In this document: in pieces, positions 1 to 64,000 of the stretch
How positions within the stretch are numbered: the stretch's first letter is position 1
Layout of the letters: the number at the start of each line of letters is the position of its first letter
Assembly (NCBI GenBank): GCA_002104905.1
Contig: MCFE01000477.1
Span: forward strand, 1-64,000
From: Basidiobolus meristosporus CBS 931.73
Taxonomy: Eukaryota > Fungi > Basidiobolomycota
Direction: 5' to 3'
Length of the DNA: 64,000 bases
Notes under the pieces: model-generated
Seen by the model: only the letters and a program-made list of their open reading frames with translations
What the model was told of the DNA's origin: nothing
Database searches by the model: none
Translations under genes and position numbers: made by a program

Positions 1-3000
1 TCTCTTCTCTGTCTACAATGGTGGACATGGTGGCAGTGGTAGACAAATTGCCTTTCTCTGCAAGCTCTTGTACCTCAATGGAGTGTGGCTTAAACTGGCT
101 ATTCTTCCAGCTCTTATGAATATATCTGTTATCTCATTTGTAATTATTCTTGTCTACTATGGGATTGAGCCTGTTCTAGACCAACATCTTTGATGGGTGA
201 GAGCTGCATCTTTTTTCTCATGTTTCCCATTACTGGCTTGTGTATACTCATTTTTCTTTTCCTTTTTAATGATCATTACCAAGTCAATCACCAAAACTTT
301 CAGTGAGGGCTTCTTGTATTATGATACATTTTGTCCTTGATAAACACTGTGCTTGACATATGTTTTTGCCTGCTTGTCCCTTGCTGGCACTGTTCTGGTC
401 ACCTGATATTTCTTTGCCACTTGTTTTGAGCTTTCAGCCTTAGTTGTGACTTTAATGATCTTCTGCTTGAATGTTTAAGTTAGACCTGTGAAAAATGGTT
501 TCTGCCATATTTAGAAATGTTCTTAGCATACCGATGTAGGCCCAAATCCATTTGCTGACTTAATTCCAGGATAATGCTCCCAGTAGAGATCAGGTGCATT
601 GTGCTTGACCTTGATTTCCTGATTGTCCCAAGGGATGCCAGTCCTGAGAGGATGCTATGCTAGACCTCTAATGGCCTCTTGAATATTAGCCCACTCATCA
701 TCAATACACACTGTGGCTTCACAGAACTTCAATGCCTTTTGATCAATAGGTGTGGGTATATAGAGTACACTGTCCCTCACATGTTGTATATATTTCTCTA
801 AAGGTTTATATTTTGGCCCCCTTGTTGTACTTGAAGGACTGTACAATGTTCCTCCACTGTTAAATTGAGAAATAACTCAATTCTTGGCTGCAACTTTGAG
901 CCATTGGGTTCCTTTGTTGCAGTATAGATACTGAGGTCTCTCCCTGAGACTTTAATTGCTCTTCAAACAATATCAGCTCATCTTGTCACTAGACTACATG
1001 CTGATTTCTCTGGGGCATTGCATCTATCCTATTTGCCACTACACCTAGTTGTAATGTTAATACTATCTAATGAGCCTACAGCATACTTGCTAATACTGGT
1101 AGTTATGATGATGATATGACAGCCATTTGCTAGCCATCCACTGGAGGTAATGCATTAGCTTCATTTTCATATGTCTGAGCAACACAGTCTGATTACAGAA
1201 CAGCAGAGTTCTTGGTTGCCTTACTGGCTTAGAGCTTGAGGAGTTCATATGATTACCTTCAGCCAGCACACTGTCTACATGGCCTTCTTTGATGAAGCCC
1301 TGCTTGATACACTTGATGTTCAAGCAAACAGTTGTCCAATTATCTTTCAGCAATTGTTTGCAGTGGGGATTGGTTGTGAACCAGATAACGTTGCTTTGGC
1401 TCTTGATAGTACATATATGGAGATGAATCAAGTCAAATGGGCAATAGTATTATATGTATGTGTGTATGGGAGCCGCAGAGTTTGTTATAGTGCTTGCTAT
1501 TGTAGGTCTTTTATTTGTGTAGGTGCAGTGTTTTAAGTCCAAAACTAGCTTGAAGTCCCATGAGTACTGCCAAAAAAGTGGCATGATGGCATTGAGTTGT
1601 TCTGAGTCCAGCTATTTGTCTGATGGACAAGATGCTATGATTCAATGCCATAAGTGTACAGGAAAAGACTAGTAGGCTATTAGAGCACACCTCTTAGCCA
1701 TGTAGTACAGATGGCATAGGATGTATTACAATTGTGATGGCCTGTGCTTTGCCACCCAAATCATATTTGAGTATTCATCAATTACTTCTGTGCCAGCAAT
1801 AGCCTACCATCCTCTGGGTACCTCTATAATGGCACCTCCTCATATATACAACCTTGAGCAAACTGATTTGGGTGTGTTTGTGACACATTTTGACTCCCCA
1901 GACTTCTTGATATGACTTGCAAAGTGATAACTCTGAAGAAGCAGGCTCAATGATGGCCTATCACCCTGCACAACAGTACCCTGAACAAGCCTGGTAAAAT
2001 CTAAAAATGCAATTAGATAAAACTAGTGGAGGAAAATGCCATGGATACTACATGAAGCTAAATGTGCCTAGTAATCTATTTACTGATCAACAATATGATG
2101 TTGTGGCAACAGAAATGATGTACATCCATTAAAAGCAATAATGAGGGTTTGGGGATTTACTGCTACTTTTTGCTCAAGTCATTCTGGATGTAATTTATCA
2201 TGTATAATGTACAAAGACAAAAACATCTTGGATCTGGCAGTATGACAGATATACCATCCTGATGCCAGCGTGTGTTAACAGTTGCATAGCATTCACATTA
2301 GAATATGCTGCCATTGCAAAGGGTCCAATTTGTCAGGAATGCACCACCACAGAATGAAAGCATTGTTTACATTCCAAACATATACCTGTAATATACCCTC
2401 TGAAGTAGCTCATGCAATCCAACAAATATTTTGAAGCATTGAAGTACTGCACACACCATCAATCAAGTGCAAAATTTTCTAATTACTTTGATGACAAGCA
2501 ATGCTATCAATAAAGAAGCAAAGGCCACTAGGAAGGTGTGTTTGACCATGCATTATCCTTGACACTTGATGGGTTCTCACAAACAAGTATTGTGCCAGCA
2601 AATCCTGCTGGCTAATGATTCTGAATTGCTGCCAATCTTACCATATCAGAGCAGACATTGGATAACAGTCCCACTGATACCTAAGTCTTAATCTCTATTC
2701 AACCTGAATAATTACCTGCATCCATTGTTGAATATCTTTTGTAAGCCATCCAGAGGATACTTGCAGATGATTGACATTTCAAAGTGCATATTATTATCTG
2801 CATTACAAATACCTCAGCCATTAGCAAGAGCGCATGCCTATACCAGGCATAATTGACAGTATTACTGTCAAATGTGGTAGACTCAAAGAATTTACTCTGT
2901 GAATAGCAATCATTACCATTTTCCAGACATCAATACTACAGAAATTACCTTGCCACAAGGCAAACTAACAGAAGTCAGCATGTCAATGTAGCAAAGCTGG

Positions 3001-4035
3001 CAAGCAGTAAGCCATTGGCTAGTGTATGGAATTAATCAAAAACCAGAGATAATAATGATGGAGGAAATATGTTGGAGCAAAAGTTGTCTACTGGGAGCAG
3101 TTCACTTGGTCTTCAACAATATCCATATACTGATGACCAAGTTGTAAATGGTGCATTTCAAGCTAAGTGATCTCTTTGAGATACCAGGGAAATCCAAGAG
3201 AATTGGCAAGATATTACAGAGTATCAACTACCCAATGTATTTCTTGCAAGCTCTGGCAATATTCATATGCATATGCAACAATACAATTGCAAGGACTGAA
3301 TTAGCTGTATATGAACCTTTTCAAGTGCCCTTCCAGAGTGTACTGGAAGCATTGGGAGTCATATGTTGACATTGTAGGAATGTAGATTCACAGGCAGATC
3401 ACTATTGTAAACCTGATGTGTCAACTAATTTCATGCAAGGAGCTTGTGGCAGGATTTGAGTGGCTTTAATACAAGCATAAATCTGACTGTGTAAATCTCT
3501 GCCACTAGTGGATCCATTCTCCACTCAATCTTGCTTGGTTTGTTGAGAATATTGGACCTTGCCTCACCTTGTGGAAGCTTCCTATAGAGTAGATATGTGA
3601 GAGATGGGAAGATTAGTCAAGTTGCAAGTACTACCATAGACCAACCACATCAAGAATATTACCTTTAAGACAGTCATACATGTGATGAGTGGCACATTGA
3701 CAACAGCCAGGAGGTGAAGGAAAATGCTGAGTACAAATATTCCCTTGGGGGACAGCCAGGAAAAGTAGGAAATTACTGAGGACAGATGTGCGCATGGAGA
3801 TGCCCATGGCTTGGTTATTAAGAAGCTAAGCAGCCCCACTGTGTTAATAATCAGTTTACTAATGCAAAGTTAGGTTGGATGCAACATGCACCCAAATCAT
3901 ATTATGACTACTTAACAAAATATGCCAGGTTTCTCCAGGGTACATACCCACTTCTGCATCACTAACTAAAGAATCTTAGAAACAAGAACCAGAGCATACC
4001 TATTGGGGGGACTAGAATCCTGCAGGGAAAAGGAC

Positions 4036-4403
4036 TGTTATGATCTGACGCTTGAATGTTTAAGTTAGATTAGTTTTTAGTCAAATCAATTAGTATATGT
4101 TTAGGTTATCAGTATATCAGTATTATCTATCAAATCAGTAGCTTTAGTCAGCAAATGAATCAGCAGATCCTTATCAGACAGAAATAGATATATTAAGTAG
4201 GATCTTATTGGGTGGGGATGATGCAATCAGATGAGTCATCAGCCACAACCTACATTAGGAAATACAATTAGTCAGCAATTGATCTGGCAAAATGTATATA
4301 AGGAGCTGCTGGAACCTCAATAAAAATCAGTTCAAGTTTTAGTGAATACAATACTAGCTAAACTCCCTATTCCTCTACAACTCTTATACCAAGACTTGTA
4401 ACA
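4036..4403 (+). repeat. 5' LTR of the gypsy element (368 bp)
   Basis: TGTTAT...GTAACA termini; direct repeat of 9678-10046 with a handful of substitutions and indels; internal TATATAA and AATAAA. Confidence 0.95.
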
Positions 4404-4404
4404 T

Positions 4405-4414
4405 TGGTAGCAGC
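4405..4414 (+). promoter_or_regulatory. Primer-binding site, initiator tRNA-Met type
   Basis: TGGTAGCAGC immediately after the LTR end; complementary to a tRNAiMet 3' end ...GCUGCUACCA; same motif at 55718. Confidence 0.8.
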
Positions 4415-4461
4415 AATAACCAGAAACCTCCCTCCTGAAGAAAGAAGAAACTACCCTCAAG

Positions 4462-6451
4462 ATGTTGGACAATCAAGAATGGAGGAATGCCATGCTGCAA
4501 ATCCTGGCCCAACAGCAACAGTTACTCCAGATCCTCAGCCAACAGCAACAAGGAATGACTACCATGGCTCAGAACCAGCAATGCCCTGTTAAGAGCAACT
4601 TTAGTCTGAAGGTCAACCTGTACCATGGCAGAGTCAATGAAAACCTGGGAACTTGGCTCTTTCATATTGAAGAAGCTTTTAAAGCTAAAGGAATTGCTCC
4701 AGAAAGCAAGTTGCATTGTGCAGCTTCTTACCTGGCAGATGCAGCTTTACAGTGGTACCACAACAAGATCAGGTCAGCCACTATGATGGGATGCTCTACA
4801 AACTCTACCTGGGATGAGTTTGTGTTGGAAATTCAGGATACTTTTGAACCTCCACACCAACAGACACTACTAAGAAAGAAGTTAAAGACACTCAGACAGA
4901 AAGGAATGGTTCAAGAATACATCTATGGGTACAGATGTCTACTTGGACAAATTGAAAGAATGGACCCCCTGGATCAAGTTGAATACTTTATTTATGGGTT
5001 AAAAGAAAGTACTCCCAAGGAAGTGAATTATCAAAGACCTCACACTATCAAAGAAGCCATCAAGATTGCCATTGACTATGACTCAGCTATGTTTGGAGTT
5101 GGGAAGCCTACAGTGACTAATAAGAAAGGTTACAATCATTATGAAAGAAGACAGTCAGAAGCAGTACCAATGGAAATAGACACTATGCAGAAGAATCCTG
5201 CCTTGGAAGAATGTAAGAAGAAAGGACTTTGCTTCAATTGCCACCAGCAAGGACATATTGCAAAGTACTGCCCTCAGAGAAGAAATGGACACCAGCCATC
5301 AAGAACCTTTAACCGTATGGAGGCCATGGAGCATAGTAACATGAAGGATGAACTTGAGCAAGACTCAGAACTCACCTTCCAGGTGACAGAAGAATACCTA
5401 TCCCAGATGACCTCAAATCCAGGAAAGCTATTATACTTGAATAGAGTAATCAATGGAGTACCTGCCAAGATCATGATTGACTCAGGAGCATTGCATGAGT
5501 ACATGTCAGAGCAATTTGCTCTGAAAGCTGGGATCAACTCAGAACCTACCAAATCAACTTCAGTCTCAACAGCTGATGGGAACTCTCACATAATCAACCA
5601 TATTACTCAGCCAGTAAGAATGAAGATTAATGACTATGAAGAAGACCTACAGGCTTATATATTTGGGAACTGCAAGTTTGACCTTGTACTTGGAAAAACC
5701 TGGCTATTTTGTCGTAATACATCAATTAACTGGAGAACCCATGCTACTCAGATCCAAAAAGACAACAAGACCTATGAGCTATTACCTGCCAGGCTGGATT
5801 TTAACTTGGTCAAATCCAGTATGTGTGAGACAAGTGAACTTAGCAAGACCCAGTTCTGTAGAGCACTTAGAAAAGGTACTAAGATGTTCCTCATGGCGGT
5901 ATTACAGGAGGATTCCTGTACCCCGGCACCCCAGCAGGTCCAGAATCTCTTGAAGAAATATTTGGACATGTTTCCAGATGAACTTGTAAGCCTACCACCA
6001 GTCAGAGATGTAGATCATGCCATTGACACAGGTGATAGCCCTCCAGTGAGCAAGACACCTTACAGAATGAGTCCATTGGAATTGGAGGAAATGAAGAGAC
6101 AAATTGATCAGCTATTGGAGCAAGGATACATCGGGCCCAGCAAGTCACCCTGGGGAGCACCAGTGCTTTTTGTGAAAAAGAAGGATGGAACACTTAGGAT
6201 GAGCATTGACTACAGAGCCCTGAACTTAGCTACTGTCAAGAATAAGTACCCCATACCTTGGATTGATGAGCTTTTGGACCAACTTTATGGAGCCACTATT
6301 TTCAGCAAGATTGACCTCATGTCAGGATACAATCAAATTAGGGTGAAACCAGAAGATATTCCTAAGACAGCATTTAGGACCAGATATGGACATTACAAGT
6401 ACTTAGTCATGAGTTTTGGCCTCACTAATGCCCCTGCAACATTCATGACGC
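4462..6451 (+). pseudogene. Gypsy Gag-protease-RT N-terminal part of a single gag-pol ORF, cut by a solo LTR
   Basis: ORF 4462-6456: retrotransposon Gag, CCHC knuckle [14 protein letters not shown], protease IMIDSGA, RT motifs '[22 protein letters not shown]' and '[10 protein letters not shown]'. Confidence 0.95.
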
Positions 6452-7521
6452 TGTAGTGGGGTGACAGTGACACCCACTGACAGATGTGCTCATTCCCTTA
6501 TTTTCTACTTCCCTATATCTCTACTACGCTTATTTTAGTTTTATCCCATTTGTCTTACCCAATCAGTACTATCCCATAAGCCGGTTGACTATCACACCTG
6601 CTTACCTTATTGCATAAGTACCCCTCACCTTATGCAAGATTACTAGCTATAACTACTTCTATATTAGGCAAGTACCTGCGCCAGTACCTGTGACACATGA
6701 TCAACCCATGTCACCATACCTACCATTTCCAAACCATATATGGTATCACCATGTTACACAGGTTTCAGAATACTGAATCCTGATTGGTTGGATGTGCTGT
6801 GCCTCTTAGAACCTTCCGGCACCTACTTAGAACATTCTTAGGTCATTCTGATGTCGTTAAGATTTCTATTGATATCCAGAACCTTCTGGAACACCATTAT
6901 TAGTAATAACTTTGCCAGTAAGAAAAGTATATAAGGGAGGCTATCCCTCAACAATAAATCATCATCCCTTTTATCAATATACCGACTTGTTGATTAGTGT
7001 GATCACTGCTACCTGCTGCTACCTGAACTTCCAACCCTAGACCACAGGACACTCCCAAGAAACCGCGCTGACAGCCAACTGACCTTGGAGGCACTACTTG
7101 TGAGGAATACTCAGAGTAGGTATCTTTTATTATATTTGATTCTTTCCCAAGTTTGTTCTTTTACAGGCAAAGACACTTTTCTGTCTTTGTAACTATTGAC
7201 CACAGCTGCATTCTTATCAAGTCCCAGCTGGTGGAGTTTACAGTTGTTTTGACTTTGGAAGCTTTAGTACATTGTCATCTCAAAGGATGCTGAACCCAGC
7301 ACATACTTTTGTTAAGACGCCAACTAACTTGGGGATTGTAGCTCAATAGTTTTCCCTTGACAAGCTTGTGGCTTCATTCCCCTTCACATTAGATTAGAAA
7401 CAGAACCCAAGTATTCCTAGCAAGCTTTTGCCAGAGGTTATTGCACCCAGTGAACATCCCACACACAAAACACTTGAGAAGGGTTGGACGTATCTCTCCC
7501 TTGGACCTATACACCACCACA
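6452..7521 (+). mobile_element. Solo LTR, family D (1070 bp), inserted in the gypsy RT
   Basis: TGTAGTGG...CCACCACA termini and exact 4-bp TSD ACGC (6448-6451, 7522-7525). Removing it restores in-frame [19 protein letters not shown]. Second copy reversed at 26139-27946. Confidence 0.93.
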
Positions 7522-9667
7522 ACGCTGATGCAGACTGTCTTTCAGGAGTACTTAGACAGGTTTGTGATAATCTACCTGGATGACATATTGATATACAGCA
7601 AGACAGAAGAGGATCATGTAGTGCACATTGAAAAGGTCTTGAAGAAACTAAGAGAGAACATGCTATATGGCAAGCTAGCCAAGTGTGAATTCTTCAAGGA
7701 ACATGTTGAATACCTGGGACACATAGTGACTAGCACAGGAGTGACCTTAGACCCTAAGAAGGTTGAAGTTATCAGGAATTTGAAGCAGCCCCATAGCATA
7801 TCAGAACTCAGATCCTTCCTTGGAATGGTTTCCTATTATCAGAGATTTGTCAAGTCATTTGCAAGTATTGCAGCCCCTTTAACTGATATCCTCAAGAAAG
7901 ACAATACCTACAAGTGGGACATAGCTTGTGAGACTGCCTTCCAGACACTCAAGAATGAACTTGCTAAGCTGCCAAACCAAAGAATACCAGACTTCAGAAA
8001 AGAGTTCACTCTGTGCACAGATGCTTCAGATTATGCAATTAGTGGAGTGCTGAGCCAAGAACACAAGGGAAAGGACTACCCTGTTGCCTTTGAATCCAAG
8101 AAACTGAACTCAGCAGAACAAAACTATCCAGTCCATGAGAAGGAGATGCTTGCTATAATACACTGTTTGAAGACATGGAGATGCTATATTGAAGGAGTCA
8201 AATGCACTGTGAAGACTGATCATGCCTCCCTCAAGTATATATTTACTCCAAAGGTACTCTCTAGAAGAATGACAAGATGGAGTGAATACATTCAGCAATT
8301 TGACCTGGAGATTGTCTACTGCCCTGGAAAAACCAACACGGTTGCTGACGCCTTATCAAGATTAGATCAAGTTGCACAACTCAACTTGGTGCATGAATCA
8401 GATTGGCCTAGCCTATTACCAAAGTACTTGGAGGACCAAGCCATTCCTAATGAGGTGGATGAAGATATCAAGAAGATAATCCGTGATGAAGCCAGCAAAT
8501 TTGTAGTACAGGATGAAACACTCTACCAAATTGTTGATGGAAGCCCTATTGCCTATTGCCCATATGTTTCTTGCCTGGATTTAATACATAAGCTACACAA
8601 TGGATATGGACATCTTGGGATTGAAGGAACCTATAGCCTTGTGAAAGCCAGAGCATGGTGGCCCAGAATGAAACAAGATATTGAGAAGCTAGTGAAAACA
8701 TGCCCAAACTGCCAAATCAATCAAGGCCAGCCACAAAGAATTGCCAAACTCTTCCCTTTGGAGCCTGTAAGACCATTTGAGAGATGGGAAATTGACTTTA
8801 TTGGAAGACTGCCAACTACCAGGAAATGCAACCGTTGGATCCTAGTAGCAATTGACCATGCCACTAAATGGCCAGTTGCTATAGCTGTACCAATAGCCAG
8901 TGAACAAGAAGTTGCAAGTTTCATTTACCATGAGATCCTGATGAAGTTTGGATGCCCTGTGGAGATCTTATCTGATAGAGGAGCAAACTTTATGGCAAAG
9001 ACATTAGAGGCTTACCTGGAAATGCAGCAGATCAGTCACTTGAAAACCTTGGCATATCACCCCAGAACTAATGGAGTCACTGAGCGGTTTAATGGATTAT
9101 TTGGAAAAATGCTCACCAGTATGCAAATGGAGTTGTCAGTAGATGGATGAGTATATAGACCAAGCACTCTTTGCATGCAGAGTCAGAGTACACAACACCA
9201 CCCAGCAATCACCATTTTACTTAGTGTATGGATGTGAACCAAGGATTCCAGGAGATCTCACACAACCCAAGCTTACAGACACCTTAGAAGATGAACTCAG
9301 TCAGCCAAGTAGACACCAGCAACTGGAACAAAGACGTCAAGAGGCACAGACCAAAGTATCTCAAAGTGCAGAAAAGATGAAGCAGAGATTTGATAAGACT
9401 ATAGCACCAGAAGCATTGACAGTTGGGAACTTTGTATTGCTAAGAAACAACACTTGGAAGAAGTTTGAGCCACAATGGACAGGACCATTCAAGATCATCA
9501 GAGAATGTCCATTTGCAACTTACCAACTGGTGGACAAACAAGGCAATATCCAGGAAGACTTAGTGCATAGGGACAGACTCAAGCTTGCAAGACTTGCTGA
9601 TAATACTGAACCATCAAGATATTGGTATCACAAGAAAAGAGATTCAGGAGAACCCTCTCAACTTTAG
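7522..9667 (+). pseudogene. Gypsy RT-RNase H-integrase, frameshifted near 9143
   Basis: YLDD, RNase H 'TDASDYAISGVL', integrase HHCC (GHLG...CPNC), 'IDFIG', 'SDRG', 'GVTERFN', GPF motif 'WTGPFKI'; no chromodomain visible before the stop. Confidence 0.95.
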
Positions 9668-9677
9668 TAGGGGAGAA

Positions 9678-10046
9678 TGTTATGATATGCCGCTTGAATG
9701 TTTAAGTTAGATCAGTTTTTAGTCAAATCAATTAGTATATGTTTAGGTTATCAGTATATCAGTATTATCTATCAAATCAGTAGCTTTAGTCAGCAAATGA
9801 ATCAAGCAGATCCTTATCAGACAGATAATAGATATATTAAGCAGGATCTTATTGGGTGAGGATGATGCAATCAGATGAGTCATCAGCCACAACCTACATT
9901 AGGAAATACAATTAGTCAGCAATTGATCTGGCAAAATGTATATAAGGAGCTGCTGGAACTTCAATAAAAATCAGTTCAAGTTTAGTGAATACAATACTAG
10001 CTAAACTCCCTATTCCTCTACAACTCTTATACCAAGACTTGTAACA
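9678..10046 (+). repeat. 3' LTR of the gypsy element
   Basis: Follows the polypurine tract; direct repeat of 4036-4403. Confidence 0.95.
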
Positions 10047-13000
10047 GCACTATATCATCTAGGTGCCAGAAGTATTTTGCAGATGTTGATTGAATGTTCA
10101 CAGCAAAGGTGGAGGCAATTAAGCATATATTACAAACTGTAAATGCTACTAGTAATACAAGGTATACGGTAACTTTGTAAGAATCACATTGAAAAGCCAC
10201 AGAGTTGATGTAATAGAAGTATGACAATTGGGGTGGGTGTATGTGTAAACAGAGGTTAGTAAGCAGAAGGCCATGGTTTTTTTTGGCTTGAACTAACTGT
10301 GGGACACCTATGATAGTTGTGGGCAAGCAAATAGACCATGGTGACTCTACAATGTAATTTGGAATGTCACAAGGGGAGGTAGTTTGGAAAATTTGTACAG
10401 TGGCACTATACAGTACTAACTGTAGGCCCCCATACAACCATTATAATGCCAGCATATGTCTCCATTGAGGCTGTTGCAATACAGTCAAGTTTTTCCATAA
10501 ATGCAATCACATGTGCTGGCTGGTAGAGTCTGTTCAAATAATGTATGTTGCAATAGGCCCCTCAGGATGCCATTCAAATCCTATCAGAGAACCACCCATG
10601 TACTGTGAAGACAACTTACCTGTTTTAAAGTGTAATAAGCAAAATACTGCCACAATCCTGTCAGATGATCATAAAGAGGGTCAATAATTCCAAGCTGCCT
10701 GCAGTATGAAGGGCTCATTGTGGAATCTTAAAAGCTGATCTGGACTGAATGCACTCTAAGAAACATCATTCATAGGGACACTGTAGTTGCTCCATTGTAC
10801 TTTTCTAGGACATCCCACTCAACTCATGGTTATTAAGAACAAGTAGGTGTAATGGTGTGGCCACCAGTAGTCAGGATTGTTCTTGGATAATTTTGCACTA
10901 TGCGGGACAATCTTGAACACAATGGCAAAATCTGACACAATGAGGTTGGCACAGATGAATGCAGCAACTTGTAATGTTTGTGTAACATGTGCATTTGGAT
11001 ACTACTATTGTGCTAGGTAAATATGGTATTTGGATATATTTGTTGCATGCAAATGGAAATAAAAGCATTTCACAATATAACCTATACTGACACCACCACT
11101 TTGGCTACCATTTCTCCAATTGAATGACCTCACAGTGGTTGATTGGTCTAGGGGTATCTTGAAGCAGTGAGCACCCAATTGGCCCATTGACCATTATAGA
11201 GACTACCTGATTAGCCATTAAATATACCATTTAGCCAATTGATCAAGTATATTGCTGAATTTAGTGATTGGACAAGGTGTCATAGCAAGCACACAATCAA
11301 TTGGGTAGCTACATAATAGATCAAATGGCTGCACTGGTGTTACAAGTGATGTATAAACATGTAGGGTGCTTAATGATGGGGATTCTGTATCTAATGTGGG
11401 ATCCCTTGAAATTACATTTATCAAAAGTAGGTGATCATTAATGTGGATGGTATGATTGGGGTTGCAAAAAAAGTGTGCTGTATGGACTCTAGCAATTGAT
11501 AGCAATTCAATGCAATTTCCTTATCTTGTGCCAATTTTTTTGTCACAGATTGTACTATTGAAGCATTTAGTAGTCAATCACTTTTCACACCTAAGTTACT
11601 TTCCTGCTGACTATTATCTTGGCTGCATGTGTACTTGTAGTAACAATTTTGCCTCTTAATTGATTGGTGCATTGCTGTAGCTTGGCTAAATTATTTTGCT
11701 CCATATGATATCATGAAACCACTCTGAAGTGACATGTGCTGATGCATCCTTTCACTTGCCAAAGGCTCCTGTAGTGGGGGCACTTTCAGTGAGTCTTTGT
11801 TGGTCAGCTCTCCAGAATTCACATACTGTTGGTCAGGTGTTACAGCATGCACAAGCTCAGCATGATGTGTTGTCATCACCCTTAGCTGAGTCCAATGTGA
11901 TGCTATATGTATGTGTAACTTGGCCCACTCAAGTGGAATTGTGCCTGATTGAGCAGTTTGGCAAGTTCTGGTAGTCTTTCTATGAGCTGCGCATGCTGAC
12001 CCACTGCACATTAACTTGGTGGGTGACACTCTAATCAAGGACACTGGCATGTATTGAATTGATGTGCAGCAGCATACTGGTATTGCAAGGCTTGGTAAAG
12101 ACCCTAGCAAGGTGTGCTGAATAATCTTGACACAGTGACCTGCAGCCTATGTTCCTCTACCAATGCTCACCTCTTCATTCCTCAGGGTATTCAGTTACCC
12201 TCTGTCTAATACCCTGGAACTATTGCCTTGATCAGTCCTGTGTATATTGCTTTTGGAATCCACTTAGATCTACCAACATATGATGCAGTATATTAGTCAT
12301 CTGAAGCAAATACTCATTCAAAATCTCCATAATTCCCATAGTTAAGGCACAAACCAACATATCTGGTCTGTGCTGCACAAATTGCATGCATAATTGTTTA
12401 CACACAGCTTGCTTATTGAGTCCCCTTACTCATAACTGAATCTTGATATCAATACTTGTCTCTATATATCTTCTTACATACATCAGCTGATATCTTGATC
12501 TAGTACTCATGCCACAGCTTTCTAATAGAACTCTTCCATCTCTGCCAACTCCCTGAGGTATCTAGCTCAGCTGGATTATTGAGTAGTGACAAAATATCTG
12601 TATGAAGGCTCATCACAGACACTTGAGCAGTACTAAATTCATTTGGTAAGAACTCAAATAGATCCAACATTGCTTTTACAATTCAGACTGTCCCTGTAAA
12701 CTGGTGCAAGAATTTTGAGAATTGGTATAAGGGCCATAGTGACAGATTTGGATATTTATACTGTAATATATGGGCATTAACCTGTGTCTATATAGAGCAT
12801 ATATGAAAACTAATGTGATTGTTGAATTTTCCATATATTGCTCATGATGCATCTTGGATTGCATTGATATGAATCAGATTGAATCAGTTGCAGATTTTAA
12901 ATTTGATCATAGACTGTGGATAATTCAGTAATAAATCACTGAGTCCTTGTTAAGGATGATTTTTGCCACAAAATGATGAGATATATGGTCATTGATAAAA

Positions 13001-13602
13001 ATTTTATCATAATGCTTGGGAAATTAGGTATATTAGGGTGATTGCTCCATCTCTGTTGACCATATTCTGCCTCAGTCATTCTCCAACTATAATATGACTT
13101 AGTGTTGAGCCACGTGTTCTGTATCAGGAGTATTTTAGATACCTTCCTAGTGAGGTTGAACAGACCTTCTACAGGCCAGAGTCATTTTTATTCTGGCAAA
13201 TACTGAGCACACTCCCCACTTGAAATAATATGGTCCTGCAGGTGGATCAAACTAGGATCAGCCATCAGGATCCTGCAATGAGTCCATCATAATGCCAGCA
13301 GCTTGGAACTTTTGACCATCTTCACAATCATATGATGAGATTGTAGCAGCTTTTTGTTAATTCTACTGCCAATTAAAGTTAATGCATGACAATGTTTGAG
13401 AGGCCTTTTGACAAGATTTGCATGGGAATCTAGTGGCTTTAATGCATTCTACAAGTATTTGAGCAAGGCTGAATGGCCAATACATTCCAATTCCCTTATA
13501 ATACAAGGAACTTGACTATGTTTGGATGGCCTGATTGCAAACCTTTGCTGGCAGCATAATGGTGGTACAGTGGCCTATAGCTAGTTCTGCATAGTGCTAT
13601 TG

Positions 13603-13972
13603 TGCTATCATATACCACTTAAATGTTTGAGTTAGATTAGTTTTTAGGCATATCAATTAGCTATATGTTTAGCCTATCAGTATATCAGTGATATCTATCA
13701 AATCAGTAGCATTAGTCAGCAAATGAATCAGTAGATTGTTATCAGACAGCTATAGATATATATTAAGCAGGATTTTACTGGGTGATGATGATGTAATCAA
13801 ATGAGTCATGAGCCACAACCTATGTTAGGAAATACAATTAGTCAGCAATTGATCTGGCAAAATATATGTAAGGAGCTGCTGGGAGCTCAATAAAAATCAG
13901 CTCAAATTTGGTGAATACAATACTAGCTTAACTCCCTCTTCCTCTACAACTCTTTTACCAAGACTTGTAACA
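13603..13972 (+). mobile_element. Solo LTR of the 4036-10046 gypsy family
   Basis: Colinear with 4036-4403 but more diverged; exact 4-bp TSD ATTG (13599-13602, 13973-13976). Confidence 0.92.
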
Positions 13973-15272
13973 ATTGTACCAATGTACCAAATGATATTTT
14001 TGTTTTCTTCTCCCCTTGCACTATTTATATATTCCACTGTAGGATGGCCCAACTTCATTTGCTATCCCACTACCCACTTGGGGATTCCATTTATAGTTTG
14101 AATCAAAAAAAAATATGGCCTTCTGCTTACTAACCTCTGCATACCTGCATACCCACTGCATTTGACACATTGCTATTACCTCAAGTCTATGGCTTTTTAG
14201 CTTGGTACTTGCATAGCTGCTATATGCCTTATATTACCAGTAACATTCATATCTTGCAAACATATGCTTTGCTGTCAACACTTTGCCATGAACAACTCAT
14301 GAATACCAGCTAAGAGTTTCTTATTGTTTAGCCAATATATTCCCTCTCCCTGCTGAAATCCATTCCCCATTTTGGGTGTGCTCTGTCACTTGATTGTGTA
14401 AATTACATATTGAATGGTATAAAAACTGTCTTGTGACCAAGAGAAACCTGGCACACTTGGGCAAATTTGTGCTTATAAAAATTTGTTGCTTGTTTGTTCA
14501 AATTCATAAAAATCACATTTGTGATGGACTTGAAGGTAATAGTCTTGATGAGATTGGTATATGGTAGTACCTGCCACTTGGCTTGTCTTCCTATCACTCC
14601 ACTCATCTGCTCCATAGGAAATTCCTAAAAGGCCAAGCAAGGCCCAATATTTCCAGACACCAAGTAAGGTGGAGTAGAGAATAATAATGTGTGTGTTTTA
14701 TAGGTGAATCTCTGGGATCTTGCACATTCAACAGCAATACCAACCATTGTGTCACAAATAGCCAGCTATCTTGCTGATGGCTGGGGTATCTTCAATGCAG
14801 ATAATAATATACACTTTGATATGATAGCTGTTGGGTAGGATACCACTGGAAAGCATACAACATTCATCCAGCAATGGATACCAGTAGCTGTCCAGTTTGG
14901 ACTGTATTTAGGCTCAGCTACTTGTGAGACTACTTTCAGATTACTGCTCTGATACATAGGATAGGCAGCAGATTCAAGTTGATGAGAATTAGTGCCCAGC
15001 AGGACTTGCAGGTAAATTACTTGCTTAATTAGAGTCCATCCAGTGTTAATGCAGAGGCATGATCATACATATCTTCAAAGTAGCCCTTGTTTGTTAGTTG
15101 CTCATATTGTTTGCCATCAAATGTATCAAAAATGCTTGCACCTGATTAATACTGAGTGTAGTACTTTCTAACTTCACAATCTTTGTTGGACTGCATGAGC
15201 TTCTTTAAACAGGGTATCACTGGAATATACTTGCAATGGAAATAGTGTTTTCCCCCTATGCTGGTGGATTCT

Positions 15273-16402
15273 TGCTTTGAAGAACAAATAATCCAGACCC
15301 TGACAAGCAATCCACCCAAGAAAGTTATTTCATACAGAACACGCAGTAGCCAACACATCTTTTGAACTACAGCTCATTTGAAGTAGTACTTAAGGAGTTA
15401 TGACCAAAAGAGTCCCATTATTATATAAACTAGGTCTCTATTGCTAGGACTACTATGGTGACTTTGATTGTGTGTGAATTTTGAGCCAGCCAAGTCATAT
15501 CATGTGATATTCTCACAGGTGCTGCGCCTATGTCCAATCTGCGCCACTGCAAAATTTTAGCTTTGTATCATGTGTATTACTTGCGCAATTGCCCAAAACC
15601 TTTGATCCTTCAGATGTTTCATATATATGACTTCCCCAGCTGAAAAGTAAAAAGAGAGCCTCTCTTTCCAGAATCTCCACACGTCAATTACAAGTTTAAA
15701 GGTTATAAGACTTCCCCTACACCACTTGCACTGCTGAGTATTCTGACTTTGATTGGTACTACATCAGTAAAGAGACTGCAAGCTTACTATGAAATCCAAT
15801 ATAAGCATCCTTACTTAAAGAACTACCACTCTTCTATTGGAAAGTCCTCTCTAAAGCAGACCCCTGTACTCTAAAGACATTCCTTTAGACACCCCCTTAG
15901 ATACCCCTTTAAGAAACCCCTTTACTCTAAAGAAACTCCCTTACTCTAAAGAAGCCCCTTTAGGCACCCCTTGAGTGTAAAGTCCACTTCAGAGGCCACC
16001 ACAAGAAGCCCCTTTACTCTAAAGACATCCCTTTAGGTCAAAAGACCCCTTTAGAGACTTCTACAACACACCCCTTTAGGTTAATAGGGAGTTCAGAATA
16101 TCCATATTAGGACATATTTTATTGGAAAGGAAAGTGACTTTCAAATAAGGAAAAGCCACTATAAAAGTAAATAAGCCCATTAGTTGACAGAAGATCAGAA
16201 CACTGCTGTAGAAGTGAGAAACACTGCCTATAGTATATTTTGAGCCTAAGATTGAGGATATTAGTGATAGTTATATCTTCTATTGGTATATCAAACTCCC
16301 AATAAGTTATTTCAGTATTAGCATACTGGAAGTTGTGGTGTATAGTTGATTAGCCTCTACATTGTAGAACAAGCCCCAAACTAATCATTATACAACACAA
16401 CA
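15273..16402 (-). repeat. ~1.1-kb repeat, left arm of an inverted pair; possibly a long solo LTR
   Basis: Reverse-complement match to 17748-18812; internal tandem CCCCTTTACTCTAAAGA-like motifs at 15870-16080; absent from paralogous CACTA copy C. Confidence 0.75.
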
Positions 16403-17747
16403 ACTCATGTGAATTTAATACAGTCTTGTATTTGAGACATTGCACCTGCATGAATATAAAATTCAATGATGACCTGCCATAGTAAACATCAAAAATAAAG
16501 TTATGGCACCAAATACACACATATATGTTGCACTATTTCCCCTTTGGTTAGGCTCACTTTGAAATATATGCCACAAAAAAATAAAGCAAAGTTGTCTGGT
16601 TCCCAACCAAACCCACCGCTGATGGCAGCAGAAGTATGGCTGGATAACCACTTGCTTTGACATTCAGTGCAACAAGCAGTGCTACATCCAAAAAAGACCA
16701 TGTTGACACTGTGCCTACTGAAGGTAATAATGCAGACTCCTCAGGCTCTCAGTTAAGTAGGTAACTAAGAACCTCTGTGGAGCCACAAGCTGACCATTAT
16801 GCTCAGCAGATGAGAATGTAGCAAATGCAGTACCCTTGGTTGAAGACCAGCAAGCAGCCATCATAATATCACCACCACCCATATTAGCAAGTATGTTGTC
16901 AGCTCATACCAAAACATAAATGCAACAATTAGGTGCATTGGCTGATAGGATAGATGCAATGGCCCACAAAAATCTGGAAATAGTCCAGAAACAGGATGAG
17001 CAGATAATATGCGTAGAGCAAGCAATATCCCAGGTAGAGAAAGCAGTATCTTTGCTGCAAAGAAGGAACTCAAGTAGCTCAATGTCACAGCCAAGAATTG
17101 AGCCATTTCCCAATGTAACAGCATAGGAACACCATATGGTCTTTGAAGCACAACAACAGTGCCCAAAGATAAAGCCTGCAGAAAAACCTACCACAGTGTG
17201 GGAGGGATACATTGTGGTGTTTATACCAAAGCCTAAAATCAAAAGATATTGAAGATCTGTGAAGCTGTTGAGTGCAATAATGATGAGTGGGCTAATATTC
17301 AAGAGACTGTCAGAAGTCTAGCACACCATCACGTTAAGCCCAGCATACTATGGGACCATCAGTAACTCACAACCAAGCAGAATGGACTTGACTTGTTCCA
17401 TGAACAATATCTTAGATTTAAACTGGCAAACAGATTTTGGGCCTGCATTGGTATGCTAAGAAAATATCTCAAGAATAGCAGAAGCTATCAAGGACAGGAA
17501 GAACAAGGGTGCCATGGCTAAAATCCAGCAGCATCCTCAAGAGCCTGTTGCAAGCAGGGCTTAAAGCTCCAGACAAGTATCAAAGAGATGTCAGGTAGCT
17601 GGAAGAGTGCCCATTAGGCACAAGCAGGCAGGCACAGATGCACCTGCATAAGATTAATCAAGGAAAGAGTGTGTTAGCACTCAAGAAGCACTTGGTAAAG
17701 AAGTAGGTGAAGGACCTGGCAGTGATAAAGGAAAAGGTAAAACAAAT

Positions 17748-18812
17748 TGTTGTGTTGTATTATGATTAATTTGGGGCTTGTTCCACAATGTAGAGGCTGA
17801 TCAGCTATATGCAACAACTTCCAGAATGTTAGTACAGAAATAGTTTATTGGGAGTTTGATATACCAATAGAAGATAAAACTTTCACTAATATCCTCATCT
17901 TAGTGCATAATATACTATAGGCAGTGATTCTCACTTCTACAGCAGTGATCTGATCTTCTGTCAACTGTTGGGCTTATTTACCTTCATAGTTGCTTTTCCT
18001 TTTTTGGAAGTCAAGTTCCCTTCTGAGAAAATATTTCCTGATATGGAAATTCTGACCTACCCTTTAACCTAAAGAGGTGTGCTGTGGAAGTCTCTAAAGG
18101 GGTCTTTTAAGTAAAGGGGCTTCTTGAAGTGGTCTCTAAAGTGAACCTTACACTTAAGGGGTGCCTAAAGGGGCTATTTTAGAGTAAAGGGTTTCTCAAA
18201 GGGGTCTCCAAAGGGGTCTTAGAGCAAAGGGGTCTCTTAGAGAGTACTTTTCTGACAGAAAGGTGGCAGTTTTTTTGGAGAACTTAGATTGGATTCTTGT
18301 GAGCTTTGCAGTCTATTTACTGATGTAGTACTGATCAAAGTCAGAATACTCAACTGTGCAAGTGATGCAGGGGAAGTCTTATAACCTTTAAACTTGTAAT
18401 CATAGTGTGGAGATTCTGGAATGAGAGACTCTCCTTTATTTTTCAGTTGGGGAGGTCATATATATGAAAATTCTGAAGGATCAAAGCTTTTGGGCAGTTG
18501 CCCAAGCAATACATATGATACAAAGCTAAAATTTTGCATTGGTGCAGATTGAACATAGGCACAGCACCTGTGAGAACTTCACATGATTTGATTGGCTGGT
18601 TCAGAAGTTACACACAGTCAAAGTCACCACAGTAATTCTAGCAATAGAGGCCTAGTATACATGATAATTGGACTCTTTTGATAATAACTACTTAAGTACT
18701 GCTTCAAATGGGCTGTAATACAAAACATAAGTCGGCTACTGAGTGTTATGCATGACATAATATTCTTGGGTGGATTTCCTATCAGGGTCTAGAGAATATG
18801 TCCTTCAAAGCT
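17748..18812 (+). repeat. ~1.1-kb repeat, right arm of the inverted pair
   Basis: Starts TGTTGTGTTG; reverse complement of 15273-16402 with clear divergence. Confidence 0.75.
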
Positions 18813-19249
18813 GGAAATCTTGAATATGTTAATTGTGTGTTACAATTGCAAAAAGCAAATTAGAGGAATGAGTGCAATATTGGTTTTGGGATATATAGTA
18901 ATGGAATACATTCCATTATCACAGAATAATGCCTACCCAAGGCTGAGACAGGGAAGAATGCAAAAAAACTGCAGTTCTTGGCAATTAATGCCACAAGCCC
19001 ACAGCAGACTGAATCCTGTTATACCCAAGAAGAATTACCAACAAGAAAACAGCTATTTTAGCAAGAATTGGAAGGGTAGCCAGTTGAGCTACACTCCAGC
19101 AAGGTAGATGAGTTTACAGAAAAACAATTTGTCTACTACAGCCTCCATATCCTCCATTGTTGACAGAGTGGAGTTCCCACTGACAGACAAGGCTACAATG
19201 TCAAGAACTCAAAAGACTATCACAGTGCCTGAGGGGTTGGAATTAATGA

Positions 19250-22200
19250 TAGTGTAGTGTATACGGACTTTTATAGGTCAATACAATTGGCAATAGAGGT
19301 ACAACTGAAGTTTCAATGGAAATAAATCAATTTGTATGCTTGAAAAGTAAGAGAAACAATTGAGTCAGGAAATAAGGAGTGTGCAAAAGAGGCAATTGCC
19401 AATCAATGCATACAAATGTAGAAGGTGATACAGTGTCTGGGATCAGAAAGTGAGCAAATTGGCAGGGAACCAATTAAAAGCCACTTATATATAGTTGTGA
19501 TGAAAAATTTTGACTGTGTTTTTTGTAAAATCTGGCATGCAATTATTTTTCAACAGTCTCTGGATGGTGTCCTGACAGGATCAGTACCTCTTAGTCACAG
19601 GACTTTAGATTTTTAATGTCCTTTTGATAGGATCATTACAATGATTCTCATAGGGCATGGTAGTACTGGCAACTTGACTTGTTCTCCCATCTCCCCACAC
19701 ATCTGCTCCATAGGAAACTCCCAAAAGGTGAAGCAAGGTCCAATATGCTCAATACACCAAGCAAGATGAAGTAGCCAAGGGATACAGTGGCAGCAGTGAT
19801 CCATGCATTCAGCTTTATGTTTTTATTATAGCCCCTCAAGTCCCATTGCAAACTTTGGCACAAAAGCTGTATATGGGTTAAGATAACATTGGTGATTGGC
19901 TTCTAGAGAAATATTCCTACAATATCCACATAAGGCTCCCAATGCTTCCAATATACTCTGGGTAGGAAAGGCTTCAGAAGGCCACTTGAATAAGTACATT
20001 TCCAATACATCCAGTACTTGCACTTGTATTGTTACATGTGCATATGAATGTTGATAGGAGCCTGTGATAGGTACTTAGGGTAGCGGATGCCCTGTAATAT
20101 CTTGCCAATTCTTTCAAGTTTCTCCAGCATCTCAAAGGGTACATTTAGCTTGAAATGCCGCATTTACAACTTGGTCAGTAGTATAGGGATATTGTTGAAA
20201 AGGAAATATATTGCTCCCAGTGGAAAGCTGTTCCTCTAATAGACACCCACTATCTTCAGTATTTCCAGTTTCCAGTTAACTACAAATCCCTGGCTGATAG
20301 CTTATAGCTAGCTAACTTTGCTGCAATTGCTTGCTGACTTCTGTACATTCTCTCCACTGAAAGAAGATCTTGTTAGTGTTGGTACTTGGATGATAATAAT
20401 GTGTGCGAGTTATGCAGTAAGTCCCTGGATCTCACACATCCAACAGCAATACCATTCATTGTGCCCAGAAAAGCTAGCTATCTTGCTGATGGCTGTGGTA
20501 TCTCCAATGCAGAAAATAATATGCGCTTTTCATGACAGCCATTTACTGTTATCCAGCTGGAAAGCATATAAAATTTATTCAGCAATGGATACAGGTAGCT
20601 ATTGAGGTTGGATGGCAATTTTGGCTCAGGTAGCAGTAAGACTACCATCAGATTTCTGCTCTAATACTGTAAGACTGGTGGCAAATTCATGTTGATGAGA
20701 ATCAGTGCACAGCAGGATTTGCTGGTAGAGTACTTGTTTAATGAGAATCCATCAAGTGCCAAGGTAAAGGCATGGTCATACATACCTTCAAAGTAGCCAT
20801 TACTTCTGAGCTGTTTGTAAAGTTTGCCGTCAAATATGTTGAATAGGTTTGCACTTAATTGATACTGAATGCAGTACTTTATAGCTTCACAATATTTGCT
20901 GGACTACATGAGCTTCTTTAGATTGGGTATGACTGGAATATATCCAGAGCAAGAACAATGTTTTCCCCCAATGGTTGTGGATTCCTGACAAGCTGGTCCC
21001 CTTGCAAAAGTGGCACTTACTGATGTGAATGCCATTCAGGTATTAGCACATGCTGGTATCAGGACAGTCTTTGGGTCATATGTTGCCAGCCTCATGATGG
21101 TTGTCCATTTATACCATGTACATGGTAAGTTGCATCCCAGGATGATTTTGACAAGAAGTATTAGTAAGTCCTCAAAGCCCTCATTACTGATATTAGTAGA
21201 ACCACACCACTTCTCTAGCCACAACATCACATCATTCACCAGTAGATGGATTACTGGGCTCACTTGACTCCATAAAGTTTCCTTGGCATTTTTTTCAATG
21301 GGCGTTGCTTCATTGCATAATGGGATCTTGCCAGGCTCATGCAGGGTACTCTTCTTAGGGCAGATAGGCTCACAATCCATCAGTGAGCCTGCTTCTTCAT
21401 AGCTGTCACTCTGTGTGCCAAATTTAGATGGCTGGAGTGAGCCAAGAGGTGTCACAAACTCACCTGACTCAGTTTGTGCAAGGTGACAAGTGCTGCTAGG
21501 TGACATTATTGAGGTATTAATTGGCCAGCACAATATTGTTAGTACAGTGGTGGCTGGTGAATGCTCAAATATGACTTGTGTAGCAAAACACTGGCTGTGA
21601 TCCTTGTAATACCTGCTACACTGTTTGCATGCTTCATGGTTGAGAGGCTTGCTACAATAGCCACATGGTCTTTTTCTTGTCTCTTACAATGATCCATCAA
21701 AGTAGTCTTGCTCATGGGACAAACACTATAACACTCAACAAAGTAATGCTAGTAAATCTGTGTGTCAATATTCATGTGGATATAAGACAGTCTTGTATTT
21801 GAGGCATTGCACCTACATGAATGTAAGATTCAATGATGACCCACCACAGTAAGCATTAAAAATAAAGCTGTGGCACCACATACACATGTATATGTAATAC
21901 CTTTCCCCCTTGGGTTTGACTCACTTGCATATATATGCAGCCAAAAAATAAAGCAAAGTTGTTGGGTTCCCAACCAAACACACAACTGACAGCAGCAGAA
22001 AAACTGCTTGACAATTGCTTGCTTTGACACTCAGTGCAACAAGCAGGGCTACAGCCAAAAAAGGCCTTATGGACAGTGTGCCAGTGAAGGTAACAATGCA
22101 GACTCCTCAGGCTTTCAGTCAAGTAGGCAATTGGGAATCTCTGCTGACCCACAAGCTGCTTGTAATGCTGAGGCGGATGAGAATTGTAACAAAAGCAGTA

Positions 22201-24830
22201 CCTTCTGTTGAAGACCTGTAAGTGGTCATCATAATATCACCATCACCTATATTAGAAAGTATGTTGTAAGCTCATACTGATGCATTGATGAGGCAATTAG
22301 GTGCAGTGACTGATAGGATAGATGCAATGGCCCAGAGAAATCAGGAAATAGTCCAGAAACTGGATGAGTAGATAAAAGGTGTAGAGCAATCAATAGATCA
22401 GGTAGGGAAAGCAATATCTTTGCTGCAAAGAAGGAACTCAAGTAGCTCAATGTCACAGCCAAGAATTGAGTTATTTCACAATGTGACAGCATAGAAACAC
22501 TGCACAGTCTTTGAGGCACAACAGCAGTACCCAATGATAAAACCCACAGAAAACGTATTGCTGCATGGGAGGGAGAAAATGTAGTGTTTATGCAAAGCCT
22601 AAAAATCAAAAGACATTAAAGATCTGTAAAACTGGGGACTGCAATGATGAAGAGTGCACTAATTTTCAAGAGGATGTAAGAAGTCTAGCACACCAACACC
22701 TTAAGGCCAGCATACCATGGGACCATCAGGAACTGAAGGCCAAGCAGAATCCACTTGACTTGCTCCATAAGCATTATTGGGGATTAAAATGAGCAAACTG
22801 AGTTTGGGTCAGCATTGGTTTGCCAAGGAAGTATCTCAAGAATAGCTGAAACTTTCAAAGGCAGAAGATCCAGGGATCAATGGCTAAAAACCAGCAGTTT
22901 CCTCAAGAGCCTGTTATAAGCAGGGCCAAAAGTTCCAAACAAACATCAAAGAGACATCAGATAGCTGGAAGAGTGCCAATAAGGGAAAAGCAGGCAGACA
23001 TAGATGCAGCAGGACAATATTTACCAAGGGCCAAGTGCAGTTCTATTCAAGAAGCACTCAGTCAAAGTAGCAGTGAAGGTCCTGGTGGTGATAAAAGCTA
23101 GCAGCTACCTCAGGAGTGCATCACACCATGGGCTGCAATCTCAATATTAATGCCATAAGCCCACAACAGACTGAATACCATCATAGCCAAGAAGAGTTAC
23201 CAACAAGAAAATAGCTGTTTTCATAATGGTTGGAAGTGCAGCCGGTTGAGCTACACTCCAGTGAGGTGGATGAGTTTGCAGAGAAACAAAATTTGTTTAC
23301 CACAGCCTCCATGTCCTCAATTGTTGACATAGTGGAGATCCCACTGACAGACAAAGTAACAATGTCAAGAACTCAAAAGGTTATCACAATGCCTGCAGTG
23401 GGATTCTGGAACATTCATAGGCACATCAAGAGGTTACAGCATTTCTTCAATAGCAGTGCTCAAGAAAATGCACTTCAATATTGTATGGATTTATTATAAA
23501 GACTGGCAGATGAGGTGCTAGACCTTCCAGTGCTGGCTGAAGACCAGGATGTATGGGAACCAGTGAATGAACAGTAGCATTAAGCTGTAGTGCCCCTGCC
23601 AAAGTTATGGGAACAGAGAGTTGAGGCTGAAGTACCTATTGAATGGTGGATTTTAATGGAGTAACCTGATGAGTGTGGGGTTGGTCTTAATGTTAGTGTA
23701 GGGTATAGGGGCTTGAATAGATCAATATAATTGGCGATTGAGGCACAACTGAAGTTTCAATGGAAATAAATCAATAGACTTGTTCCGTTGGATAGTGCCA
23801 CATTGAGCCATGAGTGCCAAATGATGCCATAGTGTGCCAGAGTGGTCAAGTGAGCCTATACTTGGCCACAGAGTGTGAAACATAGCTCTGCATCTTCATG
23901 TAAAGCAGCCCCTGTGTTTCACCCATTGCGCAGGAGATAATCCATTTTTTGACCTTTTTTTGTGGATCAATGTAGCTAAGGATGTGTAAGAGCACAGGAG
24001 AGCTGAAGATATGCATCTGGAACTCAATACCCATGGCACTGTGAATCTAGCTCCTGTAGCTTGTATCATGTCACAAAAATGAATGGCACTATCTTGGTCC
24101 ACTGGTACTATCTGGCACTATATTTAAATATTAGCCCTAAAGTAAGATCTATACAAAGCACTTATAGTGCCAGATAGTACCAGTGGACCAAGATAGTGCC
24201 ATTCATTTTTGTGACATGATACAAGCTACAGGAGCTAGATTCAGAGTGCCATGGGTATTGAGTACCAGATGCCTATCTTCAATCTGCTTGTGCTCTAACA
24301 CATCCTGCACAACATTGATCCAAAAAAAAAGGTCAAAAAATGGATTTTCTCCAACACATTGGGTGAAACACAGGGGCCGCTTTGCATGAAGATGCAGAGC
24401 TATGTTTCACACTCTGTGGCCAGGTATAGGCTCACTTGACCTCTCTGGCACACTATGGCATCATTTGGCACTCATGGCTCAATGCGGCACTATCCAACGG
24501 AACAAGTCTAATATGTATGCATGAGAAGTAAGAGAAATGGTTGAGTCAGGAAGTAAGGAGTGCTAAAAAGAGGCAATCACCAATCAATGCACACAAATGT
24601 AGGAGGTGGTAGAGTGTCCAGGATTCAAAAGTGAGAGAGTTTGCAGAGAACAGATCAAAAGCCACTTTTGTATTGTTGTGATGAAATATTTTGATCAAGT
24701 TTTTGTGAAATTTCAGGTGCAATTGTTTTTTGATGGTCTTTGCACAGTATCCTGATGGGATCAATACCTCTTAGTCACAGGACTTAGAATCTGTGACAGC
24801 TTTTTGACAGGATCATCACAATAACTTTTC
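19250..24830 (-). mobile_element. Decayed CACTA/EnSpm-like transposon, copy C, plus the start of a further tandem unit (23700-24830)
   Basis: Minus-strand remnants 'LWLEKWCGSTNISNEGFEDLL...NLPCTWYK' (21036-21533), 'IGDTTAISKIASFSGHNEWYCCWMCEIQG' (~20420-20510), 'HLAWCIEHIGPCFTFWEFPMEQMCG' (19613-19804); divergent second ORF on + at 22000-23500; 19255-19650 repeated at 23695-24830. Confidence 0.7.
23775..24510. mobile_element. 736-bp foldback/MITE-like element (~345-bp inverted arms, ~45-bp spacer)
   Basis: Termini TAGACTTGTTCCGTTGG...CCAACGGAACAAGTCTA; absent from the paralogous site at ~19330; second copy of identical length at 27093-27828. Confidence 0.92.
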
Positions 24831-24865
24831 ATAGGGGTCTTCAAGACAAAATACAAGGCTGATGA

Positions 24866-25213
24866 TGTTGTAATATCAATTTGTCACCTAGATACTCATG
24901 CTAGCTTAGTAACATAGATCTTATTCTTTGATTAGCATTCCATCCTGACCAAATTCCTTGTCAGGATTTACCTAAAATATTTTCACTGAATTATCAGGTA
25001 CCCAGATTGTGAACTTTCTCTAAGTTGTCCAAAAGCCCCCAAACTTTGCACACATATTCTTGGGACCTTTCTTGACAAGCTTTACATGCATGTTTACTTT
25101 ACTTTATCATAAAAATAAATACCATACTTTTGAGCAATAAATTTGCAAGCAAATAACATGTAAACTTTGTGGTTCTCAACATCACTTCCAATACTCCTCA
25201 CAATATTGCAACA
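24866..25213 (+). mobile_element. Copia-type solo LTR inserted in the copia RT
   Basis: TGTTG...CAACA termini; similar to 28416-28764; flanks GATGA/GATGG (5-bp TSD, one mismatch); removal rejoins 'KADGTVE'. Confidence 0.8.
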
Positions 25214-26138
25214 GATGGTACAGTTGAAAGATGCCAAGAAAGACTTGTGGCCAAAGAATACTCCCCAACATAAGGACTTGACTATATTAAGATCTTTGCA
25301 CCAGCTGCCAAGCTTAGTTTCATCAGATTAATATTGGCTATTGCAGCCAAATACAAGCTTTTCATTGATCCAATAGATGTATAAACTGCATTTTTGAGTG
25401 GAGAACTTGATGAGGGTGTGCATATAAGTCTGCCTGCTGGGTTTGTGCACTAGATAACCCCACTTGGTCTGCAAGCTTAAAAGATCTCTATCTGGTCTTA
25501 AGCAATCACCCAGAGCCTGGAATTCCAAGATGGACTCTCATTTGGAATCATTGAGTTTCCAAAGCAGTAATGCTGACTATAGTATCTACCATCAGCCAGA
25601 TAGAGCAAATCCAGCTCCATTTGCACTATATATGGACAATCTTACTACAGCCACCAATAACCAAAAAACTTTGGAAGAGACTAAATGCAGCTTATCTACA
25701 AAGTACAAGACATCTAATCTAGGACACCTCAGTTACTACTTTGGGATAGAATTCTCCATTGACAAAAGTATGCCAACTATTACTCTAAGCTGATCCAAGC
25801 ATATTCAAGATGTACTAAAGAAGTACCAAATGGAAGACTGTAAACCAGCAGCTACTCCAATGGAGTCAAACCTCAACTAAATCAAGAGAGCTTGGTGCCA
25901 TCTGAAAGCCTTGAGTTTCCTTATCAATCTATGGGTGATGCTCTGATGTACATCAAGCTTGAAAATGTCCAGATATCTCATATTCAGCTGAAGTTGTCAG
26001 CCAATGTGATTGGAACAATGGATCAGATCATATTGCAGCAGTTAAGCGGATTTTTAGATACCTGAAAGGAACTGCTGATATCTGCTTAAGATACACTCAT
26101 AAGGATTCAGAACAGGGTCTTGTGGGATACTCTGACAT

Positions 26139-27946
26139 TGTGGTGGTGTATAAGTCCAAGGGAGAGATACATCCAACACTTCTCAAGTGTTTTGTGTGTG
26201 GGGTGTTCACTGGGTGCAATAACCTCTGGCAAAAGCTTGCTAGGAATACTTGGGTTCTGTCTCTAATCTAATGTGATGGGGAATAAAGCCACAAGCTTGT
26301 CAAGGGAAAACTGTTGAGCTATAATCCCCAACTTAGTTGGTGTATTAACAAAAGTTTATGCTGAGTTCAGCATCCTTTGAGATGACAATGTACTAAAGCT
26401 TCCAAAGTCAAAATAACTGTAAACTCCACCAGCAGGGACTTGATAAGAATGCAGCTGTGGTCAATAGTTACAAAGACAGAAAATTATCTTTGCCTGTACA
26501 AGAACAAACTTGGGAAAGAATCAAATATAATAATAGATACCTACTCTGAGTATTCCTCACAAGTAGTGCCTCCAAGGTCAGTTGGCTGTCAGCACGGTTT
26601 CCTGGGAGTGTCCTGTGGTCTGGGGTTGGAAGTTCAGGTAGTAGCAGGTAGCAGTGATCACACTAATCAACAAGTTGGTATATTGATAAAAGGGATGATG
26701 ATTTATTATTGAGGGATAGCCTCTCTTATATACTTTTCTTACTAGCTAAGTGATTACTAATCATGGTGTTCCAGAAGGTTAGGGGTGTCAATAGAAATCT
26801 TAATGACATCAGAATGACCTAAGAATGTTCTATGTAGGTGCTGGAAGGTTCTAAGAGGCACAGCACATCCAACCAATCAGAAATCAGTACTCCAAAACCT
26901 GTGTAACATAGGGATACTATATATGGTATGGAAATGGTAGGGATGGTGACACAGGTTGATCATGTGTCACAGGTACTGGCATGGGTACTTGCCTAATATA
27001 GAAGCACTTATAGCTGGTAATCTTACATAAAGTGAGGGATGGCTTATTTGATAAGGTAAGCAGGTGTGATAGTCAACTGGCCTATGGGATAGTAGACTTG
27101 TTCCGTTGGATAGTGCCACATTGAGCCATGAGTGCCAAATGATGCCATAGTGTGCCAGGGAGGCTAAGTGAACCTATACTTGGCCACAGAGTGTGAAACA
27201 TAGATCTGCATCTTCATGCAAAGCAGCCCCTGTGTTTCACCAATGGTGTTGGAGAAAATCCATTTTTTGACCTTTTTTTTTACATCAATGTTGTGCAGGA
27301 TGTGTAAGAGCACAAAAGGATTGAAAATATGCATTTGGTACTCAATACCCATGGCACTCTGAATCTAGCTCCTGTGGCTTGTAGCATGTCACAACAATGC
27401 ATGGCACTATCTTGGTCCAATGGTACTATCTGGCACTATATTTAAATATTAGCCCTAAAGTAAGATCAATATAAAGCACTTATAGTGCCAGATAGTACCA
27501 TTGGACCAAGATAGTGCCATGCATTGTTGTGACATGCTACAAGCCACAGGAGCTAGATTCAGAGTGCCACGGGTATTGAGAACCTGATGCATGTGTTTGG
27601 TTCTTCTGTGTTCTTACACATCCTGCACAACATTGATCCACAAAAAAACATCAAAAAATGGATTTTCTCCTGCATCATAGGTGAAACACAGGGGCTGCTT
27701 TGCATGAAGATGCAGATCTATGTTTCACACTCTGTGGCCCAGTATAGGCTCATTTGGCCTCTCTGGCACACTATGGCATCATTTGGCCCTCATGGCTCAA
27801 TGTGGCACTATCCAACGGAACAAGTCTAGTACTGATCAGGTAAGACAAATGGGATAAAACTAAAATAAGTGTAGTAGAGATATAGGGAAGTAGACAATAT
27901 GGGAATGAGCACATCTGTCAGTGGGTGTCACTGTCACCACACTACA
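26139..27946 (-). mobile_element. Solo LTR, family D, reversed, carrying the foldback element
   Basis: Reverse complement of 6452-7521 once 27093-27828 is removed; inserted in the copia RNase H 'SD-V-DW' codons; flanks ACAT/ATGT. Confidence 0.92.
27093..27828. mobile_element. 736-bp foldback/MITE-like element, copy 2
   Basis: Same termini, length and spacer as 23775-24510; absent from LTR-D copy 1. Confidence 0.92.
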
Positions 27947-28415
27947 ATGTAGACTGGGGACAAAACTTAGAAGTCAGAAGATCTATTACAGGAAACACCT
28001 TTCTTTACTGTAAAGGAGCAATTTCATGTAGTTCAAGAAAGCAACCAACTGCAGCACTTTCCACCACACAGGCACAGCATATGGCAGTCTATGCGGATAC
28101 AAAACTAGCAATGTGGCTAAGAAAGCTTTTTAAAGATTTAGACTTATGTCAAAAAGTGTCTATGGCTTAATTTTAAGATTATCATGGATGCATGCAATTA
28201 GGTAGAAATCCAACTTTTCATGCCAGAACTAAGCACATAGATATTAGACATCATTTCATATGTGAAGCTATAGAGAATAACTTAGTTGGCTTAGTTTACT
28301 GTCCTACAGATGAAATGATTGCAGACATATTTACCAAACCATAAGCTAGAGACAAGTTTGAATATCTTGAGTCAAAATTAGGACTAGTCAGTATGAGCAT
28401 TTAGCTGAGTGGGAG

Positions 28416-31400
28416 TGTTGTAAAAGTTTGTAATTCCACCTAAATACTCACCTAACTTAGTCACTTAAATCATCACCCTCAAATCATAGAGAATACTGAC
28501 CAAATTCCTTGTTGGGATATACTTCAAATATTTTCACCAAAATACCAGGTACCCAGAACATGAAAATTCTCAAAGTTGTCCAAACAGCCCCAAACTTTGC
28601 ACACATGTTCTTGGGACCTTTCGTAACCTATTCTTTGTGTTTGTAATGCCAAGACCAGGTAAAAGTATTAATACTACTTTTACATTCAATAAATCATTAA
28701 GTGAAAACCACATAATCTACTTGTCCTCCCAATCACTTCCAATATCTCCAAGACTCTTACAACAGGTTATGCGCCCAAGCTGTCACTCTCTGCAATGTCT
28801 ACTACTGCTATTACTGGAATTTTTCCCTCTGCTGAAAAGTTGGATGAATCTAACTACCAAGTGTGGAAGGTGAAGATGAAGATGGTTGAAGTTGGTGGAG
28901 AGAGAAATTGGTGAAAAAATCAAGAAAATACACACTGAAAATGGTGCAGAATATACCTCAAAACTCTTCATCCACTTCTATAAAATTCACGAGATAAAGC
29001 AAGAGACCACTGTACCATACTCCCCACAGCACAATGAAGTAGCAGATTGTGTAAACAGCTCAACAACTGATATGGCCAGATCTATGATCCATGATCAAAT
29101 GTTTCCTATGATTTTTGGGCAGAATCAGTTGCCACTGCTGTATACCTTAAAAATAGGAGTTATAACAGAGTACTGAGTGCTTCTACTCCATTTGAAGCAT
29201 GGTATGGGTACAGACCAAGTGCAGAACATCTAATGATAATTGAGTGTACAGTATATGTTAAGAAACTGCACAGAAATCAGTCAAAATTTGAGCCAAAATA
29301 TGTAAAATGCATATTTTTGGGTTACTGCAATGCAAGTAAAGCATACAGACTCTACAATACCAAAGCAAAGAGGCTAATCAAGTCCAGGGATGTGTTGTTT
29401 GATGAAAATTCAAAACTTTCACAGAAAATGACATCAGATGATGACAAAAATTTGATCTTAAGCCCAACAATAGTCAGGATTGAATAAGAGCAAAACAATG
29501 AAAGCTTTTCACTCTGGAGGACTCTACAACTGTGGTTCAGCCTGAATCAGTGTCCAGGAATATCTCAGAAGTGATTATACGAGTATCAAATGCCAGGTGA
29601 TCCAATTGGACAAGAAATAGCCCAAATTACTATATTGATGAGGGTACAAACTTAGCCTATGCCTATTCAGTCCATATTGATGAGCCCCAGACTGTAAATG
29701 ATGCCCTAAATAGCACTCAGACAAAGTTTTGGAGATCTGCAACGGCTGAGGAATATCAGGCCCTGATAGAAATCAAACTTGGGACTTGGTCAAATTACCA
29801 ATCAACCAAATATCAATTGGATGCAGATGGGTGTTTGAGACAAAAATCAAGGCTGATAGTACAGTTGAAAGATACAAAGCAACACTTGTGGCCAAAGGAT
29901 ATTCCAAGCAAAAGGACTTGACTCTACTGAGTCCTTTATGCTGGTAGACAAGTTTAATTCCATCGGATTAATATTGGCTATTGCAGCCAAATACAAGTTT
30001 TTTATACATCAAATGGATCTAAAAACTGCATTTTTGAATGGAGAACTTGATAAGGATGTGTATATGGACCAGCCTGATGGTTTTGTTGACCAAGGGAATC
30101 CCCATTTGGTCTGCAAGCTTAAAAAATCTCTGTATGGTCTCAAACAATCATTGAGAGCCTGGAATTGCAAGATAGATTCTTATTTGGAATCTTTGGGTTT
30201 CAAAAGGAGTAATGCTGACTATAGTATATACTATAATCCAGATAGAGCAAGTCTAGTTCTATTAGCTCTCTATGTGGATGATCTTATTATAGCCACCAAT
30301 AACCTAGCAACATTGGAAGAGACTAAATCTAGACTATCTCAGGAGTTCAAGATGTCCAATCTAGGAGAACTCAGTTACTACTTAGGGAGTACGTTCTCCA
30401 TAGACAGGAGTACCCAGACTATCACCCTCAGCCAATCCAAGTATATTCAAGATATACTTAAGAAGTACCAAATGGAAGACTGTAAACTGGCTGCTACCCC
30501 AATGGAGACAAACTGTAACTTGGTCAAAACTCAACCAAGTCAAGAGAGCTTGGCACTATCTGAAAGCCTTGAGCTTCATTATCAATCTATGGTTGACACT
30601 CTGATGTATAATATGCTTCAGACATGTCCAGATATCACATATTCAGTGGGAGTTGTCAGCCAATATAATCAGGTCTATGGATCTGATTATATTGCAGCAG
30701 TTGAGTGGATTTTAGATACCTGAAAGGAACAGCTGATGTCTGCTTAAGGTACTCTTATAAAGATTCAGAGCAGGATCTTGTGGGATACTTTGATGTAGAC
30801 TGGGGACAAAACTTAGAAGACAGAAGATCCAACACAGGATACAGCTTTCTTTACTGTAAAGGAGCAAATTCATGTAGTTCAAGAAAGCATCCAACTGTGG
30901 CACTTTCCACCACACAGGCAGAGCCTATGGCAGCCTGTGAGGCTACAAAACAAGTAATGTGGTTAAGAAATTTTTTTAAAGACTTAGACTGATGTCAAAA
31001 AGTGCCTATGGCTTAATATTATGATAATCAAGGATGCAGACAATTAGGTAGAAATCCAACTTTCCATATTAGCACTAAGCACATAGATATTAGATATCAG
31101 TTTATATGTGAAGCTATAGGGAATGACTTAGCTAGCTTAGTTTACTGTCCTATTGATGAGATGATTGCAGACACATATACCAAATCATTAGCTAGAGACA
31201 GGTTTGATTATCTTAGGTCAAAATTAGGACTAGTCAGTATGAGCATTTAATTGAATTGGAGTGCTGTAGAATTTGCAATTCCACCTAAATATTCACCACA
31301 CTTAGGCACTTCAATTATTACCTACAAACTTTAGGGAATACTGACTAAATTCCTTGTTGGAACTCACTTGGAATATTTTCACCAGAAACATCCAGTACCC

Positions 31401-31609
31401 AGAGCATTATAATTCTCAAAGTTTTACAAGCAGCCCCCAGCTTGGCACAAATGCTCTGGGGAACATCCTGAGCATTTCTATGAGCTTTTAGTGCCAAGAT
31501 CATGTAAAAGTATAAATACCACTTTTCCATTCAATAAGGCATTAAGTGAAAGCCACATTACCTCCTTGTTCTCCCAATCACTTCCAATATCTCCAAGACT
31601 CTTACAACA
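28416..31609 (+). mobile_element. Internally deleted Ty1/copia element whose 5' LTR is shared with the upstream element
   Basis: LTR 28416-28764; PBS GGTTATGCGCCCAAG at 28765 (copia-type internal tRNAiMet PBS); gag start 'MSTTAITGIFPSAEKLDESNYQVWKVKMKM' jumps to integrase 'IHTENGAEY'; RT 29938-30723 ('LYVDDL'); RNase H; 3' LTR 31262-31609. Confidence 0.9.
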
Positions 31610-31952
31610 TGTAATAGTTATTAGTTTCACCATGATATCAACCAAATTTAGTCACTTTGCTGATTACCTAAAAGTCTTGGAGAGTTCCAGTCAAATCCCA
31701 TGTTGGGATTTACTTGGAACATTTTAACCAAATTATCAGATACTCAGAAGATGAGATTTTTAAAGCTGCCAATATAGCTTAACACTTTGCACATGTGGTA
31801 TTGGGACCTTTCCAAACATTTTCTGTGTGGTTTTTGCTATAACCATGAGATAGTATAATGACTAATACTATATTTGATAAGTCATAAGGTGAAAACCACA
31901 TAATCTACTTGTTCTTCCAATCAGTTCCAATATCTCCATGACTCTGACAATA
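31610..31952 (+). repeat. Diverged copia-type LTR abutting the previous 3' LTR
   Basis: Starts TG directly after ...CTTACAACA; shares 'GGGACCTTTC' and 'GAAAACCACATAATCTACTTG...CCAATATCTCC' blocks with the other copia LTRs. Confidence 0.7.
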
Positions 31953-32615
31953 GTGGGTTTTGAGAGACTTGAAATTCAACTGATATTGTGACAGTACACA
32001 GCTGGCCTTTGCTAAAAAAAATTTCATAACAAGACATATGCAGTGGGAGGCACTTTGTTCTTTCTTCTGATATCTTAGGGCTCCTTCTCTAGCACCTTGA
32101 TGAGTGTACTCCTCTCCCACAACAATTTCCCAAAAACCACTTTCCTGTATCTTTGCCCTCACCTTCTAGACTTGATGGCAAGATCCATCCAACTACACAG
32201 CAGAGTGAAGAATTCTAGTAATAGCAGTGGTTGACATCCCAGTGAGGGTCAGCTTGGGGCTTACATCTGGCAGTAAGAGTTTAAGCAATATTGAAAGGGA
32301 ATGGAAGAACAAGCAAATAATATGGTTTTGACTAAAGGATTTACTGAAAGTATAAAGGGTATTTACACTCTTCCATGGTGTTGGCAAAACAAACCCATGA
32401 AAGAGATTTAGAAAGGTCCCAAGCGAATTATGCAAAGCTTAGAGCTGTTTAAACAACCTTGAGATTTTTGGGATTGGGGTACCTGGAGTTTTGATGAAAA
32501 TATTCCAAGTAAATCCCAACAAGGAATTTGGGCAGAATTCTCTAAGATCTGTAGACTATGATCTAAGCGACTAAGTTGGGTGAATATTTTGGTGCGATTA
32601 CGAATTTTTACAACA
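31953..32615 (-). mobile_element. Copia 5' fragment (LTR 32268-32615, decayed PBS, start of gag) on the minus strand
   Basis: Minus-strand LTR begins TGTTGTAAA at 32615; gag remnant 'MRAKIQESGFWEIVVGEE' (31905-32162) resembles the copia Gag N-terminus. Confidence 0.8.
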
Positions 32616-33099
32616 GAATACCCATGGTAGTAGTGGGTAAGCAAATAAAGAGGCTTGATTCTACAGTGGAATCTAGGAATGGCACAAGGGGAGGTAGAAA
32701 AATGCAATACCATTTGGTAAATTGGTACGGTAGCATTACACAGGACTAGCTGTAGGCTGCCATACTGCCATGATAATGCCAACAGAGGTCTGCATCAAGG
32801 CCACCCCGGTGAGCCTGAATCGACCAAGAAGCCACTGGGTGATAGACGGTTGGGGTTGGATTTTTGTCGAGAGATGGGAGCGGATTGGGAGCGAACATGC
32901 ATCGAGGTAGGACGGCCAAACCTGTACCGCAAGCGAAACAACCTTGCTCAAGACATCCCACACGTAGGAGAAACCACCACCACCCGAAACGCGTTTCAAT
33001 CCGGGGGGAAGTGAGGAGTGATCGGGGGTGAAACTGCGTTGGGGATCCACCATATAAATCGGGGCCCGCCAGCACCACCTCACCACCATCTCTGCAAAC

Positions 33100-33525
33100 A
33101 TGAGACTAGCAGGACTGATTACGCTTGCGTCGTGGTTGGTGGGCTCCGGGGTGACCGGGCAGATCCCCAGCTCGTGTCCCGCCCGCGCCCCGACCAACAG
33201 GTTCCTGAAGAAGGCGGGATGCCCGTGGATCCGGCAGGGGGACAACGGGACCATCGGGAGCTGCTGCGAGGAAAAGGACTCCTGCTACAGTAACTGTAAC
33301 AAGAAGAAGAACGAGTGCGACGAGGAGTTTCGGGGATGCATGCTGGACCTATGCATCAACGAGTTTGTCCCCGCGAACCCCGAGTGGGGAGATACCACGA
33401 AATGTCTGGATTACTGGAACCAGCTGGACGCCGCCGGGGCCCGCAGATGGCGTTTGCACAGGGCGGAAGATTTCTCCTGCCAGGCATACGAGAGAGCCCG
33501 CAAGTCGGGTCGTTGTACCACCTGA
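33100..33525 (+). CDS. Secreted phospholipase A2 group XII-like protein with the catalytic His replaced by Lys
   Basis: Hydrophobic N-terminal signal peptide; 'CCEEKDSCYSNCNKKKNECDEEFRGCMLDLC' aligns in register with the group XII sPLA2 pattern CCxxHDxCYxxCxxxKxxCDxxFxxCxxxIC; intronless; AATAAA at ~33535. Confidence 0.75.
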   Translation: MRLAGLITLASWLVGSGVTGQIPSSCPARAPTNRFLKKAGCPWIRQGDNGTIGSCCEEKDSCYSNCNKKKNECDEEFRGCMLDLCINEFVPANPEWGDTTKCLDYWNQLDAAGARRWRLHRAEDFSCQAYERARKSGRCTT

Positions 33526-33766
33526 TCTCGCGAAAAATAAATGTTGATTCACCATCCACGAGGTTCTCCGAGGGTTTATTACAGCGAATGATTAGAGGAT
33601 GGAGTGGGGTGGAGTGGAGTGGCTGGGTAATAGGGCCAACTAAAAGGGGGGAGTCTCTCTAGGATGCGGCCTTCTTTACAACTTGTGAGCATCGAAGTAA
33701 TATTTAGCAACGCCTAATTACAGAAATGAACAGGATTGGAGGTATCGGTTCTAGGGAGAAGTGGGC

Positions 33767-35316
33767 TCAGGGCAGCTGCCGGATAATGTTCACCAGGTAG
33801 TCCTTTTCCTCGATAAACTGTTCGTCGTCTAATTCTTGTCGTCAGTGGATCTGCCAATGGCGAGGGCACGTGGTTGGAATAGGCTTACCGTTACGACCGT
33901 TGCTGAGACTGCTCAGGTAGACGATCAGCTTCTCCTGGTTCTTCTTCAGGATCTCGGCGACCGGGTGCGTTTTGTTGGGGTTTGCCACGAAGATCTAGAG
34001 GGGATGGTAAGTAACAGGATGGACAAGAGAGGTAGGGGCCTTTCATCATCACCTTGAATACATGGTACGCCTCGATCTGGATGTTTTTACTGGGATCGCG
34101 CAAAAGGTTCATGATCATCTTCAGGTTCTCGGAATATCCAATGAACTTGGTCATCACCTGGAAATTCGCTCGGTTCAGCAGGATCTCCGAGAGAAGCTAT
34201 GGATTCCGGTTAGTGAGGTGGGCTTGTGTACCGGAAGCAAGATCTGGCGCCTACCTTGAGTGATTGCCGTTTAGTCACATAGTTAGGAGACATTAATAAT
34301 CCATTATAGTTGTCAAAGAACTGGTGGGTGACTGGTTAGTGGGTGTCGTGACCATGAACAGTTTCGATTTCCTCACTTTATCGTAATCTTTGATCAAGAA
34401 GGCGGGGGTTAACTCTTTGTGGCGGGTCAGGATGTCCTAAAGAAGCAGTCGATGTTAGGGGAGTTGGGGACGACGCCACCACGGGAATTATTCTCAATTA
34501 CCTTGAAGGTGGAGAAAGCATCGCTAGAGATGTCAAATGTATCCGACTCGATGTACTTGAAGAACTTGTAGAACTCTGGACTTTCGAGCAATCCTTTGGC
34601 CAAGGGTGGGTATTTGGCACAGTCCCTGAGGATGGAGCCACAGCATAGGGCTATCTCGGGGTTGCCATAACTATCCAGTGAAGCTGGTTAATCATCCGCC
34701 CAAAATCTGCATCCTCAACTACGTAGTTACTCACCCGTGCAGTATGGCAAAGAGCGTGTGAGATTTCTCAGAAAGATAATCCACTGTGGGGTGTCTGCTA
34801 GCGATTTGCCGACGAAGAAGCATACCGAAGATGCTCACCACGTCCTTTCTGGTCTGGATTCCCGGTTTAGTGAGGAGTACCATGGGCATCTGGACCCTTT
34901 CTTGTTGAACACATACCTCAAACTCGAGTGCAGGCAGCTTCATCACAAGTAACTGTAGCAATTCAACCTTGTATATCTCCTGAGCAAGCTGAGCAACTAG
35001 ATGCAGGGTGTCATCTCGCTGAATAGGACAGCCTGCATGAAGGAAACACAGACATACCATCATCTCCACCAAGCATCGCTTTCATCAGTTGGACATTCCT
35101 GGTGATCTCCTCGGTAGCCTGCAATACAAACCGGTTAAGTAAACCCCTTGAAGGTTAACTCCACTTCTGCACGCCAAAGCGAACGAAAAGTGGGAGGTTC
35201 TCGAGGGATAGACATACTCTTTTCCATTCCGGTCCGTCGATTCTATACAACGCATCCTTCACCCCGCGAACCACGTCCTGAGGGGTCTTGTTTTTGGATT
35301 TAAAGAAAAAGCTCAT
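33767..35316 (-). CDS. HYM1: MO25/Hym1 (CAB39) kinase scaffold, multi-exon
   Basis: Spliced peptides '[16 protein letters not shown]', 'VAQLAQEIY', '[16 protein letters not shown]', '[17 protein letters not shown]', '[12 protein letters not shown]', '[25 protein letters not shown]', '[15 protein letters not shown]'; GT-AG introns. Confidence 0.93.
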
Positions 35317-37438
35317 GTCAATAAGGACCGGTTAACAAAGAGTGGGTGGGGGAATGGCTTTCGGGACTTTGTATCCCTGACGATGTAACAGTAGCGTCCT
35401 TAAAATCCCCTCGGGCCAATCAGCTGCGAGTGGGTTGAAATGAATAAACAAACCACTGAGTGCCTGGTGGGATTCGGAGTGGTTGCCAAATATCTTGCCA
35501 TAGTGGTCAAATGCGTGCGTGGGAGATCTCGATATTTCTCTGGCCGGGAATCCTCATATGTGCGATGTTTTGTTTATCACGCCGCCATTTGGATTGGATC
35601 AAATTGGATGGGGAACGCGCATACCAACGATTGGCACAACGCTTCATTCGTGTTGATTGTTGGCTGATTGAGTGCTTTCTGCCACGGTGGCTAAATATTA
35701 TGATTGGGAGTATGTTTATTTCAGACTAAATGCACCTTGTTTCTTCCAGGGTCGTGTGACCTTTCTCCTTCCACTGGAATGGCACATCTTTGCTGATTCT
35801 ACCTATAGATTAGCTCATAAAAGGATATTTAATTTAATCCGCTTCCTCTTCCATCAGCCCAAATGAGCAGTAGTTATGACGCTCCTTGTAGGGGCAATGA
35901 ATGGTCTTCACAACAACAGCTCTATGCCCATCAATTACCCATGACTGTTATTATTCTGCCTATGTTACTGATCCCATCAGCAAGCATAGGAAAGATCAAC
36001 CTTATGGCACGTGACCCAATCGGTGGCTATAAATTTACGATAATTGCGGGATTTCAAGCAACCCTGACCCCTCCTCTCACCCCTTGTGATGAACCAACCC
36101 ACAACCAACACCAATGATAGTCACGAATTGGTCCGATTTCTTCAGAGCATTGAATCGTAAGTACATCACAGTGGAATAACTCTGTGTTCCAGGGTACAAA
36201 CTGATTCCCCCCTCTCGGATAGATTGTCGGAGGAAATCTTGGATGAAATACTTGTTGAATGTACCAACGAACTTTACACCGCGTCCGATTCACTTGTAGA
36301 GAAGATTTTCAAGGAGGAGTTCCTAACGGAGGGCTAGCTTTCTCTCAATTGGAAGCCCGAATTCTTGGTTGACACTGCATTGTAGCTTGTATATTAGAAG
36401 GGAGCTCCTCAAGCTAGTTTGATAGACTGAGTGGCAGCTTTGGCTCCTGGACATAGATAATACGCATATTCCACGAGTGTTCTATTCATCTACTTGGTGT
36501 GTTGGTTTCTATTCTATTATCCTCCCACTTGAGTTCACGTCTATTTGGCTTTCTGTATTCTAAACCAAACAACACATCTCAACATTTTAAGAAGGCAATC
36601 ACTTCAAGGGAGTTTACAACGTCGCGAAGTTTCCTACACCATTAGTCATCCCCAACAAGATCTCTAGAGATCAATCCACCTCAGCCAAGCCTTCTTCAGC
36701 TTCCTTGACCACGTTCGATCGATGTCACATATACCAACAATACACAATCCTCAAGTGAAACTACAACCTTCTTTTAGTATTACGAGCCCCAGTGGTTTTT
36801 ATAGGAATCGGAGGGGAATCAGGGGGAATCGAGGTGAATGGTTATCCCAGACGATAGAATAGAAATTGGTCATTTGATAACAGATAATCATTCCGCACTT
36901 CGCATTACACATAAGCCATGGCACACCAAGCATTCTCGTTCTGATCGCATCATTCGTCTATGATGGGTGGGAAAGTTACACGGTAACTAGACAAACATCG
37001 AACCACTAACCCAAATTTCCAATGGCTATTCTATAGATAGGATGCATGCCATACCGCTTCATACACCTGTTGGCGATGATAATCACTAGACTCGATCAGA
37101 ATAATCCTGGAATAAGCCAGACGCCATTCCCACTGGCTGATTAAACTGTTCATCAGTTGGAACACCCGATAATCAGGAGAGGCTTATATGGTAAAGAGCA
37201 ATAACTAATTCATCTCTGAAATGTGACTCAAGCTGATGAAACGTTGAGATTCCCTAGGAAAAAATCTGGAAAATTTCTGGCCATTTTTACTCAGTGGAAT
37301 AGGAAATCTATATATTATCTTTGGCGAGGGTGGAGTGTACTCATTAGCTTCTAACGACATACTTTCAAGTAAGTGTATTTCGCGTCGAATCCTTCTCATC
37401 TGCGCCAGGAATTTACCCTTTTGTTTCCAGGTTTTAGT

Positions 37439-40400
37439 ATGGCTTCCCACATCCGTATGGCCACTCGCCTTTTGGCTTCTCGCTCTACTTTTGCTTTGAA
37501 GTCTCTCTCTACCCCTTTGGTCGTTAGAGCTCTTCCCAAGCCTGCCTTCGCTCCTCGTTTCGCTTCCCGATTGGTCCACACTGCCAAGGCTCCTTCCAAG
37601 GATGTCTTCACTCCTTTGGACTCCTTCCCTCGCCGCCACAACGGCTCCGGTGATCAGGCCATCGGTGAGATGCTCAAGACCGTTGGTGTCAAGTCCATTG
37701 ATGATCTCATTGCCAAGACTGTCCCCTCCTCCATCCGTACCGGCAAGGCTCTGGCCTTGGATAACGGTTTCCCCGAGAGAGAGTTGCTCAAGCGCTTGAA
37801 GGACATTGCATCCAAGAACAAGGTGTACCGCTCCTACATCGGTATGGGCTACACCGACACCGTCGTCCCCAACGTGATCCTCAGAAACATCATGGAGAAC
37901 CCTGGGTGGTACACCCAATACACCCCCTACCAAGCCGAGATTGCCCAAGGTCGTCTCGAGTCCTTGCTCAACTACCAAACCATGGTCACCGACTTGACCG
38001 GCATGGAGATCGCCAACGCCTCCTTGCTCGATGAGGGCACTGCCGCCGGTGAGGCCATGGTCATGTGCTACGCCGCCAGCAGAAACAAGAAGAAGACGTT
38101 CTTCGTCGACGAGAACTGCCACCCTCAGACCAATCGAGGTGATGAAGACCCGTGCCGAAGGTTTCGGCATCAACGTCGTCGTCGGAAACTACAAGACCTT
38201 CGACTTTGAGGCCGCCAAGAACGAAGTCTCCGGTGTGTTGATCCAGTACCCCGCCAACGACGGCATCGTCATTGACTACAAGGAGTTCACCGACAGAATC
38301 CACGGCCTCGGTGGTCAAGTCGTCTGCGCCACCGACCTCCTCGCACTCACCATGCTCAAGCCCCCTGGCGAGTTCGGAGCCGACATCGTCTTGGGTAACA
38401 GCCAACGCTTCGGTGTTCCCCTCGGTTATGGCGGCCCACACGCCGCCTTCTTCGCCTGTACCAAGGACAACGCCAGAAGAATGCCCGGAAGAATCGTCGG
38501 TGTCTCCAAGGATGCCGCCGGCAAGAAGGCCCTTCGCTTGGCCCTCCAAACCCGTGAGCAACACATTCGTCGTGAGAAGGCCACCTCCAACATCTGCACC
38601 GCTCAGGCTTTGTTGGCCAACATGGCCGCCATGTACGCCGTCTACCACGGACCTGAGGGCGTCAAGCAGATTGCCCAAAGAATCCACAACTTCACCAGCA
38701 TCCTCTCCGCTGGAGTCCGTCGCGCTGGCCACACCATCCAGAACGAGACCTTCTTCGACACCCTCACCATCAAGGTGAACGGTGGCTCCGAGGGTGTCAT
38801 CAAGAAGGCCCTCGACAACGGAATCAATCTCCGCCGCATCGATGAGGCCACCGTTGGTATCACCCTGGACGAGACCGTCACCCGCAAGGACTTGGAGGAC
38901 CTCTTGACGGTGTTCTCCGCTGATGGCTCCGTCCCTGACGTTGCCGTTCTCGCCGCCGAGGCCGGGGTCAGCGAGGGCAAGCCAGCCCAGAACTTCCCTA
39001 GCTCTCTTGCCCGTACGTCCAAGTACTTGGAGCACGACATCTTCAACAAGTATCACTCCGAGACCGACATGCTCCGCTACATCCACCACTTGCAGTCCAA
39101 GGACCTCTCGCTCACTCACTCCATGATCCCCCTCGGATCCTGCACCATGAAGCTGAACGCCACCACCGAGATGATCCCAGTCACCTGGCCCGAGTTCGGC
39201 AACATCCATCCATTCGCCCCCGCTGACCAGGTCGAGGGTTACAAGATCATGCTCGACGAGCTCGCCGAGGATCTTGCCGTGGTGACCGGTTTCGACGAGG
39301 TCTCGCTTCAGCCCAACAGCGGTGCCCAGGGTGAGTATGCTGGTCTCCGTACCATCAAGGCCTACCACGAGTCCCGCGGGGAGGGTCAGCGTGATGTTTG
39401 CTTGATCCCCATCTCCGCCCACGGCACCAACCCTGCCTCCGCCGCCATGGCCGGCATGAAGGTCGTCATCGTCAACTGCAAGCCCAACGGCAACTTGGAT
39501 CTCGATGACCTCAAGGCCAAGGCCGAGAAGCACAAGGAGAAGCTGGCCGCTGTGATGGTCACCTACCCGTCCACCTTCGGTGTGTTCGAGGACGGGATCA
39601 AGGATTTGTGTGAGATCATCCACACCAACGGCGGTCAGGTCTACATGGACGGTGCCAACATGAACGCCCAGATTGGCATCTGCTCTCCTGGTGACATCGG
39701 AGCCGATGTTTGCCACTTGAACTTGCACAAGACCTTCTGCATTCCTCACGGTGGCGGTGGACCAGGCATGGGCCCCATCGGTGTCAAGTCTCACTTGGCC
39801 CCCTTCCTCCCTGGCCATCCTTTGGTCAAGACGGGTGGTGACAAGGCCATCGGGCCCATCTCCGCCGCTCCCTTCGGCTCCTCCAGCATCCTTCCCATCT
39901 CCTGGGCGTATGTCAAGCTGATGGGAGCCAAGGGTATCACCGAGGCCACCCACCAAGCCATCCTCAACGCCAACTACATGAGAAGCCGCCTCGAGAACCA
40001 CTACAAGGTCCTCTACACCAACGAGAACGGCATGTGCGCTCACGAGTTCATCCTCGACATCCGTCCATTCGGGGAGACTGCTGGCATCGAGGCCATCGAT
40101 GTCGCCAAGAGACTCCAGGATTACGGATTCCACTCGCCCACCATGTCCTGGCCCGTCGCCAACACCCTCATGATCGAGCCCACCGAGTCCGAGTCCAAGG
40201 CCGAGTTGGACCGCTTCTGCGACGCCATGATCTCCATCCGTGAGGAAATCCGTGCTGTCGAGGAGGGCAAGCAGCCCAAGGTCGACAACGTCCTCAAGAA
40301 CTCCCCTCACCCTCTCGACCGTCTCATGGCCAACGAGTGGACCCATCCTTACTCTCGTGAGCAAGCGGCCTACCCCAAGGCCTGGTTGAAGGAGCGCAAG

Positions 40401-40487
40401 TTCTGGCCCACCGTTTCCAGAATCGACGACGCCTACGGTGACCGTAACCTCATCTGCTCCTGCCCACCAGTCAGCGATTACGAGTAA
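37439..40487 (+). CDS. GCV2: Mitochondrial glycine dehydrogenase (glycine cleavage P protein), copy 1, with a +1 frameshift at ~38130 (pseudogene or sequencing error)
   Basis: ORFs 37373-38209 and 38031-40487 join if one C in 'CAGACCAATC' is removed (copy 2 reads CAGACAATC); PLP-lysine motif 'HLNLHKTF'; ATG at 37439 preceded by a GTAAGT...CAG 5'-UTR intron (~37368-37430). Confidence 0.93.
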
Positions 40488-41038
40488 GCTGGCCGGTCGG
40501 TCTCACGTAATAGACACATGGTAATCGGATGACACGAAGACAAATACCATAACGACGACGACACATTCCTCGGAACATTAATCATTACATCACAATATGA
40601 CAATTTATTGTACAGAAACGAACATTCATCCCATCAAGGTCAATAAAACCCATTTATCCCGCATCCACGCTCATGACACCTAACAAATGGGTCGATTTTC
40701 TAAGATTTACAACAGAGTGATGCCATCAGTGAATCCACTTCGAGGCAATGGGACGTGGATCAATTGGCTCATGCCAGGTGAGAGCAATATATTTAGCGAA
40801 TCTCGGATCCATCAGGTTTTGCGATTTGGAACTGATCGTCCCCTTGCGGAAATCCAACCTCAGACCAATCCCTATCCTGGTCCTGATCCTGGCCATCCCA
40901 TTGGTTACTCTGACGTCAAGATGGTTCTGGAACAGAATACGGCTGATGCCAAGGAATTTGGAACTAAACCATAATCGTGGCTTTGGAGGACTATATAAGC
41001 GGTCGAAGGGATGCCGAGTGACACGAAATCTCCTCAAC

Positions 41039-41662
41039 ATGTAAGTGTACCCTTCTCCCTTCACCGATCAGCTACCTCCTTGGGACTAACTTGGACATTT
41101 TCAGGTCATACGATCCCAGTGTTTCTCTCAATGACGGCCATCAGTACGATCCGACCTCGACCTCCACGCCCACCTACAACTCCAATCCCCGGGTCGACCA
41201 CGATCGAACGAAGCTCGTGCAGAAGCAAGTGGACGAGGTAGTCAACATCATGCAGGACAACATCAACAGCGTCCTCGATCGGGGCGAGAAAATGGAGAAC
41301 CTGAACTCCAAAGCGAGTAAGTACCGTCATTCGGGATGATCCGTCCCGCGGCATATCACTTACCCATATCCTAGGTGACCTGGAAATGGGCTCGAGGCAG
41401 TTCAAGCGCGGGGCCCACGGTGTACGTAAGAAGATGTGGTGGAAGAACATGAAGATGCGGTTCGCCATTTTGGCAGTCATCCTTCTGATCTTGTTGTGCA
41501 TCATAGGTAAGTGGCGGATCGGCGGATTTGGATTCGTGGCCACCGGATGTATCTAACTCCTTGATAGTTCCAATTATAGTGAAGTCCAAGTCCAACCATA
41601 CTTCCGCACCCTCCCCATCGCCGACACTCACCCCTACTCCTTCTCCCTCACCGACTGCCTAA
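41039..41662 (+). CDS. SNC1: Synaptobrevin/VAMP R-SNARE (Snc1/2-like), 4 exons
   Basis: Spliced 'QKQVDEVVNIMQDNINSVLDRGEKMENLNSKASDLEMGSRQFKRGAHGVRKKMWWKNMK' plus a TM helix; introns at 41041-41104, ~41318-41375, ~41508-41565; TATATAA at 40992. Confidence 0.9.
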
Positions 41663-41975
41663 CCTATTCTCATGTATATTCACCATGTACCCTATTGACT
41701 CCTGTACTGTCTGTTTTTACACTAATAACAAGCCTATATTATGACATCAGCATGATGATCCCACGGATGATTAATGGCCACTTTCCCCCGAACAGTACCA
41801 ACTGCACTTGGAGAGATCCGATTGGTCGGGAGTCTAACAGTCCTCATTCAGAGAGCTATTTTATTAACTGCTTGGTAACAGTGCATGAGTGGTTGATGGT
41901 AAGCATGCGCGCATGAATAATGGTTGGAAAGGTGCAATGATGGGATTATGATTAGGATGCTGGATACATTCGGGA

Positions 41976-44900
41976 TTACTCGTAGTCACTGACTGGTGGG
42001 CAGGAGCAGATGAGGTTACGGTCACCGTAGGCGTCGTCGATTCTGGAAACGGTGGGCCAGAACTTGCGCTCCTTCAACCAGGCCTTGGGGTAGGCCGCTT
42101 GCTCACGAGAGTAAGGATGGGTCCACTCGTTGGCCATGAGACGGTCGAGAGGGTGAGGGGAGTTCTTGAGGACGTTGTCGACCTTGGGCTGCTTGCCCTC
42201 CTCGACAGCACGGATTTCCTCACGGATGGAGATCATGGCGTCACAGAAGCGGTCCAACTCGGCCTTGGACTCGGACTCGGTGGGCTCGATCATGAGGGTG
42301 TTAGCAACGGGCCAGGACATGGTGGGCGAGTGGAATCCGTAATCCTGGAGTCTTTTGGCGACATCGATGGCCTCGATGCCAGCGGTCTCTCCGAATGGAC
42401 GGATGTCGAGGATGAACTCGTGAGCGCACATGCCGTTCTCGTTGGTGTAGAGGACCTTGTAGTGGTTCTCGAGGCGGCTTCTCATGTAGTTGGCGTTGAG
42501 GATGGCTTGGTGGGTGGCCTCGGTGATACCCTTGGCTCCCATCAGCTTGACATACGCCCAGGAGATGGGAAGGATGCTGGAGGAGCCGAAGGGAGCGGCG
42601 GAGATGGGCCCGATGGCCTTGTCACCACCCGTCTTGACCAAAGGATGGCCAGGGAGGAAGGGGGCCAAGTGAGACTTGACACCGATGGGGCCCATGCCTG
42701 GTCCACCGCCACCGTGAGGAATGCAGAAGGTCTTGTGCAAGTTCAAGTGGCAAACATCGGCTCCGATGTCACCAGGAGAGCAGATGCCAATCTGGGCGTT
42801 CATGTTGGCACCGTCCATGTAGACCTGACCGCCGTTGGTGTGGATGATCTCACACAAATCCTTGATCCCGTCCTCGAACACACCGAAGGTGGACGGGTAG
42901 GTGACCATCACAGCGGCCAGCTTCTCCTTGTGCTTCTCGGCCTTGGCCTTGAGGTCATCAAGATCCAAGTTGCCGTTGGGCTTGCAGTTGACGATGACGA
43001 CCTTCATGCCGGCCATGGCGGCGGAGGCAGGGTTGGTGCCGTGGGCGGAGATGGGGATCAAGCAAACATCACGCTGACCCTCCCCGCGGGACTCGTGGTA
43101 GGCCTTGATGGTACGGAGACCAGCATACTCACCCTGGGCACCGCTGTTGGGCTGAAGCGAGACCTCGTCGAAACCGGTCACCACGGCAAGATCCTCGGCG
43201 AGCTCGTCGAGCATGATCTTGTAACCCTCGACCTGGTCAGCGGGGGCGAATGGATGGATGCTGCCGAACTCGGGCCAGGTGACTGGGATCATCTCGGTGG
43301 TGGCGTTCAGCTTCATGGTGCAGGATCCGAGGGGGATCATGGAGTGAGTGAGCGAGAGGTCCTTGGACTGCAAGTGGTGGATGTAGCGGAGCATGTCGGT
43401 CTCGGAGTGATACTTGTTGAAGATGTCGTGCTCCAAGTACTTGGACGTACGGGCAAGAGAGCTAGGGAAGTTCTGGGCTGGCTTGCCCTCGCTGACCCCG
43501 GCCTCGGCGGCGAGAACGGCAACGTCAGGGACGGGGCCATCAGCGGAGAACACCGTCAAGAGGTCCTCCAAATCCTTGCGGGTGACGGTCTCGTCCAGGG
43601 TGATACCGACGGTGGCCTCATCGATGCGGCGGAGATTGATTCCGTTGTCGAGGGCCTTCTTGATGACACCCTCGGAGCCACCGTTCACCTTGATGGTGAG
43701 GGTGTCGAAGAAGGTCTCGTTCTGGATGGTGTGGCCAGCGCGACGGACTCCAGCGGAGAGGATGCTGGTGAAGTTGTGGATTCTTTGGGCAATCTGCTTG
43801 ACGCCCTCAGGTCCGTGGTAGACGGCGTACATGGCGGCCATGTTGGCCAACAAAGCCTGAGCGGTACAGATGTTGGAGGTGGCCTTCTCACGACGAATGT
43901 GTTGCTCACGGGTTTGGAGGGCCAAGCGGAGGGCCTTCTTGCCGGCGGCATCCTTGGAGACACCGACGATTCTTCCGGGCATTCTTCTGGCGTTGTCCTT
44001 GGTACAGGCGAAGAAGGCGGCGTGTGGGCCGCCATAACCGAGGGGAACACCGAAGCGTTGGCTGTTACCCAAGACGATGTCGGCTCCGAACTCGCCAGGG
44101 GGCTTGAGCATGGTGAGTGCGAGGAGGTCGGTGGCGCAGACGACTTGACCACCGAGGCCGTGGATTCTGTCGGTGAACTCCTTGTAGTCAATGACGATGC
44201 CGTCGTTGGCGGGGTACTGGATCAACACACCGGAGACTTCGTTCTTGGCGGCCTCAAAGTCGAAGGTCTTGTAGTTTCCGACGACAACGTTGATGCCGAA
44301 ACCTTCGGCACGGGTCTTCATCACCTCGATTGTCTGAGGGTGGCAGTTCTCGTCGACGAAGAACGTCTTCTTCTTGTTTCTGCTGGCGGCGTAGCACATG
44401 ACCATGGCCTCACCGGCGGCAGTGCCCTCATCGAGCAAGGAGGCGTTGGCGATCTCCATGCCGGTCAAGTCGGTGACCATGGTTTGGTAGTTGAGCAAGG
44501 ACTCGAGACGACCTTGGGCAATCTCGGCTTGGTAGGGGGTGTATTGGGTGTACCACCCAGGGTTCTCCATGATGTTTCTGAGGATCACGTTGGGGACGAC
44601 GGTGTCGGTGTAGCCCATACCGATGTAGGAGCGGTACACCTTGTTCTTGGATGCAATGTCCTTCAAGCGCTTGAGCAACTCTCTCTCGGGGAAACCGTTA
44701 TCCAAGGCCAGAGCCTTGCCGGTACGGATGGAGGAGGGGACAGTCTTGGCAATGAGATCATCAATGGACTTGACACCAACGGTCTTGAGCATCTCACCGA
44801 TGGCCTGATCACCGGAGCCGTTGTGGCGGCGAGGGAAGGAGTCCAAAGGAGTGAAGACGTCCTTGGAAGGAGCCTTAGCGGAGTGGACGAATCTGTAGAC

Positions 44901-45023
44901 GAAACGAGGGGCGATAGTGGGTTTCGGCAGAGCTCTAACGACCAAAGGGGTAGAGAGAGACTTCAAAGCAAAAGTAGAGCGAGAAGCCAAAAGACGAGTA
45001 GCAGCGCGCATTTGGAAAACCAT
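41976..45023 (-). CDS. GCV2: Mitochondrial glycine dehydrogenase (glycine cleavage P protein), copy 2, intact 1015 aa
   Basis: Uninterrupted ORF with a basic presequence, '[14 protein letters not shown]', '[10 protein letters not shown]', '[18 protein letters not shown]'; strong C/G-ending codon bias. Confidence 0.98.
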
Positions 45024-45958
45024 TTTTGTAATTTGTTATGAAATGTGAAACCTCCCAAGCACGACCCTAACACCACCCGGTAGACTCGTATTTATACCCA
45101 AGTCGGAAATCAAGCAATGCAGCACGTTGGGTGACATCCAGTAGCACTTGGAGAATCCATGATCGTATCACCTGGGCCTTAAGTTTAGTGAGATTGTCCA
45201 CAAGACATGTAAACTTAGTAACGAATAGATTATCAATAGATATCGACTAGTAGATAATCGAAAAAAGTGGATTTGATTTCAAGGTCACATCGCCAGAATT
45301 TGGATCTACTTATCATCTTACGCCTCATTTAAGGAAATCTTTAGGAATGCACAACAGGATTAATGAACGGTGATATATAGATCTCCCCATTGTCTCGATG
45401 GTCCCACTTGAAAAGGCCGGCTGATTCGGAGGCATTTCGTCAAGTGACGATCTGCCATATCGGCTTCCGCACAGATCGGCAATCAGGAAATTGTTACACA
45501 CCCTTAGTGATAAGAATCCAGACGCGAAAAAAAAGCGGTCTAGGGCATAAACACCGAATCAAAAACGTCAGGCTGTAGATAGGATGCCTACCTCGTTACC
45601 AGTAACCCAGACGCAAACGGGTTGTTAAATCCACTACAGCTTTTCTCACATGACTTGCCTACTGGTGTGGTGTATCTTCAGATCGTGGGATGAGCTTGCT
45701 CGATTAAGATATGTGGCTCTATGTTGTTGTGCTTTTTGTGAGCAGATTTGGAAGAAACTATGACAACGAACGCTACAAAGTCGGATGGCGATGAATCACT
45801 TCCCTCCACTGACACTGACGTGTCGTTTGTATCAAGAGTGGAGCTATGCGGTGCTGGACGGCTGCTTGTCGAATCCTTTATATATTCCCAGTAGTCCATC
45901 ATTCAGCGACTGATCCTATATTTCCCGTAGTTCGCTGTTCAACAACTGATCATATAGA

Positions 45959-46252
45959 ATGCTTCTTGGTATCAAAATCTTCGCCCTCGTCGCCGCTCTG
46001 GCTACCGTATTCGCTGACCCTGGGGATCTTCCTTTGTGTGATGCAGTCACAGTCACTTCCACCATTTTCGTGACAGCCAATCAGCCCAAGCCCACCGAAG
46101 GGCCCTGTCAACATGGTGTCTACAGCTGTGTCAGCTCTGGCAAATCGGTGGACTACACAATTTGCGCGCACGGCACCCAGATCGTCAGTTCTTGTGCGCC
46201 AGGCACTGTCTGTAAGAATGCTGGCGATTCCGTTGTATGCGATTGGCCTTGA
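45959..46252 (+). CDS. Small secreted protein with a C-terminal CBM19-like chitin-binding module
   Basis: Signal peptide; 'CQHGVYSCVSSG...ICAHG...SCAPGTVC...VCDWP' Cys pattern like CBM19 and homologous to the C-termini of the next two genes. Confidence 0.8.
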   Translation: MLLGIKIFALVAALATVFADPGDLPLCDAVTVTSTIFVTANQPKPTEGPCQHGVYSCVSSGKSVDYTICAHGTQIVSSCAPGTVCKNAGDSVVCDWP

Positions 46253-46841
46253 AGACGTAGCTTCTTGTTTAACAAATGATTTAATTCCATAGTAGCAGCA
46301 CGGAGAATAAACAAAATTTAAAGTAATCTGCTCCGCTCGACCCGTTGTATCGGCTCGCATGGTTTATATACTTATTTGGATATATACCTCGGAAATTGGC
46401 CAGATTCGGCTCGCAAATGCTAGGTCAGATTAAATTCTCGAATCCAGATTTCAATTATACCATGAATGCCAAATCGATTGCGCAACGCTATTTCTTTGGC
46501 ATGATTTTCAGATGTCAATGGACGAATCAAGCCCAATCCAAGCATGCACATATCAGATAAATCGATTTCATGTAGCTGGATTGATCTCTGAAGCTTTCGC
46601 CATCCCACGTAAACGACAGTATCCATCTTCGTTCTTGGATAGGTAATTCGCGCGCTGTTCTATACCGAGTACTGCTCTAACCTACACAATGATGATTGGC
46701 CAGCGTGGCCTTGTCTAGAATTGCAATGCCGTGGTCCCGATCAGCTACTTCGCGAATGCCAAGAAACCCATTCTTTGCACAGCAATTCGTATATATACTT
46801 CGCCTAGCAACCGCAGAATAGCCATCAGAACATCAAGCAAA

Positions 46842-47849
46842 ATGCATTTCGCCACTAGAATTTTAGCTACCGCCGCTGCTGCCATGGCAGTTGTATCCGC
46901 TTCTGACTTCTTCCCCTTCGAGTATCCTAGTGATTGCATCACTTCGTGCTCGTTGCAGGCTGGCAAGAAATGCTGGTCTTCCTACACTCAAGATGAGTCT
47001 GATCCCAATTTCATCCAATCCTTCTCTTGCCTTTGCGACTCCAGTAATCCTGGCAATGGAAACTTCATGATGGACAGTCTAAAATGTCTTACCGCAAACA
47101 AGTGTGAAGAGAAGGATATCATGGCCTCTATGGCACTCCAAGGTCCTATCTGTGAATGGTACAACCAACACAAGAATGACCCTAAGCCTACCACCACCGA
47201 GAAGCCTGAACCCACTACTACCGAGAAGCCTGAACCTACCACTACCGAGAAGCCTGAACCTACCACTACCGAGAAGCCTGAACCTACCACTACCGAGAAG
47301 CCCGAGCCCACTACTACCGAGAAGCCTGAACCTACCACTACCGAGAAGCCCGAGCCCACTACTACTGAAAAGCCCGAGCCAACCACTACTGAGGAGCCTG
47401 AAACTTCTACTACCGAGAAGCCTGAACCCACCACTACCGAGAAGCCTGAATCTACTAATACCGATAAGCCTGAGTCCACTACCGCCGATAAGCCCGAATC
47501 TACTACTACCGAGAAGCCTGAGCCCACTACTACTGAAAAGCCCGAACCTACCACCACTGAGAAGCCTGTTGAAACCACCACTTCTGTTGAATCTGCTGAA
47601 ACCCCAAAACCCACTACCACTACTCTTCCCTCCTGTGAGCCAGTGACCGTCACCACCACTGTGTACGTCACTGATGATGCCCCCAAGCCCACAGACACTA
47701 CCTGCGAGCACGGTGCCTACCAATGTGTTGACTCTGGTAAATCTGGAGATTTCACCGTTTGTGTTCACGGTAGCAAGGTCGCCAACTCTTGTGCCCCCGG
47801 TACCGTCTGCAAAAACTATGCAGGCTCCATTGTCTGTGACTGGGCTTAA
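46842..47849 (+). CDS. Secreted cell-wall-type protein: 8-Cys CFEM-like N-domain, 16 x TTTEKPEP-type repeats, CBM19-like C-domain
   Basis: Likely ATG at 46842 (MHFATRIL), by homology with 48600; 24-bp repeat array 47187-47570; ends 'CAPGTVC..VCDWA'. Confidence 0.88.
   Translation: MHFATRILATAAAAMAVVSASDFFPFEYPSDCITSCSLQAGKKCWSSYTQDESDPNFIQSFSCLCDSSNPGNGNFMMDSLKCLTANKCEEKDIMASMALQGPICEWYNQHKNDPKPTTTEKPEPTTTEKPEPTTTEKPEPTTTEKPEPTTTEKPEPTTTEKPEPTTTEKPEPTTTEKPEPTTTEEPETSTTEKPEPTTTEKPESTNTDKPESTTADKPESTTTEKPEPTTTEKPEPTTTEKPVETTTSVESAETPKPTTTTLPSCEPVTVTTTVYVTDDAPKPTDTTCEHGAYQCVDSGKSGDFTVCVHGSKVANSCAPGTVCKNYAGSIVCDWA
47187..47570 (+). repeat. Coding minisatellite, 16 x 24 bp
   Basis: Consensus CCTACCACTACCGAGAAGCCTGAA. 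Confidence 0.95.
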
Positions 47850-48599
47850 GCCTCGCATATAAAACCATTCAAATAAACGTGATCCAACTGAGTTCTCCAA
47901 TGCCAAATCGCCTCTAAGCAAGGCAATCAATTCTCACGCGCTGAAATCCAACCTAATTGCCTCAATGGCGGGATATAGCTGGATGCCTTTGCACGATCTC
48001 GAAGTGGCATCGAGGTATGCTGATCCAGATGTAAAGATCCGATTTGTGAATGCCAAAGATAGCCGTCAAATAAAATTTCCCGCTATTGTTAGCATATTCA
48101 GATTTGGGCTTCGTCTAGGTACATGGCGCATCAAGAAAGTCAGTAAGGTATCCTATCGGGTGGCTGGGTCATTTTACTTACACCGGCTTATGCTAGCGAT
48201 TATCTGACTTGGGTACTTGACTTCACCACCAGGAGTACTGGATATGATTGCTTAACTAAAATTAAATCAGTCAGTTGCGGCATAATAGACCGTTTCGGTT
48301 CCGTGGCATGGTCTCGTACTAGACGCTCAAAACGGTTGGCTCCTTCCAGAGTCTGGTTTTCTGTGGGCGTCTGTCCGAACAAATAAGTCCAGCTTCCATT
48401 TAGGTCGTACGTTGCAGTTTTTCTCCGTTCCAGAATCGGTACTGAGAGTGTCCAGCATTTTGTATGGGGACCGAATTGAGGATATGCTTCCAGAGCGTCA
48501 CTGTAAGTTGCACTTGCGACGAACCATTCTTGGCAGTGGTGTGTTGTATATAAACCCCATGCTTCCATGGGCAAGGTCAGCATCTAACAGTTTAGAAAA

Positions 48600-49916
48600 A
48601 TGTATTTCGCTACCAAGATTTTGGCCACAGCCGCTGCTGCCATGGCAGTTGTATCCGCTTCGGACTTCTTCCCCTTCGAGTATCCTAGTGAATGCATCAC
48701 TTCATGCTCGCTGCAAGCTGGCAAAAAGTGTTGGCCTTCCTACACCCAGGATGAGTCTGATCCCAACTTCATCCAATCCTTCTCTTGCCTTTGCGACTCC
48801 AGTAATCCTGGTCATGGAAACTTCATGATGGACAGTCTAAAATGTCTTACCGCAAACAAGTGTGAGCAGAAGGACATTATGGCCTCTATGGCACTCCAAG
48901 GCCCTATTTGTAAATGGTATAACCAACATAAGAATGATCCAAAGCCTACAGAGAAGCCTGAACCCACAACTACTGAGAAGCCCGAACCCACAACCACTGA
49001 GAAGCCCGAACCCACAACCACTGAGAAGCCCGAGCCTACAACCACTGAGAAGCCCGAGCCTACAACCACTGAGAAGCCCGAGCCTACTACCACCGAGAAG
49101 CCTGAACCCACAACCACTGAGAAGCCCGAGCCTACTACCACTGAGAAGCCCGAGCCTACGACCACCGAGAAGCCTGAACCCACAACCACCGAGAAGCCTG
49201 AACCCACAACCACTGAGAAGCCCGAGCCTACTACCACTGAGAAGCCCGAGCCTACTACCACTGAGAAGCCTGAATCCACTACCACTGAGAAGCCCGAGCC
49301 TACTACCACTGAGAAGCCCGAGCCTACTACCACTGAGAAGCCTGAATCCACTACCACTGAGAAGCCCGAGCCTACTACCACTGAGAAGCCTGAATCCACT
49401 ACCACTGAGAAGCCCGAACCTACTAGCACCGAAGAGCCTGATTGTACAACAGAGAAACCCGAGCCTACTACCACTGAGAAGCCTGAGTCCACTACCACTT
49501 CTGAAAAGCCCGAGTCCACCACCACTGAGAAGCCGAAGCCTACTACTACAAACAAGCCCAAGCCTACCGGCACCGAAGAGCCTGATTGTACAACAGAGAA
49601 ACCCGAGCCTACTACCACTGAGAAGCCTAAGCCCACTACCACTGAAGAGCCTGAGTGCACCACGGAGAAGCCTAACCCTACTTCAACCGTACTCCCCACC
49701 TGCGAGCCAGTTACCGTGACGACCACCGTCTACATCACCACCACCAATCCTGAGCCTACGAGCGCTTCATGTGAGCATGGCACCTACGAGTGCGTAGATT
49801 CCGGCAAGTCCAGAGATTTCACAGTCTGCCTCTATGGCAAGAAGGTCAGAAACTCCTGCTCCACCGGGACCGTGTGTAAGAGCTATGCAGGCTCCATCGT
49901 CTGCGACTGGGAATGA
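48600..49916 (+). CDS. Tandem paralog of 46842-47849 with a longer repeat tract (438 aa)
   Basis: Near-identical signal peptide and 8-Cys domain; 20 in-phase 24-bp units followed by variant units; CBM19-like C-terminus 'CSTGTVC..VCDWE'. Confidence 0.9.
   Translation: MYFATKILATAAAAMAVVSASDFFPFEYPSECITSCSLQAGKKCWPSYTQDESDPNFIQSFSCLCDSSNPGHGNFMMDSLKCLTANKCEQKDIMASMALQGPICKWYNQHKNDPKPTEKPEPTTTEKPEPTTTEKPEPTTTEKPEPTTTEKPEPTTTEKPEPTTTEKPEPTTTEKPEPTTTEKPEPTTTEKPEPTTTEKPEPTTTEKPEPTTTEKPEPTTTEKPESTTTEKPEPTTTEKPEPTTTEKPESTTTEKPEPTTTEKPESTTTEKPEPTSTEEPDCTTEKPEPTTTEKPESTTTSEKPESTTTEKPKPTTTNKPKPTGTEEPDCTTEKPEPTTTEKPKPTTTEEPECTTEKPNPTSTVLPTCEPVTVTTTVYITTTNPEPTSASCEHGTYECVDSGKSRDFTVCLYGKKVRNSCSTGTVCKSYAGSIVCDWE
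48963..49680 (+). repeat. Coding minisatellite: 20 x 24 bp plus ~10 variant units, some with Cys (EEPDCTTEK)
   Basis: Consensus CCTACTACCACTGAGAAGCCCGAG. Confidence 0.93.
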
Positions 49917-51304
49917 GCGATTTAGGGGATGTTGAGAATAGTATAAATATCCAAGGAAATTTTTATCAATAAACGATTCGATACTGCTTTGTAAATCGTG
50001 GTGGTCCATGGGCTCGCTCATGCGTCAAGAGAAGAACCGTAAGATCCCTGCACAACCACCCCTGGAGTAGCGGTCGCATACGGCACGCATGTGTGAAAGA
50101 TTTGCACAGGAATTCCCTAGAACGGGACATGAATGAGAGTGGGAAAACCCAAAAATTCCCTTCCCGAAATTGAGTGAATTTCGGTGAATTTCGGTGAATT
50201 TCCCATATTTGGCAAGGGCAATCAGGCCTAATAATATCACTGTGTTGATTGTATGAAGGTTTGGGCGGACATGAATCATCTTCTAGATGCAATCACTAGG
50301 GGCTACATAGCAAGCCCTGCCTTCTTGTACATCTGCCCAGGATTTCGTCGTATTCTGGAGTGCAAGATACCAACCAGGTTGCTGCACTCACCTTCCATCG
50401 CTGTTGGAAAATCCCAGCAATAATTATTCCACGGTCACTTCAATGACCCCAACGCATGTTAGGGCAACTTCTCACCTGCAACCAATGAATCTCCTCCACC
50501 TACTCCCAACAAGGTTCTGAAGTGAAGAATGCACCACTCCTCCATTAATGCAAGCAAGCGCTGGCCAGGAAAACTCCGTGGCCCTGGTAAGCCGGCCGTA
50601 TCTGCTGCAAACCTTGGTGGTTCCAAACTGCTTTGAAATTGATCTTGTATCGAGCTCTTCTCCCACCAGTGTCCTTCGGGGAAACCTCTATCGTATCCAT
50701 CCAATACTCGCCTGTGACTTCTGTTTAGGCTTCGGCAATGCGGCCAATCTATACCAAGTTGATTCAAGTTAATCAAAATCTAGTGTCAGAGTTGTCGTGG
50801 CTGTAGCCAGTAAGGAGGTGGTGACTGGGACATCTTTCCACATGAATTTCGCTCGACCATTTCTCCAGCAGAACGAAACGCTTGGCAAAACCGAGCGGTG
50901 ATTTCCAATGGAATAAGGGGCTTGATGCTGGGGAATGCCAAATCCCCCCTCACATTGGTTGGCAAAAAGCTCACAGCTAACACTGCAATGCAACATCCAC
51001 AGAACATACGATTCTCTTATGTTTCACCAATCGGGATCTACTACGTTGCTATTTGCAGGAAATCAACTGATTAATTGGCGGGAAGGATTGGGAAATTTTG
51101 ATAGGTACTTGGCTCGTATCATTGGATCAAGGCATCCCACTGAAACTCGATCACATGTTGCCCACAACCAGTATATTTAACTCAAATGAAGTACTCTTGA
51201 CCTGGACCCCAACAATCATCCATTTAGATAAGACAATCCGTGCTTTATCAAGGATTGACTACTCTCCATCTCTCGTCCGTTCTCTCCCTTCACTTCTCTT
51301 CACC

Positions 51305-52357
51305 ATGGCCGGTCAACTAGTGTCCCTTGCTGATCTAGAGCATTTCATCGATCACGAAATACCCAACCTCGATTATATCGTGCACCACGATACTTTAATC
51401 CCTTCTTCTCTGAAGGTTGTACTGACCATCTTCCCCGAATGGAAGGAAGCGGACCTAACTTTCACCCAGTGCAAGGATGGTATCACCAACAAACTAGTCC
51501 GCTGCGACCACTCCAGTGGACAGTCGGTGCTAATCCGTGCCTACGGAAAGAAATCCGAGGTGCTAATCGACCGTAAGCAGGAGCTTATCAACCTAACTGG
51601 ACTGGCGAAACTTGGCCTTTGCCCACCATTGTACGGCCGGTTCAAGAACGGGTTCATTTACGGGTATATCGCCGGACAGGTGTATTCCCTGGATATGATG
51701 TCTGACTTCAAAACCTCCCTCCTAGTTGCCGAGAAATTGGCCACCTGGCATAAGGTGAACATCGCTGGGGATCACTCACCCAAGCTATTCAAAACGTTGA
51801 GAAGATGGCTTCACGACGTACCCACCGAGTACGAAAACCCTGAGGCCAACCGAGTCTTTCAGAAACACTTCGATCTTTCTGCGCTGAACGAGGAGCTGAA
51901 CAGCTTGGAAGAGAAACTGAGCCAGCTGAACGCCCCGGTTGTGTTCAGTCACAATGACTTGCTATCGGCCAACCTAATCTATCAGCCAGATAGAAATGAG
52001 TGTGCCTTCATCGATTATGAATACGGATCCTACAGCTTCCGTGGCTTCGACATCGGAAACCACTTCGCCGAGTACGCAGGCTTCGAATGTGACTACTCAC
52101 GGTACCCAACTAGAGAGTATCAGAAGGTGTGGCTAAGAAAGTATCTTGAGTCCGCCCAAGAACACAGCCCTAGTGAGGAAGAGGTGGAGAGCCTGTATAG
52201 AGAGGTGAATCAGTTCGCACTGGCCTCACACATCTACTGGGGCCTCTGGGCACTGGTTCAAGCACAACTCTCGGATATTGATTTTGATTATATGAGTTAT
52301 GCTGTGCTGCGATTCAACGAGTACTACCGGAAGAAAGAAGAGTTTTTGGCTTTGTAG
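51305..52357 (+). CDS. EKI1: Ethanolamine/choline kinase
   Basis: 'GITNKL', 'VLIRAYG', Brenner motif 'VFSHNDLLSANLI', 'FIDYEYG..FRGFDIGNHFAEYAG'; likely start CACCATGG at 51305 within ORF 51098-52357. Confidence 0.92.
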   Translation: MAGQLVSLADLEHFIDHEIPNLDYIVHHDTLIPSSLKVVLTIFPEWKEADLTFTQCKDGITNKLVRCDHSSGQSVLIRAYGKKSEVLIDRKQELINLTGLAKLGLCPPLYGRFKNGFIYGYIAGQVYSLDMMSDFKTSLLVAEKLATWHKVNIAGDHSPKLFKTLRRWLHDVPTEYENPEANRVFQKHFDLSALNEELNSLEEKLSQLNAPVVFSHNDLLSANLIYQPDRNECAFIDYEYGSYSFRGFDIGNHFAEYAGFECDYSRYPTREYQKVWLRKYLESAQEHSPSEEEVESLYREVNQFALASHIYWGLWALVQAQLSDIDFDYMSYAVLRFNEYYRKKEEFLAL

Positions 52358-53455
52358 TTTATTCCATTATTGTGCCTATACCAATCAGTATTACTCGGAA
52401 GCGAACTTCCCCCCCCCCGAACCCCACAACATCATCTATTGACCCTCTTGTGCCTAGAATAATTCAGCATAACTATACACTCCCTTCTGACTTGTATCAA
52501 CAAAATTTTTAGTACACACATCTAATCACCTCAATATAAATTTATTCTATTCTAATCACCTCAATATAAATTTATTCTATTCCACCCATTTCCTGTTTCG
52601 CTTTCACTTCCACTTCCAACTAGAGCAGGCTGTGTGACAAGCGTTGAGGGATTCTGATTCGTTGAGAGGGGGGTCATTTCCGTCGGAACGAATTCGCCCC
52701 ATCCCATAATCTCATGGTAGGTGAGATTTTTGGTATATACTCGATCTCGTGTCCAAGGAAAAATCAGAATCAATGCTTGATAGCAGTTTCATTGGAACCA
52801 CGGAAATTCCAGGAATTCTTTCCCGGACTGACTTCCTACGGTACCTCAACTGTGTTAGCTAGATCGATGATGCCGCATCCACACCGATATTACAGGTTGT
52901 TGTTTCCCCACTGTAAGTTGGTACTATTTGCGGATCACATTTCCTTTTTATTTGAAATCTGAAAAAGTAATTCTAATTACCCAACTACTGCTTATTAAGT
53001 GTGTTTGTCGTTGGGTACTGCACTGATGACGATAATGCATCAAGCCAGTGTCAATAATCTAGATTAACAATTGTTCAATGAGAAGCAATGTCTAGCAGGA
53101 TAAGGCATCCACTCTTTAATGTTACATGATACAGCAGGCTGCATCTAGCGAAAAGATTCATGCTAGTCTGTCCAACTAGTACTAGAGATAGTTTAGTTTC
53201 GTCTTTCACCAACTTACCAAATCAACTAGTTACCCGCCAATAAGATTCCGGACTGGACTGTCCGAACCAATAGTGCTTACTGAATATACCAAATTCCAAT
53301 CGAACCGGAACCATGAGGCCTGGACCAAAGGTAATTCTGCGATGGAATCGATCCACCAAATCCTTGGTAAAGTTGGCATCGAAGCCACAGATGTATGAAA
53401 TATAAATCCCTCGGAACTCCCTCCTCCATGTCTAACCATACAACACTCTACTGCA

Positions 53456-53929
53456 ATGAAGCTTCTATCTCTAATCGTGACTGCCTTCACTTTCGCCGGG
53501 GTAGCCTTCGCCTTTGACCCGAACACTCTCCTCGCACTCGTGAATCAGCAACGAGCTCTGGTCGGCGCCCCGGCTCTCACCATCGACCCAAGACTCACCT
53601 TGGCTGCCGAAAGACACACTCTGTATCAGGTCACCGTGCATGAGATGACCCATGACGAGCCGAACACGACACTGGGTCAGAGAATCAGTGCCACAGGCTA
53701 CCCATGGAGCAACATTGGGGAGAATGTTGCAGCGGGGTATGGGGATGCGGTATCGGTGATGAACGCCTGGATGAACTCGCCAGAGCATCGCCGCAACATA
53801 TTGGACCCCATATTCACCCAGACTGGCATCGCCTACGACCCCCAAGGCAGCTACTGGACTCAGGACTTCGGCCGGCCTATGATGATGCGCAAAAGGTCAC
53901 CGAAATTTGTTGGAAGAAGAAAGCAATGA
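53456..53929 (+). CDS. Secreted CAP/SCP-domain protein (YkwD-like subtype), copy 1
   Basis: Signal peptide; 'LALVNQQRA', 'GENVAAGY', 'WMNSPEHRRNIL', 'YWTQDFG'; TATAAA at 53401. Confidence 0.92.
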   Translation: MKLLSLIVTAFTFAGVAFAFDPNTLLALVNQQRALVGAPALTIDPRLTLAAERHTLYQVTVHEMTHDEPNTTLGQRISATGYPWSNIGENVAAGYGDAVSVMNAWMNSPEHRRNILDPIFTQTGIAYDPQGSYWTQDFGRPMMMRKRSPKFVGRRKQ

Positions 53930-55247
53930 AGAGTGGGATCGATAGCAATATATACCCATTATATACCCACCATATACCCATACACTAACAGCATAGAGGA
54001 TAGAGATAAATAAAGAAGACCTGGCCATTAAGTCTACTCTGCTACGAAGGGCAAGCAGTAGTGGTGCTTGTTGACTCCATACCATGTGTGTCATGATTTG
54101 TGAATATTGCATTGCTCTAGCATTCTGTATCGTAGATTAGGTTCCCTGAGAGGTTCCTCGAGATAAAGCTAGCATCTCCACTTACCAAATTGGACCAAAT
54201 CATAAATGGCTGCCATCAACCCTCGCCAATGACCGTTGAATTCCAATAATCGGTACCAGTACTAGGTTTCTGGACCTTGGTATAGTTTTCAGAGAAGCTA
54301 CAGATGAAATATCAATGCCATAGAATTCCCTCCTCCACGTCTAATCATGCAATACTTCAATACAACACTAGACCAGAGACCCAGCGTAACATTGGAGAGA
54401 ATGCTGGTATCTATTATCATTCCCTCATTCAATATCCAATTGCTTCTAAATTACCAAGTATTCATTTATTGCTGGCTTATTATTTCAAATCAAACCACAG
54501 GAGTGCTTGATATCCTGAATGGTATAACGACCTACCTACCAAAGGAGAACCACTTGTTAACTCCAAACCACACTGATGAAAGCAATGAAGAGCGGGATCG
54601 AAAACAATATATACCCACTATATACCCTTCATATACCCAGCATATATCCATATATGTGCAATACAGAGCGAGGTTGCAAAGAATAGAAGCGAGCATACAA
54701 GAAAGCAACTAGAAATGTTTACCCAAAATATATCCACTCACTCACCGTATAGAGTTATGCACTACCAACCAGAAATCAATAAACGACCATACAACCCTAG
54801 TTCCATCAGAAAACAGCCGAAATTTCAACAGGCCAAGCAAAGAGTGGGGATTTGACCAACTAAGGGAGCAATTCTCTCCGGGATTCACAGTGAGGAAGGT
54901 ATTCCACTTCCGGACTGCAACGGGTCTTTGCAAAAAACTACTTCGTTAAGTAAACTCGGCCTGCGTAACACTAAAACTGAGTCCATGATACGATGTTACG
55001 TTCCTAAAGTCAACTTTCAGGATTTGCTACTCGATAATTCTCAAAGTCCGTCTAAAAAGTTGACCTTCTTCAACTCTTGGGCTACGAACCTCCCCAGCAG
55101 TGAATCGTAGCTGTCCAAATGAATAAACCCCTTTGGGGCTTCTTTCTCTTTTTTTATTGATAGTAAAATATGCAACAATATTTCATCAGTGATTCCACTA
55201 GCTTGAGTCTGTCTTACTATTGTATATCTTTAAGTGTGTTTCCACGT

Positions 55248-57076
55248 TGTTACGAAATAAAAATATACTACCGTAGAAACAGCCCACGTAAAGAAGAATC
55301 CATGCACGTACAATTATGAAACTTGGCAGCAATGCAGCATCACCAATTCCAAAGACATGTACCAGGTTTCAAAAGCACACTGTCACTACTTGTGACACAA
55401 CCAAACTATTAACAAACACTTTATTTACTCCAAAACTACTTTGACCCGTAACATAAAATTTACACCATATATAGCCAAGTGACTAAACCTTAATGCTACA
55501 AAGTTTCAAAGACAGAGCTTAACTAGTGGCCAAGATACAAGCGATCGGAAATCATGCTACGATCCCACGCAAGCCCACAAGATAGTGTTTCAAACTAATA
55601 ACTATAAAAAGTGAACACTTACCTTTAATAAAGGCAGTCGATTTTCACAGTCCGAAATCGGTCGAATCAACCAATCAGAGTTTATCACTCCGATCTGCGT
55701 TTTTAGGACATAACATTTGGTAGCAGCGATACATTATCACTGGTAGAAGTCATTAAGAAAACATGCCCACAGATGAATCTACTACTTGGCAACACACCTT
55801 GGAAGGTATCCTTCAGGCACAGCTAACACTGTGTACCGAAATGAAGAACCAAATGAACAGGCAAGATGCCAGAATCCCTATACATCTAAATAGTTATAGT
55901 GGTAAAACTGGAGAGAATATAACTGCCTGGATTGTACAAGTGGAACAGGTGTTCCAAGCAAAGAATGTCACGGATGACAACAAGAAAATAGCCATCATAG
56001 GAAGTTACTTACAAGGCAGAGCTCAATCATGGTACCAAGGGAAGTTACTACAAGCAAATGCAAGCAACACTTGTGCTTTCCCCAGTTGGGACTCCTTTAA
56101 AACCGAAATCAGAAGCTTCTTCCTCCCCCCAAACTTTCAAGGAACGCTAAGAATTGAGCTAGAAAATCTCAAACAGAAAAATAGTGTATTGGAGTATGTA
56201 CAAAACTTCAAGAACATCCTTGCACAAGTTCTAGAAATGGCAGAAGGAGATAAGATACACTACTTCTTAAAAGGTCTCAAGGGAAGAACAAAAGCAGAAG
56301 TAAGCTACAAGTTCCCCACAACCATAGAAGCAGCAATACACTATGCCATTACCTATGACTCTATACGGGCGACCAATCCACACTTTTACCAGACATCCTC
56401 CCAGAAGAATCAGCACAACCGGCCAGACCACTCGCAGAATACCTCCGAAGGCCCCACTCCCATGGAATTAGACCACATACAGCAGACAGAAGACCCTAGC
56501 AGCTCAAAAACACGGTACAGGTGTCACTACTGTAGAAAACCTGGTCACTTCATCAAAGATTGTAGAAAAAGACAAAGAAATCAGAAAGAAAAATATGAAG
56601 GAACTGCCCGTAAGGACCCACCAGAGCACTCCCAAGCAAATCTAATGGATCAGCCAGGCGCACTGGGAAGCTATGACCATGACTACATCCAAGCTAATGA
56701 AACCTTATATTTGGCCAAGTCAATGACAGCACAAACACAAAACCAATCCACTCCGCTAGTATATCTACCAGTAAAGATAAAAGGAAGATTATACACAGCC
56801 CTTGTGGACTCGGGTGCTACTCACACTTACATTGCCCAAAGAATAGTTAAGGAACTGCAACTCAGGACCACAAGAATCCCTCCTAAAGCAACCACCATAG
56901 CCAACCGAAGCACCATATCCATAGAAGAACAATGTTCAGAACTCCTGGTGGAACTAGGCAACCTTCAAGAAACCTTACAACCATTAGTCTTCCCTCAAGC
57001 CAACTTTGACCTAATATTGGGCAAACCCTGGCATTGGAAACATAATCCCCAGATAGACTGGCGCACAAATGAAGTG
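55248..57076 (+). mobile_element. Second Ty3/gypsy family: 5' LTR (55248-55715), PBS, gag-protease; 3'-truncated
   Basis: TGTTACG...CATAACA LTR with TATAAAA and AATAAA; PBS TGGTAGCAGCG at 55718; no RT, integrase or 3' LTR follows. Confidence 0.88.
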
Positions 57077-57211
57077 CAGACTATTGTAAGACCTACGAAG
57101 AGCCTGCTTAGCGCAGTGGTAGCGCGTCAGTCTCGTAAACTGAAGGTCGCCAGTTCAATCCTGGCAGTAGGCAATTTTTCTTTCCAAATTGAATGTCGAC
57201 CCTTGATATAG
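55763..57211 (+). CDS. Gypsy Gag-protease ORF; its last ~45 codons are read-through of an LTR end and a tRNA gene
   Basis: Gag homologous to 4462 ORF ('YSGKTGENITAWIVQVEQVF', 'PMELD'), CCHC 'CHYCRKPGHFIKDC', protease 'ALVDSGA', 'LILGKPW...NPQIDW'; homology stops at ~57076. Confidence 0.85.
   Translation: MPTDESTTWQHTLEGILQAQLTLCTEMKNQMNRQDARIPIHLNSYSGKTGENITAWIVQVEQVFQAKNVTDDNKKIAIIGSYLQGRAQSWYQGKLLQANASNTCAFPSWDSFKTEIRSFFLPPNFQGTLRIELENLKQKNSVLEYVQNFKNILAQVLEMAEGDKIHYFLKGLKGRTKAEVSYKFPTTIEAAIHYAITYDSIRATNPHFYQTSSQKNQHNRPDHSQNTSEGPTPMELDHIQQTEDPSSSKTRYRCHYCRKPGHFIKDCRKRQRNQKEKYEGTARKDPPEHSQANLMDQPGALGSYDHDYIQANETLYLAKSMTAQTQNQSTPLVYLPVKIKGRLYTALVDSGATHTYIAQRIVKELQLRTTRIPPKATTIANRSTISIEEQCSELLVELGNLQETLQPLVFPQANFDLILGKPWHWKHNPQIDWRTNEVQTIVRPTKSLLSAVVARQSRKLKVASSILAVGNFSFQIECRPLI
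57102..57173 (+). tRNA. tRNA-Thr(CGT), copy 1
   Basis: Cloverleaf: GCCTGCT/AGTAGGC acceptor stem, GCGC D-stem, TCAGT-CTCGTAA-ACTGA anticodon arm, GCCAG-TTCAATC-CTGGC T-arm; T-run terminator follows. Confidence 0.93.
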
Positions 57212-58567
57212 TTGGCTATGCCTGAATTTTCGTATCCGAAAGCTCACTCCAAAAGTGAAGAACGCGGGAAAGGTGTGTTAGTAGAGTCCCCATTTTTATC
57301 TTCAACTGCATCGAAGTTGCATTTACTAAATCACCAGGCACGCTATGATGTACAGAAGTCAGACACTGGTACAAGCTTGCTTTGTGGGACGAAAACCAAT
57401 TCCAACCAGACGATCCATTTTTTTTGATGAAAAATTTTCACCCTGGAAAGTATAAATACGGCACTTGTGGGTGGGTGATTCCTCACGACTGTACTTTACA
57501 GGATTATGTATATAGTACATTCCCAGTCTATGTTTCCCAACAAAGACACTAATACCAAGCTGGTAGATGAGATGTAGTGCGCTGTCCGTAAAGGGAAGTG
57601 TGAGTAGCGACCGATCGGTCCTTCGGGACCATAGGACCTACTCAGTTGATGAACTTGCCGGTTGATTATTCCAACAGCCTGGCGAGGACGGTTTGCACAT
57701 TCTGACAGCTTGTTATTACTCATTTCCCATTCAATACCTCGACATTCAAATATACCAAAAGAATATGCCTTGTCTATAGCGCATATGGATGCAATGCAAT
57801 ATCAATGGAACCTTTATTGATGCGGTGAACACAGGACTAGATGTTGCTACAAAGTCCTCAGTTGATATATAACGAGCTGAATTGGCAATTTTGATTGCAC
57901 ATCAGGAATAGTTGGTGCTATACCTTAATACAAGGAAAACGCAGAAAGGCAAGGTCCGGAAGTTTTAAGCGGCCAATGCAGCCTCATAGTTTTAAAGAGA
58001 CGTTATATATGTTAATAGCTTCGCAGGTTATCACATAGACACAATGTGGTAGTTTAAGTGTTGTGGCTGCTACCTGGAAGTACATCCAAGCTGATATTTT
58101 CGTTAGTGTTGTTCTACCGTTTGTATGGGATGATTTTGATATACTTCCTTCTGGTCAATGATCTATATCACAACTCGCTTATTCGTCTTGTAGAAACAAG
58201 GTGATATATATTTGTGAGGGCTGGTTACCCAGCTCCCCCTATTTGAGGTTTCCTCAGTCTAATACTCTACCTCAGTTAGGTTTTAACTTCGTAGCAATAT
58301 GTTATATTCTGGTCCGTCAAATATTTAAAAGGGACCTGTTTATTGCAAGTTGCTTCGTTCATTTATACTTTTGACATGTTTGATAGTCATATTATTTTAT
58401 CCTAAAGCAGTGCGGCTTTGTTATTCTCATCGAGTCGTGGTAGTGCTAAATTTGTGTGGTACTGGACCCTTATCTAGATGGTTATATGGCGTTGTCTCAG
58501 ATTATCCTTCATGTGATCTGTGCATGTTTCGCTTCTAAGCTTTGATGCATGTTTATCTTTGAACAAC

Positions 58568-58795
58568 TGTTATGATATTCAGGTCCGGTTCTCTCACTTT
58601 TGTGGTGTAACAAGGTCTGTCTTTATTTTTAGCGCTGGATCTGCTTTGAACACAATTCCCGATTGCTTGCATAGACTATTGTCTCAAGTTTGCCCAACAG
58701 TGAGCATATATTGAAACATCATCACACGGTGACATGACTATATATGTCGTGATCATCTGTATGTTCTGGTCGGCTTTCAGGCTATTGTAGTAACA
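58568..58795 (-). mobile_element. Solo LTR type B, upstream of tRNA-Leu
   Basis: TGTTATGATA...TAACA; colinear with 59641-59865; flanks ACAAC/ACAAT (imperfect TSD); AATAAA on the minus strand. Confidence 0.85.
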
Positions 58796-58800
58796 ACAAT

Positions 58801-59026
58801 TGTTATGAAATCCAGGCCAGTTCCCGTCCTTCTGTTTGGTGTAACAAGGTCTGTCCTTTATTTTAGCGTAGGATCTACTTTTTATACATTTCTCGATCAT
58901 TTGCATACAACTTGTCTTACTTTAGCCCATCTGTCTTTGATCATCTTTGATGATTTTTGGTGTTGACGCATCTCTATATGCGACAACTTGCTGCCTGTTC
59001 TGGTCGGGATTCAGACTTTCATAACA
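58801..59026 (-). mobile_element. Solo LTR type A (226 bp), 9 bp upstream of tRNA-Leu
   Basis: 10-bp terminal inverted repeats TGTTATGAAA/TTTCATAACA; exact TSD CAAT; reverse complement of 60200-60425. Confidence 0.93.
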
Positions 59027-59035
59027 CAATAAATT

Positions 59036-59117
59036 GGTGAGATGGCCGAGTGGTCTAAGGCGCTGCGTTCAGGTCGCAGTCTCTCCGGAGGCGTGGGTTC
59101 GAACCCCACTCTCATCA
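59036..59117 (+). tRNA. tRNA-Leu(CAG)
   Basis: GGTGAGA/TCTCATC acceptor stem, CTGCG-TTCAGGT-CGCAG anticodon arm, long variable arm, GGTTCGAACC B-box; TTTT downstream. Confidence 0.96.
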
Positions 59118-59640
59118 TAATCTTTTGGTTGAACGATGATGTATTTTGGGTTGTGTAGCTATTGTATTTGCCCTGCTCTAATGATAAGGACCGGTGTATC
59201 TTCCAATTGATGCATAGGATGAAAGCATGTAATGTATATAGTCCTGATATACACAAATATTAAATTTTGATCACCCACTTGAATACAAAGCGCAATGATA
59301 CCGTTTTGCACTTAAGACAGTTCATCTATATCTACATGAAATATAGTAGCTCTTATTGTTTGTATTTTATGATTGCTAGCCTGAATATTGCCGAATGCCT
59401 ATGTCGTGGTTAGGTCATCAGCATCTTCAAACCATCACAGCCGGAGACCTACCCCAGAACCATCCGTCGAGTATTACTAAAATTGGGCAAAATGGCTAAG
59501 ACATGCATATAGCAAATGTAGTTCACCAAAGTATAAATTAGCAAAACACGTTAGAAAATAAAGTAGTTTTTCCTTCCGGCCTCGACCTTTGAACACCAAT
59601 CTCTGGCTAGCACCCTTGGCAGTACATACTACGACACCTA

Positions 59641-59865
59641 TGTTATGATACTCAGGTCCGGTTCTCCTAGTTTTCTGGTGTAACAAGGTCTGTCTTTATT
59701 TTTAGCGCTGGATCTGCTTTGAACATAATTCCCGATTGCTTGCATAGACTGTTGTCTTAAGTTTGCCCAACAGCAAGCATATATTGAAACATCATCACAC
59801 GGTGACATTACTATATATGTCGTGATCATCTGTATGTTCCGGTCAGCTTTCAGACTATTGTAACA
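59641..59865 (-). mobile_element. Solo LTR type B, oldest of the stack before tRNA-Thr copy 2
   Basis: TG...CA termini; exact TSD CCTA (59637-59640, 59866-59869). Confidence 0.92.
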
Positions 59866-59870
59866 CCTAC

Positions 59871-60197
59871 TGTTACGTACTTAAAGAGTAATGTTCTTTA
59901 GAGAGTACAAAACTAGATAACGTGTAGGTTATCTTGTAGATTCGACAGGGTAGTGTAAGAATATCTCTTAAAAGGTTAGAGTGGTGACTTTGTAGAAATA
60001 TATTCAAGCTAATATTCGTTTCTACTACGCTTTTCTGCTTATAACCCAAAAACTTCCCTTTATTTGATTGCTTGTTTGGTATTTATACCTTATTGTGAGT
60101 CTGGTGATTTGTCTTTGATTTGCTTTTCCCTGGCTACTAAGTCGTCTTTGTATGCGTTGATATCACTTAACATCAACTGACTCCTTACTCTGTAACA
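59871..60197 (-). mobile_element. Solo LTR type C (327 bp)
   Basis: TGTTAC...GTAACA termini; TATAAATA and AATAAA on the minus strand; TSD CTAC (59867-59870), recovered on the right after removing the type A insertion. Confidence 0.88.
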
Positions 60198-60199
60198 CT

Positions 60200-60425
60200 T
60201 GTTATGAAAGTCTGAATCCCGACCAGAACAAGCAGCAAGTTGTCGCATATAGAGATGCGTCAACACCAAAAATCATCAAAGATGATCAAAGACTGATGGG
60301 CTAAAGGAAGACAAGTTGTATGCAAATGATCGAGAAATGTATAAAAAGTAGATCCTACGCTAAAATAAAGGAGAGACCTTGTTACACCAAACAGAAGGAC
60401 AGCAACTGGCCTGGATTTCATAACA
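60200..60425 (+). mobile_element. Solo LTR type A, 11 bp upstream of tRNA-Thr copy 2
   Basis: Same TIRs and length as 58801-59026, opposite orientation; exact TSD CACT (60196-60199, 60426-60429). Confidence 0.93.
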
Positions 60426-60436
60426 CACTACCAAGA

Positions 60437-60508
60437 GCCTGCTTAGCGCAGTGGTAGCGCGTCAGTCTCGTAAACTGAAGGTCGCCAGTTCAATCCTGGC
60501 AGTAGGCA
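60437..60508 (+). tRNA. tRNA-Thr(CGT), copy 2
   Basis: Identical to 57102-57173; followed by a T8 terminator. Confidence 0.94.
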
Positions 60509-60977
60509 ATTTTTTTTACCAAATTGAATGTCGACCCTAGATATCGATGGTAATACCAAATCACGCACACTTATTTAGCAAATGACAGTAACATCCGTAA
60601 CCAATAGATGCTAACTACAGAGTAAACTGCCTGCGCTGATAAATTAACCAGTTGTCCGAGTGAAGTGGGATTAGTCGCAATCCAAATATGGGAAAGATCT
60701 AACCAGGAATTTCATTTTGGTCTTCCAATTCACTGAAGTTCCCTTGGACTGGAGGGTGCTAGCCAATACACTTACAAGGTATGCTGATTCGACTGTTCCA
60801 ATGATAAGGAGAACTTCCCCGCCTTCAAGGACCAGAAGGCCTGGACCGGGGGTAAATTCTGCGATGGAATCGATCCACCAAATCCTTGGTAAAGTTGGCA
60901 TCGAAGCCACAGATGTATGAAATATAAATCCCTCGGAACTCCCTCCTCCATGTCTAACCATACAACACTCTACCGCA

Positions 60978-61451
60978 ATGAAGCTTCTATCTCTAATCGT
61001 GACTGCCTTCACTTTCGCCGGGGTAGCCTTCGCCTTTGACCCGAACACTCTCCTCGCACTCGTGAATCAGCAACGAGCTCTGGTCGGCGCCCCGGCTCTC
61101 ACCATCGACCCAAGACTCACCTTGGCTGCCGAAAGACACACTCTGTATCAGGTCACCGTGCATGAGATGACCCATGACGAGCCGAACACGACACTGGGTC
61201 AGAGAATCGGTGCCACAGGCTACCCCTGGAGCAACATTGGGGAGAATGTTGCAGCGGGGTATGGGGATGCGGTATCGGTGATGAACGCCTGGATGAACTC
61301 CCCAGAGCATCGCCGCAACATATTGGACCCCATCTTCACCCAGACTGGCATCGCCTACGACCCCCAAGGCAGCTACTGGACTCAGGACTTCGGCCGGCCT
61401 ATGATGATGCGCAAAAGGTCACCGAAATTTGTTGGAAGCAGAAAGCAATGA
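60978..61451 (+). CDS. Secreted CAP/SCP-domain protein, copy 2
   Basis: Two visible amino-acid differences from 53456-53929 (S/G, R/S); ~140 bp of upstream sequence is also shared. Confidence 0.92.
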   Translation: MKLLSLIVTAFTFAGVAFAFDPNTLLALVNQQRALVGAPALTIDPRLTLAAERHTLYQVTVHEMTHDEPNTTLGQRIGATGYPWSNIGENVAAGYGDAVSVMNAWMNSPEHRRNILDPIFTQTGIAYDPQGSYWTQDFGRPMMMRKRSPKFVGSRKQ

Positions 61452-62530
61452 AGTGAGACATCGGTCCAATCCAATAGAAATGCATACCCACTATATACCC
61501 CATACCGATCGAGTAGCGCAATACCGTAGTAAATAGAAATCTAAATCATTTAATAAACGAGTGAGATCAGCAAGCACGGGCAATTTCTCTTGAATACCAC
61601 ACCCCAGTGCTGGCATCATTAAAAGGACCTTCTATGTTCACAATGTCCATGTTGGAAGCGCAGAGGCCACTTTAGAGAGGATAAGACAAACAAGACCCTT
61701 TTCAGTTTACACCAAAAGCATATTAAGAAACAGTGGTAGATAAGTAGCTCCACAGAGGGCAGATGGCCAGTTTAGTATGCAAAACTGGCTTACCATTGAT
61801 CAGAAGTACACCAAGTCCATCAATCCCGTATGATTGCCTATAAATGTTCATTGGTGGCATCAGCATTAATGGCAATTCCTTACACCTATCCACTACTTGA
61901 TTCAGTAACAATACAATGTCTAAATAGACAAATTCCCAGGTAAAGAAATACTTATAGGAACGTCCTAGTCATAAGAAAACGAAGATCACTGTGATAAGAA
62001 TGGTGCAGTGGTGTGCTAAAATTTTCAAGACAGCAGTTACAAATCGAAGAACTAAAATCACTGCAATGGTGGCAACATAACTGAAAACAATATCAAACAT
62101 ATACAATATTGCATTGTCAGTTGGCACTTTTGCACCAAGGCCTAGCAACCTTCCACTCATTACCAATAGGTCAGACCCATACTTGTGAGTGAAATGTTAA
62201 CTCAGCCTCCATTCAAAACGAAAGCAATTTAACGTTAATATAAGTGAAATGATCCAGCTAATGTGCATTGCATCTGACAGACTATTCAGCATAGCTTTTG
62301 GTACCAGTATATTATTGTAATACATATCATGCTTTACCGTTAGTAAGGAGTACATTGTTGTGTTGCTCATTTCTATTCTTTGCGGTGCTACCAGGATACC
62401 TTGATGCACTATGCAGGATATGCGCTTCGCAACGAATACTTGGCTGTGGGAATTGAAAGAGTACACAGCATAAATACTACATGAAGCTTTATTAGGGTAG
62501 TATCATTTACAAGGACGAAACAATTACGCA

Positions 62531-63123
62531 TCAGTATCCAACCTTTTTGGTTGACAGTGCAAATACGTGAGCATGGCCTTTGATGCCTTTTTGGTAGGGA
62601 TGGACGTCATAGACCTCTTTAGCTGTAGGGAACTCTACGTAGGCAATCTCTTTGGTGGGATCAAGATCCACCGAGGTGATGTAAATTCGAACATCACCAC
62701 CATTAGTTGCAGCCAATCCATTGATTACAGTGTAGCACGCCACCTTACTGCTTTTATCAGCATTGTGGGCCGCAGGAAGCATTGAAGGAATATGAAGACA
62801 TACGTTGATCCATCAGAATATGGGCGTGAAACTGCTAGGCTTGATCAAATCAATGAGCTAGACTTTCGATACAGTAAGGGTAAAGTAGGGGTGAATCTAG
62901 CGCGTTTCAATCAGGTTATGCCTGTTCCACGTTCCACTCCTTGTTCCTGGTGTTGGACTTGGAGTGGAAGACGACCTTATCGTTGTTGCGCCTGGTCCGC
63001 TTCAGGATCTTCTCCATGGGCCTGTTCTCTGTGATATCAATGGTGTGGTACCCGATGTTGGTAAACCGCCCCCTTTTAACAGACAACCCACTAAAGATCA
63101 GAGGATTACTTTGCTTGTAGCCC
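62531..63123 (-). pseudogene. Unidentified degraded or truncated coding sequence (one or two genes)
   Basis: 62916-63123 has host-like C/G-ending codons and a TAA; 62531-62900 reads 'GDVRIYITSVDLDPTKEIAYVEFP...HVFALS' with in-frame stops upstream. Confidence 0.35.
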
Positions 63124-64000
63124 GTAGTTGAGTGGGAGTGTTGTAAATTTTGTTCACCTAGACCATATCTCACAGGATTTACTATTTCGCAGTTAACTTC
63201 CTCTTAGGGCCTTACTTGACAGCACCCTCATAAGAATATCCAACCCCATGTTTCTTGCCAAATGTTGTAGTTATTTTGGAGATGATGGAAGTGGCTGGGA
63301 GAGCATTAGATTGTAATTTTTATCTAATTGTGTATTGAATGTGTGATATCTATACTTGGAGGTGACCTGGGCAGCTCTGAGAAGTCCCAAAAACATGTAT
63401 GCAAAGTCCGGTGACCTTCAGGCAACAAATTGCATTCTTGTATCCTTGTACTTGACCCTAAGAGAAAAAAATTAAGAAAAGGCCAGCAGAATGCTGTTGT
63501 AATATCAGCTGAATTTCAAGTTTTTCAAAGCTGTCAATTCTCAATATCTTAGGTACTAACTGTGGGGTAAACAAGCTGATATAGTTGACCAAGGAGACTA
63601 GGCTGTCATGCATTACTACCAAACTTTGTAATCAGCTGCTCACCACTTCCACCAAAAATTGCAACTGAAAACTTAAAGGGGATTCACCAGCTGTATACCA
63701 GCAAAATGTTGTAAAATTTGCAATTACACCTAAATATCCACCCAACTCAGTCACTTAGATCATTACCTACAAATATTAGAGAATTCTGACCAAATTCCTT
63801 GTTGGAATTTACTTGGAATATTTTCACCACTGTATCAGGTACCCAAAACATGACATTTACTAAATTGTCCAAACAGCCACAAACATTGCACACATGCTCT
63901 TGGTGTTGTAAAAATTTATATTTCCACCTAAATATTCACCTAACTTAGTCACTTAGATCATTACCTTCATATCCTAGAGAATACTGACCAAAATCCTTGT
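63124..64000 (+). mobile_element. Cluster of copia-type LTRs and LTR fragments
   Basis: Polypurine tract TAGTTGAGTGGGAG then TGTTGTAA at 63139; further TGTTGTAA starts near 63495, 63707 and 63904; the last two match 28416-28764 ('CTGACCAAATTCCTTGTTGG'); CpG-poor. Confidence 0.75.

Follow-up and report, generated by a model that had tools for sequence, protein, structure and literature searches.

Two tRNA genes in a contig of Basidiobolus meristosporus CBS 931.73 (MCFE01000477.1) are each preceded by a stack of solo long terminal repeats (LTRs), which raises the question of whether the parent retrotransposons were guided to tRNA genes and, if so, what set the position at which they inserted. 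Among the textbook examples of integration that is guided by proteins and does no harm is the targeting of tRNA genes by LTR elements. The first-pass annotation of this locus had proposed five insertions of three LTR types in what it took to be an early-diverging fungus, a host assignment that the identity of the organism bears out. We analyzed a 64-kb stretch of the contig, referred to as the window herein, and a further 21 kb from elsewhere in the same genome (L001).

Solo LTRs and tRNA genes at the locus

Three tRNA genes are present at the locus, all of them intact-looking and on the plus strand (Table 1). For tRNA-Leu the two predictions differ slightly, with the start at 59036 according to Rfam and at 59035 according to ARAGORN and the end at 59117/8, and a run of T directly follows tRNA-Thr2. 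The two tRNA-Thr genes lie in duplicated DNA, with 93-95% identity between the Thr1 region (57093-57222) and the Thr2 region (60428-60557). A duplicated CAP-domain gene is also present in the region.

Table 1. Positions in the window of tRNA genes, solo LTRs, target site duplications (TSDs), and element D
Feature	Position	Strand	Description
Truncated Ty3/gypsy element D	55249..57079	+	5' LTR 55249-55715, TT, primer binding site (PBS) TGGTAGCAGCGA, gag-protease ORF from 55763
Remnant of A-type LTR end, 12 nt	57080..57091	.	actattgtaaGa, 10 nt upstream of tRNA-Thr1 (57102)
tRNA-Thr(CGU) copy 1 (Thr1)	57102..57173	+	ARAGORN and Rfam; duplicate of Thr2 locus
Solo LTR A1, 228 bp	58568..58795	- (tentative)	Distal LTR before tRNA-Leu; termini TGTTATGATA...GTAGTAACA
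Solo LTR B1, 226 bp	58801..59026	- (tentative)	Proximal LTR before tRNA-Leu
TSD of B1	58797-58800 and 59027-59030		CAAT
tRNA-Leu(CAG)	59036..59118	+	Target gene; ARAGORN; Rfam 55.6 bits
Solo LTR A2, 225 bp	59641..59865	- (tentative)	Most distal LTR before tRNA-Thr2
TSD of A2	59637-59640 and 59866-59869		CCTA
Solo LTR C, 327 bp	59871..60197	.	Middle LTR before tRNA-Thr2; termini TGTTACGTAC...CTCTGTAACA
TSD of C	59867-59870; 60198-60199 plus 60430-60431		CTAC; right copy split by B2
Solo LTR B2, 226 bp	60200..60425	+	Nearest LTR to tRNA-Thr2; orientation opposite to B1
TSD of B2	60196-60199 and 60426-60429		CACT; first 2 letters of left copy are the last 2 of C
tRNA-Thr(CGU) copy 2 (Thr2)	60437..60508	+	Target gene; ARAGORN; Rfam 69.9 bits

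Immediately upstream of tRNA-Leu and tRNA-Thr2 we found five solo LTRs of 225-327 bp (A1, B1, A2, C, and B2); their coordinates, repeats, and termini confirm the stacks of three LTR types that the first-pass annotation had described. All five start with TGTTA and end with TAACA, which gives them TG...CA termini in the form of short inverted repeats. The two A copies are 94% identical and the two B copies, which are mutually inverted, 97% identical, and alignment of family A with family B gives about 74% identity over 130 nt. C occurs only once in the window and has nothing but its termini in common with A and B. A and B are related families; C is distinct. The tentative minus strand of A1, B1, and A2 is based on the order of a TATA motif followed by AATAAAGACAG and on an exact 15-mer common with the LTR of the neighboring element D. 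Further copies of A, B, or C were found neither in the 64-kb window nor in the 21 kb of L001, and the 85 kb of genome examined held no full-length element with such LTRs. A scan of metagenome contigs by DNA pattern for a conserved 19-mer of A/B gave no match.

Insertion sites measured from the tRNA genes

To place the insertions relative to the genes, we took the distance from the LTR end to the 5' end of the mature tRNA (+1), with later insertions peeled off one by one. At tRNA-Leu, B1 ends 9 nt (caataaatt) and A1 ends 10 nt from the gene. At tRNA-Thr2, the distances are 10 nt for A2 (cctaccaaga), 9 nt for C, and 11 nt for B2 (cactaccaaga). All five LTR ends fall into a 3-bp slot, 9-11 nt as counted from the tRNA. 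The range of 9-11 bp given earlier stands, although four of its five individual values (9 for A and 10 for B at Leu; 11 for A, 9 for C, and 10 for B at Thr) were off by one. The earlier reading of 4-bp TSDs, all of them different, holds for B1, A2, C, and B2. A1 lacks a clean 4-bp TSD, with CAAC on the left and ACAA on the right, and is best read as having a 5-bp TSD, ACAAC/ACAAT, with one mismatch. The cut was staggered, by 4 bp at four of the five sites, and its center lies 7.5-9.5 bp upstream of the first mature tRNA base. Family B is found at -9 to -11 in either orientation, and the target sequences at the two genes are unrelated, acaataaatt at Leu versus cctaccaaga at Thr. Given the different TSDs, the unrelated targets, and the 3-bp slot, we agree with the first-pass annotation that position is counted from the tRNA rather than read from sequence.

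The stacks also record the order of insertion, which was A then B at tRNA-Leu and A then C then B at tRNA-Thr2, with the newest LTR closest to the gene. This order fits the divergence of the copies, as A (94%) is always distal and B (97%) always proximal. Since each new LTR entered between the older LTR and the gene, an occupied tRNA gene stayed a target. Ty3 and Tj1 show this signature too.

A sixth LTR end lies before tRNA-Thr1, where the junction reads actattgtaaGa-cctacgaaga-GCC, compared with actattgtaaca-cctaccaaga-GCC at tRNA-Thr2 after peeling. This remnant is fused to the truncated gag-protease ORF of element D. Homology of the ORF to another Ty3 protease stops at ...NEVQ (gaa gtg cag), which implies that the boundary between remnant and ORF is a deletion junction with CAG microhomology; D touches tRNA-Thr1 only via this deletion. 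Because Thr1 and Thr2 are duplicates with a common A-type end at -10, one of the six LTR ends was probably inherited by duplication.

The duplication bears on a different account of the locus, in which insertion was untargeted and copies survived only at harmless positions beside tRNA genes, or in which units of LTR plus tRNA spread by segmental duplication. The Thr1/Thr2 loci with their common A-type end and the duplicated CAP-domain gene of the region speak for the latter. However, the five LTRs differ in their TSDs and orientations and lie before two tRNA species, which indicates that the insertions were separate events. Selection for harmless sites cannot give a spread of +/-1 bp, and the other LTR families of the window are found elsewhere in its repeat-rich DNA, not beside tRNA genes. 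For a single random insertion in 64 kb, the chance of ending in the 3-bp slot before one of the three tRNAs is ~9/64000, and five independent chance events in those slots have a probability of ~5e-20. We consider untargeted insertion or spread by duplication very improbable. Targeting at this locus is well supported, and most probably the stacks consist of solo LTRs that remain from five or more independent integrations, by three LTR families that aim at the Pol III start region of tRNA genes in B. meristosporus. That insertion took place at the Pol III start site itself is inferred from the distance to the mature tRNA end.

The association of LTRs with tRNA genes is established at one locus with three tRNAs. 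Across the 85 kb examined, 3 of 28 tRNA genes are occupied by an LTR and no copy of A, B, or C lies away from tRNAs. None of the 25 tRNA genes in the array of L001 has an LTR at -10, so occupancy is far from universal.

Comparison with Ty3/gypsy elements of the same genome

Two other LTR elements, D and E, allowed us to compare A, B, and C with Ty3/gypsy elements of the same host. The ORF of D in the window contains the Pfam domains Ty3_capsid, zf-CCHC, and RVP_2. The limits of its LTR were set from a second D copy in L001, which is colinear with gag-PR-RT-RH-IN polyproteins, and its PBS corresponds to the 3' end of this genome's initiator tRNA-Met. E is likewise a Ty3/gypsy element with the domain order gag-PR-RT-RNase H-IN, as found also for D, and is flanked by 4-bp TSDs (ATAT/ATAT in L001 and GGAC/GCAC in the window). 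Both D and E have an initiator-tRNA PBS and the termini TGTTA..TAACA seen in A, B, and C, and neither is adjacent to a tRNA. We rejected the idea that D itself is tRNA-targeted, as no intact end of D, either in the window or in L001, lies beside a tRNA 5' end. Homology between the flank left of 54995 and the flank left of A2 was ruled out by alignment.

The termini common with D and E, along with the 4-bp TSDs of E, give no more than indirect support to the earlier assignment of A, B, and C to the Ty3/gypsy type. Internal sequence of A, B, or C was not found. The LTRs of A/B and D further share, in colinear order, a TATA motif, the exact 15-mer CAAGCRATCGGRAAT, an AATAAAG[GA]CAG motif, and the 3' end CATAACA. 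For the 15-mer, 0.26 matches are expected even with 2 mismatches permitted. Local alignment of A/B with the D LTR scored ~3.5 SD above shuffles, with single shuffles getting as high, and an nhmmer profile of A/B gave no significant match on the D LTR. The resemblance is weak, and homology between the A/B and D LTRs is at most suggested by it.

We also considered whether A, B, and C could be DNA transposons, short and non-autonomous, that are bounded by terminal inverted repeats and favor the regions upstream of tRNAs. Derivatives of Ginger-like elements would be one example. Ginger-like elements carry an integrase, start with TGT, and generate 4-bp TSDs. The perfect 10-bp terminal inverted repeat of B (TGTTATGAAA in B1) and the missing internal regions would suit such elements, but in A and C the inverted repeat at the ends extends over only 5-7 bp. 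Moreover, proven Ty3/gypsy LTRs of this genome have these termini and this TSD length as well, and TATA followed by AATAAA on one strand fits the layout of an LTR promoter and poly(A) signal. An origin from DNA transposons is therefore extremely improbable.

Protein searches returned little from the host. An exhaustive search with D gag-PR found only one Basidiobolus model, at L001, and searches with E RNase H-integrase, a full-length relative, or D gag yielded no Basidiobolus polyproteins; transposons seem to have been left out of the public Basidiobolus annotation. Among the other candidates, L002 and L004 encode protein relatives at 33-47% identity, but these contigs, of which L004 belongs to another NCBI assembly, show no sign of Basidiobolus and have no complete LTR, and L005-L014 represent a chromodomain-bearing Ty3/gypsy element that is not relevant to A, B, or C.

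Possible mechanism and relation to known tRNA-targeting elements

By analogy with Ty3, the integrases of the parent elements may have been tethered to the TFIIIB/TFIIIC pre-initiation complex. TFIIIC would keep the complex at a constant spacing from the internal A box, which would make it a ruler, and LTR-LTR recombination would later have cut the full-length elements down to solo LTRs. Ty3 primes from initiator tRNA-Met, as do D and E of this genome, and its sigma LTRs end ~16-19 bp from the mature tRNA end, several bp farther than A, B, and C. In Saccharomyces cerevisiae, the Ty3 ruler consists of integrase and TFIIIB, with the integrase C-terminal domain and a vestigial chromodomain binding TBP and Brf1 (PMC8632968). 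Ty3 resembles the families described here in its base-pair-precise insertion beside the Pol III start site, in either orientation, and in the sigma solo LTRs that it leaves before tRNAs (PMC8632968, PMC5911963). It differs in its 5-bp TSD, with strand transfer at -6 and -2 from the start site (PMC8632968), as opposed to the 4-bp TSD found here. This is a matter of detail that leaves the mode of targeting the same.

Targeting of tRNA genes could also be real with a tether other than TFIIIB, such as a Pol III subunit (compare Ty1 integrase and AC40), TFIIIC, or DNA structure at the start site. Ty1 shows that other Pol III components can be tethers (PMC7459421), and the 4-bp TSD, compared with 5 bp in Ty3 and Tj1 (PMC8632968, PMC4600332), suggests a somewhat different intasome geometry. 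On the other hand, Ty1, when tethered through Pol III itself, inserts over a broad periodic window of roughly 1 kb (PMC5911963) rather than in a 3-bp slot, and in Ty3 it is the TFIIIB ruler that provides single-base precision beside the start site. We regard another tether as unlikely and favor the TFIIIB/TFIIIC complex.

A parallel in distance is Tj1, a Ty3/gypsy element of Schizosaccharomyces japonicus whose insertions lie 5-11 bp, mostly 10-11, before the mature tRNA end (PMC4600332). The first-pass annotation, which had listed the ~10-bp offset among the features of a putative separate radiation, overstated the case in this respect. Tj1 is also similar in its short LTR (244 bp) and in its occurrence in tRNA-rich regions with several related LTR families, but it has a 5-bp TSD, compared with 4 bp in four of the five LTRs here, and one fixed orientation, in the direction of the tRNA, whereas family B occurs in both (PMC4600332). 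The genome of its host, an ascomycete yeast, is small, while Basidiobolus is early-diverging and has a genome that a review describes as larger than most basal fungi (PMC10386755). Presumably, Tj1 works by the same ruler mechanism as Ty3. Its targeting was shown by experiment, while ours is read from fossil insertions.

Outside the fungi, DGLT-A of Dictyostelium discoideum is similar in that it is of Ty3/gypsy type, lies upstream of tRNAs in either orientation, and is present mostly as fragments; its host, however, is an amoebozoan, and its targeting is considered convergent with that in yeast (PMC5006619, PMC5911963). In Yarrowia lipolytica (Tyl3, Ylt1, and Tyl6) and Candida albicans (beta/Tca8), Ty3/gypsy LTRs are located within a few bp before tRNA starts, and targeting was inferred from genome positions, as here (PMC5911963). 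Compared by description, these families differ from ours in their Saccharomycotina hosts and, for the beta LTR, in a broader window of 6-30 bp (PMC5911963). The table of tRNA-targeting LTR elements in a 2018 review lists only Ascomycota and Dictyostelium, all with compact genomes (PMC5911963). Our literature search found no tRNA-targeting LTR elements for Basidiobolus, Zoopagomycota, or early-diverging fungi, consistent with the first-pass suggestion that these had not been described. What is new is thus the host, an early-diverging fungus with a large genome; the kind of targeting is already known from Ty3 and Tj1.

With regard to origin, we tentatively propose, as a possibility short of an even chance, that Ty3/gypsy elements acquired base-pair-precise targeting of Pol III start sites either before Zoopagomycota and Dikarya separated, which would make it ancestral in fungi, or on a separate occasion in Basidiobolus. 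In this host, several diverged LTR families would then rely on a single ruler with a stagger of 4 bp, and the genome in which they do so is large and rich in repeats, so that the argument of a safe haven in a compact genome fails. Should a set of families indeed target tRNA genes in Basidiobolus, the host range of this strategy would widen to early-diverging fungi, and the idea that genome compactness drives tRNA targeting could be put to the test. A tree of integrases could tell whether the ruler of Ty3 and Tj1 is ancient or convergent. Several diverged integrases hitting the same few bp would also help in working out the construction of the ruler and in developing tools for guided integration. 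Lastly, insertions of this sort explain the pile-up of LTRs in tRNA neighborhoods of this genome.

Solo LTRs upstream of two tRNA genes

ARAGORN and Rfam agreed on three plus-strand tRNA genes in the window, one tRNA-Leu and two copies of tRNA-Thr (Thr1 and Thr2). Five short repeats, the solo LTRs of families A, B and C stacked before tRNA-Leu and Thr2, were delimited by repeat finding, within-window BLAST and direct reading (see table). All five begin with TGTTA and end with TAACA. The A and B LTRs are clear relatives (~74% identity over 130 nt, with common blocks along their full length), and C has the termini alone in common with them. No further copies of A, B or C were found in the 64-kb window or in an additional 21 kb of genome sequence. 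A CAP-domain gene of the window has the same coordinate in the annotation of contig MCFE01000477.1 (assembly GCA_002104905.1), and a protein from this assembly carries the name Basidiobolus meristosporus CBS 931.73.

Location and properties of the features (positions in the window unless L001, a second locus on contig MCFE01000043.1, is named)
Feature	Position	Strand	TSD	Distance, LTR end to mature tRNA	Remark
tRNA-Thr(CGU), Thr1	57102-57173	+			ARAGORN, Rfam
tRNA-Leu(CAG)	from 59036	+			ARAGORN, Rfam
tRNA-Thr(CGU), Thr2	60437-60508	+			ARAGORN, Rfam
LTR A1	58568-58795			10 nt (Leu)	94% identical to A2
LTR B1	58801-59026		CAAT	9 nt (Leu)	97% identical to B2, opposite orientation
LTR A2	59641-59865		CCTA	10 nt (Thr2)	94% identical to A1
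LTR C	59871-60197		CTAC	9 nt (Thr2)	one copy only
LTR B2	60200-60425		CACT	11 nt (Thr2)	97% identical to B1, opposite orientation
A-type LTR remnant	57080-57091				
gag-protease ORF	from 55763				
Segment left of D 5′ LTR	54995-55248				254 bp
U3 snoRNA gene	57485-57710	+			Rfam 66.7 bits, full length
CAP/SCP-domain genes	53310-53968; 60831-61500				157 aa; 95.5% DNA identity
Element E	4038-10046				
Repeat within E	6457-7440				~1 kb; related to 26138-27094
Palindromic repeat	23775-24513; 27093-27831; L001 1552-2072				~740 bp
Inverted duplication	37439-40487; 41976-45023				98.6% identity over 3 kb
Proline-rich ORFs	46731-49916				372 and 438 aa
tRNA array	L001 2075-9565				24 tRNA genes in 7.5 kb
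tRNA-Arg(UCU) fusion	L001 9726-9953				

Distances were counted from the LTR end to the first base of the mature tRNA, with each later insertion and one copy of its target-site duplication (TSD) removed. This stepwise peeling gave back a simple upstream sequence and confirmed that all five LTRs lie 9-11 bp upstream of tRNA-Leu or tRNA-Thr, as the first-pass annotation had claimed, although four of its five individual values were off by one. The 4-bp TSDs that it described hold for B1, A2, C and B2; A1 has no clean 4-bp duplication and is best read as a 5-bp ACAAC/ACAAT with one mismatch. Since the left copy of the B2 TSD includes the final two bases of LTR C, B2 inserted later than C. At Leu, A arrived before B; at Thr2, A was followed by C and then by B. 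Every later LTR is nearer to the gene than its predecessor, and the greater divergence of the A copies than of the B copies is in keeping with this order. Because the target sequences at Leu (acaataaatt) and Thr2 (cctaccaaga) are unrelated and the TSDs differ, it is the gene that fixes the position, not the sequence, as had been proposed. The LTR-before-tRNA pattern at this locus is real and far beyond chance, with a probability of ~5e-20 for five independent hits in a 3-bp slot before any of three tRNAs in 64 kb.

Probable relationship of the LTRs to Ty3/gypsy elements

Two other elements of this genome, D and E, are both Ty3/gypsy with TGTTA...TAACA termini, and the primer-binding sites of both (E, TGGTAGCAGCAAT) match the 3′ end of the initiator-type tRNA-Met found in the L001 array. 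E encodes gag-PR-RT and RT-RNase H-IN ORFs between 370-bp LTRs that are 97% identical; an inserted repeat interrupts its RT. Its TSDs are 4 bp: a solo LTR in L001 is flanked by ATAT/ATAT and the window copy by GGAC/GCAC. D is represented by a window fragment and a degenerate yet colinear gag-PR-RT-RH-IN copy in L001.

Four features of the A and B LTRs, taken on the minus strand, recur in the D LTR without a change of order: a TATA motif, the exact 15-mer CAAGCRATCGGRAAT, an AATAAAG[GA]CAG motif and the 3′ end CATAACA. This suggests that A and B are distantly related to D, and that A1, A2 and B1 are probably directed away from the tRNA and B2 in the same direction as it. This similarity is weak: the D LTR was not matched by the nhmmer profile built from A/B, and single shuffles reached the A/B-D local alignment scores. 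Indirect evidence for the earlier label "gypsy-type" comes from termini as in D and E, TSD length as in E and, for A and B, the weak similarity to the D LTR; A, B and C, seen here as solo LTRs, are probably of the Ty3/gypsy class and may form the separate radiation that had been proposed.

Targeting and its extent

At this locus it is well supported that A, B and C are Pol III-directed LTR retrotransposons. Integrase tethering to the Pol III initiation complex would best explain them, and everything beyond the geometry we infer. TFIIIC would recognise the internal A and B boxes and position TFIIIB at a fixed distance upstream, where a docked integrase would cut at a fixed distance from the gene whatever the sequence. 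For Ty3, binding of TBP and Brf1 by the integrase C-terminal domain and a vestigial chromodomain has been shown to provide a ruler of this kind (PMC8632968). LTR stacks would arise because the internal promoter keeps the tRNA gene active after insertion and open to further hits. The inverted termini place ...TAACA beside the TSD in either orientation, so the LTR terminal CA always lies ~10 nt before the mature tRNA end; a role of this dinucleotide as a start site is speculative.

Geometrically, Tj1 of S. japonicus comes closest: it lies 5-11 bp, mostly 10-11, upstream of the mature tRNA end and has a 244-bp LTR (225-327 bp in Basidiobolus), but has 5-bp TSDs and a fixed orientation, whereas the Basidiobolus LTRs occur in both (PMC4600332). 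For Ty3 the TSDs are 5 bp and lie at -6/-2 relative to the start site (PMC8632968), and the DGLT-A window is looser (13-33 bp). A review table of tRNA-targeting elements lists Ascomycota and Dictyostelium only (PMC5911963), and our full-text searches on Basidiobolus, Zoopagomycota and early-diverging fungi found no description of such elements. The interest is mainly in the host, an early-diverging fungus with a genome larger than most basal fungi (PMC10386755) and several families on one ruler.

Targeting is limited to some families and occupancy is partial, since E has no Pol III gene nearby, no D or E end adjoins a tRNA 5′ end in the window or L001, and the 25 tRNAs of the L001 array all lack an LTR at -10. 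This dense array, spaced at 100-300 bp, contains a tandemly duplicated Thr-Leu-Tyr-Asn-Phe block. Also in L001, a tRNA-Arg(UCU) gene retains its 5′ two-thirds and then, within the T arm, passes directly into the final 170 bp of a D-type element's 5′ LTR; a deletion, a rearrangement or an assembly join could each account for this.

A sixth LTR trace and duplicated surroundings

Ten nucleotides upstream of Thr1 lie the final 12 nt of an A-type LTR, followed by cctac(g/c)aaga, common to Thr1 and Thr2; from here to ~50 nt beyond the gene, the two loci are duplicated copies. On its upstream side the remnant is joined to a gag-protease ORF (Ty3 capsid, zinc knuckle, RVP_2), whose homology to another Ty3 protease breaks off exactly at the junction, which argues that a deletion with CAG microhomology fused neighbouring element D to the LTR stump. 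The segment directly left of the D 5′ LTR, starting TGTTACGTTCCTAAAG, opens with 16 nt nearly identical to the start of LTR C and has no similarity to C beyond; it may be left over from another LTR that D inserted into. The duplicated CAP/SCP-domain genes flank the entire tRNA/LTR region and, with the duplicated tRNA-Thr locus, point to a local segmental duplication later remodelled by insertions. Between Thr1 and the Leu stack, a U3 snoRNA gene has a TATA-like motif ~30 nt upstream and no abutting LTR.

The ~740-bp repeat is a near-perfect palindrome of two ~370-bp arms (~90% identity), and its L001 copy ends 3 bp upstream of a tRNA-Glu. Neighbouring ORFs with proline-rich tandem repeats weakly match Cornifin/SPRR, one with a weak CBM_19 carbohydrate-binding domain match at its end. 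The arms of the inverted duplication, 1.5 kb apart, carry two intron-less single-ORF genes for glycine dehydrogenase (P-protein), a full-length one (1015 aa) and a 5′-truncated one (818 aa).
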